DNA of 64,000 nt, from contig CALVNE010000001.1 of assembly GCA_944349515.1 (NCBI GenBank), positions 9,703 through 73,702 on the forward strand. Reading direction: 5' to 3'. This stretch comes from an uncultured Clostridia bacterium. GTDB taxonomy: Bacteria > Bacillota > Clostridia > Christensenellales > UBA1242. This document shows, piece by piece, positions 1-64,000 of this stretch. The position numbers and the translations under genes are program-made. Position 1 is the stretch's first letter, and every line of letters begins with the position of its first letter. The notes beneath the pieces are model-generated. The model worked only from the letters and a program-made list of their open reading frames with translations, ran no database searches and had not been told where the DNA came from.

Positions 1-771
1 ACACATGAAAATAAACCACTTAAAGTCTTATATACGAATAATGATAATGAATCAAATATGAATTATATTCAAAGTATTGAAAAAGAAAGTTTTGGATGTG
101 GAAATTATACTGGTATTTTTGATTCGTCAAATGATACTTCTTACATTTATGTGTTGTTACAAGCAGCCGGAGGTGGTGGCGGTGGAGCAGATAACTATTA
201 TAAAATATTAAATTACGCCTCAGGAGGTGGCGGTGGAGCAGGTGGCGGAGCTATTTGCTTCAGAATCCTAGTTGACCATAAGACATATAAGTATGAATTA
301 TCAGTAGGTAGTGGTGGAAATTCAGGCAAAAATGGTGATGGAGGCTCTGCGGGAAGCGCTGGTGGGGATACGCGTCTTACTATTAAAGATTTAAGCGATC
401 AGATTGTTGCTCAAGTGACTGTTTCTGGTGGTGCCGGTGGCGGTGGAGGAAATGGTCAAACGGTAGGTGCTGGTGGTATTCATGGCAGAAATACAATATA
501 TTTGGATAATGAAGGTATTTTAACTAAGATATGTATAGTGGATGGTGGCGACGGTGGCTCAGGTGGAAGTGCTGGTAAAAGTGTTGCTACTTCTGGAATA
601 TGGAAAGAAACTATAACTACAAGTTTATTCGACTCAGAATTTTCAGCAAGTCAAGAGTTTGGTACTCCTGGCGAACTGGTCGGTGTAGATGACAAAGGTG
701 GATCAGGTGGTGCCAGTTGGTTAGGAAATGGTGGATATTACTTTTTGGATGATATAGTTGTTGGATTTTAA
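1..771 (+). CDS. Glycine-rich protein, probably 5'-truncated by the window edge (phage tail-fibre-like)
   Basis: The frame of the listed ORF (58..771) is open from base 1, with no stop before the ATG at 58 and no RBS there. Long GGGGG/GGxGG runs are interspersed with beta-strand-like segments. Two small co-oriented ORFs follow, as in tail-fibre modules. Confidence 0.5.
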   Translation, partial: THENKPLKVLYTNNDNESNMNYIQSIEKESFGCGNYTGIFDSSNDTSYIYVLLQAAGGGGGGADNYYKILNYASGGGGGAGGGAICFRILVDHKTYKYELSVGSGGNSGKNGDGGSAGSAGGDTRLTIKDLSDQIVAQVTVSGGAGGGGGNGQTVGAGGIHGRNTIYLDNEGILTKICIVDGGDGGSGGSAGKSVATSGIWKETITTSLFDSEFSASQEFGTPGELVGVDDKGGSGGASWLGNGGYYFLDDIVVGF

Positions 772-781
772 GGAGAAAATA

Positions 782-1411
782 ATGGCAAATATTAATTGTA
801 ATGGCTTAGTAAAAGCTAGTAATTTGGAATTAAATAATTCGTTCAGTGCTTTAAATAATATTGGTGGTGGATTTAAAATTTCAGATCCAATAAATGTTGG
901 AATAGAATTAGGTAGAATGGATGGAACTCCTGGAACACCTTACATAGATTTTCATACAGATGGAAATCCCAATACAGATTATAATGTTCGAATGCTAGCA
1001 GAAGGTGGATGTTTGAAATTTTCTGCTACTGATGGATTAAAATTAAATGAAAAAAAGATAATAAGTGCGGAAGATATAAAAAGTAGTGGACAAAGTCTAT
1101 CTTCATATTTATCATATAATAGTGGAACAACTGGAATAAACAGAAATTCTGATTATTTAGAGTTTGTTTGTGGAGATACAACATATGTTTTTCAATCTGG
1201 ATATATATCTTGTAATTCAAATACCACAACAACAATAACATTTGCACGCCCACTATCTAAAGTAATAGGATGGGGTGGTAATTTGTTCACATTGCAAACT
1301 TCAAATGAAGCTGCATTTGTTAAAGCGATAAGTAACACTGGCTTGCAAATATACCAATCTAATTCAGGAACTCAAGTATGTAATTGGTGGGTTTTAGGAA
1401 TTAAAAGATAA
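782..1411 (+). CDS. Hypothetical protein, tail-fibre/receptor-binding-like
   Basis: AAGGAG RBS lies 6 nt before the ATG at 782 (internal Met of listed ORF 758..1411). It is tightly packed after the glycine-rich ORF. No catalytic motif recognised. Confidence 0.4.
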   Translation: MANINCNGLVKASNLELNNSFSALNNIGGGFKISDPINVGIELGRMDGTPGTPYIDFHTDGNPNTDYNVRMLAEGGCLKFSATDGLKLNEKKIISAEDIKSSGQSLSSYLSYNSGTTGINRNSDYLEFVCGDTTYVFQSGYISCNSNTTTTITFARPLSKVIGWGGNLFTLQTSNEAAFVKAISNTGLQIYQSNSGTQVCNWWVLGIKR

Positions 1412-1423
1412 AGGGAGATAGGT

Positions 1424-1753
1424 ATGATAGGTACAAAAATTTATAAAAATAATTTTAATGAGCAATTATATCAAGAAGCTGCCACTTATTGTAATCAAAG
1501 CCAATTAGCAATTATTCAAGAGAATAATGATTATTATGAGGTGGTACAAATAAGTGCTCCAACGGAAGAAGAAATATTAAACAATTTAAGAAGAAGGCGA
1601 GAAACTGAATGCTTCAAAATTATTAATAGAGGTCAATTTTGGTATGACAGACTAAGTAATGAAGAAAAAATAGAATTATCAAATTGGTATCAAAAATGGC
1701 TGGATGTTACAATTACTAAGGAAATTCCTATAAAGCCAATATGGTTACATTAA
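1424..1753 (+). CDS. Small hypothetical phage-associated protein
   Basis: GGGAGA RBS. 109 aa with a basic RRRRE stretch and WY..WL motifs, as seen in small ORFs that trail tail-fibre genes. Function not recognised. Confidence 0.35.
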   Translation: MIGTKIYKNNFNEQLYQEAATYCNQSQLAIIQENNDYYEVVQISAPTEEEILNNLRRRRETECFKIINRGQFWYDRLSNEEKIELSNWYQKWLDVTITKEIPIKPIWLH

Positions 1754-1783
1754 ACTGAACTATTAAAGAAAAAATCAATTAAA

Positions 1784-1826
1784 AGAGAATATATTGAAAT
1801 TTGTATTCTATATATCCTCTTTTTTA
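1784..1826 (+). terminator. Rho-independent terminator after the tail-fibre-like genes
   Basis: AGAGAATATAT (1784-1794) pairs 10/11 with ATATATCCTCT (1810-1820), followed by TTTTTT. Confidence 0.5.
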
Positions 1827-1930
1827 TTTAAGTTAATTTATACAGGAATTACATTTATAAGAATAAAAAGATTATTTTTAATTTTGGTAATAATTTAAAC
1901 TAACAAGTTAGATTATATTTTAATATTTTA

Positions 1931-1970
1931 AATGATAAAGACAAGAAAGTTATTCCTTGTCTTTATCATT
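1931..1970 (-). terminator. 15-bp perfect inverted repeat spanning the stop codon of the immunity-like gene
   Basis: AATGATAAAGACAAG (1931-1945) / CTTGTCTTTATCATT (1956-1970). Only a weak U-tract on the minus strand. Confidence 0.4.
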
Positions 1971-2621
1971 GTTATCAATATTTATAGAAGTTTTATTTTT
2001 CTTACGAATTTTTTCTCCCCTTTTAATTTTTAGATCTTCTCTGTTGTATCCACCATAAGAATACCAGTCTTTCATAATTTCTTTAACATTTAAACTATTT
2101 TCATTACCTGAAAGTTGCATATTTGAGTTAATATAGTTTAACATTTTTGTTATTTGCTTTTTCGTGTAATAGTTAATACACATTCTTGATTTTTTACCAT
2201 TTATTAATGTAAATTCCAAATATTTTTTAGGTGTTGAAGAAGAAATCCATCTTAATTGTATTCTTTGATTTTTAGAATTCTTTTCGCTTGCTATTATTGC
2301 AATATTTTGAATATCTATATAATTAACAAAGCATTTGTACTGAATCTTTTCAAATTTTGGAAGTCCATCTCCGAATGTTGTGACACTATCTTTACGTAGA
2401 TGAATTTTAAAAGCTAACATAAAACGAATAGAAGTATATAATAAGAATATTAATGCTATAAAAATTAAAATATATTCTAATGGAGTCCAACTGATACCAG
2501 TTTCAACTATTCCTATTTTATCTAAAATGAAATATATTAAAATTAGAATAAATAGACTTAAGAAAAATAAATTTAATAAAATGAAACATATAGATATTGG
2601 GATAAAAATTCGTTTTTTCAT
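1950..2621 (-). CDS. Membrane protein, candidate immunity protein for the RHS toxin
   Basis: It starts 10 nt downstream of the RHS stop on the same strand. The N-terminal part has three long hydrophobic helices, followed by a soluble lysine-rich domain. Confidence 0.5.
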   Translation of the reverse strand: MKKRIFIPISICFILLNLFFLSLFILILIYFILDKIGIVETGISWTPLEYILIFIALIFLLYTSIRFMLAFKIHLRKDSVTTFGDGLPKFEKIQYKCFVNYIDIQNIAIIASEKNSKNQRIQLRWISSSTPKKYLEFTLINGKKSRMCINYYTKKQITKMLNYINSNMQLSGNENSLNVKEIMKDWYSYGGYNREDLKIKRGEKIRKKNKTSINIDNNDKDKE

Positions 2622-2630
2622 ATTGCTCCT

Positions 2631-5600
2631 TTAGTTTGCTAAAGCTGAATAAAATATATCAACAATTGATTGGTAAAGAGATTCTCCAAAAATTTTCAAT
2701 AGTGTTTTAAACGATACATTTTTTATAGAACCATTTTTTAACTTAGTAAAAATTTGCTTTGAAATAGCACTCCAACTTCCTCTTCCGTAAGTTATTCCCT
2801 TGATAGCATATTTTATGTTAACTATTCCAGTAAATGCCATCGACAAAACTCCTGCAAATGCACTGCTTAGCAAGGATTCACCAAAATTAAACTCTGTACC
2901 ATAAATCCAATGACTGAAGACATCTGTGAATAAGTTTGTAAAGAATCCTGATATAAAGGCAGAAGCATATGTTCCAGCACCAAATACATATGAAAAAGCT
3001 CCTCCGACAAAACCGCCAACAACACTTCCTAAAAACTCGGCCCAATTCCATTCCCATTTGCCTGTTGTTACACCCTTGATAACAACTGAAGCAGTGTAGG
3101 ATACAGCACCAACGGCGGCACCTATTGCTGCTGCAATTAACAATCCAATTAAGAACGATATAAAATAACCATTTTCATCAACTTCATTTACAGGATTGTT
3201 TAAGCAATAGGCATAAAGGTTTAATCCATTAAGTGTAATTTGAGTAATATCTAGGGTGGAGATATCATCGGCATTTACAAATCTTCCTAATTGTGGGTCA
3301 TAGTATCTACTATTCAAGTAGTATAGATTTGTTTCGAAATCGTAGTAGTATGAACGATAACGGAATGGATTTTTGAATGCGATGAAACGATTGATTATAC
3401 TTGTGTCATTATAGCTATAATCACTATTGATTATACCATAAGTTCCATCATCTTGCAAGTATTTTACAATACAATTTCCCCAAGCATCATATTCATAGCG
3501 TGCAATTTCATCGCCTGATGTCGAATAAATGCCAATAATATCGTTTTGGGCATTTTTCTTATAATAGAAATCATCATCGACAAGGTTATTTTTAAGGTGG
3601 AAACCAGTAACACCATCGGCAGCATAATAGAATATTAAGTCATTACAGCAATCGTGTTGTTTAATTATTTTATTTCCATTTAAGAAGAATGATGTTGTGA
3701 ATGTTCCATTGCAATCGCAATCTTCTTTACCACAATTGCATTCCAACATACTTACTTTTATTGCTTTGCTTGTTCTTATCCCATTTGCATTATATTTATA
3801 TTCAGCAACATCTGCAAATTTGTCAAGTTGTCTGCCATGCGACCAAAGGAGAGTTTTATCACGATAGGTTGTTGGATTACCAAGAGCATCATAAACAAAT
3901 TTTTCACCATTATATGCTAATAATTGATCTTTCCAGCCATTAGAAGAGTATGAGTAGTCAAAAGTTCCAGTTGGAGTTTCGAAGTCAAGATTGTCTGAAA
4001 GTGTGAAAGCATATTCGTTTCTTTGAGTAATATTTCCACCAGCATCATAAGAGTAAGTATAGGTTTTATTAAACAAAGAGTTATCTTCTCTAATTATTCT
4101 AGAAAGTGCGTCATACTTATAACGTGCGAGAAGTTTGTTGTTTTCTCTAATTTCTGTGATATTGCCTTTCTTATCATATTTATATGTAAGATTGTCCTTA
4201 TTTACATCACCAATAGCAAATTGAAGTTTGGATACAAGATTAGAGGTATGATCTCCATTTTTTAGGTATGTAAATTGTTTCACATAATCTTCCGTTTGAA
4301 TATTCTTAACCCTTTGAAGTTTATCATAATAAAGTGTTTGTTCAATTCCATTTGGAAGTGTAATGGTGTTAAGTTTAGCATCAGGAGTCTCATCTCTATC
4401 GTACTCGTAAATCAATGTTTCGTCACCAATTTTAATAGTAGATTTTTGAATATTCCTATGGCTACTGTCCATTTCATTTTCAATACTAATTTTACTATTA
4501 TGTTGGGTATTTGTTTCTTTGATAGTATTTCCAAATTTGTCATAGAAATAAGAGTGCTCATTTGATTCGGCTGTTTCAGGTTTATCTATAAAGTCTTTTG
4601 TTTTAATAATATTTCCATATGTGTCATAAATGTTTTCAACAAGTGTTATTTCTTCTGCATTTTCGTTTGGTTTGTAGTAAGTGTTAAGAACATCACCATT
4701 ATCATTGAAGGTTTGACGATAAATCTCATTCGAAGCGAGAGAAGTTATTTCTTCATTTTCTCCATATTCTTTCGTTAGATATTCATTTCCTGCAATATTG
4801 ATTTGTTTGATTCGACCTTGCTCATCGTAATCGTAACCAATTTCAAAATCATTATGTTTTAAAGAAGTGAGAAAATCGAGGTTATATCCATAGGTGTTTG
4901 TGTTTTCAATACCGTCTGTTGTAATAGAAGTTTCAAGAAGAGTATCATCAGGGGAGTAACCGTAGGATGTTTTAACACCATTCTCATCAATACTTGAAGA
5001 AATTATTCCTGTTCCATTAATATATTCATAGGAAGCTGTTTCTTCACCTAATTCGTTGATAGATGCTGTTTCTTTCCCTTTTTCATCCAATTTTTTCTCT
5101 TCGTAAAATTTGTTGGTTAGTTCATCTTGATGATAGGTAATGGTTTTAATAACAACACCTTGATCGTTAAAAACATTTTCTTTAACAATACCATTATAGT
5201 CGATTGAACGAAGAAGTTTACCCTCTTTGGTATATTCAAATGTAGTTATATAGTCTTTGTTTTCTGCTATGTTTGTTATAATTTGTTTGCAAGGATTTTT
5301 TGTTTCTTCATTTTCATATTCATAGGTTATTATGAAATTGCTATGCGCAGAATAATTTTTTATAGGACGTTTAAATGAGTCATAATCGGTTATTTCAAAG
5401 TCTGCTTGTTTAAAGGTTAAATCAGTGAATATAATATCTCCAGTATTGCCAGAGTAGTCAATATAGCAGTTAATGCTTTCAATGGTTTTATCTTCAAGAA
5501 TAAGAGGAAGACTACAATATTGCCATTCAGTATTGCGCCAATCAAATTGTCTAGCAAATTTTCGTATGTTTGCATCATTTTGATAAGTTATTTCTGCACG

Positions 5601-8267
5601 AATTTCAAATTTACGATTGTTTATATAGTCAGGGTAAATATTATTTCCATTATTATCCTTTGTTTGTTCGTCGGTTATAACAAATGCAGAATCAGCTTTT
5701 GCCCAACCAGAAACCATGAAGGCTCTATGTGAACAATTTGACTCATTATTTACAAGTTCTTTATTTAATTCATCAATACTTATAGGTGTCATTAAAACAC
5801 TTATAGCCTTAGTAGTTTCTGATTCTTTGATTTCATAGAACTTTGCATTTACTTCATAATTAAATGGAATAGTTGAAGCGGAGCATACTGCATCAGCAGT
5901 TCCAAGATAAAAACCATTTTCAATTGTTTTTTCATTTTCTTTAAATGCAACATCTTCAAGGTAATTCTTTGCATAAGGAAGAGAATTGACTTTCATATTG
6001 ATTTTGTTATCTTGATATGTAAATTCTTTTGCTTTAAAGTTAATTTCATCATTGTCCAAAGAGTTTTCATTGAAATTATTTTCGTATATAGTTCTTACTT
6101 TTCCATATTTATCAAAAAGATAAGTGACTTGCTTATTCTTACTATTAGATAATGAAGTAGATTTATAGTTTTGATAACTGAAATTAATTGATTTGTCAGA
6201 AATTTTGTAAGAAGAGTAATCATTATTTGAAAAATCTAAACTCTCAAAAGAGAAATTTTCATTATTGATTTTTTTATAATTGATTACATTATTTCTTATA
6301 TTGTCTAAAAACGATATCATTGATGCATTTGAAATTTTATTTTTGTCATAAGAGAACTGAACTCCTATACCTGTTTGATTTAAAGCAGCTTGCAAATGCT
6401 TTTCAGATGTTTCCTGATCATCATTATTTGGTGTATCAATATAGTAATAATAAGATTTATTATTATCAAGATGCTCAATGTTTTGTAAGATATTCGTTTC
6501 ATTATAGTTGAATTTGACTTTTCTATCTCTAGCGTCTGTAATTTCTGTCAACAAATTGTTTTCATAATTGAAAATTATAGTTTTTTCATTACTATCCATT
6601 ATGCTTTCAATTTTGTTTGAATCAAGCGAGTTATAGGAAAAATAAATTGTATTTTCATACATATCCATAATAAGGACTAATCTAAAAACATTCAAATCTC
6701 TTGTTTTTCCAAAGCCATAAAAAATATTGTCATCGTTATAAAGATAATGAACTGGAACTTGCATTTCATATTGCTCTTTTTGATGATTATATTTAGATAA
6801 TTCATTTTCAATTTCATCGAGTTGTTTTTTTAATAGTACTAATTGATCTTTATAGTTATTTATTTGAACAGCTATATTATAAAAGTTATTATCGTTATAA
6901 GTATAAAACAATCCAAAATTATTTTTTTCGTTATCGGAAAGATTTAATTTTTCTTTAAAGTAGGTTTGTCTATCATTGCTAGCATTCATATATTCATTAA
7001 ATATTTCAGAAATTACATCTTCTTCATCTGTATTAGCTCCATATTCAAAATAACTTTTGCCAACAAAAGCTAATATAGTGTTTTTAAAAACATTTTCATC
7101 AATGGATTTTTTATAGATACGATCATAAGCTTCTTCTTCTAAATCGCTAAGATTTTTACCAGTATAATCAGTATCAAAATTATATTTTTCATTATTACCA
7201 TTAGCTAGTAAATTAATAGAATTTGCACTAGCCTCATCAACAGGATAGTTACTAGAATATGTTGATATGTTATTATTTAAAGAAATATATTTTGAAATGG
7301 CCAGCAAACAAAGTTGTTTTTGATAATTATAAATATTTTGTTTATAGATGTCTTTTTGTTCTTCTAATTGCTCAATTTGTCGTTTTAAATTTGCAAGTTC
7401 CTCTGGTTCATAATCAACTAAGTCAGAACCTTCAAAATCTTTAATAGAAGAAATAAGTTTAATGCCAGATGGTGCTTCAAGTTCTGTTTTGACTTCTTTA
7501 TTATTATATTTTAGGTTTCCATCTAAATCAACTGTGATTTGATCTTTTTCAATAAAATGCTTTGTATTACCATCATCAGTATAATAGTATTTTTCTTCAA
7601 TAATTTGGTTTTTGCCATTTTCATCTATATATGTATAACTTGTTTTATCATTTTCAGTTTCATTTTTTATTAAGAATTGGTTTACATTTAAGCTCCATTT
7701 TTCAGGTAATCCAATATCAGGAAGCTTTGTGTTTTTAGTAGCATTATAGTTTGCACTTATAGAAGTTGGTAAGACATTTTCATCTGAAGAAATAAGAGGA
7801 GTCTTAATATTTAATTGTCCTGTCGCAAGATTTATACTTGCATTGCCTGCCTTTCCTAAATCAATTTTATGAGAATTTCCATTACCTTGATATTCTTCGA
7901 GCGAAATGTAATCAATAGAAAGATTGCTTTCAGAATTAATAAAGATAATTTCTCCATTTCCAATAAAATCTAGATTTAGTTTTGCATTTAAATCAATAGA
8001 ATTTTGTAGTTCGTCGCTTATGTTAATACTTAAATTACCAGCAGATATATTTTTTATTGTATCAACATTATTCCAGCTTGCAAGTGTATTAGTCCCTTTT
8101 TTTGCGGAATAGTTGACCATAAGGTCATTATTGCTAGAAACACTAGCAATTTTTACATTTAAAATTGCATCAACAACTTTGATGAATTTTAGGTTGTCTG
8201 GTATTGTAATCTCAATATGATTACCAGACAAAGCAATGTTATTAGCATTGATTTTAAAATTTTTCAT
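2631..8267 (-). CDS. RHS/YD-repeat polymorphic toxin with hydrophobic glycine-zipper C-terminal domain
   Basis: Many YD repeats (YDALGNPTTY, YEYDAWGN, YKYDALSR...). RHS core end is RYYDPQLGRFVNADD ... YAYCLNNPVNEVDENGYF. The last 177 aa (about 2634-3164) are G/A/S-rich hydrophobic helices. GGAGAAG RBS. Confidence 0.9.
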   Translation of the reverse strand: MKNFKINANNIALSGNHIEITIPDNLKFIKVVDAILNVKIASVSSNNDLMVNYSAKKGTNTLASWNNVDTIKNISAGNLSINISDELQNSIDLNAKLNLDFIGNGEIIFINSESNLSIDYISLEEYQGNGNSHKIDLGKAGNASINLATGQLNIKTPLISSDENVLPTSISANYNATKNTKLPDIGLPEKWSLNVNQFLIKNETENDKTSYTYIDENGKNQIIEEKYYYTDDGNTKHFIEKDQITVDLDGNLKYNNKEVKTELEAPSGIKLISSIKDFEGSDLVDYEPEELANLKRQIEQLEEQKDIYKQNIYNYQKQLCLLAISKYISLNNNISTYSSNYPVDEASANSINLLANGNNEKYNFDTDYTGKNLSDLEEEAYDRIYKKSIDENVFKNTILAFVGKSYFEYGANTDEEDVISEIFNEYMNASNDRQTYFKEKLNLSDNEKNNFGLFYTYNDNNFYNIAVQINNYKDQLVLLKKQLDEIENELSKYNHQKEQYEMQVPVHYLYNDDNIFYGFGKTRDLNVFRLVLIMDMYENTIYFSYNSLDSNKIESIMDSNEKTIIFNYENNLLTEITDARDRKVKFNYNETNILQNIEHLDNNKSYYYYIDTPNNDDQETSEKHLQAALNQTGIGVQFSYDKNKISNASMISFLDNIRNNVINYKKINNENFSFESLDFSNNDYSSYKISDKSINFSYQNYKSTSLSNSKNKQVTYLFDKYGKVRTIYENNFNENSLDNDEINFKAKEFTYQDNKINMKVNSLPYAKNYLEDVAFKENEKTIENGFYLGTADAVCSASTIPFNYEVNAKFYEIKESETTKAISVLMTPISIDELNKELVNNESNCSHRAFMVSGWAKADSAFVITDEQTKDNNGNNIYPDYINNRKFEIRAEITYQNDANIRKFARQFDWRNTEWQYCSLPLILEDKTIESINCYIDYSGNTGDIIFTDLTFKQADFEITDYDSFKRPIKNYSAHSNFIITYEYENEETKNPCKQIITNIAENKDYITTFEYTKEGKLLRSIDYNGIVKENVFNDQGVVIKTITYHQDELTNKFYEEKKLDEKGKETASINELGEETASYEYINGTGIISSSIDENGVKTSYGYSPDDTLLETSITTDGIENTNTYGYNLDFLTSLKHNDFEIGYDYDEQGRIKQINIAGNEYLTKEYGENEEITSLASNEIYRQTFNDNGDVLNTYYKPNENAEEITLVENIYDTYGNIIKTKDFIDKPETAESNEHSYFYDKFGNTIKETNTQHNSKISIENEMDSSHRNIQKSTIKIGDETLIYEYDRDETPDAKLNTITLPNGIEQTLYYDKLQRVKNIQTEDYVKQFTYLKNGDHTSNLVSKLQFAIGDVNKDNLTYKYDKKGNITEIRENNKLLARYKYDALSRIIREDNSLFNKTYTYSYDAGGNITQRNEYAFTLSDNLDFETPTGTFDYSYSSNGWKDQLLAYNGEKFVYDALGNPTTYRDKTLLWSHGRQLDKFADVAEYKYNANGIRTSKAIKVSMLECNCGKEDCDCNGTFTTSFFLNGNKIIKQHDCCNDLIFYYAADGVTGFHLKNNLVDDDFYYKKNAQNDIIGIYSTSGDEIARYEYDAWGNCIVKYLQDDGTYGIINSDYSYNDTSIINRFIAFKNPFRYRSYYYDFETNLYYLNSRYYDPQLGRFVNADDISTLDITQITLNGLNLYAYCLNNPVNEVDENGYFISFLIGLLIAAAIGAAVGAVSYTASVVIKGVTTGKWEWNWAEFLGSVVGGFVGGAFSYVFGAGTYASAFISGFFTNLFTDVFSHWIYGTEFNFGESLLSSAFAGVLSMAFTGIVNIKYAIKGITYGRGSWSAISKQIFTKLKNGSIKNVSFKTLLKIFGESLYQSIVDIFYSALAN

Positions 8268-8320
8268 GTATTCTTCTCCTTTTAATTATTGATTACATGA
8301 AATATTTTAATTCTCAAAAA

Positions 8321-8367
8321 TTCTAATGCCGTCTAACTTTTGCTAATTAGTGCTAATTTTTGCTAAT
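8321..8367 (-). promoter_or_regulatory. Helically phased heptamer array (TGCTAAT) upstream of the RHS gene
   Basis: TGCTAAT starts at 8341, 8351 and 8361 (perfect) and TTCTAAT at 8321 (6/7). Weaker copies lie at 8311 and 8331. All are in exact 10-bp register, 54-100 nt upstream of the RHS ATG, and overlap the 3' end of the regulator gene. Confidence 0.4.
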
Positions 8368-8739
8368 GTTGCGGTCTTTTTTATTCAAATCTTCAAGTAT
8401 TTTATTAATAGCTTCATTATGCAGTTGATAAATACGTTTTGTAGAATAGCTCATTCTGTCGGCAATTTGGTCAAATGTTAAAAAAGTTATGTATTTTAAA
8501 TACATCAAAGTTTTATATGGTTGATTGAGTGTTTGAATAAGGGATTCTATATGTTGTTTTTTATGTAAAATCAATGCTATTTGTTGCTTTTCATAATTTA
8601 TAGAATCGTCAAAGAAATTTTTGGCATCAGTGTTAGCTAAGTAATTATTTGTTGTCATTATTTCTTTTGATTTTTCTTTTAAATATTGATTATCATACCA
8701 ATAATCCTCAAATAATGATTTTAATTCTTCCTTGGTCAT
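8353..8739 (-). CDS. ArpU/RinA-like (sigma-70 region-4-like HTH) transcriptional activator
   Basis: The C-terminus LTFDQIADRMSYSTKRIYQLHNEAINKI looks like a sigma region 4 / phage late-activator HTH. GGAG RBS lies 8 nt before the ATG at 8739 (internal Met of listed ORF 8353..8799). Confidence 0.55.
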   Translation of the reverse strand: MTKEELKSLFEDYWYDNQYLKEKSKEIMTTNNYLANTDAKNFFDDSINYEKQQIALILHKKQHIESLIQTLNQPYKTLMYLKYITFLTFDQIADRMSYSTKRIYQLHNEAINKILEDLNKKDRNISKN

Positions 8740-8802
8740 ATAAAACACTCCTTTTCTACAATTTGATATAATTATATCAATTTGTAAATAAAAAATCAAG
8801 CA

Positions 8803-8846
8803 AAAATTCTACAAATTGTGATAATTATAGCAAAATGTAGAATTTT
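8803..8846. promoter_or_regulatory. Operator-like inverted repeat in the divergent regulator/XRE promoter region
   Basis: AAAATTCTACA (8803-8813) / TGTAGAATTTT (8836-8846) is a perfect 11-bp IR. A third TTCTACAA(A)TTG half-site lies at about 8753-8764. Confidence 0.4.
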
Positions 8847-8911
8847 TATATCAAAATAGAATTGCATAATCTTGAAAACTATGGTAAAATAATATAGAAA
8901 TGGAGTGTATT

Positions 8912-9226
8912 ATGGAAATAGGCGATAAGATAAGATATTTGAGACGCAAATCTAATATGAATCAGACTGAACTAGCCCAGAAATTAGGAGTAGTGACATC
9001 TACAGTGGGATTTTGGGAGACAGGAAGGAGACAGCCAGATTTAGATGCAATAGTAAAAATTTCTGAAATTTTTAATGTATCAACTGATTATTTGTTAAAT
9101 GATTATAATGATAATACAATTGTAATTCTGGGTAAAGCAGGGACACATAAAAATATTATAGTGTCAGATGATCAAATAAATTTAATAGAAAATTTCATTG
9201 AGTCCTTAAAACATAATGATGAATAG
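8912..9226 (+). CDS. XRE-family HTH repressor (ImmR-like)
   Basis: IRYLRRKSNMNQTELAQKLGVVTSTVGFWETGRRQPDLDAIVKISEIFNVSTDYLL is a canonical Cro/CI HTH. GGAG RBS before the ATG at 8912. Confidence 0.85.
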   Translation: MEIGDKIRYLRRKSNMNQTELAQKLGVVTSTVGFWETGRRQPDLDAIVKISEIFNVSTDYLLNDYNDNTIVILGKAGTHKNIIVSDDQINLIENFIESLKHNDE

Positions 9227-9866
9227 TAATAAGATTAGGTTATTAGGAAGAACAAGGGAAGATTTAGCGTTTTTCACAGAAGATGAGAGTTTAATAAACT
9301 ATGAGCAGATAGATAGTATTGTTAACTCATTTATGATAAAAAACGATTTAAAAATTTTGCCAATTGATGTTGTTGAATTATCTAATAAAAATGGTTGGCT
9401 CTTGGCACCATATTCAAAAATACCTAAAAATATATATCAACTTTATGAGGATATTATATATACAGATCTGGGGTTTACTGTGTGTTACAATGGAGATTAT
9501 ATAATTTTTTATAACGACAATATTGATGTTTTTACTCAGAGATTTACTGTTGCACATGAAATAGGTCATATTGCATTAGAGCATTTTGTAAATTCAGATC
9601 CTAGAACAAGAGAAATCGAAGCAAATACTTTTGCTGCAAAAATGCTTATGCCATTAAGTATTATTAAAGCTTGTGAAGTAAAATCTATATATGAGATTGA
9701 AAATCTATGTGGAGTAAATTATTCAATTGCGAAACAACGTTACACATATTTATTAAATGCTAAAACTCATAAGGGAAAAGAACTAAACAAGCAATTTAGA
9801 AATTTTATTAAAAACTACAAAACAAGACATAATTTGACAAAAATGTATAAAAATCCGTCTACATAA
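9216..9866 (+). CDS. ImmA/IrrE-family zinc metallopeptidase (anti-repressor protease)
   Basis: HExxH motif (VAHEIGHIALEH). Overlaps the stop of the upstream XRE gene, the classic ImmR/ImmA arrangement. Confidence 0.85.
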   Translation: MMNSNKIRLLGRTREDLAFFTEDESLINYEQIDSIVNSFMIKNDLKILPIDVVELSNKNGWLLAPYSKIPKNIYQLYEDIIYTDLGFTVCYNGDYIIFYNDNIDVFTQRFTVAHEIGHIALEHFVNSDPRTREIEANTFAAKMLMPLSIIKACEVKSIYEIENLCGVNYSIAKQRYTYLLNAKTHKGKELNKQFRNFIKNYKTRHNLTKMYKNPST

Positions 9867-9894
9867 AAATTTTGATTTTGCTAGAATTAGTGTT

Positions 9895-10137
9895 ATGAAG
9901 TCGATTGATGCTATAAGGATTCGATTAAAGCAATTAATAAAGGCTAATGGCACTAATTATAATGATTTGGCACATAAAAGTGGAGTTACAGCATCTACAA
10001 TAAAAACTATTTTTTATTGTAAGACGGCAAAGTCAACAACGGTTTATACCATTTCTCTAATTTGTGGCGGATTAGGTATGACAGTGTATGATTTTTTTAA
10101 TGATGATATATTTAAAGATGTTGATGATTTAGAATAA
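9895..10137 (+). CDS. Small XRE-like HTH protein
   Basis: 80 aa. NGTNYNDLAHKSGVTASTIKTIF is an HTH-like segment. Confidence 0.55.
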   Translation: MKSIDAIRIRLKQLIKANGTNYNDLAHKSGVTASTIKTIFYCKTAKSTTVYTISLICGGLGMTVYDFFNDDIFKDVDDLE

Positions 10138-10164
10138 ATATCATTAAGTGATATTTATTTTTTT
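10136..10164 (+). terminator. Rho-independent terminator
   Basis: AAATATCA / TGATATTT stem, TTAAG loop, then ATTTTTTT. Confidence 0.55.
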
Positions 10165-10204
10165 ATATAAATAGACGGATTTTTATATATTTTTTCGAAA
10201 TATG

Positions 10205-10213
10205 TGATATAAT
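10205..10213 (+). promoter_or_regulatory. Extended -10 promoter element (TGATATAAT) 6 nt upstream of the ATG at 10220
   Basis: Perfect TGnTATAAT. No Shine-Dalgarno between it and the start codon, which suggests a leaderless transcript. Confidence 0.4.
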
Positions 10214-10219
10214 GCTCAT

Positions 10220-13105
10220 ATGAAAATCAATAAGGCAACAATTGTTGAGGTTGATGACTACAGTATATTTAATATTGCTGATTCAAAAGCAATTGTTATT
10301 ACTGCAACTCAAAATTTAAAGAAAAATGAAATATTTTCATCTGCACATCGTGTAGTTTCTTTTGCAGATTTAATTAATGAAGCACAAAATTATGTTGATT
10401 ATACAAAGTGTATTAATAATACCGAATTAAGATTTTTGATTAATAAGGCTATTGTTACACTATTTGATGGGGAAAAGCAATTAGCTTATAAAAATAGTAT
10501 TTATGGGCTTGAAGATTTATATAGTTTGCTTTTATTGAACAATATTTCTGCTCAAAGCATCAATATTGATTTTAACGAATATTCTTTTGTTGAAAAGGAT
10601 ATTTTTACAATTTATAAATCTGTTTGCACTAATTTACAGCAATTTAAACAAGATATATTAAAAAGTGCTCTTATAAAAAATGCAGTTAATATATTGAAGG
10701 AATATGATACAGTTGTGTTTGTCGGATTTGTCTTTTTTAATGATATGCAAGAATGTTTGATTAAAAGCTTAAACTCAAAAAATTTAGTATTTATTAATAA
10801 ACATAGTGACTTTATATCATCAGAGTTATTAAAACCTCTATTGCTAGGTTTGGGTTATAATATAGAACAAAGAAAAATTGCAGGAAAGAGAGATGGATTT
10901 TTTAACCAACTAGAAGATAATATTTTTACTCAATCTAAAATAAATTTAAAAACAGAAGATGTAGATAAAATTAAAATCTACGAACCATTTTCTAGTAGAG
11001 AAGAGGAGTTTAAATTCATTGCTAAACAAATTTCTGATAAAATAAAAATCTTAAATCCAGAAGTTAATCAATTAAATTCTATTTTAGAAGATTTTGCAAT
11101 AGTGATAACAAAGAATAAGGACGAGTTACTATTTATTCTTGATGATGTTTTTAGTGAAGTGGGAGTATTTGTTCCTAAAGACACTTTTGATGGTTGTTTA
11201 AAACCAATTTATTATGAGAAGCAAAATTTTTTGAATGAAGATATAGAAGTGAAAGGTAGGAAGTTAGGTTATATAGATAAGTTAAAATTATTTAATGATT
11301 TTAAAAGGATTTCGTTTATAGGATATAATTCAACAGAGTTTGAAACAACATTTGGAAAGTTTATAATTTCTATATACAAAGTCGTCGCTAAGGATTTGGA
11401 TTTGGATACCTTTAAATTATTACTGGAAACACAATGGAATCTAGATAAAAAATTTGAAGAAAATATTTTGACTGATTTTCATTATATAGAAAGTTATTTT
11501 GAACAACTTAAAACTTTGGCACAATGGAAAGAATGTGTAAATAAACTTATTAAATTAAAATCAAATATTAAAAATGAAGAAAATTTTAAAGCACATCCTT
11601 TACACAAAGTGCAAAAATCCACGCTAATATATATTCAAAAATTTTTAAGTTTTATAGAAGCGCTAGTTAATAAACTTAAAGTCAATGGGAATATAAAGCA
11701 ACACATTAAACTTTTAATTAGTGTGTTTAATTTAAACAAAATTAAATTAAATACAAGTGAAGATAAGCAGGCGATAGAAATATTGTTAGATGGTTTAAAT
11801 AAAGTGAAGTGCAATGATAGTATAGAAGTAGATTATGTCTATTTTGCCGAAAACATAAAAGATTTACTATCTCAATGTTTATATGTTGAAAATAAGAAGA
11901 AAGATGATTATAAGTTGGCAGTAGTAAATATGGAAAACTATACAAAGTATGATTATGTTTACTTTCCGCTGTTTGAAGAAAATAAATATCCAAGGATTTT
12001 AAAAAATGAATTCCCATATACAAATGATATTATTGAAATTCTGCAAAAGTTAAATCTTTCCATTCAGAAAAATTATATGATGGATTATCACTTAAAAATG
12101 TCAAGGCATATTTTTAAAAATTTATTTGGTTTTGTTGAAAAACAAATAACATTTACCTATATTTGTAAAGAAAATAACAATTATATGGATATTTCAAATT
12201 ATGCGTATGAAATACAAAAAACGTTAAATTCAAGATTAATTTTTGAAGCATCACACTCAAAACTAAAAGAGTATAAGTTAGAAAATAGAGAACTTATTTT
12301 TAAAAATTTTAATGTAAGCAATATTAATCTTAATCAATTGTTGTTGCAATATTTGTGTCCCAAACTATTTGTGTATAATTGTCTTTTCAAAAATAAAATT
12401 AGTTATAGCGATAAATTTTTACTAGTTTTTTATGCAAAAGCTTTAATAACAAATAGATTTTTTACAAATTTAGGGAGAAGTAGTAAAAGATACAATCTTA
12501 ACAGCAAGGAGTTTGGACAGGAAGTTGATAAGACTTATTTTAATTCATTACTTTCCGTTTTAAAATATTTTGAAATGTTAGGAGAAAATGAAAAAAAGGA
12601 TATTCGTATTACTTGCAGAAAATACATCGATGATTTTATAGAACTTCATTTTAAGAGTGGTAAATTCTCTTGTAAAAATTGTAAATTTAAAATTGGCAAA
12701 AGAAAAGTTATACTTGATAAATTCAATGTTTGCACGAGAGAAACATTGATTATGCTAAACCTTGATACAGGACAAGAAACAGAATTTGATATTAGTAAAA
12801 ATTTGGATTTTTTGGTTAATAGCAGTGGTGGAAAGAAGTTTGATTTCAAACACTTTGATGAGTTAGTGTTTCAACTAGAACATGGAAGTAAATTTGATGA
12901 TAAAACTGCATTGATAAACTTTATTAGTTTCAAGCTAAATACTCAGTTAAACCATAAAAAGTTTTATCAAGATGGAATTAAAAGAATATCAAAAATTATA
13001 AATAATACAAGTACAATATACAGTAACATGTGTGATTCGCCATCTAGTTATTGTAGGTTTTGTATATTGAAAGATATTTGTAAAGGATCATTAATCGATG
13101 AATAG
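10220..13105 (+). CDS. AddB/Cas4-like PD-(D/E)XK nuclease with Fe-S cluster cysteines (inactive-helicase-like N-terminus)
   Basis: C-terminal domain has YLCPKLF ... CRFCILKDIC (Cys + C-x2-C-x5-C, the AddB/Cas4 cluster pattern) and ILDKF...KFDFKH (D...DxK-like). No Walker A in the N-terminal 700 aa. Its stop overlaps the start of the helicase gene by 8 nt. Confidence 0.6.
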   Translation: MKINKATIVEVDDYSIFNIADSKAIVITATQNLKKNEIFSSAHRVVSFADLINEAQNYVDYTKCINNTELRFLINKAIVTLFDGEKQLAYKNSIYGLEDLYSLLLLNNISAQSINIDFNEYSFVEKDIFTIYKSVCTNLQQFKQDILKSALIKNAVNILKEYDTVVFVGFVFFNDMQECLIKSLNSKNLVFINKHSDFISSELLKPLLLGLGYNIEQRKIAGKRDGFFNQLEDNIFTQSKINLKTEDVDKIKIYEPFSSREEEFKFIAKQISDKIKILNPEVNQLNSILEDFAIVITKNKDELLFILDDVFSEVGVFVPKDTFDGCLKPIYYEKQNFLNEDIEVKGRKLGYIDKLKLFNDFKRISFIGYNSTEFETTFGKFIISIYKVVAKDLDLDTFKLLLETQWNLDKKFEENILTDFHYIESYFEQLKTLAQWKECVNKLIKLKSNIKNEENFKAHPLHKVQKSTLIYIQKFLSFIEALVNKLKVNGNIKQHIKLLISVFNLNKIKLNTSEDKQAIEILLDGLNKVKCNDSIEVDYVYFAENIKDLLSQCLYVENKKKDDYKLAVVNMENYTKYDYVYFPLFEENKYPRILKNEFPYTNDIIEILQKLNLSIQKNYMMDYHLKMSRHIFKNLFGFVEKQITFTYICKENNNYMDISNYAYEIQKTLNSRLIFEASHSKLKEYKLENRELIFKNFNVSNINLNQLLLQYLCPKLFVYNCLFKNKISYSDKFLLVFYAKALITNRFFTNLGRSSKRYNLNSKEFGQEVDKTYFNSLLSVLKYFEMLGENEKKDIRITCRKYIDDFIELHFKSGKFSCKNCKFKIGKRKVILDKFNVCTRETLIMLNLDTGQETEFDISKNLDFLVNSSGGKKFDFKHFDELVFQLEHGSKFDDKTALINFISFKLNTQLNHKKFYQDGIKRISKIINNTSTIYSNMCDSPSSYCRFCILKDICKGSLIDE

Positions 13106-15086
13106 TCAATTAAATACGATAATAGCAAGTGCCGGAACTGGTAAGACAGAAACAATCGTAAGCAAAATAGAAAGTTTAATTATAGAAAAACATGTTGACA
13201 TAATGAATATTGTGTTGATAGCTTTTACTAATAAAGCAACGAAGGAAATGAAAGAGAGGTTAAGACAAAAACTATTGATGCAAGCATGCTATAGTAATAA
13301 ACTTCGAGATCAAATAGATAAGATAAACATGGCTTCAATTTGCACCATTCACTCCTTTTGTGATGATATAATAAGAGATTATGGACTTAGAATTGGAATA
13401 AGTCCAAATTATAGAATAGATTCGTTTAGCTATGAAACAAATTTAATTTTAGATAAAATTGTAAATGAAAATTATAATGAAAAAATTTGCTCTAAAATAC
13501 CTACATATACCATAAAAGATATGTTGAAAAATTTTTATAAAGAAATGAAAGATAAAGGAATTAAGTATGAATTAAGCTACAAATTAAATAAGATGGATTT
13601 TTGGAATGAAGTTAGGCAATACATTAGTGATTTATATGAAAAGCTAGATGAAGAAATAGAAAAAGAGAAAAAAGAACTTAATATTTTGACGCACAATGAT
13701 CTTTTATGTTATGCAGCAAGATTAACGAGTGAAGAAGGCATCGCTAAAAAGATAGCAGAAAAAGTTCAATATTTGTTTATTGATGAGTGTCAAGATATTA
13801 ACTTATACCAAATGGAGTTAATAGAAAATCTAATGAAATTTATTAACATTACAATAGTTGGAGATGAAAAACAGTCTGTATATGGTTTTAGAGGAAGTAA
13901 TAAAAAAGCTTTTATCAACCTTATAGAAAAATTTAACAATTTTGGTGGAAATAGCACAATAAATGATATTAATTTTCGCACAAGCTCTACTTTAATAAAG
14001 GTTATTAATGATATTTTTAATTCAAAATTTTATTTTCACAACAGTTTATTGTCATTCAAAAATATTCCTTTGGTAGCTTATAAAAAAGATTCAGAACTTG
14101 ATGTGTTTGAAATAACGTATGGGAAAAATATTGTTGATGTTGTAAAAAGTGTGGCACAAAATATTGATTTTGATGATAAAGCATGTAATAATTATATTGT
14201 AATCTTATGCAGAACTAATAGGGAGGTTAGTGATGTAGCAAACAATTTAAAGCAACAGAATATCAAAGCACAAGTTTATTCAGCAAAATCAATATTTAGA
14301 AGTAAAGCAATAATAGATTTATGTAAGGTTCTTCGTTATTTGAGTAGAAATGACAACATTGAAAAATTTGAAATATTTTTTACTGATTATTATCTTGCTT
14401 GTATTAAATTTTTTACTGAAAGTCATTTAGACAATGTTTTAGATGGTTTAAAGTATGAGATTAAGAACCATCCATTGACCTACATAATCAATAGATTATT
14501 TGAAACAACAAAGATATGTGAATATTATTCTTGCATTTATAAAGAACAATATAACTCAAATTTAAATAGAATTAAAGAGATAATACGTGACTTATCTATG
14601 CAAGGGCTGTCTAATCTTCAAATAATAGACCATTTAAATAGGATGATAAACACACAACAAAATGAACCAGAATCAGAGGTAGTGTTTGAAAGTCCCATTA
14701 TCATAAGCACAATTCATACATTTAAAGGCTTGGCTGGAGATATAGTCATTTTGTATAATGCTGATAGAAATTTATATAGAGTATCTAATACTCAATATGA
14801 GTATGAAGAAAATGACAATTTAATAAGTTTCAATAAAAACGCTATTGTTTTAAACAATTATGCTGTGGCAGAAGATGAAAATTTTGAATATATAAAGCAT
14901 AATAATTTGATTGAAAGATTAGAAGAAGAGATAAGATTGTTTTATGTAGCTTGTACTCGTGCCAAAAAGAAATTGATAATAATGAATTATAGGAGCAGAG
15001 ATAAACTAAATTATCTAATTGAAAATAATGACGATTATGTATCGTATTATAGGTGGTTGAAGGAATCAAATATAAAATTAAATTAA
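13098..15086 (+). CDS. UvrD/Rep/AddA-like SF1A DNA helicase (no nuclease domain)
   Basis: Motifs ASAGTGKT (I), FIDECQDIN (II), VGDEKQSVYGFRGS (III), INFRTS (IV), STIHTFKGL (V) and LFYVACTRAKKKL (VI). Confidence 0.9.
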   Translation: MNSQLNTIIASAGTGKTETIVSKIESLIIEKHVDIMNIVLIAFTNKATKEMKERLRQKLLMQACYSNKLRDQIDKINMASICTIHSFCDDIIRDYGLRIGISPNYRIDSFSYETNLILDKIVNENYNEKICSKIPTYTIKDMLKNFYKEMKDKGIKYELSYKLNKMDFWNEVRQYISDLYEKLDEEIEKEKKELNILTHNDLLCYAARLTSEEGIAKKIAEKVQYLFIDECQDINLYQMELIENLMKFINITIVGDEKQSVYGFRGSNKKAFINLIEKFNNFGGNSTINDINFRTSSTLIKVINDIFNSKFYFHNSLLSFKNIPLVAYKKDSELDVFEITYGKNIVDVVKSVAQNIDFDDKACNNYIVILCRTNREVSDVANNLKQQNIKAQVYSAKSIFRSKAIIDLCKVLRYLSRNDNIEKFEIFFTDYYLACIKFFTESHLDNVLDGLKYEIKNHPLTYIINRLFETTKICEYYSCIYKEQYNSNLNRIKEIIRDLSMQGLSNLQIIDHLNRMINTQQNEPESEVVFESPIIISTIHTFKGLAGDIVILYNADRNLYRVSNTQYEYEENDNLISFNKNAIVLNNYAVAEDENFEYIKHNNLIERLEEEIRLFYVACTRAKKKLIIMNYRSRDKLNYLIENNDDYVSYYRWLKESNIKLN

Positions 15087-15117
15087 GTACCAAATCAATA
15101 ATGATTGGTACTTTTTT
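15086..15117 (+). terminator. Hairpin + T-tract between the helicase and PAPS-reductase genes (terminator/attenuator)
   Basis: AGTACCAAATCA / TGATTGGTACT (one bulge), ATAA loop, then TTTTTT. Only 12 nt before the next gene's start codon, and this stretch contains its RBS. Confidence 0.5.
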
Positions 15118-15129
15118 AAAGGAGTTAAT

Positions 15130-16731
15130 ATGGAAAATTTTATTTATTGGTGTAATCAGTGCAAAGTGCCAATTATTAAAACCGAAAAGGGTAATTTTAA
15201 TTGTAGGTTATGTAATGAAAAATTGAAATATATTTCAGTAGATCTTAGACCTGTTTTTCCTCAAGAAAAAATAATGTTAGAATTATTACTAGGAAAAAAT
15301 TTTAGAGATATACCCATTTGGAAGGGTAGGTCCAGGTATTATGTTGATGGAATCCCTTTGCAATTATCCAATCAAATGTTATTAGATACTGATAGAAAAG
15401 GTTTGAGAAAAAAACTTTTAAATACAAAGATTAATTATGATAGTTTTAATCATTATATTAATTTATTTATTAAAGCAAATCAAGAACATTATAATGAAAT
15501 AAAAGATGAAGCAGTCAGATATATACAGGAGCAAACAAAAACTTATGTGGATTATGAAAAAATGGTTTCATTTTCAGGTGGGAAAGATAGTACTGTAGTA
15601 TCGGATCTTGTTATAAAGGCGTTTAATGATAAATCAATAAAACATTTATTTGGGGATACAACCTTAGAACATAGATGCACATATGAATATATCAAACGTT
15701 TAAAAAGAAATAAATTAATAAACCTACATATAGCAAGAAATACTGATAATAACTTTTATGATATTGCGAAAAAGATAGGGCCACCATCAAGAGTGTCAAG
15801 GTGGTGTTGTTATATGTTTAAAACTGGTCCAGTGAATAGATTGATGACTACATTGTTTGGTAATAAAAAAGTTTTAACTTTTTATGGTATAAGAAAAAGT
15901 GAATCAGTTGCTAGGAGTAAATATAAAAGGACAGAAGAAAGTTCAGTGCATAAAAAGATCTCAAACCAGGTTGTTTGTTCTCCAATATTTTATTGGAAAG
16001 ATATTGATATTTGGCTTTATATTTTTACAAATAATCTTGATTTTAATGAAGCATATAAATTGGGTTATTCAAGAGTGGGGTGTTGGTGCTGTCCAAATGC
16101 ATCAGTAATTTCAGAATTTTTAGCTAAAATCTATATGAAGAAGGAATACGAAAGATGGTATCATTTTTTAATAAATTTTGCAAGAGCTATTGGGAAAGAA
16201 AATCCAGAAGAATACATAAATACAGGAGGTTGGAAAGCTAGACAAGGTGGAGCAGGACTTGAAGAAGCTAAAAGTGTTAAGATAGTTCAGCAAAATTGTA
16301 CAGTTCAAGAAAATGGGAAAATCTATGATTTATCAAAGCCGATAAATGATAGATTTTTTCAATTATTTATTCCATTTGGAAAAGTAATAGATGGGGATAA
16401 AGTTATAAGCGAGAAACTCGTTCTTGATATTAAAACATTAGTTCCAATTATATCACTTCAAAAAATTAGTGATTATAAAATAAAAATAATCACACTTAAT
16501 GTTAAAAATCATAAAAGTCTACATCAAAATATTTTTCATCAGATAATGAAGTTTAATGCTTGTAAGCAATGTTTGAAATGTGAAGGTGTATGTATGCATA
16601 ATGCTATTCATTTAGATAAAGAGGGATATTCAATAGATGAAAAACTATGTAAACATTGTCAAATGTGTGTGTCATCTAAGTATATACCAGGTGGTTGTAT
16701 GATGTGTAGATACTTAAGGACAAGGAGATAA
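15130..16731 (+). CDS. PAPS-reductase/DndC-like PP-loop ATP pyrophosphatase with N-terminal Zn-ribbon and C-terminal 2x[4Fe-4S] ferredoxin domain
   Basis: CNQC...CRLC at the N-terminus. PP-loop SFSGGKDST. PAPS_reduct signatures DTTLEH..TYEYI, YGIRKSES and YSRVGCWCCP. C-terminal CKQCLKCEGVC and CKHCQMC....C. Confidence 0.85.
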   Translation: MENFIYWCNQCKVPIIKTEKGNFNCRLCNEKLKYISVDLRPVFPQEKIMLELLLGKNFRDIPIWKGRSRYYVDGIPLQLSNQMLLDTDRKGLRKKLLNTKINYDSFNHYINLFIKANQEHYNEIKDEAVRYIQEQTKTYVDYEKMVSFSGGKDSTVVSDLVIKAFNDKSIKHLFGDTTLEHRCTYEYIKRLKRNKLINLHIARNTDNNFYDIAKKIGPPSRVSRWCCYMFKTGPVNRLMTTLFGNKKVLTFYGIRKSESVARSKYKRTEESSVHKKISNQVVCSPIFYWKDIDIWLYIFTNNLDFNEAYKLGYSRVGCWCCPNASVISEFLAKIYMKKEYERWYHFLINFARAIGKENPEEYINTGGWKARQGGAGLEEAKSVKIVQQNCTVQENGKIYDLSKPINDRFFQLFIPFGKVIDGDKVISEKLVLDIKTLVPIISLQKISDYKIKIITLNVKNHKSLHQNIFHQIMKFNACKQCLKCEGVCMHNAIHLDKEGYSIDEKLCKHCQMCVSSKYIPGGCMMCRYLRTRR

Positions 16732-16733
16732 AT

Positions 16734-17864
16734 ATGATTAGTTATTTTGATAATGCTTCTACTACTTATAGAAAACCTAAAAGCGTTTATAAAGCGGTAA
16801 AGCTTTATAAAAAAGTTGGTGGTAATATTAGTCGCGGAAACAATCAAGCAAGTAAATTTTTTATAGATGAAACAAGAAAGAATATAAAAAAACTTGTTGG
16901 TGCAAATGATAATTATGAAGTAGTTTTTAGCCAATCCGCAACATTTTCATTTAATCAACTAATTAAAGGACTGGATTTTTCAAAGTTAAAGAATGTGTAT
17001 ATTACAATGTTTGAACATAATGCTGTAAATCGAGTATTATCAAACCTACAAGAAATTTATAAGTTTAACATTAAATATTTGTGTTTAAAAGGATTTTATC
17101 TATCAATAGATTTAGTTAAAGAACAATTTAAAAAAGATAAGCCTGATTTAGTTATTATAAATCATGTAAGCAATGTGTGTGGTTTGATACAAGATTATAA
17201 ACCTGTATTTGAGGAAGCGAAAAACTATGGGGCCATTACAATTCTTGACATGGCACAATCTTGTGGATTACTAAAAATAAATATGTCCGAAGAAAAAATA
17301 GATGCTATTGTTTTTGCAGGTCACAAAACATTGTACGGGTATGTTGGAATCGGTGGTATGGTTATAGATAAAAAATTGAAAATCAAAGACATTATTCAAG
17401 GCGGTACAGGTATAGATTCAGCAAGCATGTTAATGCCTAAAACCTTACCCACAAGACTAGAACCAGGAACACAAAACCTACTTGGTATTTATAGTTTATA
17501 TTATAGCACAAGCTATATTTTGAAAAAAGAGATAAATAAAATTTTTCAAATAGAACAAAAAAAGTTTAGAAAATTGAAAAGGATTTTAATAGATTCTAAA
17601 TTGTTTAATGTATTTGAAATTCCCAATGCAACATCTATAATATCTTGCTTACCTACAAAATATAAGCCTATTAACTTTGAAAAGTTTTTTGATAAATATG
17701 GAATTGTTGTAAGGATAGGATTGCAATGTAGCCCGTACGCACATAAAGTTTTAGGCTCATATCCAGAAGGAACTATAAGGTTTAGTGTAGGTTTATTTAC
17801 AAAAGGTATGGAATTACGCAAACTGAAAAAGTCTTTAAAATGTATATATAAGGAAGTTAATTGA
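16734..17864 (+). CDS. Cysteine desulfurase (class-V aminotransferase, SufS/CsdA-like)
   Basis: YFDNASTT N-terminus, PLP-lysine motif FAGHKTLYG, active-site loop RIGLQCSPYAH. AGGAGA RBS. Confidence 0.85.
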   Translation: MISYFDNASTTYRKPKSVYKAVKLYKKVGGNISRGNNQASKFFIDETRKNIKKLVGANDNYEVVFSQSATFSFNQLIKGLDFSKLKNVYITMFEHNAVNRVLSNLQEIYKFNIKYLCLKGFYLSIDLVKEQFKKDKPDLVIINHVSNVCGLIQDYKPVFEEAKNYGAITILDMAQSCGLLKINMSEEKIDAIVFAGHKTLYGYVGIGGMVIDKKLKIKDIIQGGTGIDSASMLMPKTLPTRLEPGTQNLLGIYSLYYSTSYILKKEINKIFQIEQKKFRKLKRILIDSKLFNVFEIPNATSIISCLPTKYKPINFEKFFDKYGIVVRIGLQCSPYAHKVLGSYPEGTIRFSVGLFTKGMELRKLKKSLKCIYKEVN

Positions 17865-17897
17865 AGATAGATTATTCTATCTTTTTTTATTTTTTTT
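17865..17897 (+). terminator. Rho-independent terminator ending the 4-gene cluster
   Basis: AGATAGA / TCTATCT stem, TTAT loop, long T-tract. Confidence 0.7.
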
Positions 17898-17907
17898 GAA
17901 AAAATAC

Positions 17908-17936
17908 TTGATTTTCATAATTTAAGAGTATATAAT
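17908..17936 (+). promoter_or_regulatory. Sigma-A-type promoter of the LexA-like gene
   Basis: TTGATT (17908-17913), 17-nt spacer, TATAAT (17931-17936). Confidence 0.6.
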
Positions 17937-17942
17937 ACATTC

Positions 17943-17967
17943 ATAACGCAACGGGGTGTTGCGTTAT
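17943..17967 (+). promoter_or_regulatory. Perfect 10-bp inverted repeat at the predicted +1 (operator or 5'-UTR hairpin)
   Basis: ATAACGCAAC-GGGGT-GTTGCGTTAT lies between the -10 box and the RBS. Confidence 0.5.
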
Positions 17968-17984
17968 GATTAAGAGGAGAGAAT

Positions 17985-18584
17985 ATGAAAACTCTAGATA
18001 ATCAAAAATTAGGAAACTTATTGTCATATATAAAAGAATATCAGCAACAAAATGGCAAATCTCCATCATATAGAACGATAATGAAAGATTTAAAATTTAA
18101 TGATTTAGCAATGGTGTTCAGATATGTTAATAGACTTTATAGCAATGGTTTACTAAAAAAAGATAATTTAGGTGCGATTCAAATTCCCTCTCAATATAAG
18201 ACTGGACAAACTATATTAGCCCCTGTAGTTGGTTCGGTAGCTTGTGGACAACCTATACTAGCGATACAAAACATAGAGTTTACAGCGAGTCTTCCTGTGG
18301 AGATTTTTGGAAATCAAGAACTTTATGGGCTCTATGCCCAAGGCGATAGTATGATAGGTGTAGGAATATTTGATGGCGATTTAATATTCTATTTACCTAC
18401 AAATATTGCAAATGATGGAGATATAGTAGTGGCTTTAATCGGAAATGAAGCTGCGACAGTAAAAAGGTATTACAAGAGAAAAGATGGTGTTGTTCTACAT
18501 GCTGAAAATCCAAATTACCAAGATATAATTACTAAAGATGTTAAAATTCAAGGTATTGTAAAGAGAGTCGTAAGATGCTTTTAG
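17985..18584 (+). CDS. LexA-like S24 peptidase repressor
   Basis: N-terminal winged-helix-like domain, cleavage-site-like VACGQP, catalytic GDSM and VKR motifs. Confidence 0.85.
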   Translation: MKTLDNQKLGNLLSYIKEYQQQNGKSPSYRTIMKDLKFNDLAMVFRYVNRLYSNGLLKKDNLGAIQIPSQYKTGQTILAPVVGSVACGQPILAIQNIEFTASLPVEIFGNQELYGLYAQGDSMIGVGIFDGDLIFYLPTNIANDGDIVVALIGNEAATVKRYYKRKDGVVLHAENPNYQDIITKDVKIQGIVKRVVRCF

Positions 18585-18596
18585 GAGGCTATAATA

Positions 18597-18788
18597 GTGA
18601 AAATTAAACTTTATTGTCCGTTTTGCGAGCGGTGTATTGGTTACAGCATTTCATCAGATAGCACAGGCCTTACAAAGATACTTGTTAGAGAACCAAAACG
18701 ATTAAGAAAAACGCAGATGATACACCAAATAAAGTGCAGTAAGTGCAAATCAGATTTATTTGTTTCTATGGAATTTATAGATCCATAG
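18597..18788 (+). CDS. Small Zn-ribbon protein (Com-like architecture)
   Basis: CPFC...CSKC pairs in 63 aa. AGGAGG RBS 8 nt before the GTG start. Confidence 0.45.
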   Translation: MKIKLYCPFCERCIGYSISSDSTGLTKILVREPKRLRKTQMIHQIKCSKCKSDLFVSMEFIDP

Positions 18789-18803
18789 ATTTAAGATTCA
18801 TAA

Positions 18804-18887
18804 ACAGTGAACCCCAGTGTTCCAACATTAAATTACAGTGAACTCCAGTGTTCCGATAAATTCAAATGTTGGTCACTGGGATTTTTT
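18804..18887 (+). repeat. Two 20-nt direct repeats plus an inverted partial copy, ending in a T-tract
   Basis: ACAGTGAACCCCAGTGTTCC (18804-18823) and ACAGTGAACTCCAGTGTTCC (18835-18854). ATGTTGGTCACTGGG (18866-18880) can pair with CCCAGTGTTCCAACAT of copy 1, or with CCAGTG of copy 2. Then TTTTTT. Confidence 0.6.
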
Positions 18888-18910
18888 ATTCGACAAGATA
18901 TGACATAAAA

Positions 18911-18945
18911 CTCCCAAATCTAAACCAAGGTTTGGGAGTTTTTTT
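18911..18945. terminator. Bidirectional rho-independent terminator
   Basis: CTCCCAAA / TTTGGGAG stem flanked by AAAA and TTTTTTT. Confidence 0.7.
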
Positions 18946-19067
18946 GTGTTTAAAATAAAAATTTTAAAATTTTTTTAAAAATTGTTAAGTTCTCGGAAAG
19001 ATGCCTTCCGAAAACAATTGGTAAAGTATAGGCGTTAAAACAAAAAGAAAGGAGGTGAGATAGCGAT

Positions 19068-19427
19068 ATGGACTTGAAGTATTCCAGCATTACAGCGGAT
19101 ATCATTAACATTTTATCTGATTGTAAACTGCACAAGATGCAAGAAATTGCTGACAAAGTCGAAGTGTCTGAAAGAACAGTTCGTAAGCACATTCAATCAC
19201 TTTCATATCGCTATCCAATTCAAACTTTTTGTGGTAACAAAAATGGTGGAGTAAAGCTCGATGAAAACTATTTATTTCAAGGAAAGATTAGGTCGAATGA
19301 TGAGCTGCAAATCATCGAACAAGCATTAAGACTTTTGCAGAAGTCAGGTGCTGATGTAGACCAAAAGTTATTAGAGAGTTTAATCAGTGACTATACTTTG
19401 CCAAAAGACAAGAAGGAGAGCTTATGA
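19068..19427 (+). CDS. HTH DNA-binding protein (early region)
   Basis: MQEIADKVEVSERTVRKHIQSL is an HTH. GGAGGTG RBS. Confidence 0.5.
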   Translation: MDLKYSSITADIINILSDCKLHKMQEIADKVEVSERTVRKHIQSLSYRYPIQTFCGNKNGGVKLDENYLFQGKIRSNDELQIIEQALRLLQKSGADVDQKLLESLISDYTLPKDKKESL

Positions 19428-19678
19428 AAATTGACTCAATTAAGTTAAGACTCTATCTTTTCAAAATCAAAATGAGCCTACAAGAGTTTATGAACCTTGC
19501 CGATTTCGATGCAAGCATTTCAATAAACACTTTGTTATGTTCTGGCGATTTAGATAGAGAAAATTCAAAAAAATTTATCAACATGGTCGGTGCAGAAGAT
19601 GCTTATAACCTTATAGATTGGGAGAAGATGGATGCAAGAAAACCAAGTAGAAGAGAAATCTTTGCATATGCCAATTAA
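19424..19678 (+). CDS. Hypothetical early protein
   Basis: ATGA overlap with the upstream gene. No motif recognised. Confidence 0.4.
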   Translation: MKIDSIKLRLYLFKIKMSLQEFMNLADFDASISINTLLCSGDLDRENSKKFINMVGAEDAYNLIDWEKMDARKPSRREIFAYAN

Positions 19679-19737
19679 GGTTAAACCATATAAGCATCAA
19701 CTTGAAGCATTTATCTTTGCACTGAAAGTGATGGGAT

Positions 19738-21084
19738 TTGCAGGAGCAAGTGATGAGAAAAAGTAAATCGGCTGCAATCCTTGCAGAAATGGGAACAGGA
19801 AAAACACTCATAAGTATTGGCATTGCAGGTTATCTATACCTACAAAAAGAGATAAATAAACTTTTGATAGTTGCGCCATTGTCCATCACAAAGGTATGGG
19901 AAGAAGAGTTCCAAAAGTTCGCTGATTTTGACTATCAGTTGGAAGTGTTGGAAGGACCTACAAAAGAAAAGAGCGAAACACTTCGAAATTTATTTGGAAC
20001 AAAACTGCAAGTTGCTGTTGTCAACTATGAATCGTGCTGGCGAATGGAAAAAGAAATTGCTCTATGGAAACCAGATATGATTATTTGCGATGAATCAAGC
20101 AAGATTAAAAATCCACAAGCCAAGCAATCAAAGGCACTTCATAGATTAGGCAAGATAAGTAAACACAATATGATTTTGACAGGAACACCAGTAACAAACA
20201 ATCCACTTGACTTTTTTTCGCAATACAAATTCCTGGATGAGAGCATATTCGGTGGCAGTTATTATTCTTTCCGAGCAAGATACGCCATTATGGGTGGATA
20301 TGGAAACTATCAGGTTGTAGGTTATAAAAACCTGCCAGAATTAACAGAAAAAGCCCATAGCATCGCTTTTAGAATAACAAAGAAAGAAGCATTGGATCTT
20401 CCAGAACAAGTTGATGTCACAAGGTATGTAGAACTAGAACCTATGGCAAGAGCAATTTACAACCAAGTGGAGAGAGATAGCTATGCCGAACTATCGCAAG
20501 GCGAAGTTGTCGTTCGAAATGTACTGACAAAATTGTTAAGACTTTCACAAATTACAGGTGGGTACATTAAGGATGAGTTTAGCGAAATAGAAGAACAGGT
20601 CTCATCAGCAAAACTAAATGCACTTGAAGAAATTATAGAAGAGTGCCTAGATGCAGATAAAAAGGTGGTTGTGTTTGCAAGATTTATTTCAGAAATTGAT
20701 GCTATCACAAAGATGCTTAAACATTATGGAATAAAATATTCACTTATTCGTGGAGATGTCAAAGATAGAGCAAGTGAAGTGGAAAAGTTCCAAAACGATA
20801 AAGATGTAAAAGTCTTTGTAGGTCAATTGCAAACAACAGGAATGGGATTGACATTGACAGCATCTGACACTGCAGTATTCTATTCACTTTCATATAACTT
20901 TGCTGACTACGAACAGGCGAAGGCGAGAATCCACAGAATCGGTCAAAAGAACAATTGCACCTACATTCACTTGATTGCAAAGAAAACAATTGATGAAAAG
21001 GTTATGGAAGCATTGAGCAAAAAGAAAAATATTGCAGACCTAGTTGTTGATAATTGGAAAAGTTTATTTGAGAAGGAGAACTAA
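19738..21084 (+). CDS. SNF2-family helicase, apparently frameshifted near its 5' end
   Basis: AEMGTGKT (I), ICDESSKIKN (II), helicase C-terminal motifs QLQTTGMGLTL and QAKARIHRIGQ. The expected N-terminus (MPIKVKPYKHQLEAF...) is in another frame at 19668-19766. Confidence 0.85.
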   Translation: MQEQVMRKSKSAAILAEMGTGKTLISIGIAGYLYLQKEINKLLIVAPLSITKVWEEEFQKFADFDYQLEVLEGPTKEKSETLRNLFGTKLQVAVVNYESCWRMEKEIALWKPDMIICDESSKIKNPQAKQSKALHRLGKISKHNMILTGTPVTNNPLDFFSQYKFLDESIFGGSYYSFRARYAIMGGYGNYQVVGYKNLPELTEKAHSIAFRITKKEALDLPEQVDVTRYVELEPMARAIYNQVERDSYAELSQGEVVVRNVLTKLLRLSQITGGYIKDEFSEIEEQVSSAKLNALEEIIEECLDADKKVVVFARFISEIDAITKMLKHYGIKYSLIRGDVKDRASEVEKFQNDKDVKVFVGQLQTTGMGLTLTASDTAVFYSLSYNFADYEQAKARIHRIGQKNNCTYIHLIAKKTIDEKVMEALSKKKNIADLVVDNWKSLFEKEN

Positions 21085-21483
21085 ATGAACGAAACAATAT
21101 TGGAAATAGCAGACAAATATCTTGAAAAAAGAGAAAAGAAAAGCGAACTAGAAACACAGATTAAAGATGTAAATAAGGAGCTTGAATCACTAGAACAAGA
21201 ACTTATTGGACTTATGACCGACAATGAAATAGACAGTTTCAAACGAAATGGAATTCTATATAGTGTAGTCACAAGAGAGCTCCAGAGTGCAAATCCTGAA
21301 AGGAAAGAAGAATTATACCTACAAATGAAGCAAAAAGGATTTGAACATCTATTCACTATAAATACAAACACTTTGTCAGCAACAGTCAAGGAACTTATTG
21401 CTGAAAATGATGGAAAACTTCCAGATTGGCTTGAAGGCTTAATCAATCAAACAGAAAAACAATCAATAAGAATTAAGAAATAA
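21085..21483 (+). CDS. Hypothetical coiled-coil protein (replication module)
   Basis: Tightly packed after SNF2. Heptad-rich N-terminus. Function not recognised. Confidence 0.4.
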   Translation: MNETILEIADKYLEKREKKSELETQIKDVNKELESLEQELIGLMTDNEIDSFKRNGILYSVVTRELQSANPERKEELYLQMKQKGFEHLFTINTNTLSATVKELIAENDGKLPDWLEGLINQTEKQSIRIKK

Positions 21484-21493
21484 GGAGATAAGT

Positions 21494-22183
21494 ATGAGCA
21501 ACGAAATCATTAAAAAAGAAGAACAATTTATAACACCAGTAGAGAACATTGATTTTCAAGAAGAGATGCAGGGATTAAATATCACTTTTGATAGGATTAA
21601 AGTTCCAAGTGGTGGCGGGCTTGCATTCGAAGTGCCAGGAGAAAATCCAGATGAGCCAGACCTTCAAAAAGAGTTTAGTGCAGTGATTCTATATCATCAT
21701 CCAGTGCTTTCATATTACAAAGAAAAATATACGGGTGGGAACGAAGCACCAGACTGCTCATCATTTGATGGTATCAATGGGGTAGAGCGAGAAACAGGCG
21801 AAATCAAAAAGTGCAAGGACTGCCCACTCAATGTTTTCGGCACAGGAGAAAATGGTGGCAAGGCTTGTAAGACAAAGCGAAGAATCTTTATTTTGAGGGC
21901 AAATGAGATGCTACCTACAATTCTATCACTGCCAACAGCGAGCATTGGAGATTTCTCAAAGTATATTATGCGATTGGTGTCGAAGGGCAAGAAATCTAAC
22001 CAAGTTGTCACAAAATTCAGTTTGAAGAAAGTGCAAAATGCAGGTGGTATCACATACAGCAAAGTAGTGCTTGCAACAGAGCGAGACCTCAATGAAGAAG
22101 AGATGAAGAACATTGCCAAGATGACTGAACAAGTCAAAGCAATCGCATCAAGCTTGAAAGAAAACTATGAGAGTGAGGAATAA
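21494..22183 (+). CDS. Hypothetical Cys-rich protein (replication module)
   Basis: PDCSSFDG...CKDCPLNVFG...KACK is a putative Zn site. GGAGA RBS. Confidence 0.4.
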   Translation: MSNEIIKKEEQFITPVENIDFQEEMQGLNITFDRIKVPSGGGLAFEVPGENPDEPDLQKEFSAVILYHHPVLSYYKEKYTGGNEAPDCSSFDGINGVERETGEIKKCKDCPLNVFGTGENGGKACKTKRRIFILRANEMLPTILSLPTASIGDFSKYIMRLVSKGKKSNQVVTKFSLKKVQNAGGITYSKVVLATERDLNEEEMKNIAKMTEQVKAIASSLKENYESEE

Positions 22184-22209
22184 GTCCTTGCTCTCTCGAA
22201 GGAGCAATA

Positions 22210-24171
22210 ATGGATTTATTTGAAACGATCAAAAGTAGTGTTGGAATAAGACAAATTGTAGAGTACTACATTGGACCTCTCAATAGAGCAAAGAAAGTAT
22301 CGTGTCCATTCCACAAAGATAAGACGCCATCACTTTCAATTGATGAAAACAAAAATATGTTTAAATGCTTTAGTGCAGGTTGCGACTTTGCAGGAGATGG
22401 TATAACACTTGTAGCAAGACTTAAAAATATTGATAACTTTGAAGCTGCAAAACAAATAGCACAAGATTTTCATCTAAACATTGATATAGACAATTTAATT
22501 TCAGAACATCCAGTGATGAAAATAAAGACTTACATTAAAGAGTGTATACAAAATGTAAACAAGACAGACTACTTTGAAAAAAGAGGACTAGATGAACATA
22601 CAATTAAATCATATTTTCTTGGATACGATGTTAAAGAGAAAGCAGTGGTTATTCCATATAGTTCAGCACTCACATATTATCAAAGAAGAAGTGTTGTTGA
22701 TAAGAAGTTTTATAAACCTAAAACCGAGGAAGCAGGAGAAGAACCACTATGGAACGCACAAGCATTAAATAGACAAGACAAAACACCTGTGTTTATTGTC
22801 GAAAGTCCAATATGTGCCTTAAGTATTATGCAATATGGTGGGCTTGCTGTTGCCTTATGTGGATGCGGGTATAACAAACTCGTAGAAACATTAAAAAAGA
22901 AACCTACAAATTCAACGATAATATTATGTCTTGATAATGATGATGCAGGAGTTAAAACCACAGAGAAAATAATCAAAGAGTTTAAAGCATTAAAGATTAA
23001 ATACCTACAACAAAATATTGCTGGAGAGTGTAAAGATCCAAACGAACTCTTGATGAAAAATGCTGATGCTTTATGCTTAAACATACAAAAAGCAATAAAC
23101 AAAGCAAAAGCAATTTCTCGTGAAAGAACAGATTTAATCAAAGCATCGGACTTATGTAAATTGGAGATAGAACCTAAAAAATGGATAGTGGATAACATGA
23201 TTCCAGAAGGTCTATCAATGTTGGTGGCGGCAAGCAAGATAGGAAAGTCTTGGATGGTGTTGCAACTTGGAATAGCAGTAAGTTCTGGCGAAGAGTTTTT
23301 GAATGAGCAAACTCATCAATGTTCTGTGCTTTATTATGCACTAGAAGATAGTGATGAGAGAATGATAGGTCGACTTAATATTTTATGTAAAGAGAAACCT
23401 AAACCTACAAATCTATTTATTCAGCTCGAAACAAAGACTTTGGATACAGGACTGATGGAAGAACTAGAACACAGAGTCAAAGAGATACCAAATCTAAAAC
23501 TTATCATTATAGATACATTTCAAATGATAAGAGGACAAGCAAAGAAAAATGAAACTGCATACAGTTTTGACTATCGTGAACTTGTGTTATTGAGAAGATT
23601 CTGTGCAGAGAACCATATTGCAATATTGCTTATTCACCATGCAAGAAAGATGCTTGATGAGAATGATGTGTTTAATATGATCAATGGAAGCAACGGAGTG
23701 CTTGGTGCTTTGGACAACGCCTACTTTATCTACAAGAGAAAACGAACAGTGAAAGAAGAACCTTCGACACTCACTCAAACAGGTCGAGATGTTTTCACAA
23801 TTGAAAGACTTATTCAAAAGAGTGACACGGAAGGCAAATGGACAAAAGTGGGGAGTCCTGAGGAAGAAGCTGAAAGGCGAAAACGAGAAAAGGTTGATAA
23901 TAGTCCTGTGACAAAGACCATTCTTGCACTTCTTAAAGCACAACCATCAGGGTGGACAGGCACAACGAGAGATTTCATCAAGGCAAGTCTTGAAATACTA
24001 GGTGGGCTTTATGTTGGAACAGAGCAAGAAGTTGGCCGAGAAATAAAGGACATTGAAATTGAACTTTTAAGGCGATATAACATTGACCATACAATGAAAC
24101 ATTCAAATAATGGCAACAAACACTCGTTCTTTCCAAAGGAAAAATACAATTTGTTTAATTACAACAAGTAA
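22210..24171 (+). CDS. Bifunctional DNA primase (CHC2 Zn-finger + Toprim) / RepA-like AAA ATPase
   Basis: CPFHKDKTPSLSI...CFSAGC, Toprim FIVESP and LDNDDAG, Walker A AASKIGKSW, Walker B LIIIDTFQ. Confidence 0.85.
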   Translation: MDLFETIKSSVGIRQIVEYYIGPLNRAKKVSCPFHKDKTPSLSIDENKNMFKCFSAGCDFAGDGITLVARLKNIDNFEAAKQIAQDFHLNIDIDNLISEHPVMKIKTYIKECIQNVNKTDYFEKRGLDEHTIKSYFLGYDVKEKAVVIPYSSALTYYQRRSVVDKKFYKPKTEEAGEEPLWNAQALNRQDKTPVFIVESPICALSIMQYGGLAVALCGCGYNKLVETLKKKPTNSTIILCLDNDDAGVKTTEKIIKEFKALKIKYLQQNIAGECKDPNELLMKNADALCLNIQKAINKAKAISRERTDLIKASDLCKLEIEPKKWIVDNMIPEGLSMLVAASKIGKSWMVLQLGIAVSSGEEFLNEQTHQCSVLYYALEDSDERMIGRLNILCKEKPKPTNLFIQLETKTLDTGLMEELEHRVKEIPNLKLIIIDTFQMIRGQAKKNETAYSFDYRELVLLRRFCAENHIAILLIHHARKMLDENDVFNMINGSNGVLGALDNAYFIYKRKRTVKEEPSTLTQTGRDVFTIERLIQKSDTEGKWTKVGSPEEEAERRKREKVDNSPVTKTILALLKAQPSGWTGTTRDFIKASLEILGGLYVGTEQEVGREIKDIEIELLRRYNIDHTMKHSNNGNKHSFFPKEKYNLFNYNK

Positions 24172-24180
24172 AACAACATA

Positions 24181-24289
24181 TTCACAACCTTCACATCCTT
24201 CACTTTTAACACAAAAACAATCTCTTAAAGCGCTATTTTTAAATATTATTCAAGATATTCACAAAGTGAATGATGTGAATAAAGTGAAT
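24181..24289. repeat. Iteron-like array: 3x TTCAC(A) then 3x GTGAAT, each at 9-bp spacing (candidate phage ori)
   Basis: TTCACA at 24181 and 24190, TTCAC at 24199. Palindrome ATTCACAAAGTGAAT at 24257-24271. GTGAAT at 24266, 24275 and 24284. Confidence 0.55.
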
Positions 24290-24317
24290 ATGCACTTTTA
24301 TAAGAAAAGGAGCAGAA

Positions 24318-24596
24318 ATGACCGAACAAACACTCGTTGATAACATTAAAAAATATTTAGATTCAGTTCCTAACTTGTTTTATTGGAAAGAACACGGTGG
24401 GCAATTTGGAACTGCAGGAATACCAGACATAATTGTTTGTTATAAAGGAAGATTCATCGCATTTGAATGTAAAAGAAAGAATGGTAAACTTACAATTCTT
24501 CAAAAAATAACACTCAATAAAATGCTAAAAGCAGGTGGAATTGCTTTGGTGGTAACTGATGTCAAACAAGTTAAGGAAGTTATAGAAAATTTATAA
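24318..24596 (+). CDS. VRR-NUC domain nuclease
   Basis: GIPDIIVCYKGRFIAFECKRKNGKLTILQ is a PD...ExK motif in a 92-aa protein. Confidence 0.8.
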   Translation: MTEQTLVDNIKKYLDSVPNLFYWKEHGGQFGTAGIPDIIVCYKGRFIAFECKRKNGKLTILQKITLNKMLKAGGIALVVTDVKQVKEVIENL

Positions 24597-24605
24597 AAGG
24601 AGAGT

Positions 24606-25058
24606 ATGGTGGAGCATTTAATCCATAAGGTTAATATAACCGAAGAAGCCGAGTTTGATATTGAATGCATGGAAAATGCTTCATCAAACTTTAATAAAAA
24701 AGAAACAAAACAGGAACTAGAATTTTATATAACAGATAATAAAAAATATCAATTCAAGCATTATTTTAGATTAAAAGATTTTATTGGCGAAACAAAGGTG
24801 CTTTATTTTATCAAGAAAGGCTTAAAGTTTGCCAATATGCAAATTTGGGATCTAGTTGGCATTTGTGAAGAAGAGTTCTGGGATGAAGAAATGGAAGAAA
24901 GTGGAATTATTAGAAGTTGGATAGAAACAAAACTTAATCCAGAGAAAGAAGAACCTGACTGGGTTGAAGAACTGCGAGAAAGACAAATGCTTGAAGAAAG
25001 GGAAAGAAAATTGGAGATGGAGGCTATAAAGCGATATGAAAGATTATATGGTAAGTGA
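24606..25058 (+). CDS. Hypothetical highly acidic protein
   Basis: Glu/Asp-rich C-terminal half. No motif recognised. Confidence 0.4.
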   Translation: MVEHLIHKVNITEEAEFDIECMENASSNFNKKETKQELEFYITDNKKYQFKHYFRLKDFIGETKVLYFIKKGLKFANMQIWDLVGICEEEFWDEEMEESGIIRSWIETKLNPEKEEPDWVEELRERQMLEERERKLEMEAIKRYERLYGK

Positions 25059-25356
25059 TTTGTTAGAGAATTATAACAAATATAAGGCACAGGTCAATAT
25101 GATTAAAATGGGAAACATTCCAAGTCAAGTGAAAGAAGAACTTGAAGATTTAAAAGAGAGTTTGGAAACACTAGAAGTTTGCATTGCGGGACTTCCACAA
25201 GAAGATGGAGAACTTATAAGAATGTTCTTCTTTAATGGAATGTCAGGAAGGCGATTGGCACAAAAATTGTGTATAAGCAGGGCTACAATTTATAGAAAAA
25301 AAGATAGAGCAATCATACAAATTGCTGAAAATTTCAATAAATTTCTAAAAAATTGA
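25036..25356 (+). CDS. ArpU/RinA-like late-gene activator (sigma region-4-like HTH)
   Basis: FFFNGMSGRRLAQKLCISRATIYRKKDRAIIQI. It sits immediately upstream of the HNH/terS packaging module. Confidence 0.55.
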   Translation: MKDYMVSDLLENYNKYKAQVNMIKMGNIPSQVKEELEDLKESLETLEVCIAGLPQEDGELIRMFFFNGMSGRRLAQKLCISRATIYRKKDRAIIQIAENFNKFLKN

Positions 25357-25479
25357 GAAAAAATGAGATAAAATGATACAATTTTAGTCCAAAATGATTA
25401 AATTTTACCCGTATAATATATGTGACACGAAAAAATGCAACTTGCGAAAGTGAGTTGTGTTTTTTATTAGGAGAGAAGT

Positions 25480-25872
25480 ATGCCATATAGACCAAGAAAA
25501 CCTTGTAGATTCCCAGGTTGTCCAGAACTTACTGATGAAACATTCTGCGAAAAACACAAAAAAGATGATAATAAAATTTATAACCAATACAAGAGAGATG
25601 AATTAAGTAGAACATTTTATAAAACTCAACAATGGCAAAAGATAAGAAAAATTAAACTCCAACAATCACCATTTTGTGAAGAATGTAAAAAGAATGGAAC
25701 AATTGTAGTTGGAAAGATAGTTGATCATATAATTCCAATCAAACAAGGCGGCGCTCCATATGACCTAAACAATTTACAAACACTTTGTTGGTCTTGCCAC
25801 AGTAGAAAGTCAATTCAAGAAGGAAGTAGGTTTGGGGCAGGGGCGGTCAAATCTCTACGAGATAAACGATGA
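25480..25872 (+). CDS. HNH endonuclease (packaging-associated)
   Basis: DHIIPIKQGG...NLQTLCWSCHSRKS. It is adjacent to terS, as in HK97-like cos phages. Confidence 0.85.
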   Translation: MPYRPRKPCRFPGCPELTDETFCEKHKKDDNKIYNQYKRDELSRTFYKTQQWQKIRKIKLQQSPFCEECKKNGTIVVGKIVDHIIPIKQGGAPYDLNNLQTLCWSCHSRKSIQEGSRFGAGAVKSLRDKR

Positions 25873-26065
25873 AGAGCGGGCGGGCAGTCGCACGCAAAAA
25901 GTCGCAAAATCAAAAATCAAACAAAAAATCAAAAAATAAGCATCAAAACTCAGTAAAAACCTTGAATTTACTGTGTTTTTTGCTATTTTAGCAGTTTTGG
26001 CGAATTTCATAAATATTCAAATAAAATCAATTTCAAAATCAAAATAAATCAAAAAAGGAGAGAAA
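25873..26065 (+). other. Candidate cos/packaging-recognition region
   Basis: Non-coding gap between HNH and terS. A GC-rich island GAGCGGGCGGGCAGTCGCACGC (25873-25894) with GTCGCA repeated (25887, 25901) is followed by an A-rich AAATCAAAA-type tract. Confidence 0.35.
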
Positions 26066-26557
26066 ATGGGGCAGAGAGGCGGTTATAGACCAGGTGCTGG
26101 CAGACCGAAAAAATCAGTTACAGAGAAGATACTTGAGGGCAATCCTGGGCGAAGAAAAATTGAAGTGCTTAACTTTGAAGATGGAGATGATATTCCTTTA
26201 GATCCACCAAATTGGTTAACGAAAAAAGGAAAAGATATTTATAAAAATTTGGTTGATTGGTTGGTTAAAATAGGTTGCACGAAAGGGATACTTCCTTACA
26301 ATCTAGAAGAGTATGCCCATTGCAAATCGAGATGGCTTGAAAGTGAAGAAGCAATAAGCACTCACGGTTTCTTGGTAAAAGACAATAGTGGAAAACCGAT
26401 ACCAAATCCTTATGTGGCACTTGCACAACAGTATTTAAAAATGACAAATGATGTATGGGCAAAAATTTATCAAGTTGTGAGAGAAACGAAATTAACGGAA
26501 CTTGATAATTCATCGCCAAATGATGATATTATGGAAAGTTTGCTGAGGGGGAAATAA
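26066..26557 (+). CDS. terS: Terminase small subunit (P27 family-like)
   Basis: N-terminal GGYRPGAGRPKKS...EGNPGRRK is typical of P27-family small terminases. Strong RBS. Confidence 0.75.
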   Translation: MGQRGGYRPGAGRPKKSVTEKILEGNPGRRKIEVLNFEDGDDIPLDPPNWLTKKGKDIYKNLVDWLVKIGCTKGILPYNLEEYAHCKSRWLESEEAISTHGFLVKDNSGKPIPNPYVALAQQYLKMTNDVWAKIYQVVRETKLTELDNSSPNDDIMESLLRGK

Positions 26558-28014
26558 TGCTTAAAGTTATAGAATTATTTGCAGGCATTGGTTCGCAAAC
26601 CCAAGCACTTAAAAATATTGGTATAGAACACGAAGTCGTTGCAATATCCGATAATGACAAAAACGCAGATAAAAGCTATCGTATTCTGCATAATCCAAAT
26701 GTTAATAATCTTGGCGACATAACAAAGATAAAGTGTTTGCCTTATGCAGATTTATGGACGTATTCTTTTCCTTGTCAGGATATTTCTGTTGCAGGTCTGC
26801 AACGTGGTTTTGAACAAGGAAGCGGAACTAGGTCAGGGCTTTTATGGGAAGTTGAGCGGTTGCTCTTAAAAGCACAGGAGCAAGGCACACTTCCAAAATA
26901 TCTATTATTAGAAAATGTTAAAAACTTAATAGGAAAAAAGTTTAAAGGCAACTACGAAAAGTGGTTGTCTTTTTTATCAGGGTTAGGATATACAACATAC
27001 ACACAGGTGCTTAATGCAAAAGACTATGGAGTTCCGCAAAACAGGGAGAGAGTATTCGCTGTCTCAATCCTTGGAGAACATACGCCTTTTGTGTTTCCTG
27101 AACGCCAAAAACTCCAAACAAGGTTAAAAGACGTCTTGGAGGAGAAAGTTGATGAAAGGTATTATTTAAAAGCATCAACGATAATAAGCATACTAAACAC
27201 TACATTTAATCAGCGAAAAGGGTTGCTACACGGTGGCAATGATATTTGCGCAACTCTTTGTGCTAGGGATTTTCACGAACCGAAGCTTATAGCAGTAGGA
27301 AAACTTGAAGGCGGAGTTTGGGATAAGAGATACAATCAAATTCGCCAAGTGTTTGATCCAGATGGAATAAGTCCAACAATTATGGCGGGTGGAGGCGGTG
27401 GCACAGAAACAAAAATCATTGCTATTCGTGGAAGAGAAGAAGGACAAGTCATTGAAGAAAATAAGCAAGGAACAAGCAATGCACTGACAACAGTAGCAAA
27501 GGATAACCTGGTTCAAGAGCAAAATTACATTGCATCAAAATACCAGGACTTTATTGAAAAGAATGGCTATATTCCAGAATTGTTTAATCCTTGGAATAAA
27601 AAAGAATTGACTGACATAACACCAACGCAAACCGCCAATTGTGGATCTAACTCGGCAAGTTCAACAGTGTTAAAAGCAGAAACACAGTGCCTAAACTATT
27701 ACGATGAAAATGGAAAAGCACGAAGTGTTCAAAATAGAATCTATGATGATCGTGGAGTAGGTGTTTCTGTTACACCATCATTTAGAGGCAACATTTCTGA
27801 AAGCAAGGAACTACAAGTAAATGAATACTTGAGAATAAGAAAACTGACACCGAAAGAATGTTGGCGACTTATGGGTTGGAAAGATGAACAAATTGATAAA
27901 GTTATTACAAGTGGAATGAGCAATACACAACTATATAAGCAAGCAGGAAATGGAATTGTTGTGCCAGTTTTAGAGGCAATTTTCAAGCAATTATTTTTAC
28001 GAAAAAATAATTAA
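26557..28014 (+). CDS. DNA (cytosine-5) methyltransferase with an enlarged target-recognition region
   Basis: Motifs FAGIGS (I), FPCQDIS (IV), ENVKNL (VI), QNRERVF (VIII), RKLTPKECWRLMG (IX) and GNGIVVPV (X). About 250 aa lie between motifs VIII and IX. Confidence 0.9.
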   Translation: MLKVIELFAGIGSQTQALKNIGIEHEVVAISDNDKNADKSYRILHNPNVNNLGDITKIKCLPYADLWTYSFPCQDISVAGLQRGFEQGSGTRSGLLWEVERLLLKAQEQGTLPKYLLLENVKNLIGKKFKGNYEKWLSFLSGLGYTTYTQVLNAKDYGVPQNRERVFAVSILGEHTPFVFPERQKLQTRLKDVLEEKVDERYYLKASTIISILNTTFNQRKGLLHGGNDICATLCARDFHEPKLIAVGKLEGGVWDKRYNQIRQVFDPDGISPTIMAGGGGGTETKIIAIRGREEGQVIEENKQGTSNALTTVAKDNLVQEQNYIASKYQDFIEKNGYIPELFNPWNKKELTDITPTQTANCGSNSASSTVLKAETQCLNYYDENGKARSVQNRIYDDRGVGVSVTPSFRGNISESKELQVNEYLRIRKLTPKECWRLMGWKDEQIDKVITSGMSNTQLYKQAGNGIVVPVLEAIFKQLFLRKNN

Positions 28015-28038
28015 AAAAAGTTGTTTTTCTTTCGGTTT

Positions 28039-28076
28039 TTCTCTGGACTTCCTAAAACCTTTGCGGTATTGTTTGC
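28039..28076 (+). promoter_or_regulatory. Conserved promoter-like element, copy A
   Basis: TTCTCTGGACTT-N9-TTTGCGGTATTGTTTG, i.e. TGGACT (28044-28049), 17-nt spacer, TATTGT (28067-28072), 30 nt before the amidoligase ATG. Confidence 0.5.
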
Positions 28077-28101
28077 TTAACCTAGAAAGGAGAGGTTAAG
28101 T

Positions 28102-28971
28102 ATGAAAAATCAAAAATTTGGAATAGAAATTGAATTCACAGGTATGAGTAGATGTGAAGCCGCAAGAGTTGTGGCACAATACTTGCAAACACACGAGCGA
28201 TATGATGGTGGAATTTATGATGAATATTCAATCATAGACAACCAAGGCAGAAAGTGGAAAATAGTAAGTGACAGCAGTATTAGATGCTCTGGAACATCAA
28301 AAACACAATGCGAATTGGTTAGTCCAATATGCACTTATGAGGACATTGAACAGATTCAAGAAATAGTAAGACAATTAAGACATAAGGGTATGATGGTAAA
28401 CGAAACCACAGGGATTCATATTCACATAGATGCAAGCACTCACACGGCACAAAGTCTAAAAAACCTTGCAAACATAATGTCAAGTAAAGAGGACTTGCTA
28501 TTCGAAGCATTAAATGTGAACCAAGAAAGAGCGAATAGATGGTGCAAAAAAGTGGATGAAAAATTCCTTGACAAACTTAACACTAGAAGAAAAAAAGATA
28601 TGAGTTCTATAAGAAAAATATGGTACAATGGAAATGATGAAGCCAACCTTCATTATAGCACTACGAGATATAGAGCATTAAATTTGCATTCAGTTTGGCA
28701 GAAAGGCACAATCGAGTTTAGATGTTTCAATAGCACAACACATGCAGGAAAAGTAAAAGCATACATTCAACTTTGCTTGGCAATTAGCCATCAAGCGAAA
28801 ACACAAACTTGTGCAACAAGAAGGCACACCGAATCAACCAATCACAAATACACATTTAGAACTTGGTTATTAAGACTAGGGTTGATTGGAGATGAGTTCA
28901 AAACCGCAAGAAAACACTTGCTTGCAAACTTAAATGGAAATATCGCATGGCGAAATAGGGAGGTGGCATAA
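28102..28971 (+). CDS. Amidoligase (glutamine-synthetase-like, Amidoligase_2-type)
   Basis: KFGIEIEFTG start, CELVSPI and TGIHIHID motifs characteristic of the phage/plasmid amidoligase family. Confidence 0.65.
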   Translation: MKNQKFGIEIEFTGMSRCEAARVVAQYLQTHERYDGGIYDEYSIIDNQGRKWKIVSDSSIRCSGTSKTQCELVSPICTYEDIEQIQEIVRQLRHKGMMVNETTGIHIHIDASTHTAQSLKNLANIMSSKEDLLFEALNVNQERANRWCKKVDEKFLDKLNTRRKKDMSSIRKIWYNGNDEANLHYSTTRYRALNLHSVWQKGTIEFRCFNSTTHAGKVKAYIQLCLAISHQAKTQTCATRRHTESTNHKYTFRTWLLRLGLIGDEFKTARKHLLANLNGNIAWRNREVA

Positions 28972-29399
28972 TGAAATACATTGCATATGGTAGCAACTTA
29001 AACCTTGAGCAAATGGCTCGAAGATGTCCAACAGCAAAAGTGATAGGAACTACAAACCTAAAAGATTATAAATTGACATTTAGGCGAGTGGCAACTATTG
29101 AACCACAAAAAGATTCCATAGTGCCTGTTGCGATATGGGAAATAGATGCCAAAAGTGAAAAAGCACTCGACCTATATGAAGGTTATCCAAGACTATATAG
29201 AAAGGAATACCTAGACATAGAATTGAATGGCGAGAAAACAAAAGCACTGGTTTATATAATGAACATAGGCGAACCACAAATGCCAGATAGATATTATTAC
29301 AACGTGATACTTCAAGGTTACCACGATGTTGGATTAGATACAGTGCATCTAGAAAATGCATTAAAAGATACCTATAAAAGAATGAAAAATCCATTATAA
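28971..29399 (+). CDS. Gamma-glutamyl cyclotransferase (AIG2/GGCT-like)
   Basis: YIAYGSNLNLEQMARRCP N-terminus and YEGYPRLYRK motif. ATGA overlap with the amidoligase gene. Confidence 0.75.
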   Translation: MKYIAYGSNLNLEQMARRCPTAKVIGTTNLKDYKLTFRRVATIEPQKDSIVPVAIWEIDAKSEKALDLYEGYPRLYRKEYLDIELNGEKTKALVYIMNIGEPQMPDRYYYNVILQGYHDVGLDTVHLENALKDTYKRMKNPL

Positions 29400-29433
29400 T
29401 TACATAATGGATTTACTTGATAAAGGAGAGTTT

Positions 29434-30513
29434 ATGATAAGAGTTATAACAAGCGAAAGTGTTAATATTGGACACCCTGATAAAACTTGTGATATTATTG
29501 CTGATGCCTTCCTGGATGAAGCATTAAGACAAGATCCGAACAGTCAAATGGCGGTTGAGTGTGCAATCAAAAATGATAAACTATTCATTTATGGCGAAGC
29601 AACAACAAAAGCAAAAATTGACTACGATAAAATAGCAAAAGATATTCTGAAAGATATCGGTTATCAATGTGATTTCACAATCATAAAAGAGATAAGTCAG
29701 CAGAGCCCAGATATCAATCAAGCAGTTGTAAAGAAAGAGTTATGTGCAAATGATCAAGGAATTGTGTATGGCTATGCGACAAACGAAACACCAGAACTTA
29801 TGCCACTGCCAATTATGTTTGCACATAAGCTTATGAAAAAGTATGAAGAGTTTAGGCGAAACACAAAAAACTATTTTGCAGATGCCAAAAGCCAAGTATC
29901 CATTGTCTATGAAGATAAAACACCAAAAGAGATTGCATCAATTGTTTTAAGCGTGTCGCACGATAAGTCGTTAGGTAAAGAGGAAATACGAGATACAATC
30001 GTAAACTCGGTTGTTGCACCTGTTTTGACCGAATTTGCACACCTTATAGGAGCAAGCACTCAAATCATAATAAATCCAAGTGGCAAATTTACAATTTGGG
30101 GTTCGTTTGGAGATAGTGGTTGTGTCGGTAGAAAAATAATTGTTGACACTTATGGTGGAGTTGGTAGAGTCGGTGGTGGCTGTTTCAGTTCCAAAAACGC
30201 TACCAAGGTTGATAGGTCAGGCGCATATTATGCTCGTTATGTAGCAAAGAATATAGTGGCAAACGGACTTGCAGATGAATGTGAAATACAAGTGAGTTAT
30301 GCTATAGGCCTTGCAGATCCAACATCGATTTATATCGAATGCTTTGGAACAAACAAGAAACCAATGGAAGAAATAGAAAAATATGTTTCAGACAATTTCA
30401 GTTTCAGACCAGGCGATATGATAAAGGAACTTGATCTATTAAAACCAATATACAAACAAACTGCTTGCTATGGACATTTTGGGAGAAATGAATTTTCTTG
30501 GGAAAAATATTGA
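29434..30513 (+). CDS. metK: S-adenosylmethionine synthetase (divergent, phage-encoded)
   Basis: TSESVNIGHPDKTCDIIADAFLDEAL, CANDQGIVYGYA and GGGCFSSKNATKVDRSGAYYARYVAKNIVA. AAAGGAG RBS before the ATG at 29434. Confidence 0.9.
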   Translation: MIRVITSESVNIGHPDKTCDIIADAFLDEALRQDPNSQMAVECAIKNDKLFIYGEATTKAKIDYDKIAKDILKDIGYQCDFTIIKEISQQSPDINQAVVKKELCANDQGIVYGYATNETPELMPLPIMFAHKLMKKYEEFRRNTKNYFADAKSQVSIVYEDKTPKEIASIVLSVSHDKSLGKEEIRDTIVNSVVAPVLTEFAHLIGASTQIIINPSGKFTIWGSFGDSGCVGRKIIVDTYGGVGRVGGGCFSSKNATKVDRSGAYYARYVAKNIVANGLADECEIQVSYAIGLADPTSIYIECFGTNKKPMEEIEKYVSDNFSFRPGDMIKELDLLKPIYKQTACYGHFGRNEFSWEKY

Positions 30514-30540
30514 AAAATAGGTAAGGTTTTATGTTATAAT
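30510..30540 (+). promoter_or_regulatory. Extended -10 promoter of the PIN-like moron
   Basis: TGTTATAAT (30532-30540) with TTGAAA upstream. GAGGTG RBS follows. Confidence 0.5.
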
Positions 30541-30556
30541 TCACTTGAGGTGAATT

Positions 30557-31585
30557 ATGGAGAAAATAAAATATAATTTTTTTCTAGATACAAACGTTTA
30601 TCAGGCTAAGGATTTTGATTTTAACGATGATATTGCTTTACAATATTTAAAAGAACATTGTACTAAAGGTATAGTTCAGTTATTTAGCAATGACATCATT
30701 ATAAGAGAATGTAAGCTACACATAAATAAAAAAGCAAAAGAATTGAAAAAGTTAGCCTATGTAACAATTAAAAATGCCAATATTGGTTTGACAGTAGAGC
30801 AAATAAATTCGCTTAGAATGGCTGTAGAAATTGAAACGAAAAAATATGTGACTAATTTATTTGATAAATATATTGTTGATACTAAATGTACAATATTAGA
30901 TAATAAAAATATCAATATAGATAACATCATAAAAAAATATTTCAATGGTTATGCACCATTTGGCACACAAGGTAAAAAAGATGAATTTCCTGATGCGATT
31001 ATAATAGAAAGTTTATTAAACTTTATAAGTGAACATAATGAAAAATTTGTAGTAGTTTCTAATGATAAAGATTGGAAAGATGCTTTATGTAATATTGAAA
31101 GCGTTATTTTCTTTAAAGACATCAAAGAAGCCTTAAACTATATATTTTCTAATGTAAAAAGTTTAGCAACAGAACTTCTAGAAGAGTTATGTGATATAAA
31201 ACAAGTATTATCAAAAATAAAAGCAAAAATTGAAGGGAATATAGTTTATAGTGATGACTTTAAAAGTGACATACAAATTGATGATGTTATTTTTGATGTA
31301 CCAAGTACAAGTATATTTGATTTCACTAATAATCAGATAGTAATTGCTGGCGAAGTTAATGCTGATATTAGTTTTAGTGGTAAGTTGTTTAACGAATTTA
31401 ATTCTGCATATGATTCCGAAAAGAAAGATTATATTTACGAAGATTATACTGATACAAATGGGGAAACAAGAGTTTTAATAGAATTTTACTTAACATTAGA
31501 TATTAGAAATAAAACATATCAATTAAAAACATCATTAGATAACAAGAATTTCTTTTTCGATGGAAGCAAGCTTTATTTATATTAA
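30557..31585 (+). CDS. PIN-like (DUF4935-type) protein, stand-alone moron
   Basis: N-terminal FFLDTNVY motif typical of PIN-like domains. It has its own promoter and terminator. More AT-rich than its neighbours. Confidence 0.45.
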   Translation: MEKIKYNFFLDTNVYQAKDFDFNDDIALQYLKEHCTKGIVQLFSNDIIIRECKLHINKKAKELKKLAYVTIKNANIGLTVEQINSLRMAVEIETKKYVTNLFDKYIVDTKCTILDNKNINIDNIIKKYFNGYAPFGTQGKKDEFPDAIIIESLLNFISEHNEKFVVVSNDKDWKDALCNIESVIFFKDIKEALNYIFSNVKSLATELLEELCDIKQVLSKIKAKIEGNIVYSDDFKSDIQIDDVIFDVPSTSIFDFTNNQIVIAGEVNADISFSGKLFNEFNSAYDSEKKDYIYEDYTDTNGETRVLIEFYLTLDIRNKTYQLKTSLDNKNFFFDGSKLYLY

Positions 31586-31599
31586 TTAAAAATTATTTC

Positions 31600-31623
31600 C
31601 ACACTTTAATGTGTGTTTTTTTT
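31600..31623 (+). terminator. Weak rho-independent terminator
   Basis: CACAC / GTGTG stem, TTTAAT loop, T8 tract. Confidence 0.45.
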
Positions 31624-31644
31624 ATAGCAAATATGGAGATAAAA

Positions 31645-33021
31645 ATGCAAATTGAAAGAATAAAAATTGAAGATTTAAAACCAGCGGACTACAATCCACG
31701 AAAAAAGTTAAAACCAGGAGATAAAGAGTTTGAAAAACTCAAGAACAGCATTGAAGAATTTGGATATGTAGAACCAATTATACTAAACAAGAGAACAAAC
31801 ACGGTAGTAGGTGGACATCAGCGCCTTGAAGTTATGAAACATCTAGGATATACCGAAGTAGATTGTGTTATTGTCGACCTAGATGAACAAAAAGAGAAAG
31901 CATTGAATATTGCGCTTAATAAAATAAGTGGCGAATGGGATACAGAACTTCTTACAGACTTGTTAAAAGAACTAGATAAAAATGGAATTGTTTCACTGAC
32001 AGGTTTTGACACTGAAGAACTAGATGACTTATTTGCAGGAACAGAATACAATGTTAGCGAAGATAACTTCAATGTGGAAAAAGCTGTTGAAGAAATAGAT
32101 AACAAACCATTCACAAAAAAAGGCGATATTTGGCATATTAAAAACCATAAGTTGCTTTGTGGAGACAGCACTAAACTTGAAGAAGTAGAAAGATTATTTG
32201 AAGATAATGAACAGGCGGATCTCATCGTAACAGATCCGCCTTATAATATAGACTACGGAACAAGTGAACAAGATAGGGCAAGAGCCAGAGGCAAAGAAAT
32301 TGAGAATCGTAGTATATTAAACGATAATTTAGATGATGAATCATTTTACAAATTTTTGTTGTCATTCTATGAAACCGCATTCGCTGTAACAAAAGGTGGT
32401 GGAGCAATCTATGTGTTCCATAGCACAAAAGAATCTGTGAATTTTATTGAAGCAATGAAAAATGCAGGATATAAAGTATCACAAACACTGGTATGGGTAA
32501 AAGACCATTTTACACTTGGTAGGTCAGACTATCAATGGCAACACGAACCTATTCTGTATGGTTGGAAAGTCGAAGATGGTAAACCACATTATTTTATTCA
32601 CGATAGAACAATGGCAACATTACTTGATAGCACAAAAGATTTGAGCAAGATGAAAAAAGATGAATTGCTAGATCTATTAAATAAAATTTTAGAAAATTAT
32701 CCGAGTGATGTTGTTCGTGATGCTAAACCACTCAAAAATGTCGAACATCCAACTATGAAACCTATAACACTATGTGGAAAGCTTATTAGAAATAGCAGCA
32801 GGGAAAGAGAGATAGTTCTTGATTTGTTTGCTGGAAGCGGTTCTACACTTATGGCAAGTGAACAATTAAATAGAAAGTCGTATAATGTCGAATTGTCTGA
32901 AACATATTGCGATGTTATTGTAAAACGTTTTGTCAAGGCATTTGGAGATAAAGAAATTTATTTGGAAAGAGATGGAAAAATGATGCCTATAAGTGCGACT
33001 AAAATTGTCGAAAATATTTAA
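31645..33021 (+). CDS. ParB-like nuclease domain fused to N4/N6 DNA methyltransferase
   Basis: IEDLKPADYNPRK and GGHQRLE (ParB-like N-terminus). IVTDPPYN (motif IV) precedes DLFAGSGST (motif I). GGAGA RBS before the ATG at 31645. Confidence 0.85.
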   Translation: MQIERIKIEDLKPADYNPRKKLKPGDKEFEKLKNSIEEFGYVEPIILNKRTNTVVGGHQRLEVMKHLGYTEVDCVIVDLDEQKEKALNIALNKISGEWDTELLTDLLKELDKNGIVSLTGFDTEELDDLFAGTEYNVSEDNFNVEKAVEEIDNKPFTKKGDIWHIKNHKLLCGDSTKLEEVERLFEDNEQADLIVTDPPYNIDYGTSEQDRARARGKEIENRSILNDNLDDESFYKFLLSFYETAFAVTKGGGAIYVFHSTKESVNFIEAMKNAGYKVSQTLVWVKDHFTLGRSDYQWQHEPILYGWKVEDGKPHYFIHDRTMATLLDSTKDLSKMKKDELLDLLNKILENYPSDVVRDAKPLKNVEHPTMKPITLCGKLIRNSSREREIVLDLFAGSGSTLMASEQLNRKSYNVELSETYCDVIVKRFVKAFGDKEIYLERDGKMMPISATKIVENI

Positions 33022-33034
33022 TTTTCTTCGGCTT

Positions 33035-33072
33035 TTCTCTGGACTTCTAACAGCCTTTACGGTATGTTTGTG
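33035..33072 (+). promoter_or_regulatory. Conserved promoter-like element, copy B
   Basis: TTCTCTGGACTT-N9-TTTACGGTATGTTTG, i.e. TGGACT (33040-33045), 17-nt spacer, TATGTT (33063-33068). It also shares CTTCGGYTTTT upstream with copy A. Confidence 0.5.
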
Positions 33073-33094
33073 TTGATTAAAAGGAGAAAAGAGT

Positions 33095-33361
33095 ATGCAA
33101 AGACCAAAACTTTATATTGATATCACAGGACCAGATGGAAATATCTATTTTATACTTGCAAAAGTTAGCAACATTCTGAAAAAGAAAAGAAGAATAAATG
33201 ACTTCAATGAATTAAGAGATACAGTCTACAAAGGTAGTTATTATCAAGCATTATATAACATAAACAAAATAATTGAATTGGTAGATATAAGTCAAGAGCA
33301 AAAACTTAAAAATTATATAATGCGTGGCAAGAAAGAATGTATGGAGGCTGAAAATGACTAA
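33095..33361 (+). CDS. Hypothetical small protein
   Basis: AAGGAGA RBS. No motif recognised. Confidence 0.4.
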   Translation: MQRPKLYIDITGPDGNIYFILAKVSNILKKKRRINDFNELRDTVYKGSYYQALYNINKIIELVDISQEQKLKNYIMRGKKECMEAEND

Positions 33362-33620
33362 AGGTGTATTTATATCAAAACGAATACAAAACAAAATGGA
33401 AGAGTCCGAAACATTTAGAGATGAATTCTATACACTTGTTGGAAAATATTTTATAAGAGATTGGGGAGATACTTGCGAAAGTGATAAGAAACTCAATGAT
33501 GATGCAATCAAAACAAAAGATAGAATAGTTGCACTATACAAAACTAGTGAAGGAAAAGTGTTTGGAATAACGGAATATGGTCATGAAATAACTACCTTTA
33601 TATTTGCTGATGAGTATTAA
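33354..33620 (+). CDS. Hypothetical small protein
   Basis: GGAGG RBS before the ATG at 33354 (internal Met of listed ORF 33324..33620). Confidence 0.4.
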   Translation: MTKGVFISKRIQNKMEESETFRDEFYTLVGKYFIRDWGDTCESDKKLNDDAIKTKDRIVALYKTSEGKVFGITEYGHEITTFIFADEY

Positions 33621-33632
33621 TGGGGTAGTTGG

Positions 33633-35195
33633 GTGGATGATATAAAAGAGAAAGGCAACGCTTTAGCTAATAGAGCAGTTGCCTTTATCAATTCATTGAA
33701 GCATACAAAGGGCGTTTGGTATGGTAAAAACTTTGAACTTTTACCTTGGCAAAACAAAATCGTGAGAGATTTATTTGGCACATTAAAACCGAACGGTTAT
33801 AGGCAATATAACACAGCATACATTGAAATTCCAAAGAAACAAGGGAAAAGCGAACTTGCGGCGGCAGTGGCTCTTTATCTTACTTGCGGAGATGGCGAGT
33901 ATGGTGCAGAAGTTTATGGTTGTGCGGCTGATAGACAACAAGCATCAATCGTTTTTGATGTGGCAGTGGAAATGATAAATCAGTGTCCAGCACTGAAAAG
34001 AAGATGTAAAATACTTGCAAGTCAGAAAAGAATTGTTTATCTTCCGCTGAAATCGTTTTATCAAGTGTTATCTGCAGAAAGTTATACTAAACACGGGCTC
34101 AATGTTCACGGAGTTATTTTTGATGAGTTGCACGCACAACCGAACAGGGCATTATATGATGTTATGCTCACAGGTTCAGGTGATGCCAGGAAACAACCAC
34201 TATATTTCCTTATAACAACAGCAGGAACAGATAGAAATAGTATTTGTTGGGAAGTGCATCAGAAAGCTGAAGATATACAAAATGGCAAAAAAATTGATAA
34301 TACTTTCTATCCTGTTATTTATGGACTAGAAGATGGTGCTGACTGGACTGATGAAAAGAATTGGTACAAAGCAAATCCTAGTCTTGACATAACGGTTGAT
34401 GTTGATAAGTTAAGGCAAGCATTTAACAGCGCAAAAGAAAATCCAGCGGAAGAAAATTTGTTTAGGCAGTTACGATTAAACCAGTGGGTAAAGCAATCGA
34501 TTCGCTGGATGCCAATGGATAAATGGAACTTATGTTCATTTAATGTTGATAGGGAAAGACTAAAAGGGCGAATATGCTATGGTGGACTAGATTTAAGTAG
34601 CACGACAGATATCACTGCTTTTGTTTTAGTGTTTCCACCAGAAGATGAAGATGGTAAGTATGAGATACTTCCTTTTTTCTGGTTACCAGAAGAAACATTG
34701 GATTTAAGAGTTCGAAGAGATCATGTGCCTTATGATGTTTGGGAAAAGAAAGGACTTATAATGACCACCGAAGGCAATGTTGTTCATTATGGATTTATTG
34801 AAAAGTTTATTGAAAATCTTGGAACTTTATACGATATAAAAGAGATCGCATATGATAGATGGGGAGCAGTTCAAATGGTGCAGAACCTAGAAGGTATGGG
34901 ATTTACAATTGTTCCATTCGGTCAAGGATATAAAGATATGAGTCCAGCGACAAAGGAACTTATGAAACTTGTACTTGAAAAGAAAATTGCTCATAGTGGC
35001 AACGAGGTACTTGCTTGGATGATGGACAATGTCTATGTAAAGACAGATCCAGCGGGCAATGTAAAACCAGATAAAGAAAAATCTACCGAAAAGATAGATG
35101 GTGCAGTTGCACTTATTATGGCACTTGATAGAGCATTGCGCCATAACGGAGATACTGGTAGCATTTACAATGAACGTGGCATTTTAATTTTATAA
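33633..35195 (+). CDS. terL: Terminase large subunit
   Basis: 520 aa. Walker-A-like IPKKQGKSE, Walker B VIFDELH, and a C-terminal RNase-H-like nuclease region (GGLDLS...IDGAVALIMAL). Confidence 0.85.
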   Translation: MDDIKEKGNALANRAVAFINSLKHTKGVWYGKNFELLPWQNKIVRDLFGTLKPNGYRQYNTAYIEIPKKQGKSELAAAVALYLTCGDGEYGAEVYGCAADRQQASIVFDVAVEMINQCPALKRRCKILASQKRIVYLPLKSFYQVLSAESYTKHGLNVHGVIFDELHAQPNRALYDVMLTGSGDARKQPLYFLITTAGTDRNSICWEVHQKAEDIQNGKKIDNTFYPVIYGLEDGADWTDEKNWYKANPSLDITVDVDKLRQAFNSAKENPAEENLFRQLRLNQWVKQSIRWMPMDKWNLCSFNVDRERLKGRICYGGLDLSSTTDITAFVLVFPPEDEDGKYEILPFFWLPEETLDLRVRRDHVPYDVWEKKGLIMTTEGNVVHYGFIEKFIENLGTLYDIKEIAYDRWGAVQMVQNLEGMGFTIVPFGQGYKDMSPATKELMKLVLEKKIAHSGNEVLAWMMDNVYVKTDPAGNVKPDKEKSTEKIDGAVALIMALDRALRHNGDTGSIYNERGILIL

Positions 35196-35204
35196 TTCAA
35201 AAAA

Positions 35205-35233
35205 TGGAAAGTTTTATAAAAATATGCTATAAT
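35205..35233 (+). promoter_or_regulatory. Promoter of the terL/portal-intervening moron
   Basis: TGGAAA, 17-nt spacer, TGCTATAAT (extended -10). The downstream TAATGTTGCCTAA resembles the conserved A/B/C elements. Confidence 0.5.
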
Positions 35234-35254
35234 GTTGCCTAAAAGGAGCAAAAA

Positions 35255-35689
35255 ATGAGTAATTTTGATAATTATAAATATTTGCTGGGCGACACGATAA
35301 TAAATTACCAACTTATAGAAAATGACCTAAAAATGATTTATGCAGGTATGTTGTCTGGCGATTTTAATGATAACATTGATTATGCAGATAAAACTTTTCA
35401 TGGCTTAGGACAAATAATAAACGCTTTACAAAAACTAGATAATAGTGACAATAAACTATATTTTAGCAAAGAAGATTATAAAATATTGAAAAATCTGGCA
35501 AGAGATAGGAATTACTATTGTCATCAGTGCGCCATAGATTTCGGATACATTCAAAATTTCATAAATTCAACAGAATATAAGAAAAATTATAGCAAGTTGC
35601 AATCAGTTAATACAGAAATAAAAAGAATGCAAAAACTCACTGAAGATTTTAGGTTTGAAATATTAAAAAAATATAACAGAATAAAATAA
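35255..35689 (+). CDS. Hypothetical protein, self-contained moron between terL and portal
   Basis: Own promoter and terminator, AAAGGAG RBS. 144 aa with no recognised motif. Confidence 0.5.
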   Translation: MSNFDNYKYLLGDTIINYQLIENDLKMIYAGMLSGDFNDNIDYADKTFHGLGQIINALQKLDNSDNKLYFSKEDYKILKNLARDRNYYCHQCAIDFGYIQNFINSTEYKKNYSKLQSVNTEIKRMQKLTEDFRFEILKKYNRIK

Positions 35690-35695
35690 TGTAGA

Positions 35696-35722
35696 CCACT
35701 CAAAACTTTTGGGTGGTTTTTT
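35696..35722 (+). terminator. Rho-independent terminator
   Basis: CCACTCAA / TTGGGTGG (one G-U pair), AACTT loop, TTTTTT. Confidence 0.65.
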
Positions 35723-35742
35723 GTTGCCCAAAAGGAGTAGAG

Positions 35743-37023
35743 ATGGGGTTATTTAGTCGTAAAAAGAAAGAAGAAAAAAGAGAACTTGATAAGAAAACTA
35801 GTGATTTTATTAAAGGTGTTGACCTAGATAATGCTGCCACAAGCAATAGTGGGGTTGATGTAGATGAAGAAACCTCACTTAAGATTTCGGCGGTTTATGC
35901 TTGTGTTAAAGTTATAAGCGAAACAATAGCAAGTTTGCCTTTACATTTATTGAAAGAACTAACCAATGGAGATTATGAAAAGGCAAAACAACATCCTTTA
36001 TATAATGTGCTCTACGAAATACCGAATAGCGAAATGACTAGTTTTACATTTAGGGAAATGTTGATGACTAACTTGCTTTTATGGGGTAATGCTTATGCAC
36101 TTATTCGGCGAAACAGATATGGGCAAATTACAGAACTATATCCATTAAAAAGCAAGAATATGACAGTGGAGCGAGATCCAAAAACAAGGGTTATAAAATA
36201 CACATACACAAATGGTGTTAAAACAAAAACATACACATCAAAGCAGGTATTTCACATACCTGCTTTTACTTTTGATGGCGTGCTTGGTGTGAGTCCGATA
36301 ACATATGCACGAGAAGCAATGGGGCTTGCTCTTGCGACAGAAGAATTTGGTGCAAGGTTCTTTGGAAATGGTGCAAGACCAGGTGGAGTGCTAGAGCATC
36401 CAGGGGTAGTAAAAGATCCAGAGAAACTAAGAGATAGTTGGAACAAAGTTTATCAAGGCACTGCAAACTCACACAAAATTGCCGTGCTTGAAGAAGGAAT
36501 GAAATATCACGAGATAGGCATGAGTCCTGAAGATAGTCAGTTTCTGCAAACAAGGTCGTTTCAACTGACTGAAATTTGCAGAATATTTCGTGTTCCGCCT
36601 CATATGATAGGCGATTTATCACGAAGCACATTTAGCAATATAGAGCATCAATCTATCGATTTTGTTGTTCATACCATAAGACCTTGGCTTGTAAGATGGG
36701 AGCAAGCAATTTCACGAACCTTGCTGACTGATGAAGAAAGAACTATTTATTATGCAAAATTTAATGTTGATGGATTAATGCGTGGCGATTTTGCTACTCG
36801 AATGAGTGGTTATGCAATCGCAAGACAAAATGGTTGGATGAGTGCGAATGAAATTCGAGCTCTTGAAAATATGAACAAAATTCCACCAGAGCAAGGTGGA
36901 GATTTGTATTTGTTGAATGGCAATATGATTTCAGCAGCGCAAACCAACCCAGTAAACAGTGGAGGTGCAGGGAATGTAGAAAATAAAGGAGATGAAAATG
37001 GAGAACAAAGAAAATCAAATTGA
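35743..37023 (+). CDS. Portal protein (HK97 family)
   Basis: AAAGGAG RBS before the ATG at 35743 (the listed ORF starts at a GTG inside the terminator). Size and position between terL and the prohead protease fit a portal. Confidence 0.8.
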   Translation: MGLFSRKKKEEKRELDKKTSDFIKGVDLDNAATSNSGVDVDEETSLKISAVYACVKVISETIASLPLHLLKELTNGDYEKAKQHPLYNVLYEIPNSEMTSFTFREMLMTNLLLWGNAYALIRRNRYGQITELYPLKSKNMTVERDPKTRVIKYTYTNGVKTKTYTSKQVFHIPAFTFDGVLGVSPITYAREAMGLALATEEFGARFFGNGARPGGVLEHPGVVKDPEKLRDSWNKVYQGTANSHKIAVLEEGMKYHEIGMSPEDSQFLQTRSFQLTEICRIFRVPPHMIGDLSRSTFSNIEHQSIDFVVHTIRPWLVRWEQAISRTLLTDEERTIYYAKFNVDGLMRGDFATRMSGYAIARQNGWMSANEIRALENMNKIPPEQGGDLYLLNGNMISAAQTNPVNSGGAGNVENKGDENGEQRKSN

Positions 37024-37615
37024 AAGAAGAACGATAACTTTAAAAGAATTGAGAATTATTGATGAACTTCCGACATCAAATGCTGAACCAGTTATAGAAG
37101 GCTATGCTTCGGTGTTTGACTCGTGGAGTGAAGAACTAGGTGGAGAATTTCCTTTCAGAGAACGAGTTGTAAAAGGTGCGTTTGAAGAATCCATACAAAG
37201 AGATGATATAAGGGCGTTGTTTAATCACGATCCAAACTATGTATTAGGAAGAAATACTTCAAACACTTTATCACTTGAAGAAGATGAAAAAGGGTTAAGA
37301 GTGAGAATTACACCACCACAAACACAGTGGGCGAAAGACTTGCTTGTGAGTATCAAAAGAGGAGATATCACACAAATGTCATTTGGCTTTACAGTTATTC
37401 TAGATAGGTGGAGTTATGAAGATAACATTGATATAAGGGAACTTTTAAAAGTCAAACTTTATGATGTTAGTCCAGTAACTTTCCCGGCATACAGCCAAAC
37501 AGAATGTGGTATAAGGACTATTTTTGAAAGGCACAAGGAAGCACAAAAGAGCAAAGACAAAAACAAAAGAAATCTTGAAATTAAAAAACAAAAATTGAAA
37601 TTTATGGAGGATTAG
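36998..37615 (+). CDS. Prohead protease (HK97 family)
   Basis: IEGYASVFDS...FNHD motifs. AAAGGAG lies 6 nt before the ATG at 36998. Confidence 0.8.
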   Translation: MENKENQIERRTITLKELRIIDELPTSNAEPVIEGYASVFDSWSEELGGEFPFRERVVKGAFEESIQRDDIRALFNHDPNYVLGRNTSNTLSLEEDEKGLRVRITPPQTQWAKDLLVSIKRGDITQMSFGFTVILDRWSYEDNIDIRELLKVKLYDVSPVTFPAYSQTECGIRTIFERHKEAQKSKDKNKRNLEIKKQKLKFMED

Positions 37616-37616
37616 A

Positions 37617-38984
37617 ATGCGTTCAATTAAAGAAATGAAGGCAAGAAAGAACGATTGCCGACTTAAAGCACTTCAAATTATTGAGAAGGCAGAAAAGGAA
37701 GATAGATTCCTTACAGAAGAAGAAAATAGAGAACTCAACAATCTTGAAGAAGAAATGAGAGGTTGGGAAAAGAAAATTATTAGACTAGAAGTGTTCAAAA
37801 ATGATACAAATGAGTCTTCAAATGATGTAGATGATGTAAAACCAGATGTAGAATCGTCTCCAACACAGACAAAACCAACAGCAAACACAACCAATGATAG
37901 TGCTGGCGAAGCTGATGAAGATGAAGTTATTAAAGATGATCCAAAGAAAGATGAAGAAAGGAAATTTAGAAGTCTTGGCGAACAAATGATGGCAGTGTAT
38001 AGAGCATCAATGCCAGGCGGAAGGTTAGATAGAAGATTGACCACCAGATCAGCAAGCGGTTTGAATGAAACAAACCCAAGCGATGGTGGTTTTTTAGTGC
38101 AAAAAGATTTTGTTGCTGACCTTTTGAAGAGAACTTATGAAACAGGTATTCTTGCTTCAAAAGTAAAAAAAATTCCACTTTCTACAAATGCGAATGGTAT
38201 CAAAATCAATGCAATTGATGAAGATTCTAGAGCAAATGGTTCTCGTTGGGGTGGAATTCAAACTTATTGGGAGAATGAAGCTGATAAACTCACTGGTAGC
38301 AAACCAAAATTTAGAACAATGGAATTGTCCCTTAAAAAACTTACTGGACTTTGCTATGTAACAGATGAACTTCTTCAAGATTCCGCAGCACTTGAAAATG
38401 TTATTCGTGAAGGTTTTGCAGAAGAGTTTGGATTTAAAATCGATGATGCAATTCTTGCAGGTACTGGTGCTGGACAACCACTTGGAATTCTTAATTCAGG
38501 TTCGCTTGTAAAAGTAGAAAAAGAGGCAGGACAAACTGATAAGATCACAGTAGAAAATTTGGTTAAAATGTGGTCAAGAATGTGGTCGAGATCAAGAGCA
38601 AATTCAGTATGGTATATCAATCCTGAAATCGAACCATTGCTTTATACATTGAAAGTGGGCGATAAACCTGTTTATATTCCTGCTGGCGGACTTTCTGAAG
38701 CACCATACGGAACACTCTTTGGTCGTCCTGTTGTTCCTCTTGAACAATGTTCTGCAATTGGCGAAGTGGGAGATATTATCCTTGCAGACTTCAGTCAATA
38801 CATTTTAATTGATAAGGGTGGCATCAATGCAACATCATCAATTCACGTTCGTTTCCTTTATGATGAAAATGTATTTCGCTTTATTTATAGAGTTGATGGA
38901 CAACCAGTTTGGAATAAAGCACTTATGCCATACAAGGGCAGTGCATCAGTAAGTCCATTTATTGCACTTGCAAAACGAAATTAA
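37617..38984 (+). CDS. Major capsid protein (HK97 fold) with N-terminal coiled-coil delta domain
   Basis: Follows the protease. Coiled-coil/acidic N-terminal part, then an SDGGFLV...-type capsid core. Confidence 0.8.
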   Translation: MRSIKEMKARKNDCRLKALQIIEKAEKEDRFLTEEENRELNNLEEEMRGWEKKIIRLEVFKNDTNESSNDVDDVKPDVESSPTQTKPTANTTNDSAGEADEDEVIKDDPKKDEERKFRSLGEQMMAVYRASMPGGRLDRRLTTRSASGLNETNPSDGGFLVQKDFVADLLKRTYETGILASKVKKIPLSTNANGIKINAIDEDSRANGSRWGGIQTYWENEADKLTGSKPKFRTMELSLKKLTGLCYVTDELLQDSAALENVIREGFAEEFGFKIDDAILAGTGAGQPLGILNSGSLVKVEKEAGQTDKITVENLVKMWSRMWSRSRANSVWYINPEIEPLLYTLKVGDKPVYIPAGGLSEAPYGTLFGRPVVPLEQCSAIGEVGDIILADFSQYILIDKGGINATSSIHVRFLYDENVFRFIYRVDGQPVWNKALMPYKGSASVSPFIALAKRN

Positions 38985-39002
38985 AAAAGGTAGGTAAAAA
39001 TA

Positions 39003-39377
39003 ATGAGTCAATACATTACAAATAAATCTGAAATTTTGAAAGAGTCAGGAGCAATTTTTGCTTCTGACATTAAAACCGATAACATTAAACTTGATAACTA
39101 TCAATCAGCGAAAGTTATCATTGAGTCAGGCGAAGGAGATGCTGTAGAAACTACATTGTCTGTATGCATCACAAAAGATGAAGAAGAAATTGTGATTAAA
39201 GAGAAAACAATCACAATTGGAGCAAACATTGTGTCTGGCATTGATGTTGTAGCAAATGAACTTGCACACTATGATGCTACAGAATTTTATGTTAAAGTTG
39301 CGAAAGTTGCAGATAGTGTTATCACAGGCACTATTTATGCAATTCTAGCAGAACCAAGATATGCAATAGAAGATTAA
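39003..39377 (+). CDS. Hypothetical head-associated protein
   Basis: Assigned by position after the capsid gene only. Confidence 0.35.
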   Translation: MSQYITNKSEILKESGAIFASDIKTDNIKLDNYQSAKVIIESGEGDAVETTLSVCITKDEEEIVIKEKTITIGANIVSGIDVVANELAHYDATEFYVKVAKVADSVITGTIYAILAEPRYAIED

Positions 39378-39392
39378 AACAAGGAGAACCAC

Positions 39393-39665
39393 ATGCCAAC
39401 AGTTGAAGAAATGAAAGTCTATCTAGGTATAGATGGAGATTATTTAGATTCTCTCATATTAGATTTTATAAACCTAGCACAAAACATAATTGAAAAGGTA
39501 TTGAGATATCCACTTTCAGAGTTTCAAGAAATCCCTGCAACCATTAAGGAAACTGCAAAATACATTGTTTCTGCTTATTACACAAATAGAGAACAAACAA
39601 ATGTAAAAGAACTTGAAAACAATGTTGCTGTTTTACTTTCGGAGTATAGGAGAAAAGAGTTTTAA
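39393..39665 (+). CDS. Head-tail connector (gp6-like)
   Basis: MKVYLGIDGDYLDSLILDFINLAQNIIEKVL matches the typical connector N-terminus. Confidence 0.6.
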   Translation: MPTVEEMKVYLGIDGDYLDSLILDFINLAQNIIEKVLRYPLSEFQEIPATIKETAKYIVSAYYTNREQTNVKELENNVAVLLSEYRRKEF

Positions 39666-40027
39666 TGAAAGAGAATAAAGACAAGAAAGTGCAGATTTTT
39701 AGGCTTGAAACAAAGCTTGTTGACTCCTATGAACAAGTGGTAAAGATTTATATCCATAGCAAAGAAAGTGGGGGAATTTGGGCATTTGTAAGGCAATTAT
39801 CAGAAAATGAAAGGTTTTCAGCAAAAGCAGTGCAAATCGAAGAAACAACACAATTTAAGATAGTGTATAATCCAAAAATAAACAACGAATTATTCATTGA
39901 ATTTAATGGAAACACCTATCAAATTGTTTCAATAGATAAATACCAATTTAATCATACAGATTTGGTTATAAATGCCAATCAAGTATTGGCACCAGAGTTT
40001 GATGAGGTTATGTATGAGAACTATTGA
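39665..40027 (+). CDS. Head-closure / head-tail adaptor (SPP1 gp16-like)
   Basis: Size, position and the IWAFVRQLSENE...FKIVY pattern. Confidence 0.5.
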   Translation: MKENKDKKVQIFRLETKLVDSYEQVVKIYIHSKESGGIWAFVRQLSENERFSAKAVQIEETTQFKIVYNPKINNELFIEFNGNTYQIVSIDKYQFNHTDLVINANQVLAPEFDEVMYENY

Positions 40028-40439
40028 AGCAAGGAAAAAGTGTAGAAAAGAGATAATCTCAATACTAAAAAATGCAGGTTTGAAAGAAGGGATAGGCTTG
40101 TCGGACAAGGAAATAGATGAAGCGAAAGAAACATTGTTTTGGCATGGTGTGGTTCGCAATCCAAAAGCAAGAAATAAGACAAATTATGTTGCATATTACT
40201 TTCCGACAAGCCAGTATTCAATAGTTGCAGACAATAGCGATTTTTTGAAAGAAGTTATTGTGGCAATAGACGTTTTCAGCAAAAAGAGTTTTGATAGTAA
40301 AGATAACCTTGATTTGTTGGAATTATTAGAAAATAGTTTTATTGATAATGGATACGAAGTGGAGTTTGCTGATGAAATTTTTGAGTCAGAAACTTCACTT
40401 TTTCATTATCCTTTAACACTTTACAAATTATTTAGTTAA
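40014..40439 (+). CDS. Hypothetical tail-completion-position protein
   Basis: The ATG at 40014 overlaps the end of the upstream gene. Assigned by position only. Confidence 0.35.
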   Translation: MRTIEARKKCRKEIISILKNAGLKEGIGLSDKEIDEAKETLFWHGVVRNPKARNKTNYVAYYFPTSQYSIVADNSDFLKEVIVAIDVFSKKSFDSKDNLDLLELLENSFIDNGYEVEFADEIFESETSLFHYPLTLYKLFS

Positions 40440-40450
40440 AAGGAGCGAAT

Positions 40451-41053
40451 ATGCCAACGATAGAAAATGTGTCTCAACTTTATGAGACAGGAAACAAAAA
40501 GTTCTTTGCGGCATCAGTAACTGAAGATGGAAGCTTTGGCGAGAAAGAGTATCATGAAGGACTTATGGAAGTTGCAATTGAATTCAAATCTGAAACGACA
40601 GAAATAAATGCTGATGACAATGTTTCGTTTATTCGTCTCAACACTCAAATAACAGGGGAAGGCACAGTCAAGTTTGCAGTTCTTCCTTTTCAAGTTTATA
40701 GCAAATTTTTTGATGTTATAGAAGATAAAAACGGTGCAATTGTTATCAAAAGCAATGGAAAGTCGAAAGAAGTCGCTTTTGGATATTATTCAAGTGTGGG
40801 CGATGGCTCGGAATCTATGTTCACAATGTATAGGGCAGTGTTCTCTCTTCCAAGTTTGTCATCAATGAGTTTTGACGGGAAAACAATTAGGAACTTGACC
40901 TTAAATGTGAAAGTTTATCCATACAATTACATCAATGCTGATGACCAAGAAGAGAAGGTTACTTATACAATTTTAAACAGCAAAATCAATTCAGATATTT
41001 GGGCAGATGTGCAAGATGAAATTTATATTCCAGATTCCACTATAGGAGCATAG
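40451..41053 (+). CDS. Major tail protein
   Basis: 200 aa, immediately upstream of the frameshifting chaperone pair. Confidence 0.6.
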   Translation: MPTIENVSQLYETGNKKFFAASVTEDGSFGEKEYHEGLMEVAIEFKSETTEINADDNVSFIRLNTQITGEGTVKFAVLPFQVYSKFFDVIEDKNGAIVIKSNGKSKEVAFGYYSSVGDGSESMFTMYRAVFSLPSLSSMSFDGKTIRNLTLNVKVYPYNYINADDQEEKVTYTILNSKINSDIWADVQDEIYIPDSTIGA

Positions 41054-41054
41054 T

Positions 41055-41495
41055 ATGAAGCAATATGGACTTATAAAAACAATCAAAATAGATGATGATG
41101 AAATAAAATTGTGTGGCAACGCAATGACTTTCATTTTATATAAAAGTTATTTCGGTAGAGATTTGTTGAACGATATAATCAGTTTTGCAAAGAAAAATTC
41201 TAGTCAAGCAACACTAGAAAAATTGAGAGAATTGAAAATCGAAAAGGTAGATGATATTGAATCTTTGACACCAGAGCAAACAAAGTCGGTGCTTGAAACA
41301 ATAGAAGAATACAATTTTGATAGCGAGTTTATTTTGAATTTTCTGGCATCACTTATGGCGACTGCTATATATCCTGAAAAAGTGGATATAGCAGAGCTTA
41401 TTATGTCAATTCCGCCATACTTTGTTTCGGACACGAAGATAATAAACGAATTACTAGAATTCTTCTCTCTGTTTATATCTCAAAAAAAAAGATAA
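41055..41495 (+). CDS. Tail assembly chaperone (G-like)
   Basis: Lies between the major tail and tape-measure genes. Ends in a slippery A-run. Confidence 0.7.
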   Translation: MKQYGLIKTIKIDDDEIKLCGNAMTFILYKSYFGRDLLNDIISFAKKNSSQATLEKLRELKIEKVDDIESLTPEQTKSVLETIEEYNFDSEFILNFLASLMATAIYPEKVDIAELIMSIPPYFVSDTKIINELLEFFSLFISQKKR

Positions 41496-41746
41496 GACCA
41501 AGTTTTCAAAACAGCAACTTTCCACAAATTGAAACTGACTTCACAACACAAATGCTCTATTGTGCTGTTAAAACGGGCGTGCAAGTTAACATTGCCGATA
41601 TTGGATTAAATGTCTTTTATGATCTAGTAAATTACTCATCACAAATAGATGCCATAACACTAGCAAGAGCTGAAGGCAAGAATATAAACTACACACCACC
41701 AATGTCCATTGCTGAAATGACATTAAAAGGCAAATTAAGAGGTTAA
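41055..41746 (+). CDS. Tail assembly chaperone GT-like fusion made by the -1 frameshift (joins 41055..41489 to 41489..41746)
   Basis: The -1 frame reads KKKIRPSFQNSNFPQIETDFTTQMLYCAVK... with no stop and contains listed ORF 41552..41746. Confidence 0.6.
41483..41489 (+). promoter_or_regulatory. -1 programmed ribosomal frameshift slippery heptamer A_AAA_AAA
   Basis: An A9 run (41482-41490) lies just before the stop at 41493-41495. The -1 frame is open from here to 41746. Confidence 0.7.
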
Positions 41747-41747
41747 A

Positions 41748-42149
41748 ATGGCAAGTTGGAATGATGGTGTTTCAAAAGAACTATATAAGTATTTTGAGAG
41801 CATAAACAACTTTGGAGATTTGGCAATTCAAAGTGTTCAAGAACAGATAGATTTAGAAGTCGAAAAATTATATCAGCAATTGCAAGAAACAACACCAAGA
41901 GGTAAAACCCTTGGTCTATTAAACTCTCTTCGCAAAAGCAAAATCACAGTTAGATACAATTGGTATGGATATACAATAGAATTTGAAGGCGAGGATAGAA
42001 AAGGCGTGCCTTATCAAAAAATTGCAAACATCTTAAACTATGGTTCAAGCACTATAAGAGGAACAAGATTCATTAGTAAAGCAATCCACAATTTGAAGGG
42101 TCTTGATGACCGAATTGATGAGAGATTTAAAACAAAAATAAATAGGTAG
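41748..42149 (+). CDS. Hypothetical protein with HK97 gp10-like C-terminal motif
   Basis: ANILNYGSSTIRGTRFISKAI resembles the gp10-family EfGT...pFl.pA motif. Its position before the tape-measure gene is unusual. Confidence 0.3.
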   Translation: MASWNDGVSKELYKYFESINNFGDLAIQSVQEQIDLEVEKLYQQLQETTPRGKTLGLLNSLRKSKITVRYNWYGYTIEFEGEDRKGVPYQKIANILNYGSSTIRGTRFISKAIHNLKGLDDRIDERFKTKINR

Positions 42150-42161
42150 TAGGAGGTGGGT

Positions 42162-43745
42162 ATGGAAGTCGGTAGAAGTCTAGATGATATAGACCAAAAA
42201 GTAAAGAAACTAAACTCTTCCATAAGAGAATCTACCTCTATGGTAAGAGAACTTGATAAAGCATTAAAACTTGATCCAAATAATGCAGAAGCAATGGCCA
42301 ATAAAATGAAAAATCTTCAAAATGAAGTTGGTCTTGCCACACAAAAGGTTGCTTTATTAAGGCAAAAGCAATTAGAAGCGAATAAGGCATTTCAAAATGG
42401 AGATATGACTGCAAAAGAATTTGCAAAAGTTGAACTTTCTGTTTTAAAAGCCGAGAACGAATTAAAAAAATACAATAATGAACTAGAAAAGATCTCAAAC
42501 AGTTCGACAATAACCAAGATAAATAATATATCCAAGGGCTTTGATAATGTAACCACATCATTACAAAAAGCACAAAGTGCGGCAAGCACTTTTTCAAAAA
42601 TTGTTTTAACATTAGTCACTTCTGCCACTGCACTTGCGACTGCTTTCACTGCAACAACGAGTAGTTTAGTGCAATCTTCAAAAGAACTAGAAGTAAATAT
42701 TGAAAAATTACAATTGCAACGAAATGTATATAAACAAATTACAGGCGACGCAAACAATTATGATAATGCTTTAAATAGTTTAAAGAGTGCATTAAACAGT
42801 ATCACATTAGGACAAGGCACAGCATATCTCAATATTCTCAATAGGTTGGGAGTCTCGACCACTGATTTGGAAGGCAATACAAAGAAGTTGTCTGATATCT
42901 ATGATGAAGTTGTAGTAGCATTGAATGAGATGGAAAACTCTACTCTGAGGAATAATTTGGCCTATGAGTTGTTTGGAGATAGCGCTATTTCAGTTCTTGA
43001 GGTTATGCAAACGTCTCAAGAAACGATTGAAGAATTAAACGAACAGCAACTTGCACTTGGTATAACAACAGAAGAAAATGCACAAGCGGCAGTTGAACTT
43101 CAAACTACCTGGGAAGAAATAAAAACAAAATTTATGAGTGTTGGAGCAGAACTTGCCGAAAGTCTATTGCCACTACTTCAAACATTAAGTGAGTTTATAA
43201 TAGAAACTATAATTCCGATTTTAACCACTGTTATAGGATGGTTTACGAGTTTAGATCCGAGAACACAAAAATTTTTAGCATTCCTATTGATGTTGATTGT
43301 TATTTTGCCAAAAGTTATTTCAATCATAACTGCAATAATAGGTGTTGTGAAAGCAATAACACTTGCAAGTTATGGGGCGGCAGGTGGTATTGGAGCAGTT
43401 TCAGCAGCAAGTATTCCACTTATTCCGATAGCATTGGCAGTTGTAGCAGTTATTTTAACATTAGCATTGTTGTTTGCCTTTCTCACTGGCAGAAGCAATG
43501 AGTTATCAGACCAATTGAACTCACAGGCAGAAATTATGGAAGGAATAACAGATTCGTATTCGGATCTTGAAAAAGATTTTGATATCAATACAACACAAAT
43601 AAGTGAGAATTCAAACAGAGATAGTATAGATGTTAATGTGACCATAGATGCATACGGAGAAACTGAAATGAGTCAAGAAAATGCCGAACTTGTGGCCGAC
43701 ATATTGGCGCAAAGAATCAATAGGGAATTGGGTGGTAAAATATGA
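42162..43745 (+). CDS. Tail tape measure protein (short)
   Basis: Coiled-coil N-terminal half, C-terminal hydrophobic segments. GGAGGTG RBS before the ATG at 42162. Confidence 0.75.
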   Translation: MEVGRSLDDIDQKVKKLNSSIRESTSMVRELDKALKLDPNNAEAMANKMKNLQNEVGLATQKVALLRQKQLEANKAFQNGDMTAKEFAKVELSVLKAENELKKYNNELEKISNSSTITKINNISKGFDNVTTSLQKAQSAASTFSKIVLTLVTSATALATAFTATTSSLVQSSKELEVNIEKLQLQRNVYKQITGDANNYDNALNSLKSALNSITLGQGTAYLNILNRLGVSTTDLEGNTKKLSDIYDEVVVALNEMENSTLRNNLAYELFGDSAISVLEVMQTSQETIEELNEQQLALGITTEENAQAAVELQTTWEEIKTKFMSVGAELAESLLPLLQTLSEFIIETIIPILTTVIGWFTSLDPRTQKFLAFLLMLIVILPKVISIITAIIGVVKAITLASYGAAGGIGAVSAASIPLIPIALAVVAVILTLALLFAFLTGRSNELSDQLNSQAEIMEGITDSYSDLEKDFDINTTQISENSNRDSIDVNVTIDAYGETEMSQENAELVADILAQRINRELGGKI

Positions 43746-44638
43746 GAAAGTTTTGGTTAGAAAATGAATCAGGTAAGAAATGGAATCTAACCCCAAAAAA
43801 TCCTTACGATAAAGATAGCAGTTTCTTTGCAGATCCTAGTGGGCTAGGAATACAAACCAAAGTAACTAGTTATGAAGTTGAGAATACTTGCTTCATAGAA
43901 GAAATAGAAACGCAAACTCAAACAATTTCTGGAAACTTATACTTTTCTAGTTATGAACACTTTACAAATTTTGTCGAATTTGTGGGAAACATTAATACAA
44001 CAACGCCTTTAAAATTATATTATTCGACTGGAGGAATAAGTTTTGATTATTCACTAGAAAGCGAATGGTATAAATTAGTTTTAATAAATGAAATAGATAA
44101 AAGCGAAATTGATTATAAAACAGGTTTTTTGAAGTGCAAAGTGAAGTTTATGTGTTTATCAAGATGGAAGAAAGACAAAAAGATTGTTTTAGAATTAAAT
44201 AGATATGGCGAACCGTTAGTGTATCCTTATTATTATCCATATTTTTATGGCGGGAGCAATAATCTTGCAGTGGATATAGACAATGAGGGGAATTTGCCAA
44301 CAAGTTGTGTGATTAAAATTGAAGCTGTGACTGATACTCCATTTATAAGAGTTATTCAAGATGGAGAAATAAAAGACCAAGCAAAGTATAACTTAATTGT
44401 AAATGAAAACAGCTATTTATTGATAGACAGTAGTCCAGATTCGCAGGAAGCAAGTTTATACACAAAGGTTGATGACAACTATGTCAAAGAAGATGTTTAT
44501 TATATCGGCGAAAAAGATTATTCATATTCAAATTTTATTACTATACCATCTGGAAAATCTACAATTGTTTTTTCTGCAACCAATACTGACTTTGGAAAAG
44601 TTACGATATCATATTCCATACAAAAGGAACTAGTGTAA
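43742..44638 (+). CDS. Distal tail protein (Dit-like)
   Basis: ATGA overlap with the tape-measure gene. Size and position fit. Confidence 0.55.
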   Translation: MRKFWLENESGKKWNLTPKNPYDKDSSFFADPSGLGIQTKVTSYEVENTCFIEEIETQTQTISGNLYFSSYEHFTNFVEFVGNINTTTPLKLYYSTGGISFDYSLESEWYKLVLINEIDKSEIDYKTGFLKCKVKFMCLSRWKKDKKIVLELNRYGEPLVYPYYYPYFYGGSNNLAVDIDNEGNLPTSCVIKIEAVTDTPFIRVIQDGEIKDQAKYNLIVNENSYLLIDSSPDSQEASLYTKVDDNYVKEDVYYIGEKDYSYSNFITIPSGKSTIVFSATNTDFGKVTISYSIQKELV

Positions 44639-44639
44639 A

Positions 44640-45713
44640 ATGGTGCATTATAGAATTTATGCGAGAAATAATCTCGAATATATAGATGGTGGGGTAGTAA
44701 AAGATTATTCCATTGATTACGATATAATTTCAAACAACACTAGCACTGCATCAATTATAAATATTTCAAATGGTTTTAAGGGAGATATAATTGCTTTAAT
44801 TGATGGCAGTTCTCTTGTAGAATTAGGAGTGATAACATCAATAGACAATACTGAAAAGAAAATATCATTTAAACACATGAAGGAACTTTTTAATGATACA
44901 GTGATAAATGTTTTCAAATTTACAGATTTGCTAAATTGTAAATTTGATGGGGTGCAAGGTTTAAAAGTTATACTCAATTATGCTTTTATAAATATCGTTG
45001 ATGTAAAGAAAAAATTACCATTGGAAATAAGAACATTTGGAAGTGACACCAATTGTGTTTATACAACTGATGAAGATACAATTAACATACTAGATTTTAT
45101 AGACTGGTTGTTTAATACTTATAACATATACCTAGACTTTTCAATAGATTTTGTCAACAATAAAATTGTGTGTACAATCATAAAAAATTCAACAGAAGGA
45201 TATGTGATAAAAGACAATATTAAGTTGTCAAAACCTGAATTTGATAATAATGATATGCCAACCTATAACAAGGTTGTTTTTTATAATTCAGAGTCTGGTG
45301 TTGAAGAAGGAACATATTATTTGCTGTCAAATAACGAAGTTAGTTCTGATTTAAATGATGAAAAGAGAATTTTGCCAACACAAACAAAATATGTTTCTTG
45401 GGATGAAACAGAAGCAATCAAAGAAGGATACACAATGCAAGATAAAGCCGAGAGTGAACTGTGTGGAAATATTTATAATCATTGCATTTTATACAAATTG
45501 GCAAAGAAACAAACAATGATAAATTGCAAAAATTTTAACTACGGGGATAAGGTTACAATTGTTTATAAAGACAGAGAATATGAATCCATCTTCACAGGAC
45601 TTAAATACACAATGTATGATCCGTATTATACTTGTGTTTTTGGGAAAACAAGAATTGATTTTACTGATAGAATGAAAATTTATAACGATAAAAGATATAG
45701 GAGAAAGACATAA
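44640..45713 (+). CDS. Tail-associated / baseplate hub protein (Tal-like N-terminal domain only)
   Basis: Assigned by position after Dit. No lysin domain seen. Confidence 0.45.
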   Translation: MVHYRIYARNNLEYIDGGVVKDYSIDYDIISNNTSTASIINISNGFKGDIIALIDGSSLVELGVITSIDNTEKKISFKHMKELFNDTVINVFKFTDLLNCKFDGVQGLKVILNYAFINIVDVKKKLPLEIRTFGSDTNCVYTTDEDTINILDFIDWLFNTYNIYLDFSIDFVNNKIVCTIIKNSTEGYVIKDNIKLSKPEFDNNDMPTYNKVVFYNSESGVEEGTYYLLSNNEVSSDLNDEKRILPTQTKYVSWDETEAIKEGYTMQDKAESELCGNIYNHCILYKLAKKQTMINCKNFNYGDKVTIVYKDREYESIFTGLKYTMYDPYYTCVFGKTRIDFTDRMKIYNDKRYRRKT

Positions 45714-46393
45714 TGGGTTACATTTTGAAAGGAATAGGCGATAAAGTCACTGGCAAAAACGAAATAGTGCCGACTTTTGATGCAAAAATATATAACTTTT
45801 GTGCGCAAAGTGTTCCAGGAGTTATAGCAAGCGAAAAGAATAAATTTTCTATTTCATTGATTGATAGAGGTATTATTATAGGACCAGGACTGGCACAAGC
45901 ATTTGGTTATTTTGGTGTCAGTGATGCATCAGTTCAATTTAATTTCATTATTCCATCAGGACAAACTCAATACGCAAAGGTTTATGCAGAGTTCGATTTA
46001 TCTGCAAGACCACAATCATTCTCAATCAAAGTAACACCACAAAGCAACACAAATATCATCGAACTTACGCAAGATGATTTGTCTGAAATACCGGCAGGGG
46101 TTTATCAATTGCCACTATATCTCATAACATTACAAACAAATGGAACAATCTCATTTACTGATATACGAGAACTTTTAGAAAGAATATCTTATTCAAATCA
46201 TAGTTTGGAATCAGACCATACATTAGAATCAGACCACTCTCTACAAGCAGATAATGCCACATTGGCGCAAAGAATTGTTTATACGACCACATTGCCATCA
46301 AGTAGTCCGCCAGTAGGAACTCTCATAATCTACAATGGTACCAGTGTTCCAGCAACTAGGTATGATAGGGTTCTATACCTTATAAGTGTATGA
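45713..46393 (+). CDS. Hypothetical tail/baseplate protein
   Basis: Assigned by position. Contains a short HSLESDHTLESDHSLQAD repeat. Confidence 0.4.
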   Translation: MGYILKGIGDKVTGKNEIVPTFDAKIYNFCAQSVPGVIASEKNKFSISLIDRGIIIGPGLAQAFGYFGVSDASVQFNFIIPSGQTQYAKVYAEFDLSARPQSFSIKVTPQSNTNIIELTQDDLSEIPAGVYQLPLYLITLQTNGTISFTDIRELLERISYSNHSLESDHTLESDHSLQADNATLAQRIVYTTTLPSSSPPVGTLIIYNGTSVPATRYDRVLYLISV

Positions 46394-47063
46394 GGTGGAT
46401 ATGCCATTATATTTAGGAAGTAAGCAACTAACAAGAAACTTTATTGGTTCTTCTCCAATAAGGGAAATCTATTTCGGCAACAAAATAATAATGGGTTTTG
46501 TTGATGCAGGTTATTCTGCTGATGAAATGGTAGGAACACCGATTGATAATTCTAGTGTTTACCCAGAAATTACAGGAAGTGGTTCGAGGATAGTGGTGTC
46601 TACTAAGGATTATAATCCTGGGTATGGTTATACAAAATATTTTTGTGATTATATGGAATATACCATGATGTATTCAGGCGATATTTATGTCTTTGACAAA
46701 AATGGAAATGAACTTATAAGTGTTGTTTGCACTGATTCTTGGTCATTTGCCAAGAACGAGTGGACATTAACTTGTAAAGTGACTATGTTTGGTAAAGTTC
46801 TTATGGATGTAACGAATAAGTCAACAAATATAGATTCTGCGAACTTAAATGGCAAAATTTATTATGATACATCAAGTAAACAGTGGGTTTTTGAAAGAAA
46901 TAGAAGTGTTGTGAAAAGTGATGTGGTAGAATGGCAACCGACGTATTTTCGATTAACGCCTAAAATCTGGTTTTTAATATCTACTGTGTCAAGTATGTTC
47001 TTTGATGGTAATATAGCAATAACAAAAATGAATAAAGCGGTTGGGTATCCAAATGCAAAATGA
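46386..47063 (+). CDS. Hypothetical tail/baseplate protein
   Basis: Assigned by position. Start codon uncertain (GTG 46386 or ATG 46401). Confidence 0.4.
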   Translation: MYEVDMPLYLGSKQLTRNFIGSSPIREIYFGNKIIMGFVDAGYSADEMVGTPIDNSSVYPEITGSGSRIVVSTKDYNPGYGYTKYFCDYMEYTMMYSGDIYVFDKNGNELISVVCTDSWSFAKNEWTLTCKVTMFGKVLMDVTNKSTNIDSANLNGKIYYDTSSKQWVFERNRSVVKSDVVEWQPTYFRLTPKIWFLISTVSSMFFDGNIAITKMNKAVGYPNAK

Positions 47064-47072
47064 GGTGAATGA

Positions 47073-48533
47073 ATGCAAGGTTTAGAAATTACATTGAAAA
47101 GAAATAAGCAATACGAAGCGGAAAATAGCGAAGAATTTCTAGTTATTTCTGGTGAAAACAATGCAACTAGTATACTTGTGCATTTCCCTGAAGAATATAT
47201 GGATTATTCAAAAAGAGTAGATTTTAATAATGTTAGAGGCGAGAAATGGACAATAGGTTTATATACACCAGAAGATAAAACAATGGAATATGGAGATGAA
47301 TTTGATAAATTAAATTTTGTATTTACATTGCCAACACAGGTCACTGTAAATGGAGAATTAAAAATTCAATTTATTGCCTATTTGTGCGATGGCAGTGAAA
47401 CATTAGTGCCATTTAAAATGCTGAAACTAAAAGTTAACGAGGCTATTAATTATGCAAAGCAGTTAAGCGTGGAGAATCCAGATCTCATTGTTAAGGCTTA
47501 CGAATATAGCAATCTAGCAATGGAATCTGCAAAAGCTGCAGAAAATAGTGCAAGTGAGTCTGTGGCAAGTGCTTTATCTGCACAACAAGATGCTACAAAA
47601 GCAGAACAATATGCTAAAACATGCGAAACAAAGGCTAACGAGGCTGCCTCATCTGCACAATCAAGTTTGGAACTAGTGGAAGAATCATCAGAGCTAACAA
47701 GTCAAGCACAAGAATCGGCTTCACAGGCTCAACAATCTGCCGAGCAAGCTCAACAATCAGCAAGTGAAGCAGCACAAGATGCAGAAATTGCGAATAACAA
47801 TTCTCAAACAGCATTATCCAATTCAAATGATGCTGTGAATACCTCAAATAAAGCACTTGAAATAGTGGATAATTTGACACTATCGAAAGAGGTAGTAGAT
47901 TGTGAGCAAGATCCAAATGTTATAATTGAAACCGACAATACTACGAAGCATAAAAACTTAAAATTTACTTTGCCAGAACCTAAGAAGGGGACTTCATATA
48001 GAAATCGTGGCGCTTGGGATAGTGGCATTCAATATTTAAATGATGAGTATTATATAGACACTGTCAGCAGATATGGGTGTACTTACTATTGTAAGGTTAC
48101 AAACACAAATCAAGCACCAATAGATAGTGCAGACAATGATTATTGGGGCTTACTAGCATTGAAAGGCAATGATGCCGGCATAACAATTATTGATAATTTA
48201 GAATCAGATCATGCTGATTACGCTTTATCAGCAAAACAGGGAAATATTCTGAAAAGTAAAATAGAAGAAACTAAACAACAGATTTTAGGAAATGTAGAAA
48301 CTCAATTAAATACATTAGAAAAAGTTGCTAATTCGATTAATAACGACAGTAATGTTTATCAAACAATATTGAATGCAATACAGAATGTAAAAGAAGAGAT
48401 AATTTCACAAATTAATAGTGTTGAAAGTGATTTAAATTCTGATATAGATAATTTACAAAATCAAATCGATAAAATGCTGAATGGAACAACAGTATTTACA
48501 TTACTAAAAGCCAATTCAATAGATGTTATATAA
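47073..48533 (+). CDS. Tail fibre protein
   Basis: Central Ala/Gln/Ser-rich coiled coil (SAQQDATKAEQYAK...ESASQAQQSAEQAQQSASEA) and a C-terminal globular domain. Confidence 0.65.
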   Translation: MQGLEITLKRNKQYEAENSEEFLVISGENNATSILVHFPEEYMDYSKRVDFNNVRGEKWTIGLYTPEDKTMEYGDEFDKLNFVFTLPTQVTVNGELKIQFIAYLCDGSETLVPFKMLKLKVNEAINYAKQLSVENPDLIVKAYEYSNLAMESAKAAENSASESVASALSAQQDATKAEQYAKTCETKANEAASSAQSSLELVEESSELTSQAQESASQAQQSAEQAQQSASEAAQDAEIANNNSQTALSNSNDAVNTSNKALEIVDNLTLSKEVVDCEQDPNVIIETDNTTKHKNLKFTLPEPKKGTSYRNRGAWDSGIQYLNDEYYIDTVSRYGCTYYCKVTNTNQAPIDSADNDYWGLLALKGNDAGITIIDNLESDHADYALSAKQGNILKSKIEETKQQILGNVETQLNTLEKVANSINNDSNVYQTILNAIQNVKEEIISQINSVESDLNSDIDNLQNQIDKMLNGTTVFTLLKANSIDVI

Positions 48534-48543
48534 AGGAGATAAA

Positions 48544-48846
48544 ATGATTTCAGTAGTTTTGAGTGCAGTTGCGAGTGTGCTTTCTGGACTCATTCTTTAT
48601 TTTCTTCAACGTTATTTTAAAAAGAAAGAGAAGATAGAAGAGGAAAGGGAAAAGCAACATCATAAAAAAGATGCCTTAATAATTAAAAGTATAGAAGCGG
48701 TTGGGAAACTTACAGAAGCGAATTCAATTGCATTAAGAGATGGGAAAACGAATGGAGAAATGCATGAAGCATTAAATAATTATAAAAATGTCGAGCAGGA
48801 AATGCTCGATTTTTTAATTGAAAAATCAATAGATAAAGGAGAATAA
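48544..48846 (+). CDS. Small membrane-anchored protein (lysis-cassette position)
   Basis: One N-terminal TM helix, then a charged helix. AAAGGAGA RBS before the ATG at 48544. Confidence 0.45.
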   Translation: MISVVLSAVASVLSGLILYFLQRYFKKKEKIEEEREKQHHKKDALIIKSIEAVGKLTEANSIALRDGKTNGEMHEALNNYKNVEQEMLDFLIEKSIDKGE

Positions 48847-48848
48847 CA

Positions 48849-49166
48849 ATGATAGAGATTATTTGTGTACCAGTGATAGTAGCACTTGTTTTTGTAATTA
48901 TGGAAATTTATAAAAAATTTATTGCAAAAGAAAATAAAATTCTAATTGCAATTATACCTATTATAGGTGCAGTGCTAGGAATAGTTTTTGGTATAGTTTG
49001 CTTTTACGCAATTCCGAGTATTATTCCTGCAACTAATGTATTAACTGCCATTTTGATTGGAGGTGCTAGTGGTTTGTCTGCGACTGGATGTAATCAAATA
49101 TTTAAACAATTGAAAAAATATGGTATTGAAATAAAAGAAATTAATGAGGAATCAAAAGATGAGTAA
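48849..49166 (+). CDS. Holin (Hol44/holin-5-like)
   Basis: Three hydrophobic helices. GGASGLSATGCNQIFKQLKK tail typical of this holin class. Confidence 0.65.
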   Translation: MIEIICVPVIVALVFVIMEIYKKFIAKENKILIAIIPIIGAVLGIVFGIVCFYAIPSIIPATNVLTAILIGGASGLSATGCNQIFKQLKKYGIEIKEINEESKDE

Positions 49167-49299
49167 TATTGATTATTTATTTTGTAAAGGTGTAATTGAT
49201 CTACTTTTAAGTAAAAATTTAATAACAATTAAAGAACATAAAGAAATTGATGCATTAAATAGAAAGAAATTGACGTGTCTAAATAGTCTTATTTTTTAG
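49159..49299 (+). CDS. Small ORF (46 aa) not in the supplied track
   Basis: The ATG overlaps the holin stop. MSNIDYLFCKGVIDLLLSKNLITIKEHKEIDALNRKKL... has a SHOCT-like helix-turn pattern. Function unknown. Confidence 0.3.
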   Translation: MSNIDYLFCKGVIDLLLSKNLITIKEHKEIDALNRKKLTCLNSLIF

Positions 49300-49303
49300 A
49301 AAA

Positions 49304-49341
49304 TTCTCTGGACTTTGATAAAAATTTGCGGTAATGTTTGT
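49304..49341 (+). promoter_or_regulatory. Conserved promoter-like element, copy C
   Basis: TTCTCTGGACTT-N9-TTTGCGGTAATGTTTG, i.e. TGGACT (49309-49314), 17-nt spacer, TAATGT (49332-49337), 25 nt before the recombinase ATG. Confidence 0.5.
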
Positions 49342-49361
49342 GCTAACCAAAGGAGGTACGA

Positions 49362-50822
49362 ATGACAGTTAAAATCATCGAAAAAAAACAAGAAGAAATT
49401 CCTTGTTGTGCTTATGTAAGAGTTAGCACAAAAAAGGATGAGCAAGAACATAGTATGCTTTTACAAGAATCATATTGGTTAGAAAAACTTAAAAATTTAC
49501 CAAATAGAAAATTTTGTGGGATTTATGTGGATCAAGGCATAAGTGGATACAAAGTTATTCAAAGAAAAGAATATTGCAAAATGATTGAGTTTGCTCTTGC
49601 AGGATTTATCAAAGAGATTTACACAAAAAGTATTTATAGATTTGGTAGAAATACTTATGAGGCTGTTGAAACAATACAAAAGTTACGAGAAGCAGGAGTT
49701 GCAGTAATTTTTGAAACTGAAGAAATAAACACTTTGACTTGCTCAAGCGATCTGTTATTAAAATTGAAATCAATATTCGCAGAGCAAGAATTGAAGAATA
49801 TGAGTAAAAATGTTCTATTCAATGTGAGGAATAGATTCCAAAAAGGCATTGTACCCATATTTCATGTTTATGGTTATGATTTAGATGAAAATAAAAAATT
49901 TCAAATCAATCATGATCAAGCAAAAGTTGTTCAGTTTATATTTACTTTATATTTAAAAGGTTATGGGTATGATGGAGTATCTAAAGAGTTAAACAAATTA
50001 AAAATTAGAGCTCCGCAGGGAGAAATGTGGAGAGGGGGAACAATTCAAAGAATACTTACCAATCCTATTTATATTGGCAATGTGTTACTACAAAAAAGAA
50101 TAACTGTTGATGGCAAATTAAAACCTAATAATGGCGATGCGGCTAAATATTTGGTAGAAAACAACCATGAACCTATTATAGATAAGGAAACATTTGATTG
50201 TGTACAACAAGAAATTCTTAAACGTAGTAAAGGAAAAGCTAATCATAGTCGCACATATTCATTAAGCAAAAAAATAATTTGTGGAAATTGTGGTAAGGTT
50301 TATAGCCATGTAATAAATAGTAGAATAGTAAATTTCGATAATGAATTATGGGTATGTTCACTTAAAAATAGATTTAATAAGAGTTATTGCTTATCAAATA
50401 ATATCAGTGATACCTTGATAAAAGAAATTATTGTTGATGCTTATAATGATTATATTGACCTACCTTATGAGATAAAGACGGAAGATGAATTGCAGACTAG
50501 GAATAGAGATATTTCTATGGTGCTAGAAACACTAAAGAGGTATTATTTGGATAAATTAATAACTTATGAACAATATCAAACAGAAACTCAAAAATTAAAA
50601 AATGAACAATACGATATTGTTAAAAAGTTGAGAGATAATAAAATTATGAGTCTATACAAAAAACCAACAAAAAAAGTCTCTGCATTCTCTGATGAAATAG
50701 TATTAAATCATATAGACCACATAGAAATAGATGGCTACAAAGTTAAAATTATATTTAAAAATTCACAAGAAGTAGTTAAGGAGTTTAAATATGAACATAG
50801 AAAATACTGCAAGAACTATTAA
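49362..50822 (+). CDS. Large serine recombinase 1
   Basis: Catalytic YVRVSTKKDEQ, resolvase domain, recombinase domain and Zn-ribbon CGNCGK...WVCS. Confidence 0.9.
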   Translation: MTVKIIEKKQEEIPCCAYVRVSTKKDEQEHSMLLQESYWLEKLKNLPNRKFCGIYVDQGISGYKVIQRKEYCKMIEFALAGFIKEIYTKSIYRFGRNTYEAVETIQKLREAGVAVIFETEEINTLTCSSDLLLKLKSIFAEQELKNMSKNVLFNVRNRFQKGIVPIFHVYGYDLDENKKFQINHDQAKVVQFIFTLYLKGYGYDGVSKELNKLKIRAPQGEMWRGGTIQRILTNPIYIGNVLLQKRITVDGKLKPNNGDAAKYLVENNHEPIIDKETFDCVQQEILKRSKGKANHSRTYSLSKKIICGNCGKVYSHVINSRIVNFDNELWVCSLKNRFNKSYCLSNNISDTLIKEIIVDAYNDYIDLPYEIKTEDELQTRNRDISMVLETLKRYYLDKLITYEQYQTETQKLKNEQYDIVKKLRDNKIMSLYKKPTKKVSAFSDEIVLNHIDHIEIDGYKVKIIFKNSQEVVKEFKYEHRKYCKNY

Positions 50823-52374
50823 AATAATACCTATTCAGCAAGCAAAATCGGATAAAATTCGAACAGCAATTAAAGAAAAAGTGTGTGCCTATGCTAGAGT
50901 TAGTACTGATAACGAAGATCAACTAAATAGTTATGAAACTCAATGTAAATATTATAATGAAAAATTAAGCAAAGATCCAAATATTATTTATGTTGGATTA
51001 TATGCAGACCCTGGGCGAACTGGAACTAAAATGAGAATAAGAAAAGATTTTCTACGAATGATAGAAGATTGTAGAGCTGGAAAAATAACCAGGATTATAA
51101 CAAAATCTGTTCAAAGATTTGCTAGGAATACTGTTGAATGTTTAAATATAGCGAGAGAATTAAGCAATAGAGGGATAACAATATATTTTGAAACTAATGG
51201 TATAGATACAGCAGATCCTGGCTCATGGCTGATATTAAGTATTATGGCGTCTATTGCTGAAGAGGAAAGTAGAACAATTTCGCATAATGTTAGTTGGGCT
51301 TATCAAAAAAAGTTTCAAAAAGGTGAATATGCTGGTGGCCAAATTTATGGATATAAAATAGAAAAGAATAAATTTGAAATTGTGCAAGATCAAGCATTGG
51401 TTGTAAAACGAATTTTTAATGAATTTATGCAGGGGAAAACATTACGTGCTATACAGATTGGGCTTGAGGCAGATGGTATTTTAAGTCCTGGCGGAAAACA
51501 AAAATGGCTTCATTCTACAATAAAATCAATTCTTCAAAATGAAAAGTATAAAGGCGATTTGATACTTCAAAAGACATATAAAGTTGATGTGCTATGTGAC
51601 AGAAAAGCTAATAATGGAGAAAAACCTAAATATTTAGTTTCCAACAATCATTTACCAATTATAGAAAGGTCATTGTTTGATGCCGTTCAGGTTGAATTAA
51701 AAAACAGATTTAAAAGGAAAACTGAAGAAATTGGGTTGGGTAATTTTACATGCGAGTATGCTTTTAGCACTATAGTAGAATGTGGAGAATGTGGTCATAA
51801 ATTTAGAAGGCATAGTCAGTGGAGTTTAGACCATAGCAAGAAAGTTCCAATTTGGGTATGCACTAAACATCAAAAGGAACACGATAAATGTTCAATGAAA
51901 CCAATTAAGGAAGAGTGCTTGGAACAAGGATTTTTAAAGGCAATAAACAAGATTGTAGATAACAAGGAAGAGTTGTTGAATATGATAGTAAATAATGCTA
52001 GAGAAGTTATAGACCAACCTAATGTTTATACAATCAATGATTTAACAGAAAATCTATCACAAAAGCAAGAGGAGTTAGTTGTATTAAGTCAAAAGTATTC
52101 TATAAGGCCTACTGAGGAGCAACAGAATCAGGTTTCTAATTTAATAGAAGAAATACGGAGTATCCAAGAACAAATGGAAATAATAAGACAAAAGAACAAT
52201 TCCATATGTATACTTGATTATAGACTTAATGAAATAAAGACAGTTCTAAAAGGGGTTTATAATACCTTCCATAAAGATATATGCAAAGCTTTACTTGAAA
52301 AAGTTGTAATTAAAGACAAGCATAGTGCAACATACGTATTTAAATGTGGCATAGCAATAGAACAAGAAATTTAA
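50791..52374 (+). CDS. Large serine recombinase 2
   Basis: Catalytic YARVSTDNEDQ, Zn-ribbon CGECGH...WVCTKH, C-terminal coiled coil. Overlaps recombinase 1 by 32 nt. Confidence 0.9.
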   Translation: MNIENTARTIKIIPIQQAKSDKIRTAIKEKVCAYARVSTDNEDQLNSYETQCKYYNEKLSKDPNIIYVGLYADPGRTGTKMRIRKDFLRMIEDCRAGKITRIITKSVQRFARNTVECLNIARELSNRGITIYFETNGIDTADPGSWLILSIMASIAEEESRTISHNVSWAYQKKFQKGEYAGGQIYGYKIEKNKFEIVQDQALVVKRIFNEFMQGKTLRAIQIGLEADGILSPGGKQKWLHSTIKSILQNEKYKGDLILQKTYKVDVLCDRKANNGEKPKYLVSNNHLPIIERSLFDAVQVELKNRFKRKTEEIGLGNFTCEYAFSTIVECGECGHKFRRHSQWSLDHSKKVPIWVCTKHQKEHDKCSMKPIKEECLEQGFLKAINKIVDNKEELLNMIVNNAREVIDQPNVYTINDLTENLSQKQEELVVLSQKYSIRPTEEQQNQVSNLIEEIRSIQEQMEIIRQKNNSICILDYRLNEIKTVLKGVYNTFHKDICKALLEKVVIKDKHSATYVFKCGIAIEQEI

Positions 52375-52412
52375 CCCATTAGGACTAATCCTAATGGGTA
52401 GTTTTTTATTTT
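52374..52412 (+). terminator. Rho-independent terminator
   Basis: ACCCATTAGGA / TCCTAATGGGT stem, CTAA loop, T-tract. Confidence 0.75.
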
Positions 52413-52675
52413 GATTTAAAAAAATTATGTGGTATAACATGTATAGCATACCTTAAATTGATTTATTATTGTTGATTTGATATTCAAAAGAAATCAAAAA
52501 TTAATCAAAGTTTACAAAGAAATCAAACATAGTAAATACAAAAAAATAAGACGCTTTGAAAGAAGTCTTATTTTAAATGTTATGCAAACACAATATACAG
52601 GAAAGTTTATTAACCTCAACACAATATATAGTGCTTTTTAGTCTTTTTAAAAAAAGACATTTTGGATAGGTGATT

Positions 52676-52761
52676 TGGTGCTGGTGGTGGGGGTCGAACC
52701 CACATGAAGTTGCCCTCGCGGGATTTTGAGTCCCGTGCGTCTGCCATTCCGCCACACCAGC
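52676..52761 (-). tRNA. tRNA-Leu (anticodon CAA), class II with long variable arm, CCA encoded
   Basis: Reverse complement is GCTGGTG..GCGGAATGGCAGACGCA CGGGA-CTCAAAA-TCCCG CGAGGGCAACTTCATG GTGGG-TTCGACC-CCCAC CACCAGC-A-CCA. The 7-bp acceptor, anticodon and T stems all pair. Confidence 0.9.
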
Positions 52762-53121
52762 ATGATTGATTAGATATGTTGCCACACTTTGATATGTTTT
52801 GTAAGCGAAAGTTTGTTTTGTGCTTCTTATACCATTATTTTGTGCTTACAATTTTTGTAAGTTATATTATTATAACTATATTACAATTTTTTAATGTTTG
52901 GTTTTTATTAATATGTTATGTCTAAGGGTGTGCATTTAAAAACGAATATTAGTTAAAAAATGCATATATATTGTAAGCGAATTTTGTTGCAACGCTTAGA
53001 GTTTAGCATATTTAGTTGATTTTTGCAAGCATTTTTTATTTATTTTTAAATTTTCGGGCATTTTCTCTTGCTTATTTTTGCGAAAGGCTATATAATAATA
53101 TTGAAAAATAGGTAAAACACA

Positions 53122-55488
53122 ATGATTTTTAAGAAATTTTTTAATCAAAATTCCGCCCTCGCCAAGAGTTATGCGGAAAAGTTTGATGTTTTGCCGTCAA
53201 CTATGTACCTTATTTTGTCACGCGGGCTGGTGAGCGAGAAGGAAATTGAAGAATATCTTTCGGTTGGAAAACTTTTGGACCCATTTTTAATTAAGGGTAT
53301 GAAGGAATTTTGCGAAAGAATTAAACTTGCCAAAGAGTTGGGCGATAGAATCCTCATCTTCGGCGATTACGATGTCGACGGAATAAGTGCGACGGCAATT
53401 ATGCTTAAAACATTAAAAAGGTTGGAGATTGACGCCGACTTCTATCTGCCGAACCGCTATGAGGACGGCTATGGTCTTTCATGCGAGGTGATTGATAAGA
53501 TTGAGAAGAAGTTTTGCCCCGACCTTATCATCACGGTGGACTGCGGAATTTCCTGCCATGACGAAGTGGAGTATTGCAAGCAAAAGGGGATTGACATCAT
53601 CATTACCGACCACCATGAGATACCCGAGTTTCTGCCGGAGACCTTAGTGCTTAATGCCAAAATCAAGGGGCAGGATTATCCTTTCACCGAACTTTGCGGA
53701 ACGGGTATGGCGTATAAGATTTCGGAGGCGCTCCTTGGGCAGAAAAAGGCAGAGGAGTTTTTGCCGATTGCCGCCATTGCCACCATTGCCGACATTGTTT
53801 CTTTGACCGGTGAGAATAGAAACATCGTCAAGCGCGGATTTTTGAATTTTGACAAATTGCCGATTGGGCTAAAACAACTCTTTAAAGAAAACAAGGTTTC
53901 CTTGACGAACCCGCTTTCCAGCGACATCGCCTTTAAGATTGCGCCAAAGATAAACTCGGCGGGCAGAATGGGCAAGGCGGAGGATAGTTTAAAACTTTAT
54001 ATGAGCGAGGATATGGTGGAGATTAGAACCTATCTTCAAAAGATAAACCGCCACAACACGCGCCGTCAGGAACTTTCTGCTATCATTATGGAGGACGCAG
54101 AAAAGGCGATAAAGAAAATGGACCTGTCGAAAACGCGTGTTATCTCTTTGGCGTCCAAAAAGTGGGACCAAGGCATACTTGGCATTGCGTGTGCGCGCCT
54201 TGTGGAGGAGTACAATCGCCCGGTCTTTTTGTTCTCGCAAGTGGGTGACGTTCTGCACGGCTCGGGGCGAAGTATTGACGACATCAACATCCACAAACTT
54301 TTGTCGTCAATGTCCGATATTTTGGAGACCTTTGGCGGGCATACCATGGCGGCGGGCTTGACGCTGAAAAGAGAAAACTATGAGGAATTTAGTAGGCGCG
54401 TGAACGCCTTTGTGTTTGAAAATATCAACGATGAGGTCTTTATTCCCATTAAATATTATGACCTCGACCTTAAACTTGAAGAGATTGACGAACGATTTTT
54501 GAATGAACTTAAACTTTTAGAGCCTTATGGGTGCGACAATCCTAAGCCAAAATTCCGCATAAATACCGAGAAACTAGAGTTAAAGCCGATGAAATATTGC
54601 CCGCAACACTGCAACATTCAAATCGGCGACTTGGAACTTGTTTACTTCAACTTTATGAAGAATTTTAACGCCCTATATTTTTCGCGATACAAGTCCTTCA
54701 TCTTTGAGTTTCAAGGACAGGGCAAAAAGGGGATGGTTGCCAATTTCGACGCCGGAAGTTTCATAATTGAAAACGCAAATTCATACACTTATCCGGTGCA
54801 ACTTGAGCAGTTATACTATGACCAAGTGGAAAGTTTGGACTTTTCCTACTATCCGCCAAGCGAACTTTTAAATTTTGTCGTTGGCACTGAAAAAAGCATT
54901 TATGGCACGGCGTTTGTCACCTTCGACGCCTATGAGTATGTTGCTTTTTCGCGAAATTATTCGAAGGATAACATCTTTCACATGGGCATTTATGACGAAA
55001 ATCTCATCGGCTATAACAGTCTTTTATTGGCGCCTCGCGGGCGAGAGTGGGCGAAGAATTTTGAGAAAATTATCTTCCTTTCGCCGGTGCTGGATAGTGC
55101 ATATTTAAGTGAAATTAAAAAGGTTTCAAATGCGGAGATATATCTTCCAACCATGACAAAAGAGGATAAAAATAGGTTTAAAAACCTAAACCTTTCGCGA
55201 GAAAATTTCGGAAAGGTGTTTAGGGCGCTTACTGCGCGTGGCGGTCAAAAGTTTTATTCTCCGGTTGACTTTTACGATGCGAAACTAAAGGGCAAGGTGA
55301 CCTTTGATACCTTCTATGTAGCGTACTTAACCTTTATCGAACTTGGGCTTATTAAAAAGGACGAGGAAGGATTTTTCTGCCACAGTGAAGTAAAAAATAT
55401 TAAGAGACCTCTTCAAGATTCCAAATTTTATAACAAACTGCAACTTATAATAAACTCGTGGAGTAAAAATGAGAGAAAAGATAATTGA
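53122..55488 (+). CDS. recJ: Single-stranded-DNA-specific exonuclease RecJ
   Basis: DHH motifs IFGDYDVDGISA, DCGIS and ITDHH. DHHA1 GGHTMAAG. Confidence 0.9.
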   Translation: MIFKKFFNQNSALAKSYAEKFDVLPSTMYLILSRGLVSEKEIEEYLSVGKLLDPFLIKGMKEFCERIKLAKELGDRILIFGDYDVDGISATAIMLKTLKRLEIDADFYLPNRYEDGYGLSCEVIDKIEKKFCPDLIITVDCGISCHDEVEYCKQKGIDIIITDHHEIPEFLPETLVLNAKIKGQDYPFTELCGTGMAYKISEALLGQKKAEEFLPIAAIATIADIVSLTGENRNIVKRGFLNFDKLPIGLKQLFKENKVSLTNPLSSDIAFKIAPKINSAGRMGKAEDSLKLYMSEDMVEIRTYLQKINRHNTRRQELSAIIMEDAEKAIKKMDLSKTRVISLASKKWDQGILGIACARLVEEYNRPVFLFSQVGDVLHGSGRSIDDINIHKLLSSMSDILETFGGHTMAAGLTLKRENYEEFSRRVNAFVFENINDEVFIPIKYYDLDLKLEEIDERFLNELKLLEPYGCDNPKPKFRINTEKLELKPMKYCPQHCNIQIGDLELVYFNFMKNFNALYFSRYKSFIFEFQGQGKKGMVANFDAGSFIIENANSYTYPVQLEQLYYDQVESLDFSYYPPSELLNFVVGTEKSIYGTAFVTFDAYEYVAFSRNYSKDNIFHMGIYDENLIGYNSLLLAPRGREWAKNFEKIIFLSPVLDSAYLSEIKKVSNAEIYLPTMTKEDKNRFKNLNLSRENFGKVFRALTARGGQKFYSPVDFYDAKLKGKVTFDTFYVAYLTFIELGLIKKDEEGFFCHSEVKNIKRPLQDSKFYNKLQLIINSWSKNERKDN

Positions 55489-57550
55489 AAATATTAAAGC
55501 GAACTTCAAACTTTCGCCACATGAGAATAAACTTATGAATGCATTGGTGGTTGAGGATATGAACCTCGACCGCCTTAATCATGTCATAGATGTTATGGCG
55601 GAATATCGTATGCAAAATGAAGTTTTAATGGGCTATCTTCTCTTTCAATTCTATAAGGTGCGCGGAAAGGAAGCAGAGGAGTATGTTAAAGAACTGACGG
55701 TGTCGCAACAAAAACTTTACGAAACCTTTAAACTTCTAAGAAACGTCAACACCATATCCAAAAGTGGAGAGGCGGAGGATATCAAGCGTATGTTTGTGGC
55801 GATTTGTCAGGATATCCGCGTGGTCATCATCAAGTTCGCCACGATTGACTATGACCTCATGCGTATAACCCTTCCAATGGAGGAGGAAACGAAGAAGTTT
55901 GTTAAAATGGTATCCGAGATTTTTTCGCCACTTGCCGAAAGTTTGGGACTTGCCAGATTTAAGTCCTCGTTTGAAGAGAACACCTTTAAACTTTTAGAGC
56001 CAAAGGCGTATAACGAACTTAAAAACAACGCGCTTATGAAAACCGACGACAATATGCGCCAAATGCAGATTGTGGAAAAGAAACTTGTGAAGATTTTAGG
56101 CGAACTTCAAATTGAGGGAGAAATTCAAAAGCGTCAAAAGCACTATTATAGTGTCTATAAGAAGATACAGAAAAAGAATATCACACTTGGCAAGGTGTAT
56201 GACCTTCTCGCCATGCGCGTGCTTGTGCCGAGCGTGGAAGATTGCTACTCGGTGCTTGGCAAAATTCATGCCATATACAAACCAATCCCAGAGCGCGTGA
56301 AGGACTATATCGCAAACCCAAAGCCGAACGGCTATCAAAGTTTGCATACCACAATAATTGCCGACAACAATAGACCGCTGGAAATTCAAATTAGAACCTT
56401 TGAAATGCACAGGCACGCCGAGTATGGTATTGCGGCGCATTGGATATACAAGGAGCGAAGAAAGCAGAATAAATTCGATGCTAAATTTGCCCGCTTTAAA
56501 GAAATTTTGGAACACGCCGACGAACTTCCGCCGGAGGAATTTTTGGAGACCCTTAAAAGCGACCTTTACGGCGAGAGCATTTTTGTGCAAACACCAAAGG
56601 GGAAGGTGCTGGAACTGCCCGTGCATTCCACAATCATCGACTTTGCCTATGCCATACACAGCGAGATAGGCAACAAGTGCGTCGGTGGAAAGATAAACGG
56701 TAAACTCTATCCTATCACCACCGAACTTAAAAACGGCGACACGGTGGAGATTATCACCAACCAAAACAGCAAGGGTCCGTCGCGTGATTGGCTTAAACAC
56801 GTTAAGACCTCCTCGGCGCGCTCAAAAATTCGCACCTTCTTCAAGAGTGAGTTCAAGGAAGAAAATACGCGCATTGGTAAAAATATCTTTGAGCAAGCGT
56901 TGAAGGCGAAAAATTTAAATATCTCCAAGGTGGAGAAGGAAAGATTTTTAGATGAAATCGCCTCCTCGCTTATGATGGAAACGCCGGAGATGTTATACGC
57001 CGAAATCGGAGGCGGAACGCTTCAAGTGACATCGGTCATCGGCAGGCTGACAAATTTATATTACAAAGAAAAGGCGAAAGAGGTCACCGAAGAGAAGGTT
57101 ATTGAGGTTAAAAAGGATAAGGACGGCGTGCTTGTCGACGGCGACAGCGGACTACTTATTCGTTTCGCCGGCTGTTGTTCGCCGGTTATGGGTGATGAGA
57201 TTATCGGCTACATTTCGCGCGGACGCGGAGTGACCATACATAGAAAGGAATGCCCGAACATCAAATACCTTGAAAGCGAGAGGCTGATTTCCGCCAAGTG
57301 GGAGCAAAACGCCGGCTCGAAATTTTATGCGACAATCAAAGTTGTATCGAGCGACGATAAGACGAGCGATTATATCAACAACGTGGCGCGCAATTTGAAA
57401 CTTAATCTTAAAGGCTTTTCCTTTAAAAGGGTGAAAAATGACGTCATTTTTGATATTGTGGTTGAGGTTAGCAATAAGGACGAAATTGACAGCGCGATAA
57501 GAACATTTGAAAGCGTGAAGGGTGTGGAAAAAGTGTATAGGAGTGAGTGA
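55469..57550 (+). CDS. relA: RelA/SpoT-family (p)ppGpp synthetase with degenerate hydrolase domain
   Basis: Synthetase YDLLAMRVLV...YIANPKPNGYQSLHTTI...EIQIRTFEMH. TGS (IFVQTPKGKVLELP) and ACT-like C-terminus. The hydrolase HD and ADRLHN motifs are not conserved. Confidence 0.85.
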   Translation: MREKIIENIKANFKLSPHENKLMNALVVEDMNLDRLNHVIDVMAEYRMQNEVLMGYLLFQFYKVRGKEAEEYVKELTVSQQKLYETFKLLRNVNTISKSGEAEDIKRMFVAICQDIRVVIIKFATIDYDLMRITLPMEEETKKFVKMVSEIFSPLAESLGLARFKSSFEENTFKLLEPKAYNELKNNALMKTDDNMRQMQIVEKKLVKILGELQIEGEIQKRQKHYYSVYKKIQKKNITLGKVYDLLAMRVLVPSVEDCYSVLGKIHAIYKPIPERVKDYIANPKPNGYQSLHTTIIADNNRPLEIQIRTFEMHRHAEYGIAAHWIYKERRKQNKFDAKFARFKEILEHADELPPEEFLETLKSDLYGESIFVQTPKGKVLELPVHSTIIDFAYAIHSEIGNKCVGGKINGKLYPITTELKNGDTVEIITNQNSKGPSRDWLKHVKTSSARSKIRTFFKSEFKEENTRIGKNIFEQALKAKNLNISKVEKERFLDEIASSLMMETPEMLYAEIGGGTLQVTSVIGRLTNLYYKEKAKEVTEEKVIEVKKDKDGVLVDGDSGLLIRFAGCCSPVMGDEIIGYISRGRGVTIHRKECPNIKYLESERLISAKWEQNAGSKFYATIKVVSSDDKTSDYINNVARNLKLNLKGFSFKRVKNDVIFDIVVEVSNKDEIDSAIRTFESVKGVEKVYRSE

Positions 57551-58959
57551 TGAAGATTGTTTGCCAGAGTGAAACTTTTCAAAATGATATGCAGGACCTT
57601 GTCAATTTTTTTGACCCGGAAGATGCTTTTCCTTTTTCCATATATCACAGCGATATAGTTCTGGATAGCACGCTGACCAGTAAAATTGAAGTGACGGCGA
57701 ACGGCGAAAAGAAGGAGTATGTGAAATTTTTCAACATACCGGTGGGACTGAGCGCGCTGAGAGAGAAAAGTGTGGTGAAAAGTTTTTTCAAAAACCACCT
57801 CTACCAAGTGCTAAGTTCGCTGACGAAAAAAGTGTTGCCGTGGGGGTCGCTCACCGGCGTTAGGCCATGTAAGTTTATGCGAGAAATGGTGGAGCGCGGG
57901 GAAATTAAGGAGCATATTGTGCCGGAAGTTCTCATGAAGGAGTACTTCGTCAGCGAAGATAAGGCAAAACTCGTCTATGAAATTATGAAGCACCAAAAGT
58001 GCATAATCAAAAACGACAAACTTGTCGACCTATTCATCAACATTCCAATTTGCCCAACGCGGTGCAACTATTGCTCCTTCATCTCAAACGAACTATGTAA
58101 AGTGGCGGGCAAAGTGGAAGCGTATTTAGACTGTCTTTTAAAGGAACTAAGTGCGGTTAAAAATTTGATTGCGGAAAAGTCTTATATTGTGCGCACGATT
58201 TACATCGGAGGAGGAACGCCAACGGTGCTGACCGCAAAGCAACTCGACAGGCTCCTTGGCGAAATTAATTATCCGGTTAGTGAGTTTACCGTCGAGTGCG
58301 GGCGTGCGGACACTATAACGCGGGAAAAATTAGAGGTTTTAAAGAAACATAACGTCAACCGAATTTCGATCAATCCGCAGACCTTTTGTGAAAGCACGCT
58401 GAAAAGGATAGGCAGAAAACAGACCAACAAGCAGATATTTGAGGCGTATATGCTGGCAATGGAGTACGACTTTATCGTCAATATGGATATGATTGCGGGG
58501 CTTCCGGGCGAGAAATTGGGTATCTTTAAACGCTCGATAAACACGCTCTTAGAACTTTCACCGCAGAATATCACCGTTCACACCTTAACAATAAAGAACG
58601 GCGCGCCGCTCAAAGAGGACAAGTCTCAGGTCTTTGAGCGTGATGTGCCGAAAATGGTCGATTACGCTGAAAAGGTTTTGCAAGAAAATGGATATAAACC
58701 ATATTACATCTATCGCCAAAAGCACCAAATTGGTGGGCTGGAAAATGTGGGATATTTTAGAGATGGTCATGTGTGCATCTTTAATATCGACAGCATGGAG
58801 GACGTTTCGTCGATAATCGGCGTCGGTGCTGGTGCGATAAGTAAGCGTGTATATAACCTAGAAAATCGGCTGGAGCGTCAGCCGAATTGCAAGTTTATAG
58901 AGGACTACATCTCGCGCATTGATGAGATGGTGGAGAAGAAAATAAAATTCTTTTCATAG
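57550..58959 (+). CDS. hemZ: Radical-SAM coproporphyrinogen dehydrogenase-like protein (HemZ/HemN family)
   Basis: CPTRCNYCSF (CxxxCxxC). N-terminal extension typical of HemZ. ATGA overlap with the relA stop. Confidence 0.7.
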   Translation: MKIVCQSETFQNDMQDLVNFFDPEDAFPFSIYHSDIVLDSTLTSKIEVTANGEKKEYVKFFNIPVGLSALREKSVVKSFFKNHLYQVLSSLTKKVLPWGSLTGVRPCKFMREMVERGEIKEHIVPEVLMKEYFVSEDKAKLVYEIMKHQKCIIKNDKLVDLFINIPICPTRCNYCSFISNELCKVAGKVEAYLDCLLKELSAVKNLIAEKSYIVRTIYIGGGTPTVLTAKQLDRLLGEINYPVSEFTVECGRADTITREKLEVLKKHNVNRISINPQTFCESTLKRIGRKQTNKQIFEAYMLAMEYDFIVNMDMIAGLPGEKLGIFKRSINTLLELSPQNITVHTLTIKNGAPLKEDKSQVFERDVPKMVDYAEKVLQENGYKPYYIYRQKHQIGGLENVGYFRDGHVCIFNIDSMEDVSSIIGVGAGAISKRVYNLENRLERQPNCKFIEDYISRIDEMVEKKIKFFS

Positions 58960-59231
58960 AAAATGGTGTTTGAAGAAACAAAATTTGTCATTCTAAAAAA
59001 TTTGTTCAAAATATGTGCTATTAAAAATTTTAAAATGTATGTCAAGTGGTGAAAATTGCAAAAAATGCACTTTTTATCACTTTTTTTCTAAAATTTTGAC
59101 GAATTTCAGCGGTTTTTTGATTTTTATAGGTTTTTAAAATTAAAATTAATTGCTACTTTTAGGTGAAAAATTTAGAAAAAAAATAAATTTTATAGCAAAA
59201 AAATGATAATTCTTTTCACAATAAAATTTAG

Positions 59232-59272
59232 ACAAAAAGAGTGGAAAAAATCCTCTTTTTGTTATTTTTTTT
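59232..59272 (+). terminator. Rho-independent terminator upstream of spoIIGA
   Basis: ACAAAAAGAG / CTCTTTTTGT 10-bp stem, then a T-tract. It overlaps the GTG start proposed in the ORF track. Confidence 0.6.
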
Positions 59273-59321
59273 AACGGCTTTTAGGGTATGTTTGAAATAT
59301 CATATTTATAACGAGGGCGAA

Positions 59322-60113
59322 ATGGAAATAATTATTGAATATGTCTTAATTCAAAATATTCTAGTCGATATGATGATATTCAAAACTACGGCTGCTATTT
59401 TAAAAATTAAAGGAAGGTTCTTCTTTTTGATATCGGTGTTCGCGTCAGTGTTTGCGCTAATTCTACCGCTGTTTCATATAAACGGCGCGCCGGCATTTTT
59501 AATTAAAATATGCTCTGGCGTGCTACTTGTTAACCTCGCTTTCAAATTTTCCTCGTTTAAATCGCTTGTAAAAATTTTCCTAGTTTTTCTTCTTACCACC
59601 TTTCTTTACGGTGGGGTTGCGAGTTTTATCACGCAAACCTTTGGCGAAGTGACGACGCTTGTTACCTTAGCTGTTGTTACAATTTCCTACTTTGTTGTGA
59701 GTTATCTTATAAAGTTTCTTTCTAAGCGAAAAGCAGTCCAAAATCTATGTTATGATGTTGAACTGGAAGTTGAAGGTAAGCGTGTCAGGTGCAGGGGGTT
59801 TTTAGATACCGGCAATTTTTTAGTTGACCCGCTGACCAATAGACCTGTTTCAATAATTGATTTAAGTCTTTTCAGTAAAATTTTTGGACAGGAAAAGACG
59901 ATTGAACTATTGACAAAAAAGGTGGATGTTTCAAAGTTTGCGTCGGGGCATTTTATTAAGATTGACACGGTTGGCAAAGGTGACAAAGTTTTGGCATTTG
60001 AAATTGATAGGATGTTGTTGAGTGGAAAGGAGATTGTTGACAAACCTATGCTGGCGTTAAGTTATAAAAATTTCTCGTCATATGAAATGATTTTGAATAG
60101 TTCTTTTGTTTAA
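59322..60113 (+). CDS. spoIIGA: Sigma-E processing peptidase SpoIIGA
   Basis: Multiple N-terminal TM helices. Aspartic-protease motif GFLDTGNFLVDPLT. Lies directly upstream of sigE. GAGGG RBS before the ATG at 59322. Confidence 0.85.
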   Translation: MEIIIEYVLIQNILVDMMIFKTTAAILKIKGRFFFLISVFASVFALILPLFHINGAPAFLIKICSGVLLVNLAFKFSSFKSLVKIFLVFLLTTFLYGGVASFITQTFGEVTTLVTLAVVTISYFVVSYLIKFLSKRKAVQNLCYDVELEVEGKRVRCRGFLDTGNFLVDPLTNRPVSIIDLSLFSKIFGQEKTIELLTKKVDVSKFASGHFIKIDTVGKGDKVLAFEIDRMLLSGKEIVDKPMLALSYKNFSSYEMILNSSFV

Positions 60114-60211
60114 TTGTTTGCACGGCTAAAATATTAAAATTTGTAAAATAGGCCAAAAATTAGAAAAAAATTAGAAAAAAGTGAAAAAAATCGCGTTTTT
60201 TGGAGGTTTTT

Positions 60212-60940
60212 ATGACGATTTTAGAAAAAATCAAATTATTTTTATTTAAACTAATTCATAGAGAGGAGTGGCGAGAAGCGCAAAATTTTGTCTTTTATAT
60301 CAATGGCAAAGAGGCGCTTCCAGAACCGCTTGACAGCGAGGAGGAACTTGTGCTTTTGGAAGAGATAGCGCGGGGAAGTACGGTGGCGCGCGATAGACTC
60401 ATTGAGCACAACATTAGGCTTGTGGTGTATATCGCGAAAAAGTTTGATAACAGCGGTATGGAACTTGACGACCTAATCTCTATCGGTGCGATTGGGCTAA
60501 TCAAAGCGGTGAAAACCTATAGTTTAGATAAAAACATCAAACTTGCCACATATGCCAGCCGTTGTATTGAAAATGAAATTTTGATGCAATTAAGAAAGAA
60601 CACGCGAATCAAAAACGAGGTCAGTCTCGACGAACCTCTCTCGTCAGACGGCGAAGGGAACGAACTACTCCTTGCGGACATCATTCCGGTAGAGGAGGAT
60701 AGTGTGTCTAAGGGCGTGGAGACAAGTTCGGACAAGCAAATTCTTTTCAACGTGATAAGAAAGTTGGACGTGCGCGAGCAGAAGATTATGATATATCGTT
60801 TCGGTTTGAACGGCGAGGAGGAAAAGACGCAAAAGGAAGTGGCTGACATGATGGGGATAAGTCAAAGTTACATCTCGCGCATTGAAAAGAAGATATTAAA
60901 TAAGATAAAGCGGAAACTTGAAAAGGAAGAAATTATTTAG
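60212..60940 (+). CDS. sigE: Sporulation sigma factor SigE (pro-sigma-E)
   Basis: Pro-sequence, then YINGKEALPEPL. Region 2 IEHNIRLVVYIAKKF and region 4 QKEVADMMGISQSYISRIEKK. GGAGG RBS before the ATG at 60212. Confidence 0.9.
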   Translation: MTILEKIKLFLFKLIHREEWREAQNFVFYINGKEALPEPLDSEEELVLLEEIARGSTVARDRLIEHNIRLVVYIAKKFDNSGMELDDLISIGAIGLIKAVKTYSLDKNIKLATYASRCIENEILMQLRKNTRIKNEVSLDEPLSSDGEGNELLLADIIPVEEDSVSKGVETSSDKQILFNVIRKLDVREQKIMIYRFGLNGEEEKTQKEVADMMGISQSYISRIEKKILNKIKRKLEKEEII

Positions 60941-61260
60941 ATTTAGTTAGTTTATTTAAAAGTGGGTTGGGCAATAGTTTAAAATGGCAAGTTGGTAAAT
61001 TCAAAATGTTAAGTTGGATGATTTAAAGTGGTGATTTGTGAGGTGTAGAATTGCAGGAAGTGAGAATAATGAAGTTGTAAGTGGAATGATTTAAAGTTGG
61101 TGGAAAAAATAATTTATTATGCTCACGCTAAAAGAAGAGAGTTAAAGCGAGGCGATAAAACGATATAATTTTATGACGCTTAAAATTGCAAGGAGAAAAA
61201 AATTCGGGAATTTTAAAATAACGAAAAATTATATAGTTAAATTAAAAATATGGATACGCT

Positions 61261-61289
61261 TTGACAAATTGAGGGAAAGGTGGTATAAT
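61261..61289 (+). promoter_or_regulatory. Consensus sigma-A promoter
   Basis: TTGACA, 17-nt spacer, TATAAT, all perfect. GAGGTG RBS and the ATG at 61308 follow. Confidence 0.75.
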
Positions 61290-61307
61290 AAGCGCGCGAG
61301 GTGAAAA

Positions 61308-61532
61308 ATGAAAAAACAAAAAGAAGAATTGATAAACAAAGATATGACCATTGGCGAGGTGCTGGAAATCGACGACAATTTGGCAGACGTCTTTATGGGC
61401 TTTGGTATGCACTGCATTTCTTGCCCTGTCAGCCAAATGGAAACGGTGGAAGAGGCGTGCCTTGTGCATGGGCTGGAATGTGACTTTGTTTTGAAAAAAC
61501 TAAATGAGAATGTGAAGAAAAAATCAAAATAA
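61308..61532 (+). CDS. DUF1858-like small redox/disulfide-domain protein
   Basis: TIGEVLEIDDNLADVFMGFGMHCISCP...ETVEEAC pattern. Confidence 0.6.
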   Translation: MKKQKEELINKDMTIGEVLEIDDNLADVFMGFGMHCISCPVSQMETVEEACLVHGLECDFVLKKLNENVKKKSK

Positions 61533-61602
61533 TTTAAACTTTCAAGTGATTTAAAATTTAATACTCAAAAATTCTAATTCCAATAAAAATCAAAAAACGA
61601 CA

Positions 61603-61639
61603 AAAAAATCGCAAAAAATCACAAAAATTGCGATTTTTT
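61603..61639. terminator. Bidirectional terminator hairpin
   Basis: AAAAAATCGCAA / TTGCGATTTTTT arms. Confidence 0.6.
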
Positions 61640-61829
61640 CTTTATTTTTTATAAATTTTGCTTATTTTGGTGTTTTTATTTTATAATTTTATTATTGTTC
61701 AATTTAAATGTTAAAAAATTAATTCTGTTCGTTTTAATCTATCTTTTCCTTTTTGCAAAAAGTGTCTAATTTTGTTATATAATTCTAAAAATTCAATCAC
61801 AACATAACTATATATCAAGGAGTTTTGTT

Positions 61830-62486
61830 GTGGAAAATATTTCAAAAAAGGTCATTTCGATAAGTGATAAAAAGTGCGTGGGATATGTGCTTAAACCATA
61901 TATAGATTTCAAATTTTTGAAAAAGACGGGGTATATTGTTGTTGACGAGGAAAGCGAGCAGGAGTATTTTCTTTCCTATTCGAATATTAAGAAAATAGAT
62001 GACTGCGTGCTTATTGAAAGTGCGGGGCTTTTGGAGTATGTGGGCGAAAGTGGTGAGTTTAGAAAGAAGGTGCTTTCGGTGAGTGGCGAGGATTTTGGGC
62101 GAGTTAAGGAATATGTTTTTCAGCGCCGTTTGTTAAAAAAGATAGTTACTGATAGGTGCGAGATAAGCGCTCGATTTATCTCTGATGTTGGCGAAGATAT
62201 CCTCTTTTTGTCCTTTCAAAAAAAGAAGAAGAGTTTTCCTAGAGCAAAGAAGGAGGATATGATTGTGAAAATAATGGAAGAAAAGGTGGGGGATAAAAGA
62301 GAAGTGACGCTTCCGGCTGTTGTCAATCTTTCACCAACGTACTATATAAACAAGGTGGCGTTTAAAACCCTTTTGGGGCAAAATAATGAGGTGGTGGTCA
62401 AGGAAGGCGCTAAAATTACTAAGCAGATTTTTGAAAAAGCAAAAAGGCATAACCGCGTCAACGAACTGTTTTTTATCATTAAATAA
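61830..62486 (+). CDS. Hypothetical protein, possibly PRC-barrel (YlmC/YmxH-like) repeat protein
   Basis: GTG start after AGGAG. The CVGYVLKPYIDF...GYIVVDEE pattern resembles PRC-barrel sporulation proteins. Weak call. Confidence 0.35.
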   Translation: MENISKKVISISDKKCVGYVLKPYIDFKFLKKTGYIVVDEESEQEYFLSYSNIKKIDDCVLIESAGLLEYVGESGEFRKKVLSVSGEDFGRVKEYVFQRRLLKKIVTDRCEISARFISDVGEDILFLSFQKKKKSFPRAKKEDMIVKIMEEKVGDKREVTLPAVVNLSPTYYINKVAFKTLLGQNNEVVVKEGAKITKQIFEKAKRHNRVNELFFIIK

Positions 62487-62956
62487 AACGGCTAAGGTTA
62501 GTAATATTTGAAACTAGCAGAATAAACACCAAAAGGGAGTTATACTTTTCACTAGCAAAGCTACTTTTTAATCAGTTTGAAAAATTACAGACTAAGGTCA
62601 GGTGGTTGGTATTAGAAAATCTTTAAAATCAAAAAATAACAAAAAACGCCATAAAAATGTAAAAAAATTGAAAAATGTCCTATTTTTTTTGATTTTTGCT
62701 AGATTTTTCGACAAAAAAGAATTTTTAAAGGGGATAAAAATTAAGTAAAACAATTTGAAATAATTTAAATTTTTTGAACAAATTTTAGTGACTAAAAATG
62801 CGAAGGTTTGCTCATAAAAATGGGCGGTTGAAATTTATAAAATCTATGCGATTAAATTTTATAAAAATTTTCGCGTTTTTTATTTTATTTATTTGTATTT
62901 TTGATTTAATTTGTAGTATCATAAATATATAAATTTGTCGCTAAAAGGGGAGAAAC

Positions 62957-64000
62957 ATGGTAAGATTAATTCCGAGAAAAACTAAGGTTAAGTTTGAATT
63001 TTTCCGAGGAGTGACGGGGCTTGATGTTTTACTTGGCGCCATTTTTCTTGCGATAGCAATTGTTCTCTTCACGGCAAACTTTCCGTATCACGCGTGGATT
63101 GGCCTTGCGTGGGTGATTGTGGCGGTTTCTTTGTTTTTTAAATTTGCCGACGATGTTAGGTTCTACACAACGCTGGTTTACCTTTTGAAGTTTTCGGTGC
63201 AGAAGAAAAAATTTGTGAACGATAGCGAAAATAAAAAAGGCGATATAAACACCATTTTGCCTTACAACGGCGTGGTGCAAGATAGATACATAGACTTTGG
63301 TATATATTACGGCATGGTGCTTGAGGTGCAACCAATGTTCTTCACCCTCTTGACCGAAAATTTTCAGGACAATGTTATTGAAAGTTTCGCCAATGCGCTT
63401 AGGCGTTTGAATAACGACCAAACTTGCTCCATTGTGAAAATCAGAAAGCCGATGGTGCTGGATAACTATATCTACAACGAAAATAAGAAATACGACACGC
63501 TTTACGATATGCAGTATGACGGGCAGATAACCGAGGCGGAGATTGACGCGCGTGCGCCAATTTTTGAGGAGAGGGTGTCTTACTTTGAGTTCATCAATCG
63601 CCAACAAAAAATTTATAAGGATTATTTCTACATCGTTGTTTATGACCGCGATAGAGAACTGCTTGAAAACACCGTAAGTGGTATGATGACGGCGCTGGCA
63701 ACCTCGCTTAACCCGATTACTTCCAAAATCTTAACCGGCAAGGACCTCTATGTCTTTTTAAAAGCCAACCTTGGCAAGGAATTTGACGAAAGAGATTTGG
63801 ATATCATGCCTTTTAATAGGTATAAAGATTGGATAAAGCCGTCTAAAATCAAATTTAATATCGCCAAATTCTACGTGGATAAGGACTGCTACCGAGTGTA
63901 TAACCTTATTGATTATCCTATTCAAGTGGGGAACGCTTGGGCGGCGTCTTTCTTCCTTTTAGATAGAACAAAGGTGGTTATGAAGTTTAACCCTATGCCG
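62957..64000 (+). CDS. Partial ORF running off the window (not in the track): two N-terminal TM helices, then a VirB4/TraE-like N-terminal region
   Basis: GGGGAGA RBS and ATG at 62957. Open for 348 codons to base 64000. FYVDKDCYRVYNLIDYPIQVGNAWAASFF resembles conjugative ATPase N-domains. No Walker A within the window. Confidence 0.6.
   Translation, partial: MVRLIPRKTKVKFEFFRGVTGLDVLLGAIFLAIAIVLFTANFPYHAWIGLAWVIVAVSLFFKFADDVRFYTTLVYLLKFSVQKKKFVNDSENKKGDINTILPYNGVVQDRYIDFGIYYGMVLEVQPMFFTLLTENFQDNVIESFANALRRLNNDQTCSIVKIRKPMVLDNYIYNENKKYDTLYDMQYDGQITEAEIDARAPIFEERVSYFEFINRQQKIYKDYFYIVVYDRDRELLENTVSGMMTALATSLNPITSKILTGKDLYVFLKANLGKEFDERDLDIMPFNRYKDWIKPSKIKFNIAKFYVDKDCYRVYNLIDYPIQVGNAWAASFFLLDRTKVVMKFNPMP

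Follow-up and report, generated by a model that had tools for sequence, protein, structure and literature searches.

A compact four-gene operon of a Clostridia prophage: probably a new kind of system for telling self from non-self DNA by sulfur

If two genes for sulfur-handling enzymes stand directly behind a helicase gene and its AddB-like neighbour, what do the four do together? The question is raised by four co-oriented genes (g1 to g4, table 1) in a window of 64,000 nucleotides, the whole stretch of DNA analysed, from an uncultured Clostridia bacterium. The original prediction saw in them a two-module system, in which sulfur marks self DNA and a motor-nuclease degrades what is unmarked. 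That interpretation is partly supported, and nothing found in silico overturns it, because the synteny of the four genes is kept, g3 and g4 group with phosphorothioate (PT) enzymes and no named match was found.

The ORF coordinates agree with the arrangement first described, including the overlap of 8 nt between g1 and g2; 2 nt lie between g3 and g4. The terminators said to bracket the genes are visible as AT-rich hairpins followed by T-runs, but neither was called by our consensus-based terminator scanner, because it requires at least three G–C pairs. The element TGaTATAAT stands 6 nt 5' of the g1 ATG, where no Shine-Dalgarno sequence was seen; read from these letters, it may be the promoter from which a leaderless mRNA of the operon is transcribed. 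The cassette is indeed AT-rich, with a GC content of 0.261 versus 0.334 for the remaining phage and 0.392 for host genes. All four genes are under purifying selection (dN/dS 0.10–0.19). The small HTH_26-type protein encoded upstream has homologues upstream of the L002 cassette (75% identical) and directly downstream of the cassette in the ICE-like element L012 (67%), and in both comparisons it is conserved better than the cassette itself. No homologue was found at the cassette loci L001, L003 and L009. It may be an optional regulator travelling with the cassette.

Table 1. Features of the operon and its borders, in positions of the window.
Feature	Position	Strand	Basis
HTH_26-type small DNA-binding protein, 80 aa	9895–10137	+	PHROG transcriptional-regulator matches
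AT-rich hairpin, then T-run; plausible upstream-gene terminator and left border of operon	10137–10164	+	sequence reading
TGaTATAAT, extended -10-like element	10205–10213	+	sequence reading only
g1, 961-aa AddB-like protein	10220–13105	+	AF2 model, Foldseek, invariant Cys
g2, 662-aa UvrD/AddA-type SF1A helicase	13098–15086	+	profile and PDB sequence matches
g3, 533-aa SspD/BrxP-type PP-loop ATP pyrophosphatase	15130–16731	+	profiles, tree
g4, 376-aa group-II (SufS-like) PLP cysteine desulfurase	16734–17864	+	profiles, PDB matches
AT-rich hairpin AGATAGA-TTAT-TCTATCT, then long T-run; plausible operon terminator	17866–17897	+	sequence reading

To which enzymes are g3 and g4 related? The g3 protein (AF2 model, pLDDT 83) has a Zn-ribbon with two CxxC pairs at its N-terminus, then a PAPS-reductase core and an alpha/beta domain, and at its C-terminus a Cys-rich domain of ferredoxin type; it carries the motifs SGGKDS (at 149), GIRKSES and GCWCCP. 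Two ferredoxin motifs had been claimed; one CxxCxxCxxxC is exact (478–488), but the second reads C507xxC510xxC513...C523xxC526. Pfam PAPS_reduct matches g3 at 119 bits. The description of g3 as DndC-like did not survive: it scores 38 bits on the DndC model TIGR03183, against a cut-off of 290, and among PADLOC models it scores 247 bits on BrxP (profile positions 17–512 of 779) and 51 bits each on SspD and DndC. Its nearest relatives, 43–51% identical, come from SspD-SspB-SspC-SspA-PbeA loci, where they are SspD. In the tree g3 and the other cassette copies form a monophyletic group nested inside the Fer4-type SspD clade of clostridial Ssp-Pbe loci. The g4 protein is a class-V aminotransferase, as first read (Aminotran_5, 193 bits), with its PLP lysine in AGHK and its active-site cysteine in the C-terminal ‘GLQCSPYAH’. 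It scores 326 bits on TIGR01977 and, in PADLOC, 107 bits on SspA and 104 on DndA; its best PDB matches are cysteine desulfurases, and it is 34–42% identical to the SspA of the same loci, grouping with Fer4-type SspA in the tree. Judged by sequence, then, g3 and g4 belong to the PT-enzyme clade, nearer to SspD/BrxP and SspA than DndC is. Some SspD share the Fer4-bearing architecture with BrxP (PMC12839542), and BrxP is experimentally required for PT (PMC12914056).

Might the sulfur pair nevertheless serve tRNA thiolation, a thio-cofactor or sulfur assimilation, as phage auxiliary metabolism, the helicase pair being adjacent by chance? PHROGs does class phage PAPS reductases as ‘auxiliary metabolic genes’, and in structure the g3 core matches CysH/APS reductases and TtuA. 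However, the CysH models reach 57–73 bits on g3, far under their cut-offs, versus 247 bits for BrxP; the nearest relatives of g3 and g4 lie in Ssp-Pbe operons rather than among tRNA-thiolation or CysH enzymes; and the four genes stay linked when they move between phage, ICE and chromosome, also in variants with a different gene order or a fusion. We consider this explanation very improbable.

The nearest characterised writer, BrxP, depends on both DUF4007 and a BrxC/SspC ATPase (PMC12914056). Which of the known partners accompany g3 and g4? In agreement with the original prediction, PADLOC gave no match to DndB/D/E, SspB/C/E, PglZ or BrxC/L. DndB, DndD, DndE and DndFGH had no match in the cassette with Pfam, NCBIfam or PADLOC profiles, and neither SspB (DUF4007) nor SspC (DUF6079/BrxC-like ATPase) was matched in the four proteins or in those encoded around them; the same profiles readily detect SspB and SspC in loci L004, L014 and L024. 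Pfam and PADLOC profiles find no DUF4007 in g3. PADLOC likewise reports no SspE, PbeA, PglZ, BrxC/PglY or BrxL in the window cassette; the control locus L006 gives strong matches to BrxC/PglY, PglZ and BrxL.

In the place of these partners stands an AddAB-style pair, as had been proposed. The g2 protein carries all motor motifs (among them the Walker A ASAGTGKT and DECQD) and both UvrD domains, N and C, scoring 178 bits on UvrD-helicase and 101 on UvrD_C in Pfam. Its top NCBIfam model is AddA TIGR02785 (166 bits, cut-off 708) and its top PDB sequence match is B. subtilis AddA (3u44_A). It ends at residue 662, and Pfam and NCBIfam profiles find no nuclease domain in it, again as claimed. Models of GajB match g2 at 150 bits, as would be expected of UvrD-like helicases in general; with no GajA alongside, Gabija was rejected.

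The g1 protein has no match in Pfam, NCBIfam, PADLOC, PHROG or PDB sequences, and no AddB sequence model matches it: at the level of sequence its similarity to AddB is undetectable. B. subtilis AddB (4cei_B) is the top Foldseek match of its AF2 model (pLDDT 77), with E 2e-15 and TMq 0.59, ahead of UvrD, RecC and AdnA. The reported absence of a Walker A and the cysteine pattern both stood: C713, in ‘LCPK’, is followed by C945-x2-C948-x5-C954, and these four Fe-S cysteines are invariant in 39–40 members of the g1 family. The model thus portrays g1 as an inactivated SF1-helicase-like N-terminal part joined to a C-terminal Cas4/AddB-type, nuclease-like domain stapled by a four-Cys Fe-S cluster. 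The ‘D...DxK-like’ residues fared less well. What is conserved is the stretch FDIS(K/R), that is, DxxK with the K/R variable, and no canonical PD-(D/E)xK triad is identifiable in g1. Pfam PDDEXK_1 did not match g1, while PAPS_reduct, Aminotran_5 and UvrD N/C matched their expected genes; PDDEXK_1 and Cas4 give sub-threshold matches in other g1-family members only, confined to the Cys-motif end. The family is small, with 145 matches among 1.84e9 representatives, and g1 (dN/dS 0.12–0.16) evolves fastest of the four cassette genes.

The pair thus resembles the AddAB/RecBCD/AdnAB group in the AddB fold of g1 and the AddA-like g2, and addBA are likewise neighbouring, translationally coupled genes; in the PT-linked locus L017 g1 and g2 are naturally fused into one protein of 1695 aa. 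AddA, however, has a C-terminal RecB nuclease domain that g2 lacks, AddB has a catalytic D...(D/E)xK that is not recognisable in g1, and AddAB serves housekeeping recombination, whereas the genomic ties of g1-g2 are to PT genes and mobile elements.

Where does the cassette reside? It had been placed beside a prophage, but it lies within one, in the lysogeny-control region between HTH/ImmA genes and a LexA-like repressor gene. The same prophage also encodes two orphan DNA methyltransferases. Three prophage lineages keep the order g1-g2-g3-g4, and so do an ICE-like element and a chromosomal defence island adjoining IetA/protease. All close relatives show the four genes in synteny, which holds down to identities of 30% (g1), 39% (g2) and 51% (g3 and g4), and the genes form a conserved unit in each of these contexts. 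Phage backbone proteins are 98–99% identical, yet the cassettes they surround are 45–62% (L002) or 81–91% (L020) identical; against L020 the cassette dS is 0.43–0.82, and that of the backbone gene SNF2 is 0.13. Such divergent cassettes in near-identical backbones are the result of allele exchange, typical of conflict loci.

Is g1-g2 tied to PT beyond the cassette? Distant pairs adjoin complete SspDBC, SspDBCA-Pbe or DndBCDEA clusters. That of L024 adjoins SspD-SspB-SspC (the locus ends inside SspC), that of L026 adjoins SspC-SspA-PbeABCD, that of L022 DndBCDEA and that of L017 a PAPS-reductase and a desulfurase gene, linking g1-g2 to three kinds of PT writer. Ten of the 12 g1-g2 lineages examined are PT-linked. 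Since distant pairs adjoin Ssp and Dnd clusters and most lineages are PT-linked, we conclude that g1-g2 is a PT-associated partner module; by its gene content, the cassette combines this module with a writer from which SspB and SspC have gone. As far as locus L024 reaches, g1-g2 is the sole candidate restriction-type partner, the role that PbeA has in L014. On the other hand, g1-g2 may be an accessory rather than a restriction module, because Pbe-type partners co-occur with it in L022 and L026.

One form of such an accessory would process ends: g1-g2 would act on nicks and breaks left by PT writing and PT-dependent restriction, resecting or repairing them, or make substrates for other defences, with no discrimination of its own between marked and unmarked DNA. 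The AddAB-like architecture fits this, as do the other PT-linked effectors (PbeA, CxC-type ABC ATPases, NERD) alongside in L022 and L026. The window-type cassette, however, offers no other effector to assist, the host would normally be expected to have its own AddAB or RecBCD, and the tiny, mobile g1 family is exchanged like a conflict gene. We regard this role as unlikely.

Could the four proteins instead be a single PT-writing complex with no restriction arm, g2 replacing the SspC ATPase and g1 the SspB nickase or DNA-binding subunit, by which a phage or ICE marks its own and its host's DNA for anti-restriction, epigenetic or antioxidant ends? The known Ssp and BREX4 writers depend on an ATPase as well as on a partner that binds or nicks DNA; a single loss removed SspB and SspC in the cassette ancestor, with g3 and g4 still under purifying selection; g1 has no recognisable catalytic nuclease motif; two orphan methyltransferases in a phage are a typical anti-restriction habit; and restriction partners are missing from many Dnd clusters (PMC10853773). 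But g1-g2 coexists with complete SspB/SspC or DndD/DndE in L024, L026 and L022 and so is no simple substitute, one chromosomal copy lies in the defence island adjoining IetA/protease, and the rapid evolution of g1 better fits a conflict interface than a core catalytic subunit. This explanation is possible but doubtful.

How does the cassette compare with known systems? With the ferredoxin-bearing SspD subtype of Ssp, found in Clostridia and the gut microbiome, it shares the logic of a desulfurase, a PP-loop sulfur writer and a separate helicase-containing partner. Ssp, however, has SspB, SspC and one of SspE, SspFGH or PbeA, none of which the cassette contains; its partner is a PLD-SF2 helicase or a DUF262 protein, not an AddB-like/UvrD-like SF1 pair, and Vibrio SspA is IscS-like where g4 is SufS-like. 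In BREX type 4, which often has a desulfurase as its sixth component (PMC12914056, PMC12839542), BrxP aligns with g3 over its PAPS-reductase, alpha/beta and Fer4 parts, but its C-terminal third is the DUF4007 missing from g3, BrxC, PglZ and BrxL are missing too, and the true BREX4 BrxP of L006 is only 28% identical to g3. Dnd has in common with the cassette a desulfurase, a writer of the PAPS-reductase superfamily and one adjoining distant g1-g2 pair; it differs in DndB, DndD, DndE and DndFGH and in the low DndC score of g3. Closest in concept is TdpABC of An et al. (2025), cited in PMC12914056 and reportedly a hypercompact PT system of thermophiles. Its minimal writer is said to be a single PAPS-reductase-like enzyme that works without a DndD/SspC-type ATPase, and its two-protein, ATP-driven partner reportedly breaks down DNA that lacks PT and is blocked by PT. 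Unlike the SF1 helicase g2, TdpA is said to be a hexameric ring translocase; fold and sequence searches with the cassette proteins brought up no Tdp structure, PADLOC v2 has no Tdp model, and the cassette's hosts are gut Clostridia and their phages rather than thermophiles. PADLOC has no model for g1 or for the four-gene architecture, and our literature search found no description of this gene combination. With no named system matching all four genes in either, the cassette appears, as first suggested, to be undescribed.

How might the operon work? In the scheme we propose, g4 would produce a persulfide and serve as sulfur donor, and g3, with its PP-loop and Fe-S domains, would use ATP to activate the backbone phosphate and insert the sulfur, so that the g3/g4 writer, either alone or with the help of g1-g2, would place PT marks on resident DNA. 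The g1 and g2 proteins would form an AddAB-like heterodimer, g2 being the sole motor and g1 an AddB/RecC-like scanning subunit with its Fe-S-stapled nuclease-like domain. This complex would load on incoming DNA, unwind it, sense PT and degrade or otherwise disable DNA without the marks, and would protect against phages. Since the writer has lost SspB and SspC, g1-g2 would probably also hand DNA to g3. That a phage or ICE could use the writer to protect its own DNA is equally conceivable. The chances seem about even that the operon is a compact, mobile, PT-based self/non-self DNA system of temperate phage, with g4 and g3 as its writer and g1 and g2 as its partner. It is probably a compact system of a new kind, in which self and non-self DNA are told apart by sulfur.

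The cassette is built of four co-oriented genes spanning 7.6 kb: g1 (an AddB-like protein), g2 (a UvrD/AddA-type helicase), g3 (a PP-loop enzyme of the SspD/BrxP type) and g4 (a cysteine desulfurase), each lying exactly where the original prediction had placed it (table). The 8-nt overlap of g1 with g2 and the 2-nt spacing between g3 and g4 suggest two translationally coupled pairs. No part of the window is richer in AT than the cassette, whose GC content is 0.261; the remaining phage has 0.334 and the host genes 0.392. The bracketing terminators that had been proposed can be read directly in the sequence as AT-rich hairpins with T-runs on both sides, but the terminator scanner called neither. 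An extended −10-like element, TGaTATAAT, ends 6 nt 5′ of the g1 ATG, and reading of the sequence upstream of g1 found no Shine–Dalgarno sequence; the operon may be transcribed as a leaderless mRNA.

Positions of the cassette, of its surroundings and of features in comparison loci
Feature	Sequence	Positions (strand)	Length
TGaTATAAT element through g1 ATG	window	10205-10222	
g1	window	10220-13105	961 aa
g2	window	13098-15086	662 aa
g3	window	15130-16731	533 aa
g4	window	16734-17864	376 aa
HTH_26 protein	window	9895-10137	80 aa
HTH_26 protein	L002 (prophage)	4603-4845	
HTH_26 protein	L012 (ICE-like element)	12824-13069	
RHS-repeat protein	window	2631-8267 (-)	1878 aa
DNA methyltransferase	window	26557-28014	
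DNA methyltransferase fused to ParB-like domain	window	31609-33021	
Two large serine recombinases (integrases)	window	49362-52374	486 and 527 aa
tRNA-Leu(caa)	window	52676-52761 (-)	
Genes downstream of cassette	L009 (chromosomal island)	12856-21632	
g1-g2 fusion	L017	8001-13088	1695 aa
Phosphorothioate island	L022	1-13961	

What kind of enzymes are g3 and g4? As had been read, g4 is a class-V aminotransferase (193 bits), and it scores 326 bits on TIGR01977. Two N-terminal CxxC pairs, the PP-loop SGGKDS and a PAPS_reduct core (119 bits) are present in g3; of the two ferredoxin motifs predicted in its Cys-rich C-terminal region, one is an exact CxxCxxCxxxC while the second is a non-canonical cluster. 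The label ‘DndC-like’ must be replaced by ‘SspD-like’: g3 reaches only 38–51 bits on DndC models but 247 bits on the PADLOC model of BrxP, across its PAPS-reductase, alpha/beta and Fer4 parts, the DUF4007 third being missing. A CysH-type role in sulfate assimilation is rejected on the same scale (57–73 bits).

BrxP shares the PAPS-reductase, alpha/beta and Fer4 layout with a subset of SspD proteins, and a desulfurase is often a component of BREX type 4 (PMC12839542), in which BrxP and BrxC, with a host desulfurase, are sufficient and necessary for the phosphorothioate (PT) modification (PMC12914056). The nearest relatives of g3 outside the cassette (43–51% identity) stand first in SspD-SspB(DUF4007)-SspC-SspA-PbeA loci, which abound in gut metagenomes. 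In neighbour-joining trees the cassette copies of g3 and of g4 each form a single clade nested among Fer4-type SspD and SspA genes. From profile scores, relatives, trees and literature together, we conclude that g3 and g4 belong, by sequence, to the PT-writer lineage and are SspD/SspA-like rather than DndC/DndA-like. The single nested clades further indicate that SspB and SspC were lost once and that a reduced g3/g4 pair persisted. A Foldseek search with the g3 model returned generic PAPS/APS reductase cores and TtuA only, with no solved full-length PT writer among the matches. That the sulfur pair acts on something other than DNA we consider highly improbable.

Three human-faecal contigs deposited as ‘Bacteriophage sp.’ also carry complete systems of this kind: two (MT835493.1 and MT835506.1) an SspD-SspB-SspC-SspA-PbeA locus with a Rep/G2P-like gene nearby, the third (MT835511.1) a BREX type 4 locus. 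All three could be plasmids or ICEs and not phages.

If the writer is reduced, what is its partner? Searches of Pfam, NCBIfam, PADLOC and PHROGs, and of PDB sequence profiles with both the full length and the C-terminal domain, gave no match to g1, which is placed by structure prediction only. The AlphaFold model, built with 14 homologues as input (pLDDT 77, pTM 0.62), matches B. subtilis AddB best, over its full length (4cei_B, E 2e-15, TMq 0.59), followed by UvrD, RecC and AdnA. When 1.84 billion representative proteins were searched exhaustively with a profile, 145 relatives of g1 came up (58 at E<=1e-30) and canonical AddB was never reached; the g1 family is small and separate. As originally described, g1 has no Walker A motif and carries the AddB/Cas4 cysteine pattern (C713 within ‘LCPK’; C945-x2-C948-x5-C954). 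These four cysteines are invariant in 39–40 full-length family members, as are E263, F542 and P591, with D894 near-invariant; the conservation of the cysteines argues that a predicted Fe–S staple is essential.

The DxK-like residues claimed for g1 fared less well. Alignments of 6, 39 and 40 members and Pfam scans of distant members yielded no identifiable canonical PD-(D/E)xK triad, and a stretch conserved locally, ‘FDIS(K/R)’, does not hold up across the family. Pfam PDDEXK_1 and PADLOC Cas4 give sub-threshold matches in other family members only, confined to the Cys-motif end. g1 may be a genuine nuclease of the AddB type, or else a dead scanning subunit like RecC.

g2 is a complete UvrD/AddA-type SF1 helicase (UvrD-helicase 178 bits, UvrD_C 101 bits) with the motor motifs ASAGTGKT (Walker A) and DECQD, and domain searches found no nuclease domain, all as predicted. 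Its matches to Gabija and DRT components are generic UvrD-like similarity, and membership of either was rejected. Its best PDB sequence match is AddA; since the g1 model leads to AddB and g2 to AddA, in terms of predicted fold the ‘AddAB-style pair’ reading is upheld. As a rival to the mechanism set out below, the four proteins might make up a modification-only writer of four subunits that serves the mobile element; we regard this as unlikely.

Does the g1-g2 pair travel with PT writers elsewhere? Of 12 g1-g2 lineages examined, 10 are PT-linked, and the two others look decayed (a desulfurase remnant in L018, a truncated g2 in L021). The pairs more distant from that of the window show this company: in L024 SspD-SspB-SspC follows g1-g2 directly; in L026 g1-g2 comes after SspC-SspA-PbeA-PbeB-PbeC; in L022 it stands beside DndB-C-D-E-A, a CxC-type ABC ATPase and NERD; and in L017 g1 and g2 are fused in a single protein beside a PAPS-reductase/Fer4 gene. 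Keeping company with Ssp, Dnd and minimal writers, g1-g2 is a module associated with three different types of PT writer. The coexistence of both sets in L024, L026 and L022 weakens the idea that it is a mere substitute for SspB and SspC. Within the reach of L024, which ends inside SspC, g1-g2 is the sole candidate restriction-type partner; in Ssp loci with PbeA that role belongs to PbeA, and g1-g2 could fill it in L024. A role for g1-g2 as a repair or processing accessory seems decidedly improbable.

Two of these loci have further neighbours. Near the L017 fusion lie a 398-aa ORF, whose resemblance to SspC is limited to the C-terminal third of SspC, and a desulfurase in divergent orientation. 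L022 is a multi-layer PT island that reads, in order, DndB-C-D-E-A, the Sp-DndD small protein, a CxC/SMC-like ATPase, the AddB-like/UvrD-like pair and a NERD nuclease.

Synteny of all four genes, as the original prediction demanded, is seen directly in other genomes. They occur together, in unchanged order, in prophage lineages with the flanks of the window (L001-L003, L007, L020), in an ICE-like element with a MobL relaxase and a T4SS coupling protein (L012) and in a chromosomal island (L009-L011). The non-phage copies share 30–32% (g1), 39% (g2), 51–52% (g3) and 51–53% (g4) identity with the window. In comparisons with enough substitutions dN/dS is 0.10–0.19 for all four genes, which are under purifying selection. 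Cassette proteins are 45–62% (L002) and 81–91% (L020) identical to those of the window, within phage backbones that are 98–99% identical; against L020, dS is 0.43–0.82 for the cassette and 0.13 for the backbone gene SNF2. Divergence so far beyond that of the backbone indicates that the cassette is an allele exchanged by recombination.

Beside the chromosomal copies lie a PD-T4-3-like gene, an IetA-like AAA ATPase (149 bits in L009) with a trypsin-like protease, and a TIR-LRR protein, which in L009 is giant and accompanied by a second AAA protein. Together these L009 genes form a defence island inserted after mraZ-rsmH-PBP genes. With 67–75% identity between copies, the HTH_26 protein, upstream of the cassette in phage and downstream in the ICE-like element, exceeds the cassette proteins in conservation and may serve as a dedicated regulator.

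Where does the cassette lie in the window? The window is occupied by a prophage whose host is a spore-forming Clostridia bacterium. From the left its genes run through a lysogeny module (sigma-like regulator, HTH_3, ImmA/M78, HTH_26), the cassette and, after it, a LexA-like S24 repressor, to SNF2 helicase, primase, two DNA methyltransferases, terminase, portal, capsid, tape measure and tail fibre. Tandem serine integrases abutting tRNA-Leu close it on the right; recJ, relA, spoIIGA and sigE of the host follow. Three further contigs have the same flanks around the cassette, as do two closer relatives, of which one is a Candidatus Caccovivens faecavium MAG (94–99% identity). The cassette therefore lies inside the phage, in its immunity/early region, and not beside it. 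No att or direct repeat of at least 14 nt marks a left end within the window, as expected of integrases of the serine type; the left boundary is either outside the window or unmarked and undetectable. Scanning IMG/VR with the g1 profile gave no locus, and INPHARED no related phage backbone.

The two phage methyltransferases probably have anti-restriction or epigenetic functions and do not depend on the sulfur cassette. Immediately to the left of the lysogeny module, an RHS-repeat protein, conserved in position in the related contigs L001 and L003 (41–47% identity), could be a tail fibre or toxin-like cargo.

A 2026 paper (PMC12914056) counts only four PT systems as established, namely Dnd, Ssp, Tdp and BREX type 4. 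The locus is not Ssp (SspB and SspC are absent), BREX4 (BrxC, PglZ and BrxL are absent), Dnd (scores fall far below cut-offs) or AddAB (g2 has no AddA nuclease, and scores fall far below cut-offs); with Tdp it was compared by published description. PADLOC v2 has no model for g1. Full-text searching, with incomplete coverage, found no mention of an SF1/UvrD or AddB/Cas4-like PT partner, nor did targeted term searches within two comparative-genomics papers, on PT and BREX. The locus is best described as a variant PT-based system with a new partner family and a reduced writer. The observations first made are largely confirmed; synteny, phylogeny and linkage across systems strengthen the core interpretation.

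How might such a system work? In the reading that we prefer, g4 would form a persulfide, and g3 would activate the backbone phosphate with ATP and insert the sulfur. An AddAB-like g1-g2 complex would load onto incoming DNA and unwind or degrade it unless PT-marked. With SspB and SspC missing, g1-g2 probably also hands DNA to g3. PT might serve g1-g2 as a Chi-like or roadblock signal, as An et al. reportedly described in 2025 for TdpAB. Taken whole, PT writing by g3/g4 with attack on unmarked DNA by g1-g2 commands about as much of our confidence as of our doubt. To our knowledge, recognition of backbone sulfur by the restriction side is still poorly understood.

More tentatively, and with doubt prevailing, the cassette may represent a fifth PT-immunity architecture, in which an AddAB/RecBCD-like machine reads backbone sulfur as AddAB reads Chi. 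One motor with an AddB/RecC-like scanning subunit would be switched off or stalled by PT on self DNA, and would unwind and destroy unmarked incoming DNA; the same machine would supply DNA to a writer that dispenses with SspB and SspC, and temperate phages and ICEs would carry and exchange the allelic cassette.

In the AddB-like/UvrD-like pair the locus offers a PT-linked partner family that had not been described before and that occurs next to Dnd, Ssp and minimal writers. An SspD-like protein with only a desulfurase is a candidate natural minimal writer, which probes whether the functions of SspB and SspC can be dispensed with or taken over by an SF1 helicase complex; with four genes in 7.6 kb, the operon is directly clonable and testable. 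The finding would place a PT system in the lysogeny modules of temperate phages of gut Clostridia. If our preferred reading is true, a lysogen with the cassette would gain superinfection immunity, and prophages would spread sulfur epigenomes together with that immunity.
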